Assembly: GCF_002335445.1 (NCBI RefSeq)
Contig: NZ_BDME01000006.1
Coordinates: 123,528 to 155,527, forward strand
DNA length: 32,000 nucleotides
Direction: 5' to 3'
DNA from: Lebetimonas natsushimae
Lineage (GTDB): Bacteria > Campylobacterota > Campylobacteria > Campylobacterales > Nautiliaceae
Shown: positions 1 through 32,000 of the stretch, piece by piece
Layout: the number at the start of each line of letters is the position of its first letter
Numbering within the stretch: position 1 is the stretch's first letter
Translations under genes and position numbers: made by a program
Notes under the pieces: generated by a model
The model's database searches: none
What the model saw: only the letters and a program-made list of their open reading frames with translations
Told to the model about the DNA's origin: nothing

Positions 1-455
1 TTGTTAGAACCAAGCTTAAAAACTTAATTGACGGGAGAGTGATTGAAAAAACCTTTCATGCAGGTGATAAAGCTGATGAACCAAATCTAGAGAGAAGAAA
101 ATATCAATATTCATATAATGAAGGTGATATTTATTATTTTATGGATACCAATACTTATGAAATGCTGCCTGTAGATGTAAAAGTATTTGAAGAATCAAAA
201 CAGTTTTTACTTGACGGAATGGAGGTTGATATATTGTTTCATAATGGGAAAGTAATTGGTGTAGAACTTCCTATGACAGTGGAATTGACTGTTACCGAAA
301 CCCAGCCGGTTAGCAATAGGGATAGAAGTGGGGCATGTAGGAAACCTGCAACTCTTGAAACCGGTGCTGTTGTTACTGTTCCATGTCATATAGTAGAAGG
401 CGATAAAATAAAAGTTGATACAAGAACTGGCGAATACTTAGAAAAAGTAAAATAA
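1..455 (+). CDS. efp: Elongation factor P, 5'-truncated by the window edge (C-terminal ~150 codons present)
   Basis: The frame is open from base 3 to TAA 453-455 ([23 protein letters not shown] ... [14 protein letters not shown] ... [18 protein letters not shown]). This matches EF-P OB domains II-III. The N-terminus lies left of the window. The stop overlaps the next ATG (TAATG). Confidence 0.93.
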
Positions 456-988
456 TGTTAGCTGAAAAAGTAAAAAAAGCTATCAGGGATATCCCTGATT
501 ACCCTAAAAAAGGTATTATTTTTAAAGATATTACAACACTTTTAAATAACGGGGAACTGTTTGCCGAGGTTGTTGATTATTTTGCAAACAAATATAAAGA
601 TGTTGATTTTGTATGTGGGATTGAAAGCAGGGGATTTATTTTTGGAGGTGCCATTGCATATGCAATGAAAAAGGGATTTGTGCCTCTTAGAAAAAAAGGA
701 AAACTGCCTTATACAACCGTCAGTGAAAAGTATGCACTTGAATATGGCTTTGATGAAATAGAAATTCATATTGATGCTTTTAAAAATATTAAAAATCCGA
801 AAGTTTTGCTTATTGACGACTTAATTGCAACAGGCGGAACCGCCGAAGCTGCTGTAAAACTTATACAAAAAGTCGGAGGAGAAGTTTTAGCTGCCGGTTT
901 TTTGATCGAACTTTCATTTTTAGATGGTGTAAAAAAATTAGAAAATCTAGGAGTAAAAGTAGATAGTATTCTTAAAATAAATGGATAA
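455..988 (+). CDS. apt: Adenine phosphoribosyltransferase
   Basis: 177 aa. It has the type I PRTase PRPP loop [16 protein letters not shown] and the N-terminal [15 protein letters not shown] motif typical of Apt. Confidence 0.95.
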
Positions 989-1015
989 TTTTGAAAAATT
1001 AAATAAAGGAAATTG

Positions 1016-2215
1016 ATGTATATTCCAAAACCTATATTTGACCCGGATGAGAGAGGGCATTTTGACAAATTCGGCGGAAAATATGTTCCTGAAACTTTGA
1101 TGCCTGTACTTGAAGAACTTGAAGAATTTTATAAAAGTGTAAGATTCGATAGAAATTTTTGGAAAGAAATGGATTACTATTATAAAGAGTATATCGGAAG
1201 GCCTACCAATCTTTATTACGCTCCCAATTTAAGTAATGAACTTAATGCAAAAATATACCTTAAAAGAGAAGATTTAAACCATACAGGAGCCCATAAAATA
1301 AATAACACAATAGGACAGGTTTTACTAGCTAAAAAAATGGGTAAAAAAAGAGTGATTGCTGAAACTGGAGCTGGTCAGCATGGTGTTGCCACTGCTACTG
1401 CGGCTGCACTTTTCGGGCTTGAATGTGAAGTATTTATGGGCGAGAAGGATGTAAAAAGACAGGAACTTAATGTTTTCAGAATGGAGCTTCTTGGAGCAAA
1501 GGTACATCCTGTAAAAAGCGGAAGCAAAACACTTAAAGATGCTATGAATGAAGCTATAAGATACTGGGTTACAAATGCAAGGGATACTTTTTATGTAATT
1601 GGAACTGTTGCAGGTCCTCACCCTTATCCTATGCTTGTGAGGGATTTTCAGGCTGTTATCGGCTATGAAGCTAAAGCCCAGATTTTAGCAAAAGAAGGGA
1701 AACTTCCCGATTATGTTATTGCATGTATCGGTGGTGGAAGTAATGCAATGGGGATTTTCTCGCATTTTTTGGAAGAAGAAAATGTTCAGTGTATTGGAAT
1801 TGAAGCCGGAGGTCTTGGTATTGAGAGCGGAAAACACGGGGCAAGTTTGAATGCGGGAACACCCGGGGTACTTCATGGGCAGATGAGCTATCTGCTTCAG
1901 GATGAAGACGGACAGATTAAAGAAGCATATTCTATTTCAGCGGGTCTTGATTATCCGGGAATTGGACCGGAGCATGCATACCATTTTGAAGCTGAAAGAG
2001 TGAAATATGATTATATTACTGATAAAGAAGCACTTGATGCATTTGTTTGGCTTAGCAGGAAAGAGGGAATTATTCCGGCATTTGAAAGTTCTCATGCTGT
2101 TGCATATCTCAAAAAGTTAAAGGATATTGAAGGAAAAACAGTAATAGTAAATCTCTCAGGCAGGGGAGATAAAGATATGATGAGTGCAAAAAATATATTA
2201 AAGTTTGAAATTTAA
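1016..2215 (+). CDS. trpB: Tryptophan synthase beta chain
   Basis: It has the PLP-lysine motif [11 protein letters not shown], the GGGSNAMG loop and the C-terminal SGRGDKD motif. The ORF track starts at TTG 1013, but ATG 1016 sits 5 nt after AAAGGA (1005-1010), so I prefer 1016. Confidence 0.95.
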
Positions 2216-2847
2216 TGAAAAAAATTCTTTTTTTAACTCTTTTTTTTAGTTTTATTTGGGCGTTTGATCTGCATTCAGTTAAAGAATTTTTCAATGAAGA
2301 TAATTTAATCCATTTACTTAAAGAATATGGCTATATAATATTGTTTTTTTGGTCTATTTTTGAAGGCGAAACTGGCCTTGTAATGGCAGGAGTTTTATCT
2401 CATACTGGTGATATGAATTTATTTGCTTCTATTGTAGTAGCAGCTTTTGGAGGTTTTACAGGAGACCAAATTTATTATTATTTAGGAAAATTAAATAAAG
2501 CTTGGATTTTGAAAGAATTTAATCAACATAGAAGAAAATTTGCAAAAGCAAAAATGCTTCTTAAAAAATACGGTATGGGTGTCGTTTTTATTCAAAGATT
2601 TATTTATGGGATGAGAACCATTATTCCGATGACTATCGGAGTTTTAAATTATGATGCAAAAAAATTTGCAATTGTTAATTTAATTAGTGCCTTTATATGG
2701 GCAAGTGTCACTATAATTCCAAGTTATATTTTCGGGGAAGAAATTTTGGATATTCTTAAATGGTTAAAACATCACTGGTATATAGGTATTGTTTTTGTAA
2801 TTGCAATGTTTACTGTTACATGGTATATAAATAAAAAGGAGGATTAA
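2215..2847 (+). CDS. DedA-family inner membrane protein
   Basis: 210 aa with a hydrophobic N-terminus and several TM segments. It carries a DedA-type region, FIQRFIYGMRTIIPMTIGVLNYDAKKFAIVNLISAFIWA. TAATG overlaps occur at both ends. Confidence 0.82.
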   Translation: MKKILFLTLFFSFIWAFDLHSVKEFFNEDNLIHLLKEYGYIILFFWSIFEGETGLVMAGVLSHTGDMNLFASIVVAAFGGFTGDQIYYYLGKLNKAWILKEFNQHRRKFAKAKMLLKKYGMGVVFIQRFIYGMRTIIPMTIGVLNYDAKKFAIVNLISAFIWASVTIIPSYIFGEEILDILKWLKHHWYIGIVFVIAMFTVTWYINKKED

Positions 2848-4211
2848 TGGAATTTATAAATGGAAAAGGTGAAGTTAAAGCAAAAATAGTAGTTAACGGT
2901 GCTAAAAGTTTTGAAGAGTACGGATTTAATGGAAAAGACGGGGAAGTTTTAGTCTTACCTGAGAAAAAAAGAATTTATGTGGGAATTGATAGCATAAATC
3001 CTGAAAATATTAAAACTGCTACTGCTGCTATTATAAAAGCTCTTAAAAAATATAAATTTGAAAGTGTGGAAATTACTCCGCCAAATACAAAAGATGAAAG
3101 TATTTTAATTCCATTTTTTGAAGGATTTATATTAGGGGATTATGAGTTTGATAAATATAAAAGCGAAAAAGCAAAACATCCTGTTAAAAAAATAGCAATT
3201 AATTCTAAAAGAGATTTTCAGAAAATTGTTAAAGAAGCAAAAATCAGGGCAAATGCTATAAATTTTGTAAGAGATGTAATTAATTCAGTTCCCGATGAAA
3301 TAACTCCTGCAAAACTTGCGGCTATTGCTGAAGATGTAGCAAAAGAAAGTAAACTTGAATGTAAAATATATGATGAAAATTATTTATATGAAAACGGATA
3401 CCATGCTTTTTATGCAGTTGGAAAAGCAAGTTCCAATCCTCCAAGACTGATTCATTTAACTTATAAACCAAAAAATGCAAAAAGAAAAATAGTATTTGTT
3501 GGAAAAGGGCTTTGTTATGACAGTGGAGGATTAAGTCTTAAACCTGCAGATTATATGGTAACTATGAAAAGCGATAAGTCCGGGGCTGTAACAGTTCTTG
3601 GGATTATAAAAGCCATAAGTGAATTAGGACTTGATATTGAAGTTCATGCAATTTTAGGTGCGGCTGAAAATATGATAGGCGGAAATGCCTATAAACCGGA
3701 CGATGTATTAAAGGCAAAAAACGGTAAAACTATTGAGATTAGAAATACAGATGCCGAGGGGAGACTTGTTTTGGCTGACTGTTTGTGTTATGCTGATGAA
3801 GAAATTAAAGATTATGATGAAATTTATGATTTTGCTACATTAACAGGTGCCTGTGTAGTGGGACTGGGAGAATATACAGCCGGAATTATGGGATATAACC
3901 GGGAAAAAATAAATAAAATAATAGAAAATGCCGAAAAAGCCGGTGAAAACATTGCATATTTACCGTTTAACAAACATCTTAAAAAACTTCTAAAAAGTAA
4001 CATCGCGGATATTTGTAACATTGCATCAAGCAGATACGGTGGTGCTCTTACTGCGGGACTGTTTTTACGCGAATTTGTAAATAATACTGATAAATGGACT
4101 CATCTTGATATAGCCGGACCCGCTTTTGTAGAAAAAGAATGGGGGTATAATCCGCACGGTGCAAGCGGATTTGGAGTTGATACTTTTATAAACTACCTAA
4201 AATCTCTTTAA
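2847..4211 (+). CDS. pepA: Leucyl aminopeptidase (peptidase M17)
   Basis: It has the M17 signatures VGKGLCYDSGGLSLKP and NTDAEGRLVLAD. 454 aa. Confidence 0.93.
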   Translation: MEFINGKGEVKAKIVVNGAKSFEEYGFNGKDGEVLVLPEKKRIYVGIDSINPENIKTATAAIIKALKKYKFESVEITPPNTKDESILIPFFEGFILGDYEFDKYKSEKAKHPVKKIAINSKRDFQKIVKEAKIRANAINFVRDVINSVPDEITPAKLAAIAEDVAKESKLECKIYDENYLYENGYHAFYAVGKASSNPPRLIHLTYKPKNAKRKIVFVGKGLCYDSGGLSLKPADYMVTMKSDKSGAVTVLGIIKAISELGLDIEVHAILGAAENMIGGNAYKPDDVLKAKNGKTIEIRNTDAEGRLVLADCLCYADEEIKDYDEIYDFATLTGACVVGLGEYTAGIMGYNREKINKIIENAEKAGENIAYLPFNKHLKKLLKSNIADICNIASSRYGGALTAGLFLREFVNNTDKWTHLDIAGPAFVEKEWGYNPHGASGFGVDTFINYLKSL

Positions 4212-4276
4212 TTTCTTTTTTTTATCTAGAATAATAAAAAGTATTTTATGCAGTTTTCTATTGATTATTTAAAAAG

Positions 4277-4305
4277 TTGTCTTATATTTTTTCATAAGAT
4301 ATAAT
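4277..4305 (+). promoter_or_regulatory. Candidate sigma70-type promoter for the ychF operon (TTGTCT - 17 nt - TATAAT)
   Basis: TTGTCT lies at 4277-4282 and TATAAT at 4300-4305, with a 17-nt spacer. GGAG at 4322-4325 and ATG 4335 follow. This is the only sizeable non-coding gap (4212-4334) in the left third of the window. Confidence 0.35.
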
Positions 4306-4334
4306 TTCATAAAATATTTAAGGAGAATATATAT

Positions 4335-5429
4335 ATGAAAGTTGGAATTGTCGGACTGCCGAATGTTGGAAAATCTACTACATTTAATGCACTTACTAAA
4401 ACGCAAAATGCGGAAGCTCAAAATTATCCTTTTTGTACAATAGAGCCAAATAAAGCAATAGTACCTGTACCGGATAATAGAATAGAAGAACTTGCCAAGA
4501 TAGTAAACCCAGATAGAATTCAATATTCAACCATAGAATTTGTCGATATTGCAGGACTTGTTAAGGGAGCAAGCAAAGGTGAAGGGCTTGGAAATCAGTT
4601 TTTGGCAAATATTAGGGAAACTGATATAATCTTGCATATGGTTAGGTGTTTTGAAGACCCAAATGTTATTCATGTGGAAAATAGTGTAGACCCAATAAGA
4701 GATGTTGAAATAATTGAGCAGGAACTACTTTATGCAGATATGCAGACACTTGAGAAGAGAATAAATAGACTTCAAAAACAGGCAAAAGGCAGCAAAGAAG
4801 CAAAAGCTCAGCTTGAACTAGCAAATGAGCTTATGGAATGGCTGGCTGAAGGTAATCCTGTCAGGACTTTTCCTAAAAAAGATGAAGAAGCATTTAAAGT
4901 GCTTGAGAGAGAACTTAACTTTTTAACAAATAAAGAAATTTTTTACGGGGCAAATGTTGATGAAGAAGGGCTAGCAGTTGATAATGAATATGTAATAGCC
5001 CTAAAAGAGTATGCTAAAAAACATAATAGGGAAGTTATAAAACTTTGTGCTAAACTTGAAGAAGAAATGGTGGATATGAGTGATGAGGAAAGACATGAAT
5101 TTCTTGAGAGTCTTGGGGCAAAAGAGAGCGGGCTTGACCAGATTATTAGAAAAGCGTATGAAAAACTTGATTTGATAAGTTATTTTACAGCCGGAAAAAT
5201 CGAGGTTAGAAGCTGGACAATCAAAAAAGGTACAAAAGCACCTCAGGCTGCGGGAGTTATTCATACAGATTTTGAAAAAGGGTTTATCAGGGCTGAGGTT
5301 ATCAGTTATGAAGATTTTGTAAAATATGGAGGTGAACAGGGTGCAAAAGAAGCCGGGGCTATGAGGCTTGAAGGGAAAGATTATGTAGTCCAAGACGGTG
5401 ATGTAATGCATTTCAGGTTTAATGTATGA
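4335..5429 (+). CDS. ychF: Redox-regulated ribosome-binding ATPase YchF
   Basis: It has the P-loop GLPNVGKSTTFNALT, the DIAGLVKGAS motif, and the C-terminal YchF/TGS-type region VRSWTIKKGTKAPQAAGVIHTDFEKGFIRAEV. Confidence 0.95.
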   Translation: MKVGIVGLPNVGKSTTFNALTKTQNAEAQNYPFCTIEPNKAIVPVPDNRIEELAKIVNPDRIQYSTIEFVDIAGLVKGASKGEGLGNQFLANIRETDIILHMVRCFEDPNVIHVENSVDPIRDVEIIEQELLYADMQTLEKRINRLQKQAKGSKEAKAQLELANELMEWLAEGNPVRTFPKKDEEAFKVLERELNFLTNKEIFYGANVDEEGLAVDNEYVIALKEYAKKHNREVIKLCAKLEEEMVDMSDEERHEFLESLGAKESGLDQIIRKAYEKLDLISYFTAGKIEVRSWTIKKGTKAPQAAGVIHTDFEKGFIRAEVISYEDFVKYGGEQGAKEAGAMRLEGKDYVVQDGDVMHFRFNV

Positions 5430-6598
5430 AAGTAGAAATAACAAAAAAAGCATATGAGAAATTAAAAAAAAGATTTCCGTGGGTATATAGGAATGAGATA
5501 ATTTCTCTTCCTGACTGTGACAGAGGAACTATTGCCGATTTGGTTTATAAAGGTGAGTATGTCGCAACGGCTTTTATAAATCCTGTAAGTAAAATTACTG
5601 CAAGAGTAATAAGTTTTGAAAAAACACATATTGATAAAGAATTTTTTTATAAAAGAATTAAAAAAGCGCTAAAAAACAGGCTTACTGAAATAGAGAGTAA
5701 AAATATTATGTTAAGTTTAGAGAAAGAATTTAATTCTAACTCCCTAAGAGTTGTACATTCTGAAGCTGATTTTCTGCCCGGACTCATTATCGATAAATAT
5801 GGGGACAATCTTGTTGTTTCTTTTACAACTGCAGGAATGGATAATTTTAAAGGTATTATAGTTGAAATTTTAATAGATTTACTGAACCCCAAAGGCATAT
5901 ATGAAAAAGGTGATAAAATTCGTCAGAAAGAAGGTTTGGAAGTTGTAAATGAAATTCTTTATGGAAATATAGATGATGAATTTATCATAGTTGAAAATGA
6001 TAAAAAATTTATAACTAATCTCAAAGTTGGGCAAAAAACAGGATTTTTTTTAGACCAAAGAAAAAACAGAAAAATTGTAGGGGAATATGGAAATAAAAAG
6101 ACTCTTGATTTGTTTGCAAATTCCGGCGGATTTGGAATATATGCAAATGCCTCTTTTACTAAATTTGTGGAAATTTCAGCTCTTGCCTGTTCTCAGATAG
6201 AAAAAAACTGCGAATTAAATGGACTTCAAAATTATGAAATAATAAAAGCGGATGTATTTAAATTTTTAGAAAATGAAAAAGAAAAATATGATTTGATTGT
6301 TATTGACCCTCCTGCTTTTGCAAAAAACAAAAATGCAAAAAAAGGTGCTCTTAAAGGTTGGAAATATCTTATAGTAAATTCTCTGAAACTTTTAGAAGAG
6401 AATGGATATTTGGCACTGTTTAGCTGTTCAAGCGCTATTAGTTCAAAGGATTTGTTGGATTTGGCTCTAAGCAGTGCCATAATTGAGAAATGTGATTTGG
6501 AAGTAATTGATTTTTTAAAACAGGATGTTGACCATCCGTATGTTTTAAATATTCCAAATTCGCTTTATTTAACAGGGGTGCTTTTAAGGAGGATTTAA
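5426..6598 (+). CDS. Class I SAM-dependent rRNA methyltransferase with an N-terminal PUA-like domain (RlmI/RlmK-like)
   Basis: 390 aa. It has the SAM-binding motif LDLFANSGGFG and the catalytic-type DLIVIDPPAF motif, preceded by a PUA-like N-terminal region. ATGA overlap with ychF. Confidence 0.8.
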   Translation: MKVEITKKAYEKLKKRFPWVYRNEIISLPDCDRGTIADLVYKGEYVATAFINPVSKITARVISFEKTHIDKEFFYKRIKKALKNRLTEIESKNIMLSLEKEFNSNSLRVVHSEADFLPGLIIDKYGDNLVVSFTTAGMDNFKGIIVEILIDLLNPKGIYEKGDKIRQKEGLEVVNEILYGNIDDEFIIVENDKKFITNLKVGQKTGFFLDQRKNRKIVGEYGNKKTLDLFANSGGFGIYANASFTKFVEISALACSQIEKNCELNGLQNYEIIKADVFKFLENEKEKYDLIVIDPPAFAKNKNAKKGALKGWKYLIVNSLKLLEENGYLALFSCSSAISSKDLLDLALSSAIIEKCDLEVIDFLKQDVDHPYVLNIPNSLYLTGVLLRRI

Positions 6599-7074
6599 TG
6601 AAAAAATTTTTATTTATCAGGCATTCATTAGCGGTTGAAGCATATGAATTTAAAGGTCATGATTTTGACAGGCCTTTGACTCCAAAAGGAAAAATAAGGG
6701 CAAAAGGTTTTTTTAGAGTAGTAAAAAAAATTTATCCTGTAATCAATTATATAATTACTTCAAAAGCAATCCGTGCAAAAGAAACCGCTGAAATATTAAA
6801 AGAATTTTATCCTGAAAGTGTTTTTATTGAAACTGAATTATTATTTCCGGGCGCTAATTTTAAAAATTTTAAAGAAATTGTTGAAAATAAAAACGGTATT
6901 ATCGCAATTGTCGGGCATCAACCGGATTTGAGTGAATTTATTTCAAAACTTACCCATTCAGACTGTTATTTTAAACTTTCAAAGCCGTCACTTGCGGAAG
7001 TTGAAGACAATATTCTAAAAGCTCTTTTTAGTTACAAACATTTCAGGAATTTTAATGAATCAGATAACGCTTAA
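6598..7074 (+). CDS. sixA: Histidine-phosphatase-family protein, SixA-like phosphohistidine phosphatase
   Basis: 158 aa. It has the catalytic FIRHS motif at the N-terminus, then RPLTPKG, SKAIRAKETAE and IVGHQPDL, in the order seen in SixA. Confidence 0.7.
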   Translation: MKKFLFIRHSLAVEAYEFKGHDFDRPLTPKGKIRAKGFFRVVKKIYPVINYIITSKAIRAKETAEILKEFYPESVFIETELLFPGANFKNFKEIVENKNGIIAIVGHQPDLSEFISKLTHSDCYFKLSKPSLAEVEDNILKALFSYKHFRNFNESDNA

Positions 7075-7585
7075 AATTTTAAATCATATAGCTAAAAAGC
7101 AAAACAGTGATATTATTGAAGTTTTTAGTGTTTTTCTTGCAAATATAACTTCGGGAAATGAAGATTTTGAAAAAGTGGCTTTAAAAATTTTTGATTTAAA
7201 TAAACTAAATGATAAAGAAATTAATTTGTTAAAAGATTTTTTTGATTATTTGAGAGAAGATGTTGATAATGATAAAAATTTTAAAGAAAAACTCTGTTTG
7301 TTTGTTGAAGATTATAAAAAAACTGCAACCGATTTGGCTTCTTTTTTTGTAATATTTTTGCCAAAAGATGTTATATTCAGTAAAAATCCTGAAAAAATAA
7401 AAGATTCTCTTTCAATTTATCCAAAAGAGATAAAAGAAGCTATTATTAAAGCTATTGAATTTTTGAGTTTACTGACAACAGATATTGATAACAATACAAA
7501 AAAAGAAATTTTTCAAAACATAATAGAAATTATGATTATTTTAAGCGGAATTATGAAAGTTTTAGGAGAAAGTAATGAAATTTAA
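7055..7585 (+). CDS. Hypothetical protein (acidic, predicted all-helical, no recognisable motif)
   Basis: This 176-aa ORF overlaps sixA by 20 nt and the UbiD-family gene by 11 nt. Its codon composition resembles its neighbours. No family was recognised. Confidence 0.55.
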   Translation: MNQITLKILNHIAKKQNSDIIEVFSVFLANITSGNEDFEKVALKIFDLNKLNDKEINLLKDFFDYLREDVDNDKNFKEKLCLFVEDYKKTATDLASFFVIFLPKDVIFSKNPEKIKDSLSIYPKEIKEAIIKAIEFLSLLTTDIDNNTKKEIFQNIIEIMIILSGIMKVLGESNEI

Positions 7586-9374
7586 TGATTTAAAAGAATA
7601 TATAAAAATTATAGATACTCCCCTTGATATAAATCTTGAAATACCTCATTTAGCTTATATTGAAGCCAAGAAGAAAAATCCTAAAATTTTAATGTTTACC
7701 AATCCAAAAGAAGGCAATAAAAAATTTGATATGCCTGTTGTTATGAATATTTTTGCAAATGACAAGGTGGTTGAAAAAATTTTCGGAAAAAATCTTGATT
7801 TGATTGCAGCTGAAATTGAAGAACTTATAAAACTCAAACCTCCTAAAACACTCAGTGAAAAATTAAAAATATTTGGGAAACTTTTCGCACTTAAAAATAC
7901 AATTCCAAAAAGAGTAAAAAGTGCAGAATGTCAATATTATGTTAAGCAAGGTGAAGCGGTAAATTTAAATGATTTACCAATTCTAAAAACCTGGCCGCTT
8001 GATGGTGGAAAATTTATAACTATGGGGCAGGTTTATACTAAAAGTCTTGATGGTGAGACGCGTAATGTTGGAATGTACAGGCTTCAGGTTTATGATGATA
8101 AAAGACTCGGACTTCACTGGCAGATTCACAAAGACAGCGCCCATCTTTTTTGGGAGTATAAAAAAGCCGGGGTTAAAATGCCGGTAAGTGTTGCAATAGG
8201 CGGAGACCCGCTTTATACGTGGTGTGCTACGGCACCAATGCCTCCAGGTATATTTGAACTTATGCTTTACGGATTTATAAGAAAAGAAAATCCAAGATTA
8301 ATCAAATGTATAAGCAATGATTTGGAAGTTCCTGCCGATGCGGATATTGTGATAGAAGGATGGTGCGATCCGGAGGAGTTGGAAATTGAGGGAATGTTTG
8401 GAGACCATACAGGCTATTATACTCTTAAAAAACCTTTTCCCGTAATGCATGTAGAAACTATAACCACTAAAAAAGAGCCTGTTTATTATGCAACGGTTGT
8501 AGGAAAACCACCTCTTGAGGATAAATATATGGGTTATGCGACTGAGAGGATATTTTTACCGCTTTTAAAAACTTCAGCACCTGATTTGATTGATTATGCA
8601 ATGCCTGAAAACGGAGTGTTTCATAATCTGATTTTGGCAAAAATTGCACCAAGATACCCGGGGCATTCTATGCAGATAATGCATTCTCTTTGGGGAGTGG
8701 GGCAGATGAGTTTTGTAAAACACGCTGTTTTTGTGGATGAAAATGCACCTGATCTTAGAGATTATGAAAATTTAACAAGATATATTTTAAATAATTTTGA
8801 TAAAAAAAGGGTATTAATTAGCAAGGGAATTGTTGATGAGCTTGACCATTCAAGCGTGGAGGAATTGGTAGGCGGTAAGCTTGGGGTTGATGCAACTAAG
8901 AATGAAAAATGGAAAATGGAAAATGGAAAATTAAAAATATTAAATGATGAAGAATTATTGAAAAAATTAAAAAGTGTTGAGCCTTTAATTGAGAATGTCA
9001 GACAGTATTTTACCGATACCAAAAATCCGATTTGTGTAATCAAGTTTAAAAAGCAAAATTGTGCTAAAAATATTTTTGATAAAATAAAAGAGTTTAAAGA
9101 AAACCTAAGAATAGTTGTGTTTATTGATACAGACGAAGCAGATAATCCGTATATGCTTGTGTGGAGAGTTACGAATAATATAGATGCTTTGCGTGATGTT
9201 TGGATTGATGAAATTGTTGGAATTGACGGAAGCAATAAAAACGCCATTGATGGATTTACAAGAGAGTGGCCGCCGGATGTTGATGTTGATAAAAATGTAA
9301 TAGAAAAATTAAAAAATTTAGGATTAATTGAGGGAATCAGTGAAGAAGAATTAAAAAAATATCAGATAATTTAA
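7575..9374 (+). CDS. UbiD-family decarboxylase (long form, as in the Campylobacterota proteins annotated as menaquinone biosynthesis decarboxylase)
   Basis: 599 aa. The UbiD core motifs are NVGMYRLQVYDDKRLGLHWQIHKDSAHLF, VAIGGDPLYTW and GMFGDHTGYY, followed by a C-terminal extension of about 100 aa. AGGAG lies 7 nt upstream of the ATG. Confidence 0.88.
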   Translation: MKFNDLKEYIKIIDTPLDINLEIPHLAYIEAKKKNPKILMFTNPKEGNKKFDMPVVMNIFANDKVVEKIFGKNLDLIAAEIEELIKLKPPKTLSEKLKIFGKLFALKNTIPKRVKSAECQYYVKQGEAVNLNDLPILKTWPLDGGKFITMGQVYTKSLDGETRNVGMYRLQVYDDKRLGLHWQIHKDSAHLFWEYKKAGVKMPVSVAIGGDPLYTWCATAPMPPGIFELMLYGFIRKENPRLIKCISNDLEVPADADIVIEGWCDPEELEIEGMFGDHTGYYTLKKPFPVMHVETITTKKEPVYYATVVGKPPLEDKYMGYATERIFLPLLKTSAPDLIDYAMPENGVFHNLILAKIAPRYPGHSMQIMHSLWGVGQMSFVKHAVFVDENAPDLRDYENLTRYILNNFDKKRVLISKGIVDELDHSSVEELVGGKLGVDATKNEKWKMENGKLKILNDEELLKKLKSVEPLIENVRQYFTDTKNPICVIKFKKQNCAKNIFDKIKEFKENLRIVVFIDTDEADNPYMLVWRVTNNIDALRDVWIDEIVGIDGSNKNAIDGFTREWPPDVDVDKNVIEKLKNLGLIEGISEEELKKYQII

Positions 9375-9383
9375 AGGCTGCGA

Positions 9384-10019
9384 ATGAATTTTAAAGATAT
9401 ATTTTTATTTAAAAATTTAGAAGATAAAGATATTAATGAAATTAAAAAATTTTCAATTGTAAAAAAACTCAAAAAAAATGATATTGTTTTTTATGAAAAA
9501 GAAGAACCTAATTATTTACATTTACTTGTAGAAGGAACGGCAAAAGTTTATAAAGTGGATAACAGGGGAAATGAGCTTATTATTCATAAATTTTATCCAC
9601 CTTCACTCATAGCTGAACTTGCAAGTTTTGAGAAAATTCCTTATCCTGCAAACTGTGCGATGGAAAGTGACGGGATTGTTATAAAAATAGAATTTGAAAA
9701 GTTTAAGAAATTTTTAAAAAAAGGTGATGTCTGTTTGTCTGTAATGAGCTCTCTTCTTAAAAAGATGAAATATTTAGATGGAATTATTCAGGATAATCTG
9801 ATTTTAGATACAACTACAAAAATAGCAAAATTTATTTATGATAATCCGGAAGCTTTTGAAGATTTAAAACAGCATTCTATTGCAGCAATTTTGAATATAA
9901 AACCGGAGACTCTTAGCAGAAAATTAAAAATATTAAAAGATTTGGGAATTATTGAAAAAAAAGATAATAAGTTTACAGTTAAAAATAGGGAAAAAATAAA
10001 AGAGCATTTTAATTGGTAG
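9384..10019 (+). CDS. Crp/Fnr-family transcriptional regulator (HcpR/NssR-like, no FNR Cys cluster)
   Basis: 211 aa. The N-terminus is a cNMP-binding-like barrel (LLVEGTAKVYKVDNRGNELII). The C-terminal HTH has the FNR-type recognition helix PETLSRKLKILKDLGII (E-x2-S-R). There is no N-terminal cysteine cluster. Confidence 0.85.
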   Translation: MNFKDIFLFKNLEDKDINEIKKFSIVKKLKKNDIVFYEKEEPNYLHLLVEGTAKVYKVDNRGNELIIHKFYPPSLIAELASFEKIPYPANCAMESDGIVIKIEFEKFKKFLKKGDVCLSVMSSLLKKMKYLDGIIQDNLILDTTTKIAKFIYDNPEAFEDLKQHSIAAILNIKPETLSRKLKILKDLGIIEKKDNKFTVKNREKIKEHFNW

Positions 10020-10392
10020 TGGCACCTACCATATTAAAAAATCCTGCTGTAACTGTATCCATTGTGGCTATATGGTTATGAAGCCAGGGGATAAAATGTT
10101 CTTTAAAATATTTTTCCATTTTTTCGTAATTGTTTAAATCATTTCTTAATTCGTATAATTCGTTTAAAATTTTATCATGTTCCATTTTATGAGGCATTTT
10201 TGCAAAAAAATTATATTTTTCCATAAGTTCTTGTTCAAAAGAAAAATGATTTTCAACATCTTTTACAAATTCTTCATAAACTTCTTCAAGAGGCTCTTTG
10301 TGCTCAATTGCTTGTAATAATTTTTCCAAAATTTCAGCTTCCCTGTTATGTACTTCATTCATTGGCTCAAATGCAACTTGGTTTAATTCCAT
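10009..10392 (-). CDS. Bacteriohemerythrin (single-domain di-iron protein)
   Basis: 127 aa with the full hemerythrin ligand pattern: H15, H-x3-E (NHFSFE), H-x3-H (HKMEH) and H-x4-D (HIATMD). An AAGGAG RBS lies upstream of the ATG. Confidence 0.88.
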   Translation of the reverse strand: MELNQVAFEPMNEVHNREAEILEKLLQAIEHKEPLEEVYEEFVKDVENHFSFEQELMEKYNFFAKMPHKMEHDKILNELYELRNDLNNYEKMEKYFKEHFIPWLHNHIATMDTVTAGFFNMVGATTN

Positions 10393-10411
10393 ATAAACTC
10401 CTTTTTTAATG

Positions 10412-10453
10412 ATTATAATTTAATAAAGAGTTTTAAGCATTGATTTAAATCAA
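10412..10453 (-). promoter_or_regulatory. FNR-type box TTGATTTAAATCAA plus a -10 TATAAT: predicted class-II activator-dependent promoter of the hemerythrin gene
   Basis: A perfectly self-complementary 14-mer lies at 10440-10453. On the minus strand it is followed by exactly 22 nt and then TATAAT (complement of 10412-10417). The hemerythrin ATG is at 10392. Confidence 0.6.
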
Positions 10454-10488
10454 TTTTTGTTAAAATTTTTAAAATAAAAGGAGAGTTA

Positions 10489-10719
10489 ATGAAAAAATTA
10501 TTTCAGCATATTTTTCAATTCTTCATTTTTAACAGATATCTATCTCTAAAAACACAATATTTTTTAATTATAATGTTAGGTTTTGGATTAATTTTAATAT
10601 TTAAAGTAAATTTTGATGCAGGATTGTCTTTTATTTTAGCAGCAGTATTTTTTATGATTATTTCTTATTTGAAAATTTATAATAATGATTTATATGAAAA
10701 AATAATGGATATGTTTTAA
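10489..10719 (+). CDS. Small hypothetical membrane protein (two predicted TM helices)
   Basis: 76 aa. AAGGAG at 10478-10483 lies 5 nt before the ATG. There are two long hydrophobic stretches. No family was recognised. Confidence 0.5.
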   Translation: MKKLFQHIFQFFIFNRYLSLKTQYFLIIMLGFGLILIFKVNFDAGLSFILAAVFFMIISYLKIYNNDLYEKIMDMF

Positions 10720-10726
10720 AAAAAAA

Positions 10727-10752
10727 GAAAAGAATTAAGAAGCTAATTCTTT
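10727..10752. terminator. Candidate bidirectional hairpin between the convergent small ORF and hcp
   Basis: AAAAGAATTA (10727-10736) and TAATTCTTTT (10743-10752) form a 10-bp inverted repeat around a 6-nt loop. An A-run lies on the left, which reads as a T-run on the minus strand after hcp. The stem is AT-rich and overlaps the hcp stop codon, so it is weak. Confidence 0.3.
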
Positions 10753-12162
10753 TCCAAAGTCTTTGTGGATATCTCCAGATATTACTCCAAGATTGAAGTT
10801 TTCTACCAAGAAGTTTACGATATCTTCGTTTGCAAATTGTGGTGCGTTTGGTCCGATATAAATATCTTTTACTCCAAGGCTTAGTAATGCAAGTAAAATA
10901 ATAATTGCTTTTTGTTCCATCCACATTAGAGCAATTGATACCGGTAATTCATTAATATCTTCAATTCCTAAAGCCTGAGCTACTGTCATTGCGATATGAA
11001 CTGCACCGTTAGAGTCGTTACACTGTCCAAGGTCAATATATCTTGGAATGTCAGTTCCAGGTACTGTTCCAAAATCTACATCGTTGAATCTGAATTTTCC
11101 ACAGCTACTTGTAATAATAATATGGTCTTTTGGAACTGCTAAAGCTAATTCTCTATAATAATTTCTTTTTCTTCCAGGTGCGTCACATCCTGCGATAACC
11201 CATACTCTTTTTAATTTTCCTTCTTTTATTGCATCAAGAACTTTTGGTCCGAATGCCTCAAGAACAGTTTTGTAGTGATGTCCTGTTACGATTTTTTCAT
11301 CACTGTCAAACCCGGTGATATCAGGCAAGCTTAAAGTATGGTCAATTAATGGATCAAAATTGTCATTTTCTATTTTTTTGGCACCCTCAACACCTGTAAT
11401 TTTATAAGTGTATAGTCTATCTATATAATTTTTAACTTTTGGTGATTTTTCAGGCGGAACGATACAGTTAGTATTTACAACACAAGTTCCCTGCCATTTG
11501 GAAAATACATCTGTCTGGTCAAACCATGCTTTTCCGATATTTCCTTTTAGGTTTTTGAATTTTCTTAAATGAGGATATCCGTGAGCCGGTAACATTTCTG
11601 AGTGAGTATATACATTTATTTTATCACTAAGACCTCTTTCTTCTATTCTTTTTAATAATTTTTCAAGCATATCAAGATTATGTCCTGATACTAAAATACC
11701 TTTGCCTTCAGCTTTGTTTTGAGTAACTTCTACAGGTGTTGGTATTCCAAGGGCTTTTGTATGCATATCGCTAAGTAAATTCATAACTTTTACTCCGGCT
11801 TGTCCAACTTTCATAAGTTGAGCAATATGTTCATCAAAATTGAAGTTTACGTTTGTAAGAGTGAAATATAATGTTTCACTGTTTACATCATCCACTTCTT
11901 TTAATGTTTTTCTTGCTTCTTCATCTCCAACTTCTTGTACTAATTCATTCGCATGTTCTCTGTATGCGCTAAGACCTTTTAGTCCGTAAATCATTAAATC
12001 CTGAAGTCTTGATTTTGTAGCAGTTTTACCACAAACACCTTTGCTCTCTCCATGGCTACCACATCCACCAGGTGCACTCATTTCACATTGCCAGCATAAA
12101 AACGGTAAATCGCAAGCCTGTTTTTTAGTTGTTTCTTCTTTTTTTCCGAATAGTCCAAACAT
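10735..12162 (-). CDS. hcp: Hybrid-cluster protein / hydroxylamine reductase (short form)
   Basis: 475 aa. It has the N-terminal Cys cluster CWQCEMSAPGGCGSHGESKGVCGK and Hcp-type motifs along its length (VNTNCIVPP, VIAGCDAPG, DLGQCNDS, MWMEQKAIIILLALLSLGV). An AAGGAG RBS is present. Confidence 0.93.
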   Translation of the reverse strand: MFGLFGKKEETTKKQACDLPFLCWQCEMSAPGGCGSHGESKGVCGKTATKSRLQDLMIYGLKGLSAYREHANELVQEVGDEEARKTLKEVDDVNSETLYFTLTNVNFNFDEHIAQLMKVGQAGVKVMNLLSDMHTKALGIPTPVEVTQNKAEGKGILVSGHNLDMLEKLLKRIEERGLSDKINVYTHSEMLPAHGYPHLRKFKNLKGNIGKAWFDQTDVFSKWQGTCVVNTNCIVPPEKSPKVKNYIDRLYTYKITGVEGAKKIENDNFDPLIDHTLSLPDITGFDSDEKIVTGHHYKTVLEAFGPKVLDAIKEGKLKRVWVIAGCDAPGRKRNYYRELALAVPKDHIIITSSCGKFRFNDVDFGTVPGTDIPRYIDLGQCNDSNGAVHIAMTVAQALGIEDINELPVSIALMWMEQKAIIILLALLSLGVKDIYIGPNAPQFANEDIVNFLVENFNLGVISGDIHKDFGKELAS

Positions 12163-12202
12163 TTTGTCTCCTTTTTGTAACTTTTTAAAATTTCGTAAAA
12201 GT

Positions 12203-12244
12203 ATTGTAAGACAAATGTAAAATTAATTCATTGATTGCAATCAA
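12203..12244 (-). promoter_or_regulatory. FNR-type box TTGATTGCAATCAA plus a -10 TACAAT: predicted class-II activator-dependent promoter of hcp
   Basis: A perfectly self-complementary 14-mer lies at 12231-12244. On the minus strand it is followed by exactly 22 nt and then TACAAT (complement of 12203-12208). This is the same geometry as the hemerythrin promoter. The hcp ATG is at 12162. Confidence 0.6.
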
Positions 12245-12248
12245 TAGA

Positions 12249-12276
12249 TTTACATTTTTAAAAAAAATGCTAAAAT
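12249..12276 (+). promoter_or_regulatory. Candidate reverse gyrase promoter (TTTACA - 16 nt - extended -10 TGcTAAAAT)
   Basis: TTTACA lies at 12249-12254, TG at 12268-12269 and TAAAAT at 12271-12276. The rgy ATG is at 12295. The -35 element starts 4 nt after the FNR-type box. Confidence 0.4.
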
Positions 12277-12294
12277 TTCTAAAAAAGGCATTAA

Positions 12295-15200
12295 ATGGAA
12301 GCTATTTATAAAAACAGATGCCCTAACTGTGGAGGGAATATCAGTTCTGAACGTTTGGAAATTGGACTTTTTTGCGAAAAATGTATGGATATCAGTGAAG
12401 ATAAATGTAATGTAAATTTGATAAATTATAAAAAATTCTGCGTTGCAGATGAAAAATTAGAAAAATTTAATTTGTTTTTTAGGGAAAAAGTAGGGCAGGA
12501 CCTTAGCCCGATTCAGAGAATGTGGGCAAAAAGATTTTTTTTAGGGAATTCTTTTGCGCTTTTAGCGCCGACGGGAATAGGTAAAACAACATTTGGTTTG
12601 TTGCTTGCAGCATTTGCAAAAAAAAGTTATATTGTTTTCCCAACAAAACTTCTGGTATTACAGGCTCTTGAAAGATTTAAAAGCTGGGGTGTTGAAGTAC
12701 TTGCATACACTGGTAAAAAAGAGGAAAAAGAAAAAATTGAAAAAGGTGAATATGATATTTTAATAACAACCACCCAGTTTTTATATAAAAATCATGAAAT
12801 AATAAATAAAGATTTTGATCTGGTTTTTATAGATGATGTGGATTCTATTTTAAAATCTGCCAGAAAAATTGATATCGTTTTAAAACTTTTAGGAATAAAT
12901 GAAAAAATAATAAATACTGCATTAGAACTTATAGAGAAAAAAGATTATGTTAATTTAATGGAATTAAAAATTGTAAAAAAAGGTAATTTAATAGTATCTT
13001 CTGCTACTGCAAATCCAAAAAGTAAAAGGGTGCTTTTATTTAAATATCTGCTGGGATTTGAAGTTAGCAGGCCAAATTTATCTCTTAGAAATATAGAAGA
13101 TGTCTATGATGAAACATATTCATACGAAAAAGCCATGAAATATATCAAAAAATTAGGAAGCGGCGGGCTTTTGTTTTTGCCTGGGAATGAAACCAAAGAT
13201 AAACTAAATGAATTTATAGAATTTTTAAACACTGCTGGAATTAAGACATATTCTTATGAAGAATTCAACGAGCATGTCGAAGAATTTAAAAGGGGTGAAT
13301 GTGTTTTTGCCGGTTTTGCAAGTTACAGAAATCCTCTTGCGAGGGGAATAGATTTGCCTGAGAGTGTAAGATATACGCTTTTTGTCGGGGTGCCGAAGAT
13401 TGAATTTAAATTAAATGAAGAAAACTATAAAGCGCTTTATTTTATTTGCTTAGTTATTTATCCACTTTTAATAAAAAAACTAGAAACTAAAGAGATTTTA
13501 ACTTTTCAAAATTACATTAATACATTAAAAAGATATGCTTTTTTGCCAGTGCTTCATCCAAAAGTGGAAGAAAAATTAAAAATGATAAAAGAATATGTAA
13601 CTAACTTAATAGAAACATACAGAATAGAGATAAAAAATTCTCCGGAAGTCAGTTTTGACGGGGAAAAAATAATAACGGCGGATATTACAGGTTATATTCA
13701 GGCAAGCGGCAGAAGCAGCAGGTTTTATAACGGACATCTTACAAAAGGTTTGGCTCTAACACTTATAGATAATGAAAAAGCCTTTTTTTCTCTTAGAAAA
13801 AAACTTAACTGGTATAGCAACATTGAATTTAAAAATATAAAAGAGATAAATTTAGACGAAATTTTAAAAGAAATTGATGAGAGTAGAAAAATAAAAACAA
13901 AAACAAATCTCAAAACTTCATTTGTGGTAGTTGAATCCCCTACAAAAGCAAAAACCATTTCTTCATTTTTTGGTAGACCCAGCAGAAGAATAGTTGATGG
14001 AGTCAGTATTTATGAGATATTACTCAAAGACAGGGTTTTGGTAATCACTGCTAGCATCGGACATGATTTTGATCTCTCTTATGAGGAAAAATGGGGTGTT
14101 AAGGATAAGTATATTCCAATTTTTAGAGTCTTAGAAAATAAAGATAAAATATTAAATGCCTTAAATCTTGCTTCTTATGAGGTTGATGAAGTTATTATTG
14201 CAACAGACCCGGACAGGGAAGGGGAAAAAATTGCATTTGATTTGATACTCAATAACAAGCCGTATAATTTAAATGTAAAAAGAGCAGAATTTCACGAAAT
14301 TACAAAATATGCATTTACTAAGGCACTTAATAATTTGAGATATTATGATAAAAATTTGGTTGCTGCTCAGTTTGTCAGAAGAATAAGTGACAGGTGGATA
14401 GGGTTTAATTTGTCATCTTATCTTCAAAATCTGCTTCATAATGCCCATCTTTCAGCCGGAAGGGTTCAGACCCCTGTGTTAAACTGGATTTGTGAAAGGA
14501 CAGAAAAATTAAAAGAGAAAATTTTTATTGTATCTGTTAAAATAAATGATTTAAAAATTGAGTGGGAATTTGAAGATAAAGAGAAAGCAGAAGGATTTTT
14601 CAATTCATTAAAAAATAAAATCGAGATTAAACTGCTTGAATCAAAAGAAGAAGATGTTTTTGAAAAACCTTTTAACACCTCTACTCTTTTGAAAGAAGCG
14701 GCAACTAAACTTCATTTTTCTCCCCAATATACAATGAAACTGGCCCAGGAACTTTTTGAAAACGGATTTATTACATATCACAGGACTGACAGTTTTAGAA
14801 TCTCAAACGTGGGTAAAAAAATTGCAAAAGAGTATATTGAGGAGAAGTTTGGAGAAGAGTATGTAAATTTGAGAAGTTTTGAAAGCGGCGGGGCACATGA
14901 GGCGATTAGGGCTACTACTTCGATGGATATGAATGAACTTAAAAGTTTTTTAGTTTTTAAAAATATAAATCTAACTTACAATCATTTAAAATTATATGAT
15001 TTGATTTTTAGAAAATTTATAGCTTCTCAGATGAGAGATGTGAAAGTTAAAAAAGATATTTTTAAAATAGTTGATAAAGAAGTTGATGTAAATACCAAGA
15101 TTTTGGAAGACGGATTTAATCTTGTTTATCCCATAAAAATTTATAATATTAAAGAAGGAATTTATCCTGTTAGTAAAAATATTTATCAAAAAAGTAAATT

Positions 15201-15507
15201 TCCTCCATATACTTATGCTGAGGTTATCGATGAAATGAAAAACAAAGGGATCGGAAGACCGTCAACTTATGCAATAACTGTAGAAAAACTGCTTGAGAGA
15301 AAATATGTGGTTGAAAAAAACGGATTTTTATTTGCAACAAAACTTGGATTTAAAGTTTTAGATATTCTAAAAAAACATCCTTTATATAAATTTGTAAGTG
15401 AAATATTTACTAAAACTCTTGAAGAAACTATGGATTTAATAGAAGAGGGTAAAAAAGATTATAAGTCGGAATTGATTAAATTGTATAATAATTTATTTAT
15501 TGGTTAA
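12295..15507 (+). CDS. rgy: Reverse gyrase (helicase-like domain fused to a type IA topoisomerase)
   Basis: 1070 aa. It begins with a zinc finger (CPNCGG ... CEKC). Helicase motifs follow: APTGIGKTT (Walker A), FIDDVD (motif II), SSATANP (motif III) and QASGRSSR (motif VI). The topoisomerase IA part has Toprim VVVESPTKAKTI, ATDPDREGEKIA and the catalytic-Tyr motif ITYHRTDS. Confidence 0.95.
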   Translation: MEAIYKNRCPNCGGNISSERLEIGLFCEKCMDISEDKCNVNLINYKKFCVADEKLEKFNLFFREKVGQDLSPIQRMWAKRFFLGNSFALLAPTGIGKTTFGLLLAAFAKKSYIVFPTKLLVLQALERFKSWGVEVLAYTGKKEEKEKIEKGEYDILITTTQFLYKNHEIINKDFDLVFIDDVDSILKSARKIDIVLKLLGINEKIINTALELIEKKDYVNLMELKIVKKGNLIVSSATANPKSKRVLLFKYLLGFEVSRPNLSLRNIEDVYDETYSYEKAMKYIKKLGSGGLLFLPGNETKDKLNEFIEFLNTAGIKTYSYEEFNEHVEEFKRGECVFAGFASYRNPLARGIDLPESVRYTLFVGVPKIEFKLNEENYKALYFICLVIYPLLIKKLETKEILTFQNYINTLKRYAFLPVLHPKVEEKLKMIKEYVTNLIETYRIEIKNSPEVSFDGEKIITADITGYIQASGRSSRFYNGHLTKGLALTLIDNEKAFFSLRKKLNWYSNIEFKNIKEINLDEILKEIDESRKIKTKTNLKTSFVVVESPTKAKTISSFFGRPSRRIVDGVSIYEILLKDRVLVITASIGHDFDLSYEEKWGVKDKYIPIFRVLENKDKILNALNLASYEVDEVIIATDPDREGEKIAFDLILNNKPYNLNVKRAEFHEITKYAFTKALNNLRYYDKNLVAAQFVRRISDRWIGFNLSSYLQNLLHNAHLSAGRVQTPVLNWICERTEKLKEKIFIVSVKINDLKIEWEFEDKEKAEGFFNSLKNKIEIKLLESKEEDVFEKPFNTSTLLKEAATKLHFSPQYTMKLAQELFENGFITYHRTDSFRISNVGKKIAKEYIEEKFGEEYVNLRSFESGGAHEAIRATTSMDMNELKSFLVFKNINLTYNHLKLYDLIFRKFIASQMRDVKVKKDIFKIVDKEVDVNTKILEDGFNLVYPIKIYNIKEGIYPVSKNIYQKSKFPPYTYAEVIDEMKNKGIGRPSTYAITVEKLLERKYVVEKNGFLFATKLGFKVLDILKKHPLYKFVSEIFTKTLEETMDLIEEGKKDYKSELIKLYNNLFIG

Positions 15508-16815
15508 AGTATTAAAATTTATATTTATAGTATTAAATTTTTTTATATTGAAATTTAATTTTGTAAGATATGAAATAATAGCAACACTGAATCCTGTTGC
15601 TATTACGACATTATAATCATTTGTAATTTCTAATGCCAATACAACAGAAGTTAAAGGCAGTTTCATTAAAACCCCCATAAAAACGGCTGAACCAATTGCT
15701 GCAAAATAAAAAGGTTCCAGACCAATTCCAACATGTGCATAATGTAATATTAATCCAAACAAATATCCGCTTAAAGCGCCAATGCTCATTAAAGGTACAA
15801 ACATACCGCCAACCGCGTTTGAATAAATGGAAAAAGTGGTTGCTATTATTCTTAAAAGCAATATTTCTATAATAAATAGAACATTCAAATTTTCATTATT
15901 AATAAGAAGAGATACTATTTGATGACCGGTAAAACCAGCATAAGGGGAAATAATAAGAATTGTTGCTATTACAACACCCCCTATAATTGCAAAAATTAAA
16001 TCTTTATATTTACCAAAAACATTAAATAATTTAAGATGGGTAAAATATAAAATTTTATCTTGAATTGTCAGGTATAAATATATTAATAATGTCATAAAAG
16101 GAATAAATAAAGCAATAATATATACATATTTGAAATTAATCATTCTTCCCGCTGAATAAATAAAAGTAAAAGGCTGTAAAAAGATTAAGGCAATACTAAA
16201 TGCACTTATACTACCAACAATTATAAATGTTATGTAACTTTTAATAAAATTATAAGCAATGCTTTCAATTGCAAATGCAATTCCTGTAATTGGAGATACA
16301 AATATAGCAGCTATTCCGCTGCTGGCTCCTATACTGATCATAGGTTTAAGCAGTGTTTCAGGGAATTTAAAAAACGAATGGATTTTATATCCTATCATTG
16401 CTCCGATTTCCGCAGAAGGGCCTTCTGTTCCTACGGCAAATCCACTGCCTATTGAGAGGGCGGAAGCCAATATTTTCATAATCAAATCTTTCATATTTAT
16501 CATATCTTGTTTTTCTGTAATAATTTGTGCTATTTGTTCTACCCCGTATTCTTTTGCTTTTCTATCTTTGTATATAATGAAATTCACGATTAATATTGAA
16601 AATATAGTGATTAAATAGATATATATTTTGGGATATGAAGATAGAGTGAAAACAGGGTTTTTTCCAAAAAAAATTTTTGAAATATTTTCCATAAGATAAT
16701 AATATAAAACAATAAAAACACCACTTATAAATCCTGTAATAATGGAAGCAATGAGGAAATCCCTAATAAGGGAAATTTTAGATGAGATTTTTTTTAAAAA
16801 ATCTTTAAAAAACAT
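15493..16815 (-). CDS. ClC-family voltage-gated chloride channel / H+-Cl- antiporter
   Basis: 440 aa, polytopic. It has the ClC selectivity motifs GSGFAVGTEGPSAEIG (GxEGP) and VGGMFVPLMSIG (GxFxP). Confidence 0.87.
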   Translation of the reverse strand: MFFKDFLKKISSKISLIRDFLIASIITGFISGVFIVLYYYLMENISKIFFGKNPVFTLSSYPKIYIYLITIFSILIVNFIIYKDRKAKEYGVEQIAQIITEKQDMINMKDLIMKILASALSIGSGFAVGTEGPSAEIGAMIGYKIHSFFKFPETLLKPMISIGASSGIAAIFVSPITGIAFAIESIAYNFIKSYITFIIVGSISAFSIALIFLQPFTFIYSAGRMINFKYVYIIALFIPFMTLLIYLYLTIQDKILYFTHLKLFNVFGKYKDLIFAIIGGVVIATILIISPYAGFTGHQIVSLLINNENLNVLFIIEILLLRIIATTFSIYSNAVGGMFVPLMSIGALSGYLFGLILHYAHVGIGLEPFYFAAIGSAVFMGVLMKLPLTSVVLALEITNDYNVVIATGFSVAIISYLTKLNFNIKKFNTININFNTLTNK

Positions 16816-17420
16816 TAACTTTTTTTCTTAATTCTTTTTAATTTTTCTATTCCTTTTAAATCGTCTTGCGTCCATTGATAATATGTTCCAAACACTCTGT
16901 CCCAAATATCTGTTGTTACCCCATGGTTCATTTTTGGCTTTTTATGGTGAACAAAATGAAATTCCTGCATATATCTCCAATATTTACTTGCAAATTCACG
17001 CCTGTGCATAATATGATGCATTATTCCGTAGTTAAAATATCCAAGGGCAAGACCACCTACCAATGCAAATGCATCTCCAAGAGGCATAAAAAAATGAAGC
17101 ACCCATGCAAAAAAAGAAGCAATAACGGCACTCATAAAAAACGGCATTGCATCATAACTGAATGGGTTTTGATGATGATGGGCATGACCTTCGATAAAAA
17201 CTTTTAATGGATGGTCTAGATGAAAAAGCCATGCGTGTACCGCATATTCTAAAAATGTAAAAAATATAACCCCTACAACAAATAATGCCACGCTTCCCCA
17301 TATATCGTTTGAATAGTGAATCGCTAAAACTAAAAAAACAATACCTGTTAAACAGTCAGTTGCTAATGATAGATAATAATTCCATTTGCTTTGAGTTATT
17401 TTTAAAATAAAATCTTTCAA
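16815..17420 (-). CDS. Fatty-acid hydroxylase / sterol desaturase superfamily membrane protein
   Basis: 201 aa with about 4 TM segments and histidine boxes HAWLFH, HAHHH, HHIMH and HFVHH. The TTG start lies 6 nt after AAGGAG. TAATG overlap with the downstream ClC gene. Confidence 0.8.
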   Translation of the reverse strand: MKDFILKITQSKWNYYLSLATDCLTGIVFLVLAIHYSNDIWGSVALFVVGVIFFTFLEYAVHAWLFHLDHPLKVFIEGHAHHHQNPFSYDAMPFFMSAVIASFFAWVLHFFMPLGDAFALVGGLALGYFNYGIMHHIMHRREFASKYWRYMQEFHFVHHKKPKMNHGVTTDIWDRVFGTYYQWTQDDLKGIEKLKRIKKKS

Positions 17421-17490
17421 TTTTTACTCCTTAAGTTTAGCTTATAGAAAACATTATAAATAATTATAACATAAAATAAATATAAATGTT

Positions 17491-17499
17491 TGTTATAAT
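17491..17499 (+). promoter_or_regulatory. Candidate extended -10 element (TGtTATAAT) for the phosphoribosyltransferase gene
   Basis: TGTTATAAT lies at 17491-17499, about 20 nt upstream of ATG 17519. This argues against the ORF-track start at 17486, which would be upstream of the predicted transcription start. Confidence 0.4.
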
Positions 17500-17518
17500 T
17501 ATTAAAAAAAGGGATGAT

Positions 17519-18160
17519 ATGTTTAAAGACAGAACTGAAGCCGGAAAATTGCTTGCAAAAGAGTTGAAAAAACTGCAGGATAAAGGATTAATAACCGATC
17601 CTGTGATAGTTGCGCTTCCAAGGGGCGGGATTCCTGTAGCTGCAGAAATAGCAAAAGAATTAAACGCACCTCTTGATATTTTATTTGTAAAAAAAATACC
17701 CGCTCCCGGGAACGACGAATTTGCAATAGGAAGTGTAAGTGAAAACGGATTGGTATTTGTAAATAAAGATATTGTGGAGAGACTTGGAATAAGTGAGAGT
17801 TATATTCAACAAAAGGCAATGGAAAAAATTCAGGAAATTGCAAGACTAAGAGAAAAATATAAAATAGAACCAAAACTTCTTGAAGGAAAGGATGTAATAT
17901 TGGTGGATGACGGAGTGGCAACGGGAGCCAGTATGTATCTTGCGGCCCAAAGTATTGTAAGAGAATATCCCAAAAGTGTGATAATTGCTGTGCCAGTCGC
18001 TCCAAAAGATGCTGAAGTAGAAAATATGCTAAAAAGTGTTTCTCATAAATTAATAGTATTAGAACAGCCCGAACTGTTTATGAGCGTAGGCAGATGGTAT
18101 GAAGATTTCCATCAATTAAGTGATGAAGAGGTTATAAATATATTATCTCAATTTAAATAA
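17519..18160 (+). CDS. Putative phosphoribosyltransferase (COG1926-type PRTase-domain protein)
   Basis: It begins MFKDRTEAGKLLA, as is typical of this family. The PRPP loop is VILVDDGVATGASM. AAGGGA lies 5 nt upstream of ATG 17519. Confidence 0.8.
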   Translation: MFKDRTEAGKLLAKELKKLQDKGLITDPVIVALPRGGIPVAAEIAKELNAPLDILFVKKIPAPGNDEFAIGSVSENGLVFVNKDIVERLGISESYIQQKAMEKIQEIARLREKYKIEPKLLEGKDVILVDDGVATGASMYLAAQSIVREYPKSVIIAVPVAPKDAEVENMLKSVSHKLIVLEQPELFMSVGRWYEDFHQLSDEEVINILSQFK

Positions 18161-18161
18161 C

Positions 18162-18191
18162 TTGACAAAATTAATTAAATTTAGTTATAAT
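18162..18191 (+). promoter_or_regulatory. Near-consensus sigma70 promoter (TTGACA - 18 nt - TATAAT) for the rhodanese-like gene
   Basis: TTGACA lies at 18162-18167 and TATAAT at 18186-18191. An AAAGGAGG RBS (18214-18221) and ATG 18227 follow. Confidence 0.6.
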
Positions 18192-18226
18192 ATAACAACT
18201 TAAATAAATTAATAAAGGAGGCTGAG

Positions 18227-18640
18227 ATGGCAAAACTAACACCATTCGAGCAAGAAGCAGTAGAAAGATTTAAAGATGCGATTGAACTTAATAAAGAAAA
18301 ACCAGGACTCGGTAATGTAGATGTGGAAAAAGCGAGAGAATTAATTAAAGATTTGGGAGCGGTTGTTTTAGATGTAACACTTCCTAATTTGGTAGAAGGT
18401 GAAAATGCCGAAGAAGCTGGAATTCCAACAGCATATTATACACCATATACTGAATTTACAGATTATATTGACGAATTACCAGATGATAAAACCCAACCAA
18501 TTTTAGTGGTATGTAGAAAAGCTTTTTTTGCAAATAGGGTAAAAGGTCTTTTAGATGTTCTAGGATATAAAAACGTTTATGTTTTAGCAGATGATGTTAA
18601 ATATTTAATAGAAGCACATAAGGCTCATACTGAAGGATAA
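18227..18640 (+). CDS. Rhodanese-like domain protein (non-canonical active-site loop)
   Basis: 137 aa. The layout is rhodanese-like: ...GAVVLDVT... then ILVVCRKAFFANRVKGLLDVLGYKNVYVL. The Cys loop CRKAFFA deviates from the canonical CRxGxR. Confidence 0.68.
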   Translation: MAKLTPFEQEAVERFKDAIELNKEKPGLGNVDVEKARELIKDLGAVVLDVTLPNLVEGENAEEAGIPTAYYTPYTEFTDYIDELPDDKTQPILVVCRKAFFANRVKGLLDVLGYKNVYVLADDVKYLIEAHKAHTEG

Positions 18641-18701
18641 TTCTCTCTTTTTTCTTTTATTCTTAAAAAAGTATCAAATATTATAAAAATAATGTATTAA
18701 A

Positions 18702-18718
18702 AACTCCAAAAAGGAGTT
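18702..18718 (-). terminator. Weak candidate terminator hairpin after argG
   Basis: AACTCC (18702-18707) and GGAGTT (18713-18718) form a 6-bp stem with a 5-nt loop. On the minus strand TTTTAAT follows. The stem is short. Confidence 0.25.
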
Positions 18719-18720
18719 AA

Positions 18721-19926
18721 TTATTTGTTTTTGCCTCTTACATAACCTTCAATAATAAATCTTAAAGCATTTAATTTGATAAATCCTGCAGCATCTTTTT
18801 GATTATATACGCTGTCTTCTTCAAATGTGGCAAATTCAGGGCTAAATAATGAATTCGGAGATTTTCTGCCAACTACATTTACATTGCCTTTGTAAAGTTT
18901 AAGTCTTACAGTCCCACTTGCATTTCTTTGAGTTTCGTCTATCAGTTTTTGAAGTGCCTTTCTCTCAGGTGCAAACCAGAAACCGTTATAAATAAGTTCT
19001 GCATACTTTGGCATTATTTCATCTTTAAGATGAGCTTCTCCCTTATCAAGAGTGATTGATTCAATGGCCCTATGGGCTTTTAGTAAAATAGTTCCTCCCG
19101 GGGTTTCATAACATCCTCTACTTTTCATTCCAACAAATCTGTTTTCTACTATATCAATTCTTCCGATACCGTGTTTTTTGCCGTATTCGTTTAGAGTTTC
19201 AAGAATTTGAGCCGGTGTCATTTTTGCTCCGTTTATTGCAACCGCATCGCCTCTTTCAAAATCAATTTCTATATATTCAGGTTTATCAGGCGCTTTTTCA
19301 GGAGAATTTGTCCATCTCCACATATCTTCTTCCGGTTCTGCCCACGGGTCTTCCAATATTCCGCCTTCGTATGAGATATGCAGTAAATTTGCATCCATTG
19401 AATAAGGGGATTTCTTTCCGTGTTTTTCAATAGGAATACCGTGAGACTCTGCATAAGCCAGCAGTTTTTCGCGGCTGTTTAAATCCCACTCTCTCCAAGG
19501 GGCAATTACTTTAATATCAGGTCTTAGGGCATAATAACCAAGTTCAAATCTTACCTGGTCGTTTCCTTTTCCTGTAGCACCGTGTGCCACCGCATCAGCT
19601 CCAACCTGATTTGCTATTTCAATCTGTCTTTTAGCAATAAGAGGTCTTGCTATTGAAGTTCCGAGCAGATATTCCCCTTCATATATAGCATTTGCCCTAA
19701 ACATAGGAAACACATAATCTCTTACGAATTCTTCCCTTAAATCTTCGATAAAAATATTCTCAGGTTTTACTCCAAGTTTTAGTGCTTTTTCCCTCGCAGC
19801 TTCTACTTCCTCACCTTGACCGATATCAGCGGTAAAAGTTACAACCTCAGCGTTATATTTATCTTGAAGCCATTTTAAAATTACACTTGTATCAAGTCCG
19901 CCTGAATATGCTAAAACAACTTTCAT
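18721..19926 (-). CDS. argG: Argininosuccinate synthase
   Basis: 401 aa. It has the N-terminal ATP-binding motif AYSGGLDTS and conserved [13 protein letters not shown] and [14 protein letters not shown] regions. Confidence 0.96.
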
Positions 19927-19979
19927 AAATATCCTTTTTTAGTGCAATTATAGTATAATTTGACTAAAAAAGGGATAGT

Positions 19980-20225
19980 TTGAGGATTGATAAATTTTTA
20001 AATTCCGTTAATATTGTAAAAAGACGCTCAATTGCAGATGAGATGTGTAAAGAAGGAGTTGTTTTTATTAACGGAAAAAAGGCAAAACCTTCAAAAGATG
20101 TAAAAGTAGGGGATAAAATAGAAATTCATTATTTAAGCGGAGTAAAAAAATTTGAAGTTTTGAAATTACCTGAAACTAAAACAATTCCAAAAAGTAAAAA
20201 AAACGAATATGTTAAGGAGATATAA
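19980..20225 (+). CDS. S4-domain RNA-binding protein (Hsp15/YbcJ-like small protein)
   Basis: 81 aa. The S4 motif is RIDKFLNSVNIVKRRSIADEMCKEGVVFINGKKAKPSKDVKVGDKIEI. The start is TTG, preceded by AGGGA, and there is no in-frame ATG near the N-terminus. TAATG overlap with proS. Confidence 0.75.
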   Translation: MRIDKFLNSVNIVKRRSIADEMCKEGVVFINGKKAKPSKDVKVGDKIEIHYLSGVKKFEVLKLPETKTIPKSKKNEYVKEI

Positions 20226-21952
20226 TGAGATGGAGCAGATTTTTTTTATATACACTTAAAGAAACGCCAAAAGACGCGGTAACACCTAGTCATATTTATT
20301 TAGTAAGGGGCGGATATATCAAACAGGTTGCGGCCGGAATTTATGATTTTACTCCTATTGGGAAAATGGTGCTTGATAACATAAGAGCGATTATAAAAGA
20401 AGAAATGGATAAAGCAGGTGCGCAGGAAGTAATGCTTAGTTTCATAACTCCTTACGAGCTTTGGGAAGAGACAGGCAGGGCTAAAAAATACGGAGATGAA
20501 CTGCTTAGAATTGAAGATAGAAAAGGCCAGAAATTTGTTCTCTCACCTACAAATGAAGAAAGTGTTGTGGATTTAGTCAGAAATTATGTAAAAAGCTATA
20601 AACAGCTTCCGGTAAATCTTTATCAAATCAATTTAAAATTCAGAGATGAGGCAAGACCTAGATTTGGACTGCTTAGAGGCCGCGAATTTATAATGAAAGA
20701 TGCATATTCTTTCCATGCAACTAGGGATGATTTAGACAGGGAATTTAATTTAATGCAGGAAACTTATGAAAAAATCTTCTCAAAAATGGGGCTTGATTTC
20801 AGGGTGGTTGAGGCAGACAGCGGTGCAATTGGCGGAACCGGAAGCCGTGAATTTATGGTACTTGCAAATACCGGTGAAGATGATATTGTAGTATGCAGTG
20901 AGTGTAACTATGCGGCAAATATAGAAGTTGCTAAAAGAAATCATATAAAAAAGGAAAATCCGGTTAAAACCCAAGAAATTGAAGAAATTTATACTCCAGA
21001 TATCAAAACAATTGATGAGGTAAGTAAATTTACAGAAACTCCTAAAGATTTTATTGTTAAAGCAGTTGTTAAAAAGGCTGTGTTTGATAATGGAGAGGAA
21101 GAAATAGTCGTATTTTTCTTAAGAGGAAATGACGAACTTGAAGAGACTAAAGCAAAAAATGCAGTCGGTGCGATTGACTTAGTTGATGCAAGTGAGGAAG
21201 AGATTGAAAAAGCTGGGCTTATCCCTGGATATATTGGACCTTTTGGATTGCCAAGTAATATAAAATATATAATAGATGATGATTTAAGAATGGCTGAGGA
21301 ACTTGTATGCGGGGCTAATAAAAAAGATTATCATATAAAAGGGGCAGGACTGCTTGATGCAAATCTGCTTGGAAATTTAACAATCTATAGAGACATTGCA
21401 AAAGTAAAAGAAGGTGATTTGTGCCCTAAATGCGGTGCACCTCTTAAAATTACAAAAGGAATTGAGGTAGGACATATTTTTAAATTAGGCACTGCTTACA
21501 GTGAGCCTATGAATGCAACTTTTCTTGATGAAAACGGAAAAGCAAAACCTTTTATTATGGGATGTTACGGAATAGGGGTTAGCAGACTTATTGCCGCTGC
21601 AATTGAGCAAAATCACGATGATAGAGGAATAATTTGGCCAAAAGAGATAGCACCGTTTGTTGTAGATATAATTGTGGGAGATGTTAAAAAAACAGACCAG
21701 GTTGAATTTGCCGAAAAACTTTATGAAGATTTGGTAAATGCAGGAGTTAAAACAATTTTAGATGACAGAACTGAGAGATTTGGACCAAAAATTGCAGATT
21801 TTGAATTAGTTGGTTTTCCTGTTGGTGTAATTGTAGGTAAAAAATTAAAAAATGGAAAAGTTGAGGTTAGGGATAGAAAAACAGGGGAAAAATTTGAAGT
21901 GGATAAAGACGTAGTGTTTGAAAAAGTAATGGAACTTATAAATAAGGATTGA
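20225..21952 (+). CDS. proS: Prolyl-tRNA synthetase (bacterial type with an editing insertion)
   Basis: 575 aa. The class II motifs are FRDEARPRFGLLRGREFIMKDAYSF and GCYGIGVSRLIAA. An anticodon-binding C-terminal domain is present. Confidence 0.96.
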   Translation: MRWSRFFLYTLKETPKDAVTPSHIYLVRGGYIKQVAAGIYDFTPIGKMVLDNIRAIIKEEMDKAGAQEVMLSFITPYELWEETGRAKKYGDELLRIEDRKGQKFVLSPTNEESVVDLVRNYVKSYKQLPVNLYQINLKFRDEARPRFGLLRGREFIMKDAYSFHATRDDLDREFNLMQETYEKIFSKMGLDFRVVEADSGAIGGTGSREFMVLANTGEDDIVVCSECNYAANIEVAKRNHIKKENPVKTQEIEEIYTPDIKTIDEVSKFTETPKDFIVKAVVKKAVFDNGEEEIVVFFLRGNDELEETKAKNAVGAIDLVDASEEEIEKAGLIPGYIGPFGLPSNIKYIIDDDLRMAEELVCGANKKDYHIKGAGLLDANLLGNLTIYRDIAKVKEGDLCPKCGAPLKITKGIEVGHIFKLGTAYSEPMNATFLDENGKAKPFIMGCYGIGVSRLIAAAIEQNHDDRGIIWPKEIAPFVVDIIVGDVKKTDQVEFAEKLYEDLVNAGVKTILDDRTERFGPKIADFELVGFPVGVIVGKKLKNGKVEVRDRKTGEKFEVDKDVVFEKVMELINKD

Positions 21953-21953
21953 T

Positions 21954-22373
21954 ATGGGATTAATTTATTTTTTAGTTTATCTTTTTTTAGAGATATTATT
22001 CTCATATGAATTTATGAAAGTTTTTACTCCTTTTGGATTTTTTTTAGAAATACTTTTTACTGCCGCAGTTGGAGTTTATATTCTCCAAACTCTTGATTTG
22101 TCTTTAAGTAGCAATATGCAAAAACTAATGAGAAGGGAAATAACCCAGGAGGAATTTTTATCTATCGGACTTTTTAAATTAATTGGGGCAGTTTTACTTA
22201 TTGTTCCAGGTTTTTTTAGTGATATTATAGGAGTTTTGTTTTTATTTGAACCGTTTGCAAGATTTATTGCAAAAAAACTTTTTCCATCAAGAAATTTCTA
22301 TCATAAAACTTACACAAACGATGATGATATTATAGATGTAGAAATAATAGAGGAAATTCCTAAAAAAGATTAA
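21954..22373 (+). CDS. fxsA: FxsA-family membrane protein
   Basis: 139 aa. It has hydrophobic N-terminal helices and the signature LLIVPGFFSDIIGVLFLFEP (compare PGFFTDxxGLLLLLP in E. coli FxsA). Confidence 0.78.
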   Translation: MGLIYFLVYLFLEILFSYEFMKVFTPFGFFLEILFTAAVGVYILQTLDLSLSSNMQKLMRREITQEEFLSIGLFKLIGAVLLIVPGFFSDIIGVLFLFEPFARFIAKKLFPSRNFYHKTYTNDDDIIDVEIIEEIPKKD

Positions 22374-22480
22374 TCCACTCTTTTTCTCCTTTTGTGTGTA
22401 AAAAATAAACACTCATTCATTAAATTTTCTTATATTTCTCAAAATATTTAATAAAAATTAAATTTATGTTTAAAATATGA

Positions 22481-25400
22481 ATGAATAATCATAAAGGAGC
22501 AGGAGTGGAAGGTGTAATTTTTTTATTTTTACTTATAATTTTCTCACTCAAGGTGTTTGCTTTAATAAACAAAGAAAACGTAAAAAGCTCGTTTATTATC
22601 GCAAGTGGTGCGGAAATTTTGTATCTGGGTGTGGCGCTTCTTGGCAGCAGTGCATTAAGCGCTGTAATTTTACACCTTGAATATCAGTTTGTATTTAGGG
22701 TTTTGGCTTTTTTGATGCTTTTTGAATTTTTTAAGTTTAAAAATTCTGTTAAACTCAGTGATTTGGCCGGAGTTGGATTTAACAAATGGGGTGTGATTTT
22801 CGGATTTTCAATATTTGGAAGTCTTGGAATTTCATTAATTACCTCAAAACAGCTTATATTAAATTCCATTACAGCTTCAGGAATGTTTGAGCTTGGATAT
22901 TTGATTGTGGCAATTAATATTGTTCAGGCAATTTATTTAATTTCTATTTTTGAAACAATTGTTTTCAAAAAAGGAGAAAGTTTAAAAAATATTTCTAATA
23001 AAATACTTATATCTGTTTTTACATTTGCAGGTATATTGGTCTTTTTACTTCCGCAGATTTATTTAATATTACCTGCAAAATTTAGTAATATCAATGCTTA
23101 TCATATAAGTTTTGATTTTAATTATCACGGTATAAACGGTGTTTTTGCATTACTTTTTGCTTTTATAATGTCAATGGTTTTTATTTATTCACTAGATTAT
23201 ATTAAAAAATATAAGGCTTTTTATTATTCTTTTTTGGCTATTTTAACACTTGCTTTAATTGAAATACCATTAAGCAGCAGTTTTGAGAGTTTTTATCTTT
23301 TCTGGGAGACTATGACAATTACTTCATATTTATTGATTATGCATTCAAGAAGTGACGAGTCAATAAAAGCGGCTAAACTTTATTTTGTTATGTGTATTGC
23401 CGGGGCATATTTCTTACAGCTTACATTTTCACATTTTTATTCTTTAGGAATAGAAAGTTTCAGTGAAATAGTAAATGTTTCTTTAACTGTTGCCGTATTA
23501 ATGTTAATAGGTTTTGGTGTAAAAGCGGGTATAGTGCCTATTCATCAATGGCTACCTGTTGCGCATCCTGCAGCACCAAGCAGTATTTCAGCCCCACTTT
23601 CTGGTATTTTAACAAAAGCGGGAATTTTTGGAATTATTGTTTTGGTTTATGTTTTAGGATTTCAAAATAAAATTTTTTCTTATTTATTAGTAACTTTAGG
23701 TTTAATTACACTTTTTTACGGAGAAATTAAAACATTATATGAAAAAGACATAAAAAGACTTTTTGCATATTCAACTATAGGGCAAATTGGTGAAATTGTC
23801 ACCGTTTTAGGCCTTATGAGCACTGCGGCATTAAGCGGTGCAATCTATCATGTAATTAACCATGCGGTTGTTAAAGATTTATTGTTTTTAAGTGCGGGCT
23901 TACTGATATTAAGTAGTGGAAGCAGAAATCTTGATGATTTGAAAGGAATAGGAAAAAAACTGCCGTTTTTAGCTTTCCCGTTGGGTGTTGGTGTTTTTGC
24001 TTTAAGTGCATTTCCTCCGTTTGGAAATTTTAATTCAAAATTTTTAATGATATACGCAGCTGCTGAGCAGAATAATTATATTGTTGCATTTTCCCTAATA
24101 ATTGCTGGACTTATAGGTTTTGTAGCGATGCTGAGAGTGTTTAGGTATATTTTTTTAATGAATCCACAAAGGGAATTTTCAGAAGTTAAAGGAATAAAAG
24201 TAATAGCTGTATATCTTTTAGCTTTTGTTTCATTACTGCTTGGTATTTTTCCTCAGAGCGTTATTGATTTTATTGCAGCAGCTATAAATTCTACGTTAAA
24301 AGTTAATGTTCATTTGCCTCATTTTATATTACAGTTTCCGTTAAGTGTTTTAGTTATGATAATAGGGGCAATAATTGTTTACCTGTTTGGAAAAACAAGT
24401 AAAACAGCCGGAATCAGTGCTGCTGGATTTTCATTTTTAGCTCTTTTAACAGTATTTGCTGATAAATTCAGTTTTGGCAGCTTTTTTGCAGGTTTGGTTT
24501 TATTTATGGCAATTCTAAATTTCCTTTTTGCCGCAAGATATATGGACCATTCCCATAAATCATACAGATTTTTTGCCAATTTTATGATAATGATTGTCGG
24601 AATTTTGGGTGTGGCTTTGAGTGAAAATATTTATTCAATGTTTTTTTACTGGGAAATAATGGGCGGATGGGCGTTATATATCGCTCTTGTGCATGAAGAA
24701 GATGCATACTCAATTCAGGAAGCTACAAAATATCTGTTATACAATTATGCTGGTGCCGGTGTAATAATGATAGGTTTAGGTATTGTAATGCAATTTGGAA
24801 ATAGTATTGAAATAATAAAACATATTCCTCTTACAAATGAAATAATCTTTGCTTTGGTTTTATTAACTGTTGGTTTCTTAGCAAAAGCGGCCCAGCTTCC
24901 TGTAAGAATTGATTATCAGATGCACCCAAAACCGGCTCCAACTCCTATAAGTGGGTATATCTCTTCTGTTATGCTAAAAACAGGACCTTTTATGTTTGTA
25001 ATGGTTATGTATTTGGCTGCTGCTGGTGTAAGTGCATCTAAATTGTTTGTGATAGATAGTATAGGACATTTTGCAGCTATTGTTGGTGTAATTACTATTC
25101 TTATGGGTGCGAGTTTCGGACTATTAACTAATTCCATGAAAAGACTTTTAATTTTCTTAACAGTGGGTGAAATAGGTTATATTTTTGCCGGCGTTTCTTT
25201 AATGACGTCCCAGGGGTTAGCAGGTGGGCTTTTGCATTTAATAAACCATATGTTTTTTAAAGATTTGCTATTTTTAAGTGCTGGGGCCATTTTTTATAAA
25301 ACCGGAATAGATTCATTAAATGATCTCGGGGGAATTGCTAGAAAAATGCCAGTTACTTTTGCCGTATTTATGATAGCTGTTTTTTCAACAGCAGGTGTTC

Positions 25401-25987
25401 CAATGTTTAGCGGTTTTGTCTCTAAATGGATAATCTATCATGCATTGATGTCAAAAGGATATGACTTTTTAGCTATCCTAACCATTCTCGGAAGTGTTAT
25501 GATTTTACTTGTATTTGTAAAATTTATGCACAGTGCATATTTTGGAAAAATAGACAAAAAATTTGAAAATATCAAAGATGTTGATTGGTATATGTCTTTA
25601 CCTATGATGATTTTGGCAATTTTAAACATTATTTTAGGAATATTCCCTTATTTTGCTTTAAAACCGATAAACTTAATAATTCAAAGTTTTGGATATAAAC
25701 AAATATGTATTTCATTAAGTTCAGTTTGTATTGGTGGTGATATTCTTAATTTATTCACACTTTCAATTTATACATTGTTGGCTATTGCAATAGGTTATTT
25801 AATGTTTGTTTATAACAGAAAAATCAGAAAAACGCATATTTTCCTTTCAGGTGTTAGGGATTTAAGTGAAAGGGAACTTCATATAAATGCCAAAAATTTT
25901 TATGAAAGCGTTACAGAACTTATAAAGACAATTATTTATTTTGTAAAAAAAATATTTGGATTGAAAGGAGGCTATGTTGAGCGCTAA
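22481..25987 (+). CDS. Group 4 hydrogenase membrane subunit with two fused NuoL/M/N-type antiporter-like modules (CooM/HyfB-like)
   Basis: 1168 aa, polytopic. Module 1: LFWETMT ... GVKAGIVPIHQWLPVAHPAAPSSISAPLSGILTKAG ... HVINHAVVKDLLFLSAG. Module 2: FYWEIMG ... LAKAAQLPVRIDYQMHPKPAPTPISGYISSVMLKTG ... HLINHMFFKDLLFLSAG. An alternative start, GTG 22505, lies 5 nt after AAGGAG (22494-22499) and may be the true start. Confidence 0.88.
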   Translation: MNNHKGAGVEGVIFLFLLIIFSLKVFALINKENVKSSFIIASGAEILYLGVALLGSSALSAVILHLEYQFVFRVLAFLMLFEFFKFKNSVKLSDLAGVGFNKWGVIFGFSIFGSLGISLITSKQLILNSITASGMFELGYLIVAINIVQAIYLISIFETIVFKKGESLKNISNKILISVFTFAGILVFLLPQIYLILPAKFSNINAYHISFDFNYHGINGVFALLFAFIMSMVFIYSLDYIKKYKAFYYSFLAILTLALIEIPLSSSFESFYLFWETMTITSYLLIMHSRSDESIKAAKLYFVMCIAGAYFLQLTFSHFYSLGIESFSEIVNVSLTVAVLMLIGFGVKAGIVPIHQWLPVAHPAAPSSISAPLSGILTKAGIFGIIVLVYVLGFQNKIFSYLLVTLGLITLFYGEIKTLYEKDIKRLFAYSTIGQIGEIVTVLGLMSTAALSGAIYHVINHAVVKDLLFLSAGLLILSSGSRNLDDLKGIGKKLPFLAFPLGVGVFALSAFPPFGNFNSKFLMIYAAAEQNNYIVAFSLIIAGLIGFVAMLRVFRYIFLMNPQREFSEVKGIKVIAVYLLAFVSLLLGIFPQSVIDFIAAAINSTLKVNVHLPHFILQFPLSVLVMIIGAIIVYLFGKTSKTAGISAAGFSFLALLTVFADKFSFGSFFAGLVLFMAILNFLFAARYMDHSHKSYRFFANFMIMIVGILGVALSENIYSMFFYWEIMGGWALYIALVHEEDAYSIQEATKYLLYNYAGAGVIMIGLGIVMQFGNSIEIIKHIPLTNEIIFALVLLTVGFLAKAAQLPVRIDYQMHPKPAPTPISGYISSVMLKTGPFMFVMVMYLAAAGVSASKLFVIDSIGHFAAIVGVITILMGASFGLLTNSMKRLLIFLTVGEIGYIFAGVSLMTSQGLAGGLLHLINHMFFKDLLFLSAGAIFYKTGIDSLNDLGGIARKMPVTFAVFMIAVFSTAGVPMFSGFVSKWIIYHALMSKGYDFLAILTILGSVMILLVFVKFMHSAYFGKIDKKFENIKDVDWYMSLPMMILAILNIILGIFPYFALKPINLIIQSFGYKQICISLSSVCIGGDILNLFTLSIYTLLAIAIGYLMFVYNRKIRKTHIFLSGVRDLSERELHINAKNFYESVTELIKTIIYFVKKIFGLKGGYVER

Positions 25988-26936
25988 TATTATTCATTTT
26001 TTAATTTTTCCTGGCGGATTATTTGCATTGTGTCTTGGTGTTTTTATGCTTTCCCTTGAAAGAATTGTGGTTGCTAGACTTCAGGGAAGGGTAGGACCTC
26101 CCATTTATCAAAATTTTATTGACGTAATTAAACTTTTCAATAAGGAAATTTTAGTTCCTAAAAATGCAAAAGAGGCTGTTTTTATTTATTCGCCTTTAAT
26201 AGGTTTTGCCGGAATGCTCGCAATGCTTTATTTTATACCAATTCCCGGTGTGTATGAAGGAACAAATGTAAACAGTGATTTAATAGTGTTAATCTATGTT
26301 ATGGCTTTACCTGCAATAGCTCATATATTGGGGGGAGGTGCATCAAGTTCCCCTTATGCCGCAATTGCAGTAAACAGAGAACTTAAATTAATGCTGGTGT
26401 ACGAAATGGTTTTTGTAATAATCTCTTTTAGCGTTGCGATTTATGTGGGAGGCGGGGATGCTGTGTTTTCATTAAAAAAGATAATGGAATATCAGCAGCT
26501 TCACGGAAGTTTTTTATTTGATTGGAAATTTTGGCCTGCAGTGATTGCTTTTGTTGTTTTTGTGTTAGCAACTTTGGAGTTGCCTCCTTTTCAAATAGCA
26601 CATCATAATGATGCCGATGTAATGGACGGATTTTTAATAGAACACAGTTCAATCCCTTTGGCTATTTATGAAATGACTGATGCGATGAAAATAATTTTGC
26701 TCAGCATAGTGTTTCAAATATTTTTCTTTCCTATAGCAATTACAGATGATTTAATTATAAATTTGATTTGGTTTATTTTAAAAACAGTGGTTTTTGTTAT
26801 GTTCTTTTCGTTTTTACATGCAATTCTCCCAAGTTTCAGAATTGATCAGGGATTTAAATTTTTGCTTATTGTGCCGACTGCATTGTCCCTTATTACATTA
26901 ATTTTAGTAATTTTGTCTGTAAAAGGATTAATATGA
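25974..26936 (+). CDS. Group 4 hydrogenase membrane subunit, NuoH/HycD/CooK-like
   Basis: 320 aa, polytopic. The N-terminal motif RLQGRVGPP is typical of NuoH/HycD. It overlaps the upstream gene by 14 nt. GGAGG lies just upstream. Confidence 0.88.
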   Translation: MLSANIIHFLIFPGGLFALCLGVFMLSLERIVVARLQGRVGPPIYQNFIDVIKLFNKEILVPKNAKEAVFIYSPLIGFAGMLAMLYFIPIPGVYEGTNVNSDLIVLIYVMALPAIAHILGGGASSSPYAAIAVNRELKLMLVYEMVFVIISFSVAIYVGGGDAVFSLKKIMEYQQLHGSFLFDWKFWPAVIAFVVFVLATLELPPFQIAHHNDADVMDGFLIEHSSIPLAIYEMTDAMKIILLSIVFQIFFFPIAITDDLIINLIWFILKTVVFVMFFSFLHAILPSFRIDQGFKFLLIVPTALSLITLILVILSVKGLI

Positions 26937-27361
26937 GTATTATTACAAGAAGTCCTTTTTTATTCAGGATAAATACAGGAAGCTGCAACGGATGTGATGT
27001 GGAACTTGCCACAACTGCTATGATTCCAAGATATGACGTTGAGAGACTTGGATGCAGATATACAGGAAGTCCTAAACACGCGGATATACTCCTGGTTACC
27101 GGTCCTATTACGGCAAGAAGTAAGCCGTATTTACTCGAAGTATTGGATGAGCTTCCAAATCCTTTTGTGGTGGTGGCAGTGGGAACATGCCCTACAAGCT
27201 GTGGGATTTTCAGGGATTCTTATTCAATAGAGGGACCGCTTGAGAGGTATGTGAAAGTTGATGTTAATGTGCCGGGCTGTCCGCCAAGACCACAGGCGAT
27301 AATTGACGGTGTTGCAAAAGCACTTGAAATCTGGAAAGAAAAAATAAGGAATCAAAAATGA
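26933..27361 (+). CDS. [NiFe]-hydrogenase small subunit, NuoB/HycG/CooL-like
   Basis: 142 aa. The ligands for a single [4Fe-4S] cluster are SCNGCDVE, GTCPTSCG and PGCPPRP. ATGA overlaps occur at both ends. Confidence 0.92.
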   Translation: MSIITRSPFLFRINTGSCNGCDVELATTAMIPRYDVERLGCRYTGSPKHADILLVTGPITARSKPYLLEVLDELPNPFVVVAVGTCPTSCGIFRDSYSIEGPLERYVKVDVNVPGCPPRPQAIIDGVAKALEIWKEKIRNQK

Positions 27362-27861
27362 GCGGATTTTTAAAAATTGCAATAAGGAATTTGTTAAAAG
27401 GACCTGTAACAGACCCTTATCCTTTTGGAAAAACGTTTATACCGAATAAATTAAGAGGAAAACTAAAAGTTGACCCTAAGGCATGCACAGCTTGCGGGAC
27501 ATGTGAGGAAGTATGTCCATCGGGTGCTATACATATTACAAAAAATGAAAATGTTTATGTTCATACCACATGGTATAACACCTGCTGTTTTTGCGGAAAC
27601 TGTGAGTTTTTTTGTCCGACAGGGGCTATAAAGCTTACAAATGATTTCCATACGGCAAATACCGAAGAGGAAAAATACCGTTTTACAACAGTAGCCCTAA
27701 TCAGCGAAATTAAATGTGAAAGTTGCGGAGAAATGTTTGTACCGGCAAGTGAGGCTTTATTAAAAAGGGCTTATCCGAATGTAAATGATACTATCAGAGA
27801 ACTTACAAAATTATGTCCTAAATGCAGGCGAAAAAAAGCGTTTGAAAGGCTTTATCAATGA
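27358..27861 (+). CDS. 2x[4Fe-4S] ferredoxin-like subunit, NuoI/HycF/CooX-like, with an extra C-terminal CxxC...CxxC segment
   Basis: 167 aa. The two cluster motifs are CTACGTCEEVCP and CCFCGNCEFFCP. The C-terminus adds CESCGE ... CPKCRRK. Confidence 0.88.
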   Translation: MSGFLKIAIRNLLKGPVTDPYPFGKTFIPNKLRGKLKVDPKACTACGTCEEVCPSGAIHITKNENVYVHTTWYNTCCFCGNCEFFCPTGAIKLTNDFHTANTEEEKYRFTTVALISEIKCESCGEMFVPASEALLKRAYPNVNDTIRELTKLCPKCRRKKAFERLYQ

Positions 27862-28373
27862 AAGAAACATTAAAACAAAAGATTATTGCTGAATTAAAAA
27901 ACAGAATTACGGGTGATTTTGATTTAAGAGATGAAAAAGATGCAAAAGGTAATATTCAAATCTGGTTGAAACTTTTTAACCGAAAAGACATTTTACATGT
28001 TGCCCAGGTTATTAAAGATTTTGGTGGAAGATGTGTGATTATAAGCGCATATAAAAAAGATGACCATCATGTGCTTGTGTATCATTTGGATATTGACGGA
28101 ATACTTATTAATGTCGAAGTGGAACTTTTTGATAATACAGTTGATTCAATAACACCTATTTTAGACAGTGCCAATTGGACTGAAAGGGAATTTAAAGAGA
28201 TGTTCGGAATAAAACTTGTAGGACATCCAAATCCAAAAAGACTGTTTCTTGATGAAAGTATAGCTGAGGGAATACTTGGGGAGTATATGCCACTTTCACA
28301 AGCTATGAATGGTGCGGCAACATGTTGTATGTGGGAAAAAATTGAAAGTGAAAGGCATAAAAATGAGCACTAA
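27858..28373 (+). CDS. NuoC (30-kDa subunit)-like hydrogenase subunit, CooU-like
   Basis: 171 aa. The NuoC-family motif is WTEREFKEMFGIKLVGHPNPKRLFL. ATGA overlap upstream. Confidence 0.85.
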   Translation: MKETLKQKIIAELKNRITGDFDLRDEKDAKGNIQIWLKLFNRKDILHVAQVIKDFGGRCVIISAYKKDDHHVLVYHLDIDGILINVEVELFDNTVDSITPILDSANWTEREFKEMFGIKLVGHPNPKRLFLDESIAEGILGEYMPLSQAMNGAATCCMWEKIESERHKNEH

Positions 28374-29442
28374 AATACCTATTGGTCCGTTTCATATAGG
28401 ACTTGAAGAACCTATATATTTTAAAATTGATTTAGAAGGTGAAACTGTAAAAAACGTTGATATGATAAACGGTTTTGTACACAGGGGAATCGAGTATCTT
28501 GCAATGCAGAAAAACTTTTTTCAAAATCTGATTTTAACTGAGAGGGTTTGTTCGCTGTGTTCTAACAACCATCCTTTCACATATGTAATGGCTGTAGAAA
28601 AAATAGCCGGTATTGAAGTTAGCAGAAGGGCTAATTACTTAAGGGTTGTGGCTGATGAAGTAAAAAGAATAGCATCACATATGTTTAATTTAAGCATGCT
28701 TGCCCATTTAATTGGTTTTCATTCTTTAATGACCCAGACAATGGAGGCAAGGGAAATTATGCAGGATATTAAAGAATCAATCTGGGGTAACAGAATGGAT
28801 ATGAGTGCCAATACCATAAGCGGTGTTAAGTATGATTTGGATGAAGGTCAGATTGAATATATTTTGAAAAGGCTTGACGAACTTGAACCCCAGGTTGATG
28901 AAATAATTGATATTTATTTTAATCATAAAATTGTAAAAGCAAGAACCGTGGGGGTTGGAGTTTTACCAAAAGAGGACGCTTTACGTCTTGGTGTTACAGG
29001 ACCGACTGCCAGGGGTAGCGGTGTTAATAATGATGTGAGGGTAAAAGCCCCTTATGCCGCCTATGACGAATTAAAAGTAAATGTTATCTTAGAAGAAGGC
29101 GGTGATGTGCATGCGAGAACAAAGGTTAGATGGAGAGAGGTAAAAGAGTCAATAAGACTTGTAAGAGAGGCAATTACAAATCTGCCAGAAGGTCCTGTTG
29201 TGCTTGATAAAAGACCACATATTCCGGCAGGTGAAGCCGTTACCAGGTCTGAAGCCCCAAGAGGGGAGCTTATTTATTATCTTAAAACCAACGGTGCTCA
29301 AAAACCGGAGAGAATGAGATGGAGGGTTCCGACATATATGAACTGGGAAGCACTGAGGGTTATGATTCCAGGCAATAAATTAAGTGATGTTGCGGTTATT
29401 TTCAACAGTATTGACCCTTGTATTTCATGTACAGAAAGATAA
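28363..29442 (+). CDS. Group 4 [NiFe]-hydrogenase large subunit (NuoD/CooH/EchE-like)
   Basis: 359 aa from ATG 28363 (MSTKIPIGPFH...). Both Ni-Fe ligand motifs are present: RVCSLCSNNH and the C-terminal DPCISCTER, where the protein ends. The ORF-track start at 28309 lies inside the preceding gene. Confidence 0.93.
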   Translation: MSTKIPIGPFHIGLEEPIYFKIDLEGETVKNVDMINGFVHRGIEYLAMQKNFFQNLILTERVCSLCSNNHPFTYVMAVEKIAGIEVSRRANYLRVVADEVKRIASHMFNLSMLAHLIGFHSLMTQTMEAREIMQDIKESIWGNRMDMSANTISGVKYDLDEGQIEYILKRLDELEPQVDEIIDIYFNHKIVKARTVGVGVLPKEDALRLGVTGPTARGSGVNNDVRVKAPYAAYDELKVNVILEEGGDVHARTKVRWREVKESIRLVREAITNLPEGPVVLDKRPHIPAGEAVTRSEAPRGELIYYLKTNGAQKPERMRWRVPTYMNWEALRVMIPGNKLSDVAVIFNSIDPCISCTER

Positions 29443-29456
29443 ATAAAGGAGAATTA

Positions 29457-29978
29457 ATGGCTAATAAGTTTATTTTTGCAGATCCAAAAAAATGTATAGG
29501 TTGTTTAAACTGTGAGCTTGCTTGTGCAGCAAAACATATGAATATTTCTTTTGAAGAAGCATATGATTTGGCACTGAATGGAGAAGTTGAATTAATTCAT
29601 AGAAATACCGTTATTGAAATGAACGGATTAACCGCTCCAATGCAATGTATGCAGTGTGAAGATGCACCGTGTGTTGAAGCGTGTCCTATTGACATTATCA
29701 GATATGAAAACAATTATGTAAAAATTTATGAAAGTGATTGTATTGGTTGTAGAAGCTGTGCGATGGTCTGTCCTTTCGGTGCAATAACAATGGCTAAAAG
29801 TAATTCCACAAATGTAACAGGATTAGTTGCAATAAAATGTGATTTGTGCGGGGGAGAAGAAGGGAAACAGGCCTGTGTAAATATCTGTCCTACAGATGCG
29901 ATTGAACTTATAGATTATAATGAATATAAAAGAAGAAAACAAGAAAATGCTTTTGAAAGATTACATCAAGATGCATGA
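29457..29978 (+). CDS. Polyferredoxin electron-transfer subunit, CooF/HycB/HydN family (four [4Fe-4S] motifs)
   Basis: 173 aa from ATG 29457, which has an AAGGAG RBS. The cluster motifs are CIGCLNCELAC, CMQCEDAPCVEACP, CIGCRSCAMVCP and CDLCGG...ACVNICP. Confidence 0.88.
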   Translation: MANKFIFADPKKCIGCLNCELACAAKHMNISFEEAYDLALNGEVELIHRNTVIEMNGLTAPMQCMQCEDAPCVEACPIDIIRYENNYVKIYESDCIGCRSCAMVCPFGAITMAKSNSTNVTGLVAIKCDLCGGEEGKQACVNICPTDAIELIDYNEYKRRKQENAFERLHQDA

Positions 29979-30306
29979 ACTCTCAATCGTTCAGTCTATG
30001 ATGAAAATTATTGAAAAACATGCAAAAAACAGAGAAGTTGAAAGACTTGTGGTAAAAATAGGAAAAATGAGCGGAATAGAACCGTATTTTTTAAAAGAGA
30101 GTTTTGATTTTTTTAAAGAAGGCACTGTTTGTGCAAATGCCGAAATGGAAATAATAGAAGTTAATATAAAAATAAAATGTTTTGAGTGCGGAAGTGAGAG
30201 TGAAATAAAAGGTTTTGATTTCCACTGTCCCGTGTGTGGAAGTGAAAAAACAAAGATAATAAGCGGAGAAGAAATGCATATAGAATATATTGAATTAAAG
30301 GAGTAG
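29971..30306 (+). CDS. hypA: Hydrogenase nickel-insertion protein HypA
   Basis: 111 aa from ATG 29971. It has the N-terminal Ni-binding MHE motif (MHELSIVQ) and the zinc site CFECGSE ... CPVCGSE. It overlaps the preceding gene by 8 nt. Confidence 0.9.
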   Translation: MHELSIVQSMMKIIEKHAKNREVERLVVKIGKMSGIEPYFLKESFDFFKEGTVCANAEMEIIEVNIKIKCFECGSESEIKGFDFHCPVCGSEKTKIISGEEMHIEYIELKE

Positions 30307-30308
30307 TA

Positions 30309-31730
30309 ATGAAAAAACATTTTACAAGGGTTCCTAAAAAGATTCAGAGAAAAAGAGATGCAAATGAGAGAATAAATGATTTTGAACCTGTGTATATTGA
30401 ATTTAATGAAGAAGAGGCAGCAGAACAGGCTAAAAGATGTTTAACATGCCCTATTGATATTTTAAGAGGGCTTAACAGCGAGTTTGAATTTTGCAGAACC
30501 GGATGTCCTCTAAACAATTATATTCCACAGTGGATCAGGGAAGTAAGACGCGGAAATTTAGAAAAGGCGTTTGAGCTTAGCAATGAAAAATCACCTTTTC
30601 CAGAAATTATGGGAAGAGTTTGTCCGCATGACAGTCTGTGTCAGGGAAGCTGCGTTCTTTCTAAAACAGACCACGGAAGCGTCGCTATCGGAGCTATTGA
30701 GGTTTTTATAAGCGAAGAAGGGTTTAAAAGAGGATATAAACCTTATTACGGGGAGGATAAAAAAAGAAAAAAAAGAGTTGCTGTAATTGGAAGCGGACCT
30801 GCGGGAATGAGCTGTGCCACTTTTCTTTTAAGAGGTGGAGTAAATGTGGAAATGTTTGAAAAATCCGACAGACCCGGGGGACTTTTAACATACGGTATTC
30901 CAAATTTTAAACTTCACAAAGATGTTGTTTTTAGAAGATTCAAGTGGATGCAGGATGCCGGACTTAAACTGCATTTAAATACACCAATTTTAACCGAAAA
31001 AGATTTTGATAAAATTGTTAATGATTTTGATGCCGTGTTTATAGGTGTTGGTGCTCCAAGCAGCAGGGGCGCAAGAATGGAAAATGAAAATGCAAACGGA
31101 GTTTATCATGTTATGGATATTTTAACCCATGCCCAAAAAAGAGTGTTTAAAGATTTTGATGATTGTATATTAAAAGACAAAAGGGTAGTTGTAATCGGCG
31201 GTGGTGACAGTGCAATGGATGCGGTAAGAACAAGTGTAAGAAGCGGTGCAAAAGAGGTATACTGTGTTTACAGAAGAGATGAATCCAATATGCCTGGAAG
31301 TAAAAAAGAAGTTATAAATGCTAAAGAAGAAGGGGTTAAATTCAGATTTTATACAGCACCAAAAGCTGTAAAAATTGATGAAAACAATAATGTTGTAGGG
31401 ATAATCTGCCAAAAAACAGAATTAGGTCAGCCTGATGAAAGTGGGAGAAGAAGGGTTCAAATTGTTGAAAATAGTAATTTTGAAATTCCTTGTGATATAA
31501 TTATATTAGCGTTAGGCTTTGATACTGTTAAATTTCCTTGGTATGAGCATGCAGGAATTGAAACTGATAAATGGGGATGTCCTGTTGTAAATGAAAGATA
31601 TCAGACAACTAATAAAAAAGTTTTTGCAGGTGGAGATGCGATTAGAGGCGCAGATTTGGTTGTAACTGCTGCAAGAGACGGAAGAGAAGCAGCATACGGT
31701 ATATTAGAATATTTAGGATTAAAGGATTGA
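30309..31730 (+). CDS. GltD-like NAD(P)H-dependent iron-sulfur flavoprotein oxidoreductase (glutamate synthase small-chain family)
   Basis: 473 aa. The N-terminal Fe-S Cys motifs are [11 protein letters not shown]...CRTGCPL and [15 protein letters not shown]. The FAD and NAD(P)H Rossmann motifs are [14 protein letters not shown] and [20 protein letters not shown] lies 5 nt upstream. No gltB (large chain) gene is adjacent. Confidence 0.88.
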
Positions 31731-31731
31731 T

Positions 31732-32000
31732 ATGATACCGATTTATAAAAGCGATGTGGTTATAGTAGGGGCTGGGCTTGCTGGACTTGCGGCTGCAAGA
31801 GAACTTAGCAGGGCCGGTAAAAATGTGACGGTTCTTACAAAACTACATCCGTTGCGCTCTCATTCAGGGGCCGCACAGGGTGGAATAAACGCAGCTTTGG
31901 CTGATGATGACGATGTAGAACTCCATATGTTTGATACTGTAAAAGGAAGCGATTATTTGGCAGACCAGGATGCGGTTGAGCTTATGTGCTCACGTGCACC
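31732..32000 (+). CDS. Fumarate reductase / succinate dehydrogenase flavoprotein subunit, N-terminal fragment (3'-truncated by the window edge)
   Basis: [22 protein letters not shown] is the FAD Rossmann motif. [18 protein letters not shown] contains the His used for covalent FAD in FrdA/Sdh[23 protein letters not shown] is also conserved. There is no Tat or signal sequence. It starts 1 nt after the GltD-like stop. Confidence 0.9.

Follow-up and report, generated by a model that had tools for sequence, protein, structure and literature searches.

A GltD-like flavoprotein gene follows the Coo-type [NiFe]-hydrogenase genes of Lebetimonas natsushimae

The prototype Coo hydrogenases depend on CO, and in them a CO dehydrogenase docks via the polyferredoxin CooF. 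The vent bacterium Lebetimonas natsushimae has a locus with Coo-type hydrogenase genes and cooF, but a CO dehydrogenase gene is missing beside them. Which protein, then, is the electron partner of this enzyme? We analyzed a 32-kb stretch of the genome (the window) that contains the locus. Neither the cluster nor the puzzle is new. The orthologous N. profundicola cluster (GAmH_1032-1026), which likewise lies beside reverse gyrase and frd genes, was called enigmatic for want of CooS (Campbell 2009, PMC2628731), and the "Hyd-3" subunits of Nautilia sp. PV-1 were detected in the proteome along with the adjacent Frd (Smedile 2022, PMC10092268). The L. natsushimae cluster belongs to the same family, Nautiliaceae, and shares with the Nautilia cooMKLXUHF/Hyd-3 clusters the gene order, the upstream reverse gyrase, the downstream gltD-like and frd genes, and the lack of CooS. 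It differs in genus and in having fxsA immediately upstream, with no functional distinction.

Gene content and packing of the cluster

ORF calls and Pfam/NCBIfam matches placed six structural genes on the plus strand in the order cooM-K-L-X-U-H, followed by genes for a four-cluster CooF and for HypA, all tightly packed. This is the order given by a first-pass annotation of the same DNA. The cooM gene (22481 to 25987) encodes a fused double antiporter-like membrane subunit of 1,168 residues that is 74% identical to its N. lithotrophica orthologue. It has two Proton_antipo_M modules (PF00361 in two stretches, E = 9e-90), and the NuoM/L, HyfB/D, and MrpA/D models match over the two halves. The cooK gene (25974 to 26936) overlaps cooM by 14 nt and encodes a NuoH-like membrane subunit (NADHdh, PF00146, E = 1.6e-55). 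By sequence, the membrane arm consists of a NuoH-like subunit and of CooM with its two antiporter-like modules, and it is predicted to translocate ions.

The remaining structural genes encode the electron-transferring and catalytic part. CooL (26933 to 27361) is a NuoB-like small subunit with the proximal [4Fe-4S] cluster (Oxidored_q6, PF01058, E = 6.5e-28) and the Cys motifs CNGC...GTCPTSC...PGCPP. CooX (27358 to 27861) is a NuoI/HycF-like subunit whose two CxxCxxCxxxCP motifs would hold two [4Fe-4S] clusters. It matches the formate hydrogenlyase Fe-S subunit model NF009053 (E = 5e-28) and the NuoI model TIGR01971. CooU (27858 to 28373) is NuoC-like (Complex1_30kDa, PF00329, E = 2e-20). CooH (28363 to 29442) is the [NiFe] large subunit of 359 residues (Complex1_49kDa, PF00346, and NiFeSe_Hases, PF00374). 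Its start is most likely the ATG at 28363 (MSTKIP..., as in homologues) rather than 28309. RVCSLCS near its N terminus and the terminal DPCISCTER, after which there is no C-terminal extension, bear out the claim that the Ni-Fe motifs are intact.

The cooF gene (29457 to 29978) most likely starts at ATG 29457 rather than at TTG 29418. Its product is a HydN/HycB/CooF-type polyferredoxin with four Cys clusters for four [4Fe-4S] centers. It scored 108 bits on the HydN model and 125 bits on the AegA N-terminal domain, and among solved structures it comes closest to HycB3/HycB4 of HDCR and to HycB of FHL. The hypA gene (29971 to 30306), which overlaps cooF by 8 nt, encodes a nickel metallochaperone (PF01155, E = 1.9e-31). 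The first-pass annotation had correctly placed both genes after the hydrogenase genes.

However, it had ended the feature at 29978, and the packed string goes on. A gltD-like gene lies at 30309 to 31730, and the 5' part of frdA, for a fumarate reductase/succinate dehydrogenase flavoprotein, lies at 31732 to 32000 and runs past the window end; both are on the plus strand. The junctions from cooM to hypA are, in order, -14, -4, -4, -4, -11, +14, and -8 nt, with an AAGG/GGAG-like motif before each, and the next two gaps are +2 nt (hypA to gltD-like) and +1 nt (gltD-like to frdA). No gap from cooM through frdA thus exceeds 14 nt. The sole longer gap in the gene string is the AT-rich 107-nt intergenic region before cooM (22374 to 22480), a probable promoter region. 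It contains a sigma-70-like match at 22448 to 22476, but promoter-like sites were not enriched over shuffled sequence, and therefore we do not assign a promoter to this match. The window holds a complete operon for the hydrogenase, which is probably read as a single transcript.

Relation to the CO-dependent Coo systems

The large subunit is NuoD-like and retains both CxxC pairs, and the small subunit is NuoB-like; together they place the enzyme among the group 4 (complex-I-related) [NiFe]-hydrogenases. CooH matches one L. natsushimae protein exactly (100% identity) and its N. lithotrophica counterpart at 93% identity. It shares 55 to 63% identity (about 540 bits) with CooS-linked homologues, such as those of Thermosinus carboxydivorans and Calderihabitans maritimus, compared with 270 bits for MbhL, 235 for HycE, and 191 for Nqo4 in a set of solved references that has no EchE. 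The M-K-L-X-U-H order with a single fused double-antiporter CooM recurs in 54 CooM-bearing related loci. We therefore classify the enzyme, from homology scores and gene order rather than from HydDB itself, as a Coo-type, HydDB group 4c-like hydrogenase. This agrees with the earlier preference for a Coo over an Ech, Hyc, or Mbh affinity, since, of the relatives whose context is known, the nearest are Coo systems linked to CooS, CooA, and CooC.

The likeness to the group 4c CooMKLXUH + CooF-CooS systems of Rhodospirillum rubrum and Carboxydothermus hydrogenoformans extends to the six subunits, their order, the fused CooM, the large subunit without a C-terminal extension, and the association with CooF and hypA. 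However, the Lebetimonas locus has no cooS, cooC, or cooA, and the GltD-like gene stands in the place of cooS. It also has the order cooF-hypA, whereas most CooS-linked clusters scanned, including all those of Firmicutes and Desulfovibrionaceae, have hypA-cooF. In the large-subunit tree, the enzyme groups with those of Nautiliaceae (support of 100) and with the Hydrogenimonas enzyme whose locus carries both cooM and the gltD-like gene (99), outside the CooS/CooA-linked clade (95). The first-pass annotation had counted it as a refutation if the large subunit nested in a well-characterized subgroup with its partner enzyme encoded elsewhere. This is half the case: the large subunit does fall in a described subgroup, but this one is biochemically uncharacterized and separate from the CooS-linked clade.

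CooS, CooA, CooC, and FdhF were not found within the 32 kb, and so, for the window, the claim that neither a CO dehydrogenase nor a formate dehydrogenase partner is encoded holds. The tblastn queries were CooS, CooA, and CooC proteins from 22 CooS-linked relatives. Their lone match, on the minus strand at 10735 to 12162, is a hybrid-cluster protein with 21 to 23% identity to true CooS. We rejected it as a CO dehydrogenase, with 492 bits on the hydroxylamine reductase model TIGR01703 (cutoff, 361) and 58 bits on the CO dehydrogenase model (cutoff, 478). The three Coo proteins were not found in the orthologous Nautiliaceae loci either, so that coupling to a Ni-CO dehydrogenase (cooS, usually with cooC and cooA) is seen neither there nor in the window.

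A genuine CO-dependent system with cooS elsewhere in the genome is very improbable. The gene order and the CooS-linked relatives at 55 to 63% identity would fit it; a Campylobacterales MAG (L013 in our numbering of loci) has cooS-cooC directly 3' of cooF, and Sulfurospirillum sp. SCADC is reported to have a CO dehydrogenase beside its hydrogenase (PMC5357620). However, the 32 kb encode no CooS, CooA, or CooC, and the L013 enzyme clusters with the Firmicutes CooS-linked clade, apart from that of L. natsushimae. In addition, no epsilonproteobacterial genome known in 2009 encoded CooS (PMC2628731), and Nautilia PV-1 has no canonical CO-oxidizing enzyme (PMC10092268).

The GltD-like flavoprotein and its linkage to the hydrogenase

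The gltD-like gene encodes an Fe-S flavoprotein (PF14691 and PF07992) with the GltD/NfnB architecture, in which an N-terminal domain for two [4Fe-4S] clusters precedes FAD and NAD(P)H Rossmann folds. Its translation reads CLTC...CRTGCP, then a 13-residue segment omitted here, then GSGPAG and GGGDSA...VYRRD. The best solved relatives are GltD (6s6s_G, 351 bits) and NfnB (4ylf_B, about 300 bits).

Every campylobacterotal locus of this lineage with readable downstream DNA, 19 in total, has the order H-cooF-hypA-gltD-like. The membrane-arm genes cooM and cooK are present in six of the 19 (the L. natsushimae window, L001 to L004, and Hydrogenimonas L084) and missing in 12; the upstream DNA of L017 is too short to judge. 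The frd genes follow in only six loci, all of them from Nautiliaceae. The flavoprotein stays with or without cooM/cooK or frd, and therefore it goes with the hydrogenase rather than with the membrane arm or Frd. For this reason the physiological partner is not simply open, as it had appeared when the two genes immediately downstream, frdA and the one for this NAD(P)H flavoprotein, were overlooked. We suggest that the flavoprotein is likely to be the hydrogenase's missing partner.

Is it instead a glutamate synthase subunit? A true GltD is encoded beside GltB and works with it, and no gltB was found in the 32-kb window. The Hydrogenimonas thermophila genome has a canonical gltB-gltD pair (GltD of 460 residues) and a hydrogenase-linked copy of 474 residues. 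The canonical and hydrogenase-linked groups split in 45 of 50 bootstraps, and the L. natsushimae protein falls in the latter. NCBIfam does not discriminate here, as canonical campylobacterotal GltD scores higher on the same model, TIGR01318. By its sequence, then, the protein is a paralogue distinct from the gltB-linked canonical GltD. However, the N. profundicola gene was assigned as the glutamate synthase small subunit, apparently the only one of that genome (PMC2628731), and a role in glutamate synthesis is therefore possible for the Nautiliaceae gene.

Such a role belongs to an Ech-like alternative, which we regard as a lesser possibility. In it, an ion gradient would drive the H2-dependent reduction of a soluble ferredoxin, which the reductive tricarboxylic acid (TCA) cycle needs for its ferredoxin-dependent carboxylations, CooF would be a mere docking wire, and the GltD-like protein would serve glutamate synthase or Frd. 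Campbell 2009 proposed ferredoxin coupling for the Nautilia group 4 enzymes. Four Desulfobulbaceae loci (L005, L006, L008, and L009) and many from Desulfovibrionaceae have MKLXUH and CooF but lack both CooS and a GltD-like gene in the vicinity, so that the partner there must be a diffusible carrier. What argues against this alternative is the constant position of the GltD-like gene, also in genomes with a separate canonical gltBD, and the separate Ech that Nautilia genomes already have according to the literature.

A polyferredoxin next to a GltD-like protein has a precedent in E. coli AegA/YgfT, where a HydN-like polyferredoxin and a GltD-like flavoprotein form a single fusion. The Lebetimonas CooF and its GltD-like neighbor cover, in order, positions 2 to 158 and 193 to 654 of the 659-position AegA profile. 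However, the two Lebetimonas genes are split by hypA rather than fused, and their scores of 125 and 500 bits are far below the AegA cutoff of 1003, so they are not AegA orthologues. The known link of AegA is with the formate-dependent use of urate and not with a hydrogenase. The "glutamate synthase-linked" [FeFe] group A2 and the [NiFe] groups 3b/3d (HydDB) likewise combine a hydrogenase with a GltD-type or other NAD(P)H module, and H2/NAD(P)H interconversion is proposed for them. Their catalytic subunits are unrelated and all are soluble, whereas the Lebetimonas core is complex-I-like, of group 4, with a predicted ion-translocating arm.

A further comparison is with the "Ech-like"/CooH-like cytoplasmic hydrogenase of Sulfurospirillum multivorans (SMUL_1307-1310; PMC5357620) and CooLH of Caminibacter mediatlanticus. 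These loci (L015, L016, and L082) share L-X-U-H followed by cooF-hypA-gltD-like, and they have no CO dehydrogenase. They lack cooM and cooK, and the enzymes should therefore be soluble and incapable of ion-gradient coupling, whereas Lebetimonas keeps the full membrane arm. The S. multivorans homologue, which has no membrane arm, was not transcribed under any tested condition. This counts against the function that we propose below, and for that homologue Kruse 2017 (PMC5357620) raised the idea of a non-functional evolutionary relic. For L. natsushimae, a relic is extremely improbable: all reading frames of the operon are intact with every metal ligand present, the large subunit is 76 to 93% identical across Nautiliaceae and Hydrogenimonas, and orthologous subunits occur in the Nautilia PV-1 proteome (PMC10092268).

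Proposed reaction and the fumarate reductase genes

We propose, with moderate confidence, an ion-coupled H2:NAD(P)+ oxidoreductase that serves the reductive TCA cycle. The proposal draws on the gene content, motifs, packing, conserved linkage, and phylogeny described above; that the flavoprotein is attached to the complex, which nucleotide it uses, which way the reaction runs, and that it is coupled to ions are inferences. The dedicated NAD(P)H-binding flavoprotein would take over the role of CO dehydrogenase at CooF. Electrons would pass from the Ni-Fe site of CooH through the proximal cluster of CooL, the two clusters of CooX, and the four clusters of CooF to the two clusters and FAD of the GltD-like protein, and finally to NAD(P)+. 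L. natsushimae is an obligate hydrogen oxidizer, and its CO2 fixation runs through the reductive TCA cycle; therefore the most likely direction is from H2 to NAD(P)H. Coupling to an ion gradient would be the task of CooK and of CooM with its pair of antiporter modules, and it may permit NAD(P)+ reduction at low H2 or against an NAD(P)H pool that is already highly reduced. For PV-1, NADPH formation via a co-expressed NADPH-binding subunit of Hyd-3 has been proposed (Smedile 2022, PMC10092268).

Some points weigh against this proposal. The GltD-like protein is tied to the hydrogenase by co-location only. Under standard conditions, H2 can already reduce NAD(P)+ with a slight release of free energy. 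It is therefore not obvious why an ion-coupled membrane arm should be needed, and the 12 related loci do without one.

The frd genes allow another assignment of the same proteins. The frdA product shares 90% identity with FrdA of N. lithotrophica, a protein with a score of 794 bits on TIGR01812. The L. natsushimae protein has no Tat signal, its N terminus going straight into the FAD-binding fold, and therefore it is cytoplasmic. In L001 to L004 and L082, frdA is followed by frdB and a CCG-domain frdC. The soluble fumarate reductase of Hydrogenobacter/Aquifex consists of FrdA, FrdB, a CCG-type FrdC, an approximately 53-kDa flavoprotein FrdD, and an approximately 19-kDa polyferredoxin FrdE. CooF and the GltD-like protein might be subunits of such an NAD(P)H-dependent enzyme, with the hydrogenase only sharing the operon or feeding H2 electrons directly to fumarate. 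We consider this unlikely. The cytoplasmic FrdA suits it, as does the contiguity of cooF-hypA-gltD-like-frdA-frdB-frdC in Nautiliaceae (gaps of 1 to 14 nt), which persists in C. mediatlanticus, where cooM and cooK are missing. Aquifex FrdD ("nox," 53.3 kDa) and FrdE ("dmsB2," 19.4 kDa), compared by size only, match the 473- and 173-residue proteins (PMC10052474). However, the cooF-hypA-gltD-like trio also comes after the hydrogenase genes in 13 loci outside Nautiliaceae, none of which has frd in the vicinity, and FrdC of this lineage has 287 residues, whereas Aquifex FrdC is 59.5 kDa.

If the enzyme is an H2:NAD(P)+ oxidoreductase, co-transcribed frdABC would set fumarate reduction, a step of the reductive TCA cycle, beside the source of reductant. 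A bolder and rather improbable extension is that the twelve Nautiliaceae genes cooMKLXUH-cooF-hypA-gltD-like-frdABC encode one quinone-independent, ion-translocating H2:fumarate/NAD(P)+ oxidoreductase. CooF would then wire the membrane hydrogenase both to the GltD/NfnB-like flavoprotein and to a cytoplasmic, HdrB-like-anchored fumarate reductase, and the flavin might split or merge electrons between fumarate at high potential and NAD(P)+ or ferredoxin at low potential. Were this true, the Nautiliaceae would have a living group 4 hydrogenase with an acquired nucleotide-binding input module, and hypotheses on how complex I arose postulate the gain of such a module.

The hydrogenase operon and its surroundings

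We compared the ORF list with Pfam and NCBIfam scans, and all domains named in the first-pass annotation were borne out at their positions. The genes from cooM to hypA are on the plus strand. CooM (22481-25987; 1168 aa) has two antiporter-like modules. It is followed by a NuoH-like subunit (25974-26936), a NuoB-like subunit (26933-27361), a NuoI/HycF-like subunit (27358-27861), a NuoC-like subunit (27858-28373), and the NuoD-like [NiFe] large subunit (28363-29442), which contains RVCSLCS and has a C terminus of exactly DPCISCTER. Next come a four-cluster HydN/HycB/CooF-type ferredoxin (29457-29978) and hypA (29971-30306). The junctions from cooM to hypA are -14, -4, -4, -4, -11, +14, and -8 nt, with a Shine-Dalgarno-like motif before each. 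The large subunit matches a Lebetimonas natsushimae protein at 100% identity and one from Nautilia lithotrophica at 93%. Therefore, the window comes from a thermophilic, hydrogen-oxidizing member of Nautiliaceae (Campylobacterota).

The feature had been ended at 29978, which is too early. The gene of a GltD-like Fe-S flavoprotein (30309-31730; 473 aa) begins 2 nt after hypA, and frdA begins 1 nt after the stop codon of that gene (31732 onwards). Thus, the feature as described is real and accurate but shorter than the actual operon. Promoter and terminator scans of the window found sites no more common than in shuffles, and therefore the transcript boundaries rest solely on gene spacing. Exact-sequence look-ups with the large subunit and the GltD-like protein of the window gave no contig, and the DNA past the window end was therefore inferred from the orthologues in N. 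lithotrophica, Caminibacter mediatlanticus, and metagenome-assembled genomes (MAGs). The loci of N. lithotrophica and three Nautiliaceae/Nautiliales MAGs run on with frdA, frdB, and frdC, the last encoding a 287-aa CCG-domain (HdrB/SdhE-like) protein. FrdA has no Tat signal, and the fumarate reductase (Frd) therefore faces the cytoplasm.

The absence of a CO dehydrogenase (CODH, CooS) noted at first pass held for the 32-kb window. A tblastn-type search of the six-frame translation with CooS, CooA, and CooC of CooS-linked relatives gave a single match, at 10735-12162 (minus strand), with 21 to 23% identity. Gene-family clustering had offered this ORF as CooS, a candidate rejected because NCBIfam and BLAST identify it as a hybrid-cluster protein (Hcp). 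Its TIGR01703 score is 492 bits (cutoff, 361), whereas the CODH model gives 58 bits (cutoff, 478). This 475-aa Hcp/hydroxylamine reductase is the sole CooS-family protein of the window. The "CooS" of one relative's locus, L076, is also Hcp.

Together with a CRP/FNR-family regulator (9384-10019, plus strand) and a hemerythrin (10009-10392, minus strand), Hcp apparently forms a nitrosative-stress or hydroxylamine module at 9384-12162. The regulator is not CooA-like (best identity 22%, E 0.004). The other genes upstream of the feature in the window have housekeeping roles or encode proteins such as reverse gyrase and a ClC channel. Reverse gyrase (12295-15507, plus strand; 1070 aa; TIGR01054, 1063 bits) is a hallmark of (hyper)thermophiles. 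A UbiD-family menaquinone-biosynthesis decarboxylase (7575-9374, plus strand; 599 aa; TIGR03701, 626 bits) has a C terminus that runs about 150 aa beyond the 433-position profile.

Published orthologues and related loci

An orthologue of the window system has already been discussed in print, and the kind is biochemically uncharacterized. The cooMKLXUHF cluster was described in N. profundicola, where a supplementary figure shows it adjoining reverse gyrase and frd, and its role was called enigmatic because no epsilonproteobacterium encodes CooS (Campbell 2009, PMC2628731). Reverse gyrase and frd beside the coo cluster are common to N. profundicola and the window; reverse gyrase has the same neighborhood relative to coo and frd in N. 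profundicola and C. mediatlanticus. The orthologue in Nautilia PV-1 is Hyd-3, an "eight-subunit enzyme"; a CO-oxidizing enzyme is absent, and Hyd-3 was proposed to make NADPH via a co-expressed NADPH-binding subunit (Smedile 2022, PMC10092268). That a CODH for the window enzyme is encoded elsewhere in the genome is very improbable. Hyd-3 subunits and the adjacent Frd were detected in the PV-1 proteome (PMC10092268). The CooH-like version of S. multivorans, notable for having neither membrane subunits nor CODH, was untranscribed in all conditions tested (Kruse 2017, PMC5357620). We consider a relic the least credible of the explanations. HydDB treats group 4c as CO-respiring and recognizes a GltD-linked class among [FeFe] hydrogenases only.

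We scanned one genome per species and obtained 80 loci with relatives of the large subunit. The window proteins were mapped onto these loci, all neighboring ORFs were clustered, and three more genomes were added by exact look-up. In about 22 loci, cooS is a near neighbor, in most cases accompanied by cooC, cooA, or both; these loci belong to Firmicutes, Desulfovibrionaceae, Gamma- and Alphaproteobacteria, and one Campylobacterales MAG (L013). The gene order is H-hypA-cooF-cooS in most CooS-linked loci, including all from Firmicutes and Desulfovibrionaceae, and cooF immediately follows H in L013 and a further locus, L057. Desulfobulbaceae and many Desulfovibrionaceae loci have MKLXUH and cooF with no recognizable partner gene.

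L013 excepted, all 19 distinct campylobacterotal loci with available downstream DNA have the order H-cooF-hypA-gltD-like. Six retain cooM/cooK (the window, L001 to L004, and Hydrogenimonas sp. L084). Twelve have no membrane subunit, often with cooL fused to cooX (Sulfurovum, Sulfurimonas, Sulfurospirillum, Hydrogenimonas thermophila, and C. mediatlanticus); L017, with upstream DNA too short to judge cooM/cooK, was counted in neither group. Frd genes are downstream solely in six Nautiliaceae loci, C. mediatlanticus among them. Therefore, the flavoprotein gene tracks the hydrogenase core, not the membrane arm (CooM and CooK) and not Frd. The earlier view that the hydrogenase has no partner had overlooked this NAD(P)H flavoprotein gene, conserved in the same operon across the 19 loci.

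We built a neighbor-joining tree of the large subunit (355 columns, 100 bootstraps, a single distant outgroup). The window enzyme joins Nautiliaceae (support 100) and next the Hydrogenimonas enzyme that is GltD-linked and has cooM (99). A neighboring group (90) holds the enzymes of C. mediatlanticus, Sulfurovum, and Sulfurimonas, which lack the membrane arm. The CooS/CooA-linked enzymes and Desulfovibrionaceae form a separate clade (95), joined to Desulfobulbaceae (91), and the window enzyme did not fall within any CooS-linked group in this tree. With the single distant outgroup, the GltD-linked enzymes are a basal grade rather than a clade (monophyly support 8/100), and the root is weak. At the family level, the enzyme is plainly Coo-like, as first proposed: it has 55 to 63% identity to CooS-linked homologues (about 540 bits), versus 270 bits for the solved MbhL and 235 bits for HycE.

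The C. mediatlanticus locus (L082, 8719-16911) has cooL-X-U-H-cooF-hypA-gltD-like-frdABC in the same proS...fxsA locus, without cooM/cooK. In the tree, its large subunit sits among the soluble enzymes of the Sulfurovum type (bootstrap 90) and apart from the other Nautiliaceae, which suggests replacement or old paralogy over simple deletion. L013, from an uncultured organism, has a genuine cooMKLXUH-cooF-cooS-cooC cluster (2264-12000), and a second group 4 large subunit (474 aa) lies 4 kb downstream. The L013 large subunit groups with Firmicutes CooS-linked enzymes, and the cluster is consistent with horizontal acquisition.

In Hydrogenimonas and some Sulfurovum-type loci (L084, 3001-4080; L086, 7521-8614; L007; L017), the hydrogenase is immediately preceded by the gene of a TetR-family regulator and by a conserved ORF (about 94 to 99 aa) that has no Pfam match. 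The genes beside this pair encode a carbonic anhydrase and a molybdopterin oxidoreductase of the Psr-like kind (Mo subunit, 4Fe-4S subunit, and NrfD), and the layout is identical in loci with and without the membrane arm. In Bacillus sp. DNRA2 (L029), Neobacillus sp. (L030), and Propionispira arboris (L034), a CooF-like ferredoxin and an aldehyde:ferredoxin oxidoreductase (AFOR_N and AFOR_C, E 1e-150) precede MKLXUH at about 700-3300, with no CODH, in an apparent further partner swap on the same hydrogenase chassis. L070 (11000-18000) and the similar L073 and L080 (Alphaproteobacteria MAGs, Roseiarcus) have no CooS. Downstream of their Coo-type large subunit are a 957-aa xanthine-dehydrogenase-family Mo-hydroxylase with 2Fe-2S domains and a protein of about 750 to 800 aa, whose family in L014 joins a GltD-like N terminus and a CCG domain.

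The GltD-like flavoprotein and a proposed electron path

By translation and Pfam, the GltD-like protein has an N-terminal two-[4Fe-4S] domain, and then FAD and NAD(P)H folds. Among solved structures, it scores best with GltD (351 bits) and NfnB (about 300 bits). The N. profundicola orthologue was assigned as a glutamate synthase small subunit (Campbell 2009, PMC2628731). One H. thermophila chromosome encodes a canonical gltB-gltD pair (GltD, 460 aa) plus a hydrogenase-linked copy (474 aa). In a tree of 118 homologues and sequences of known context, 45 of the 50 bootstraps split the gltB type (459 to 465 aa) from the hydrogenase type (469 to 484 aa), to which the window protein belongs. An above-cutoff match to TIGR01318 (AegA-type "gltD_gamma_fam") was dropped as evidence against a true GltD. 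This model gives the gltB-linked H. thermophila GltD a higher score and therefore cannot separate the two types. Judged by sequence, the GltD-like protein is a paralogue of true GltD. It may possibly have a dual role in Nautiliaceae, where a second copy is perhaps absent.

If CooF bridges CooX and the GltD-like protein, the predicted cofactor chain runs without a break from the Ni-Fe site through 1 + 2 + 4 + 2 [4Fe-4S] clusters to FAD and the nucleotide site. In Escherichia coli, AegA and YgfT each unite a CooF-type and a GltD-type module in one natural fusion protein, and the window CooF and GltD-like proteins span the AegA profile end to end, in order. This Rosetta-stone argument suggests that the two modules work together. 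A ferredoxin-coupled, Ech-like role, with a functionally unrelated GltD-like gene, is rather unlikely. In another reading, which we regard as distinctly unlikely, CooF would correspond to FrdE and the GltD-like protein to FrdD in a soluble NADH-fumarate reductase of the Hydrogenobacter type. The Aquifex FrdD and FrdE (53.3 and 19.4 kDa) match in a comparison by size alone (PMC10052474). However, the GltD-like gene is linked to the hydrogenase in 13 loci without frd nearby, which argues against this reading as a general explanation. In Nautiliaceae, the module may possibly serve both the hydrogenase and Frd.

We favor the GltD-like protein as the NAD(P)H module of the hydrogenase. The relatives without any membrane subunit imply that the soluble part can catalyze a reaction alone. 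H2 + NAD(P)+ = NAD(P)H + H+ would be a fitting reaction. The reversibility of group 4 hydrogenases and complex I is established. By that reversibility, electrons leaving H2 at the NuoD-like site would run the membrane arm in the gradient-consuming direction, and the full enzyme may sustain NAD(P)+ reduction at low H2 or a high NAD(P)H/NAD(P)+ ratio. In the GltD-like family, members that bind NADPH typically have VYRRD behind the second Rossmann strand. The window protein has this motif and may prefer NADPH.

As a possible homologous precedent, we examined the CooS-CooF-FNOR clusters found in clostridia and Geobacter. Their FNOR is assigned to COG1251, of the NADH-oxidase type, which we take to be another family than GltD. 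Therefore, the analogy was kept as functional only.

Meaning for the Nautiliaceae

The cluster and its puzzle were published in 2009, and the NADPH idea followed in 2022. New here are the cross-phylum linkage evidence, the flavoprotein paralogy, and the placement outside the CooS-linked clades. Nautiliaceae are model hydrogen-oxidizing autotrophs of deep-sea vents, and the operon bears on how they supply the reductive TCA cycle with NAD(P)H and low-potential reductant. If our proposal is true, this complex-I-like membrane hydrogenase would carry an NAD(P)H module of its own and would be a previously uncharacterized type of respiratory or anabolic enzyme. It would also offer an instructive parallel to the transition from hydrogenase to complex I. 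The GltD-like gene, which in Campylobacterota accompanies the hydrogenase whether or not the membrane arm is encoded, is a clear, testable target.

Follow-up and report, generated by a model that had tools for sequence, protein, structure and literature searches.

A Coo-type [NiFe] hydrogenase locus of Lebetimonas natsushimae with a candidate NADPH-binding partner and an adjoining fumarate reductase

The 'coo' hydrogenase-fdr locus of Nautilia profundicola (GAmH_1032-1021) was drawn in 2009, and its role was called enigmatic (Campbell et al., 2009; PMC2628731). In the same study, the GltD-like gene of the locus was placed under glutamate synthase, as the only GOGAT small subunit of N. profundicola, an organism stated to be without other routes to NAD(P)H (PMC2628731). 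For the 'Hyd-3' hydrogenase of Nautilia sp. PV-1, NADPH production via a co-expressed NADPH-binding subunit was later proposed (Smedile et al., 2022; PMC10092268), and CooH, CooU, CooX, CooL, FrdA and FrdB were detected in the PV-1 proteome. Neither study analyzed how the link between hydrogenase and GltD is distributed over lineages. A related soluble hydrogenase is encoded by Sulfurospirillum multivorans, where hardly any transcript of the large subunit was seen in any of the conditions tried and H2:NAD+ activity was absent from crude extracts, NADP+ not being reported there (PMC5357620).

Here, we analyzed a 32,000-nucleotide stretch of the deep-sea-vent bacterium Lebetimonas natsushimae (NZ_BDME01000006.1; hereafter, the window), which ends inside frdA. 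Compared with the N. profundicola locus and with Hyd-3 of PV-1 (survey locus L093), the window belongs to an orthologous 12-gene string with the same junction geometry, and reverse gyrase lies nearby in both (cf. the Figure S2 legend of Campbell et al.; PMC2628731). The window comes from a different genus, Lebetimonas, and its locus is a new member of a kind already described from genomes, with a predicted role. An initial annotation of this DNA rightly noted that no characterized complex of such composition is known, but both the locus (PMC2628731) and the NADPH hypothesis (PMC10092268) had already been published.

The hydrogenase genes lie on the forward strand, as do the genes that continue the string to the window end, in the order M-K-L-X-U-H over 22481-29442 by Pfam and NCBIfam, which equals the cooMKLXUH naming of the N. 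profundicola orthologues. The CooM-like membrane subunit (22481..25987, 1168 aa; PF00361 in two stretches, E 9e-90) consists of two fused Mrp/NuoL-type antiporter-like modules, with the NCBIfam matches to NuoM/L, HyfB/D and MrpA/D split between its halves. It is followed by a CooK/NuoH-like membrane subunit (25974..26936, 320 aa; PF00146, E 1.6e-55), a CooL/NuoB-like small subunit (26933..27361, 142 aa; PF01058, E 6.5e-28) whose cysteine motifs CNGC and GCPP are conserved in all relatives, a CooX/NuoI/HycF-like subunit with two [4Fe-4S] clusters (27358..27861, 167 aa; Fer4 families and the formate hydrogenlyase Fe-S model NF009053, E 5e-28) and a CooU/NuoC-like subunit (27858..28373, 171 aa; PF00329, E 2e-20). 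The large subunit (28363..29442, 359 aa; PF00346 and PF00374), whose likeness to CooH we take from earlier work (PMC2628731; PMC5357620), contains RVCSLCSNNH and a C-terminal DPCISCTER, and so both cysteine pairs, and has no C-terminal extension. Its closest solved chains are the alpha subunit of Pyrococcus furiosus Mbh (6cfw_L, E 2e-79) and Escherichia coli HycE (7z0s_E, E 1e-68). The cysteine pairs that ligate Ni-Fe are kept in 37 of 37 related large subunits; in all hydrogenase variants at these 37 loci, which span several genera, Ni-Fe and Fe-S ligands and reading frames are intact. With NuoB-, NuoI-, NuoC- and NuoH-like subunits and antiporter-like subunits in one operon, the enzyme is of the group 4, energy-converting type.

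Behind the large subunit lies a gene for a CooF/HydN/HycB-like electron-transfer protein with four [4Fe-4S] clusters (29457..29978, 173 aa, 16 Cys). It matches residues 2-158 at the N-terminus of AegA (E 2.7e-36) and HydN (E 3.7e-31), its closest solved chains are HycB3 and HycB4 of HDCR and HycB of formate hydrogenlyase (FHL), and all of its relatives have 16-17 cysteines. The next gene encodes the nickel metallochaperone HypA (29971..30306, 111 aa; PF01155, E 1.2e-31; TIGR00100, 88.2 bits against a cut-off of 88.1). An alternative upstream ATG at 29920 appears in the list of open reading frames; the Pfam HypA domain covers residues 1-108 counted from the ATG at 29971. CooS was found neither in the window nor in the 37 related clusters. 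The only prismane-family gene of the window encodes a hydroxylamine reductase/Hcp (TIGR01703, 492 bits), which reaches 58 bits with the CooS model, whose cut-off is 478.

The GltD-like Fe-S/FAD/NADPH oxidoreductase (30309..31730, 473 aa; PF14691 and PF07992) scores 507.6 bits with TIGR01318 (cut-off 483) and matches residues 193-654 at the C-terminus of AegA (E 1e-149). It aligns end to end with the small chain of NADPH-dependent glutamate synthase (6s6s_G) and with NfnB (4ylf_B), and is as similar to NfnB (4ylf_B, 5jca_L) as to GltD. Relative to 6s6s_G, two [4Fe-4S] cluster cysteine motifs, a 14-residue stretch and YRRD..NMPGS are conserved; the NADPH-type motif YRRD..MPGS is common to the GltD-like protein, the NADPH-dependent GltD of Azospirillum brasilense and NfnB of Thermotoga maritima. 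Between Cys47 and Cys62, in the first cluster motif, the window protein carries a clade-specific insertion within a 14-residue stretch. Such a private insertion of 10-12 residues is present at 50 of 50 clade loci, is missing at all 36 of the other loci whose sequence includes the N-terminus, and is absent from every gltB-linked GltD examined. The hydrogenase-linked proteins form a clade of their own (neighbor-joining bootstrap 100/100); the closest relative of the window protein is from Lebetimonas (90% identical). The sister clade (bootstrap 100) is gltB-linked GltD, which has the gltB adjacency (survey loci L008, L094 and L095), whereas none of the 50 clade loci does. In one Hydrogenimonas assembly, GCA_053991455.1, the hydrogenase-linked paralogue co-exists with a gltB-gltD pair. 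The protein falls outside the gltB-linked lineage of true glutamate synthase GltD: the cofactor motifs and the FAD and NADPH Rossmann folds fit, but the gene stands apart from gltB, in a separate clade and with the insertion.

The genes follow one another closely. From the large-subunit stop (TAA, 29440-29442) to the CooF-like ATG at 29457 there is a gap of 14 nt containing AAAGGAG, and the CooF-like stop (TGA, 29976-29978) and the hypA ATG at 29971 (MHELSI...) give an overlap of 8 nt. The hypA stop (TAG, 30304-30306) precedes the GltD-like ATG at 30309, with AAGGAG at 30298-30303, and the GltD-like stop (TGA, 31728-31730) precedes the frdA ATG at 31732. All four junctions, as well as the AAGGAG within the hypA 3' end, had been given by the initial annotation and proved exact on re-reading. 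It had also argued that there is no room for a terminator; in agreement, no terminator-like hairpin was found on the forward strand over 26583-32000, which includes the stretch from the large-subunit gene to the window end. A promoter scan returned 42 sites against 42.5 expected. As Lebetimonas, Caminibacter pacificus, C. mediatlanticus and Nautilia sp. PV-1 have the same tight junctions, we regard the arrangement as conserved and not due to chance. Judging from this junction geometry, the hydrogenase, gltD-like and frd genes are most likely co-transcribed.

Relatives show what follows past the window end. There, the string runs on from FrdA to FrdB and an HdrB/SdhE-like CCG protein, giving a 12-gene unit, and at one survey locus (L001) a terminator-like hairpin sits exactly at the stop of the CCG gene. 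The 12-gene string is present in Lebetimonas, C. pacificus, Nautilia PV-1 and Nautiliaceae metagenome-assembled genomes (MAGs), and C. mediatlanticus keeps the string, Frd included, without the membrane (pump) genes. The spacing of 1-3 nt between gltD and frdA is kept across four Nautiliaceae genera, in Lebetimonas, Caminibacter and Nautilia as well as in MAGs. The initial annotation had singled out the downstream genes and the recurrence of the string as informative; both are borne out, by frdB and the HdrB-like CCG gene after frdA and by the relatives just named. On balance, it is probable that a 12-gene transcription unit begins in the window, which covers ten of its genes, and that this unit joins two modules found apart in other lineages.

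We surveyed 95 loci. As many of them are near-identical metagenome copies, the counts overstate the number of independent observations. Among the 40 clade loci whose upstream sequence extends over 2.7 kb or more, 37 have the large subunit, CooF and HypA genes directly upstream of the GltD-like gene, against 0 of 19 non-clade GltD loci. Membrane genes are present at 14 of 29 clade loci; about half of the hydrogenase clusters are without them, yet keep CooF-HypA-GltD. FrdABE stands downstream of the GltD-like gene at 13 of 44 clade loci, all of them Nautiliaceae-like, and is missing after it at the other 31, which include three membrane-type loci and two that are Nautiliaceae-like (L016 and L017). 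The large subunit-CooF-HypA-GltD string occurs with no Frd nearby in Hydrogenimonas sp., Sulfurovum sp. ST-21 and Sulfurospirillum-type loci, and no survey locus combines the GltD-like gene and Frd without a hydrogenase. Thus, the GltD-like gene travels with the hydrogenase and not with the fumarate reductase.

The window contains the first 89 codons of frdA (31732..32000; TIGR01812, E 1.7e-34). The translation includes an FAD-binding GAGLAG from residue 13 and a 10-residue stretch, carries the RSHS histidine motif and has no twin-arginine (RR) leader or signal peptide, as the initial annotation had described it (an FrdA-type flavoprotein with the histidine for covalent FAD and no Tat signal). 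As it lacks a Tat leader, FrdA is predicted to be cytoplasmic. At survey loci L001-L004 and L093, the orthologue is present in full length (568 aa), and after it come FrdB (322 aa), which matches the long-form models PRK12577/12576, and the CCG protein (287 aa). This third subunit has two CCG domains (PF02754) and scores 230 bits with the HdrB model and 214 bits with the SdhE model at L001. Scores with the equivalog models of methylmenaquinol:fumarate reductase (MFR) stay under their cut-offs (509 against 1100 for the flavoprotein, 163 against 600 and 214 against 500). In Nitrosophilus labii and Nitratiruptor, FrdA-FrdB-CCG forms a stand-alone operon with its own upstream region and no GltD; the subunits have the same sizes and FrdA is 77% and 75% identical, respectively. 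FrdB and the CCG protein have the lengths and domains seen in these stand-alone operons, with no extra docking domain.

With moderate confidence, we propose a model in which a Coo-type [NiFe] hydrogenase has CooF and the GltD-like protein in place of CO dehydrogenase and may act as an H2:NADP(H) oxidoreductase, with FrdABE co-transcribed but autonomous. The first module would comprise the cooMKLXUH-like, cooF-like, hypA and gltD-like genes, that is, a group 4 [NiFe] hydrogenase in which an NADPH-binding flavoprotein replaces the CODH partner. Electrons would pass from H2 at the Ni-Fe site to the small-subunit cluster, the two CooX clusters and the four CooF-like clusters, and on through two GltD-like clusters and FAD to NADP+, or in reverse. 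That the CooF-like and GltD-like proteins act together is suggested by AegA/YgfT, where they are fused as N- and C-terminal halves, and the insertion next to the first cluster motif may mark an interface for a dedicated partner. The data above show which genes are present, how they join and are conserved, which paralogue is involved and which cofactor motifs it has; the physical assembly of this module, its NADP specificity, its direction and its ion coupling we infer. Since the NuoH-like and double antiporter-like membrane subunits are kept, ion translocation is probably coupled to the H2:NADP(H) reaction in this organism; at high H2 this could conserve energy, whereas at low H2 the gradient could be spent on NADPH formation. 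The relatives without membrane genes, about half, should be plain soluble H2:NADP(H) oxidoreductases. The second module, frdA-frdB-CCG, would encode a fumarate reductase for the reductive TCA cycle, type-E-like, cytoplasmic and without a Tat signal, which is autonomous in sister lineages. As frd in Nautiliaceae lies directly behind the gltD-like gene and is most likely co-transcribed, we suppose joint regulation of reductant supply and of one step in CO2 fixation, Frd not being a hydrogenase subunit.

Gene adjacency is compatible alike with a bound GltD-like subunit and with a separate ferredoxin:NADP+ oxidoreductase. The hydrogenase could be an ordinary ferredoxin-coupled Ech-like enzyme, next to which the CooF-like and GltD-like proteins form a soluble FNOR/Nfn-like oxidoreductase, sharing an operon without docking. 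Ferredoxin coupling was assumed for group 4 enzymes by Campbell et al. (PMC2628731), the GltD-like protein is equally near NfnB and GltD, and a common operon is no proof of assembly. We consider this rather unlikely, because about half of the loci keep the string although their membrane module is gone, so that a gradient can no longer drive ferredoxin reduction there, and because the insertion hints at a dedicated partner. In FHL, HDCR and CODH-hydrogenase complexes, HycB/CooF-type proteins are bound wires joining catalytic modules, and it is to these that the CooF-like protein is closest. A glutamate synthase role, with gltB elsewhere and the operon position incidental, has in its favor the GltD cofactor motifs and the assignment of N. 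profundicola NADPH-glutamate synthase to GAmH_1535/GAmH_1024, the latter being this gltD-like gene (PMC2628731). As the chief role of the Nautiliaceae protein it is very improbable given the lack of a neighboring gltB, the co-existing Hydrogenimonas paralogues and the insertion; still, as the annotated sole GOGAT small subunit of N. profundicola, the protein may have other or additional partners. Least credible of all is a decaying remnant of a CODH-linked Coo hydrogenase with no present function, as raised for S. multivorans. CooS is indeed missing, Hcp being the sole prismane-family product in the window, and echE (large-subunit) transcripts are negligible in S. multivorans, but the ligands and frames are conserved throughout, and the proteomes of Nautilia PV-1, S. 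cavolei and S. multivorans contain hydrogenase subunits.

Two further explanations tie the fumarate reductase more closely to its neighbors. The GltD-like protein, perhaps with the CooF-like one, might, as one of its subunits, feed electrons from NAD(P)H into a soluble FrdA-FrdB-CCG enzyme, the hydrogenase being merely co-expressed. The conserved gltD-frdA junction would fit such a functional tie, FrdB and an HdrB-like CCG protein do follow, and the subunit set of the Hydrogenobacter thermophilus fumarate reductase reportedly resembles GltD-like plus FrdA-FrdB-CCG. The initial annotation had put such a Hydrogenobacter-type enzyme forward, but as a primary role we find it unlikely: closely similar FrdABE stands without GltD in Nitrosophilus and Nitratiruptor, most GltD-like loci lack Frd, two Nautiliaceae-like ones among them, and no survey locus has GltD-like plus Frd without the hydrogenase. 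Alternatively, all twelve products might form one membrane supercomplex, in which H2 electrons leave the CooF-like wire both for NADP+ (GltD-like) and for fumarate (FrdB/CCG) with ion pumping by the antiporter-like module; fumarate reduction in the reductive TCA cycle of Nautiliaceae would then be quinone-independent and energy-conserving. Within Nautiliaceae the operon is conserved and has no interruption, H2 to fumarate offers a large driving force (about 0.44 V by standard potentials) and proteins of both modules occur together in the PV-1 proteome. It is nonetheless quite improbable, as the modules are found apart in other lineages, FrdB and CCG lack a docking domain and C. mediatlanticus keeps Frd after losing the pump genes. 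Of the other proposal in the initial annotation, which has CooF as the wire between hydrogenase and GltD-like protein, the H2:NAD(P)+ part gains good support from comparative genomics (the string without Frd, the clade, the insertion and the AegA halves), whereas the H2:fumarate part finds no specific support.

The hydrogenase-GltD-like module that we favor has several partial counterparts. The soluble 'Ech-like/CooH-like' hydrogenase of S. multivorans (SMUL_1304-1310; Kruse et al., 2017, 2018; PMC5357620, PMC6242987) shares CooL-X-U-H, CooF, (HypA) and GltD-like with the window, and its HD-domain and NYN/LabA neighbors match a survey group of 51-53% identity; however, the two membrane genes and an adjoining fumarate reductase are absent, and its GltD-like protein shares only about 52% identity with that of the window. 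The CO-induced Coo hydrogenases of Rhodospirillum rubrum and Carboxydothermus hydrogenoformans (HydDB group 4c) are alike in the M-K-L-X-U-H order, the CooF-type tetra-cluster protein and hypA, but the window has a GltD-like NADPH flavoprotein in the place of CooS. Their gene order is taken in part from the literature (PMC2628731; PMC5357620). In E. coli formate hydrogenlyase (HycB-FdhH on HycEFG) and HDCR (HycB3/B4), we find the nearest solved relatives of the CooF-like protein, and the large subunit is near HycE. The logic is the same, in that a polyferredoxin connects a group 4 hydrogenase to a soluble catalytic partner, except that the partner would be an NADPH oxidoreductase here and is a formate dehydrogenase there.

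E. coli AegA/YgfT, annotated for formate-dependent urate use, unites the counterparts of the CooF-like (AegA 2-158) and GltD-like (AegA 193-654) proteins in one polypeptide; in the window, each has its own gene, and hypA separates the two within a hydrogenase operon, and the match is far below the equivalog cut-off of 1003 bits. In the [FeFe] group A2 'glutamate synthase-linked' hydrogenases (HydDB; PMC5037454), a GltD-like gene directly follows the catalytic subunit and serves as a subtype classifier, but these belong to another class ([FeFe], not [NiFe] group 4) and have no membrane module. On the fumarate reductase side, the soluble NADH-dependent enzyme of H. thermophilus also combines cytoplasmic FrdA/FrdB of the reductive TCA cycle with extra non-membrane subunits. 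That enzyme has five subunits, and its genes are said to require close homologues of subunits C, D and E (PMC13147460); FrdABE of the present kind, in contrast, occurs without the GltD-like protein in sister genera, so that a GltD-like NAD(P)H-input subunit is not obligate for it. Finally, type E succinate:quinone oxidoreductases and Campylobacter MfrABE (SdhA-SdhB-SdhE) share FrdA, a long FrdB and an HdrB/SdhE-like third subunit with two CCG domains in place of haem-b anchors, but differ from the Frd described here in that MFR is periplasmic, whereas this FrdA, with no Tat leader and with scores below the MFR equivalog cut-offs, is predicted to work in the cytoplasm.

The hydrogenase genes of the window run directly into a GltD-like flavoprotein gene and then into frdA, with the junctions that the initial annotation had described. 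Reading the sequence directly, we find the large-subunit stop at 29442 and the ATG of the CooF-like gene at 29457, separated by a 14-nt gap that holds AAAGGAG. The CooF-like stop at 29978 lies beyond the hypA ATG at 29971, an 8-nt overlap; hypA stops at 30306, with AAGGAG at 30298-30303, ahead of the GltD-like ATG at 30309; and the GltD-like stop at 31730 is followed by the FrdA ATG at 31732. A mechanical ORF list holds an alternative upstream hypA start at 29920, but as the Pfam HypA model spans residues 1-108 of the protein begun at 29971, we assign the start to 29971. The claim that no terminator interrupts the string likewise stands, with zero terminator-like hairpins on the coding strand from 26583 to the window end. 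A scan for the sigma-70 promoter consensus found 42 sites against 42.5 expected from shuffles, no enrichment in this AT-rich DNA, and is thus uninformative on internal promoters.

By Pfam and NCBIfam profile matches, the string begins with a 1168-aa CooM-like protein with two antiporter-like domains, followed by a NuoH-like protein, a NuoB-like small subunit, a NuoI/HycF-like di-cluster protein and a NuoC-like protein. Next come the 359-aa [NiFe] large subunit, with RVCSLCSNNH and a C-terminal DPCISCTER; a HydN/HycB/CooF-type protein (29457 to 29978) with sixteen cysteines and four cluster motifs; HypA (29971 to 30306); the GltD-family Fe-S flavoprotein (30309 to 31730); and, from 31732, the first 89 residues of an SdhA/FrdA flavoprotein with an RSHS histidine motif and no Tat leader. 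Among solved structures, the large subunit is closest to P. furiosus Mbh and E. coli HycE, the CooF-like protein to the connector subunits of the HycB type in HDCR and FHL, and the GltD-like protein to NfnB and the small chain of NADPH-dependent glutamate synthase. AegA, a fused protein of E. coli, is matched by the CooF-like protein over its N-terminal half (2-158) and by the GltD-like protein over its C-terminal half (193-654). The large subunit and all related ones terminate at DPCxSCxxR (window 29434-29442); with no C-terminal extension, no cleavage by a maturation endopeptidase is expected. The sole maturation gene within the operon is hypA.

The GltD-like protein is 90% identical to a Lebetimonas protein, placing the source close to Lebetimonas. 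Genes past the window end were read from close relatives: in Caminibacter pacificus, C. mediatlanticus, Nautilia sp. PV-1 and two assemblies of Lebetimonas, the string goes on as FrdA (568 aa), FrdB (322 aa) and a CCG-domain protein (285-287 aa), with profile matches to SdhA/FrdA, long-form SdhB/FrdB and HdrB/SdhE-like proteins, respectively. In C. mediatlanticus both membrane genes are gone and all else is retained. At one related locus (L001), the CCG gene stop coincides exactly with a hairpin that has a GC stem and a trailing T-run, and the next gene is convergent; the 5' neighbour of the first hydrogenase gene varies by genome (fxsA, dnaK or a divergent chemoreceptor gene). Thus, the predicted transcription unit is twelve genes, from the CooM-like gene through CCG.

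In a neighbour-joining tree, GltD-like sequences linked to the hydrogenase or to hypA form a single clade (100/100 bootstraps), whose sister is the clade of gltB-linked 460-aa GltDs of Campylobacterota (bootstrap also 100). In the former, the first cluster motif carries a clade-specific insertion of 10-12 residues that separates its second cysteine from its third, giving the signature C-x2-C-P-[IV]-D-...-C-[RK]-x-G-C-P; in the window it occupies residues 48-61 and reads [14 protein letters not shown]. All 50/50 clade loci have the insertion, and it was found in no gltB-linked or other GltD homologue examined. It is diagnostic of the hydrogenase-linked GltD-like protein, which is new here, and gives annotators a simple marker. 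The cluster cysteines, both dinucleotide folds and a YRRD..MPGS segment are conserved, the last being common to the GltD-like protein, the NADPH-dependent A. brasilense GltD and T. maritima NfnB; from similarity to these two, we predict NADPH specificity.

Two further observations concern the paralogue's surroundings. On a Sulfurospirillum arcachonense-like contig (L033, 1-13767; same in L032), it follows hypD-hypE-hypA, and just 3' of it lie a formate dehydrogenase gene in two parts (140 + 559 aa), interrupted by an in-frame stop that probably encodes selenocysteine, and a hydrogenase of the Hyf type, placing the paralogue beside an FHL-like rather than a Coo-type cluster. An inositol-monophosphatase-family gene lies 3' of the true gltD in Hydrogenimonas (L094 7387-8112) and two genes past the hydrogenase-linked GltD-like gene in another locus (L017 8672-10698); this shared neighbour is perhaps a relic of the duplication from which the paralogue arose, though coincidence would also account for it.

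We next asked which partner the GltD-like gene keeps to. A single-protein scan of genome contigs gave only two Nautiliaceae MAGs; breadth came from 80 metagenome loci gathered by a search with an alignment of the GltD-like clade, and every locus was scored with tblastn, using GltB and the twelve proteins as queries. The figures count loci, several of them near-duplicates, rather than independent events. Genes for the large subunit, CooF and HypA lie immediately 5' of GltD-like in 37 of the 40 clade-signature loci with at least 2.7 kb upstream, against 0/19 for other GltD homologues. Among the three exceptions, L032/L033 and L045 still adjoin hyp or hydrogenase genes, and L053 does not. Membrane genes are present in 14 and absent from 15 of the 29 clusters with enough upstream DNA. 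FrdA lies 3' of GltD-like in 13/44 loci, every one Nautiliaceae-type, and three membrane-type loci (L006, L016, L017) are without it; in L017, GltD-like is directly followed by an aldehyde-dehydrogenase-family gene that in C. pacificus lies past frdABE. A Hydrogenimonas sp. has the full membrane-type cluster with CooF, HypA and GltD-like and no fumarate reductase after it, and Sulfurovum sp. ST-21 keeps CooF-HypA-GltD-like with the membrane genes absent. The breadth of the hydrogenase-GltD link, well past Nautilia, and its independence of both pump genes and fumarate reductase are new here. As the membrane module is often lost, gene content shows the redox reaction itself to be the putative conserved function.

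The membrane-less group-4-type [NiFe] hydrogenases, about half of related clusters (L004 6781-9139; L007 6681-9141; L021-L031, L037-L047, L050, L079), have all Ni-Fe and Fe-S ligands intact. Sulfurovum sp. ST-21 has a 293-aa fusion of the NuoB-like small subunit with the NuoI-like di-cluster protein. Directly 5' of the small-subunit gene, eight Sulfurovum-type soluble clusters share a conserved ORF of 94 aa that lacks any Pfam match (L007 6400-6684; also L022, L023, L025-L028, L050); it may encode an additional subunit or be a remnant. A TetR-family gene adjoins the cluster in five non-Nautiliaceae loci (L006 1048-1647, minus strand; L007 11828-12412; L023, L026, L028), and its product is a candidate regulator of the operon. 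Seven Nautiliaceae-type loci have a thioredoxin-reductase-like (Pyr_redox_2) gene of 331-333 aa a few kb to either side (L003 15012-16007 and L004 15397-16392, both minus strand; L009, L010, L013, L014, L016).

The fumarate reductase module has a separate existence. FrdA orthologues with 75-77% identity in Nitrosophilus labii and a Nitratiruptor MAG head three-gene frdA-frdB-CCG operons preceded by ~130 nt of intergenic DNA, with no GltD-like gene or hydrogenase within 10 kb. Subunit lengths and domains are identical to those of the Nautiliaceae versions, so no extra docking element is visible in the latter. The frdA adjacency is best seen as lineage-specific placement of a cassette behind the operon in Nautiliaceae, which would co-regulate reductant supply with one step of the reductive TCA cycle.

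Group 4 hydrogenases plug in a soluble catalytic partner via a HycB/CooF-type polyferredoxin, as formate hydrogenlyase does with FdhH and the CO-dependent enzyme with CooS. Here, the partner would be the GltD-like NADPH flavoprotein in place of CO dehydrogenase, and the complex would interconvert H2 and NADP(H). This modular model is the best supported; how the parts assemble, which direction the reaction takes, which nucleotide it prefers and whether it is coupled to ions are all inferences. From E0' values of -414 and -320 mV, H2 + NADP+ has a standard free energy of about -18 kJ/mol, which at high H2 would cover roughly one ion, and the reaction would reverse at low H2 and the high NADPH/NADP+ ratios expected in vivo. 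The membrane module could therefore either conserve energy or drive NADPH formation.

The distribution data speak against each of five rivals as the primary explanation. The initial annotation had offered two readings: that GltD-like and FrdA form a Hydrogenobacter-like NAD(P)H fumarate reductase, and that the CooF-like protein wires the hydrogenase to the GltD-like protein. The second gains support, since the hydrogenase-GltD string is kept without frd; the first loses it, since frdABE stands alone elsewhere. The contiguity of all these genes in Nautiliaceae could also be read as a single H2:fumarate supercomplex, but this too is disfavoured as primary by the loci that have one module only. 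That the GltD-like protein is the only GOGAT small subunit in Nautiliaceae has an annotation in its favour, GAmH_1024 of N. profundicola having been entered as glutamate synthase small subunit (PMC2628731), and the question of a second gltD in that family turns solely on this entry. However, Hydrogenimonas GCA_053991455.1 encodes a gltB-gltD pair and the hydrogenase-linked paralogue on separate contigs, so its glutamate synthase does not need the paralogue. The other two rivals are a separate ferredoxin:NADP+ oxidoreductase and a cluster that is a non-functional remnant; the distribution makes both less likely as primary explanations.

Flavin-based bifurcation at the GltD-like FAD, from NADPH to fumarate and protons, was also considered and rejected: it would make no physiological sense for a reductive-cycle H2 oxidiser, and no NfnA-like partner is encoded. 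The window's prismane-family gene (10735-12162, minus strand; TIGR01703, 492 bits) is no hidden CooS; it encodes a hybrid-cluster protein/hydroxylamine reductase. It aligns only from profile position 125, lacking the usual N-terminal region, for which there is no space ahead of the next gene. The window also holds a reverse gyrase gene (12295-15507, plus strand; TIGR01054, 1063 bits), unusual in a bacterium and already known for Nautilia profundicola.

Any strictly H2-dependent autotroph at a vent needs a source of NADPH, and Nautiliaceae are not known to have an established one. If correct, the modular model would provide a direct, possibly ion-coupled H2:NADP+ link. It would also bring to four the plug-in partners of group 4 hydrogenases, the other three being formate dehydrogenase, CO dehydrogenase and ferredoxin. 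To our knowledge, the enzyme of this gene cluster has never been characterised; the soluble, pump-less versions should be easier for biochemists to purify.

Clusters of this kind have been described before in three genera, with an NADPH link already hypothesised, and the present locus adds one more member. The N. profundicola orthologues were named cooMKLXUHF (GAmH_1032-1026) by Campbell et al. (2009; PMC2628731), who noted the absence of CooS, termed the hydrogenase's role enigmatic and invoked reverse electron transport for NADPH supply. For Nautilia sp. PV-1, Smedile et al. (2022; PMC10092268) proposed that 'Hyd-3' generates NADPH by way of a co-expressed NADPH-binding subunit, and their proteome table includes CooH/U/X/L and the adjacent FrdA/FrdB. 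The membrane-less version is the soluble CooH-like hydrogenase of Sulfurospirillum multivorans, whose missing membrane genes were remarked upon and whose adjoining GltD-like oxidoreductase, SMUL_1304, appears in the tables (Kruse et al., 2017/2018; PMC5357620, PMC6242987); our group of loci with 51-53% identity corresponds to this locus, as the HD-domain and NYN/LabA neighbours match. The Figure S2 legend of Campbell et al. draws the coo and fdr operons adjacent, with reverse gyrase (PMC2628731), and the window likewise has reverse gyrase near coo-fdr, its copy lying 7 kb upstream of the operon. The GltD-like pairing itself has a precedent in another hydrogenase class, the [FeFe] subgroup A2, which HydDB defines by a downstream GltD-like protein (PMC5037454).
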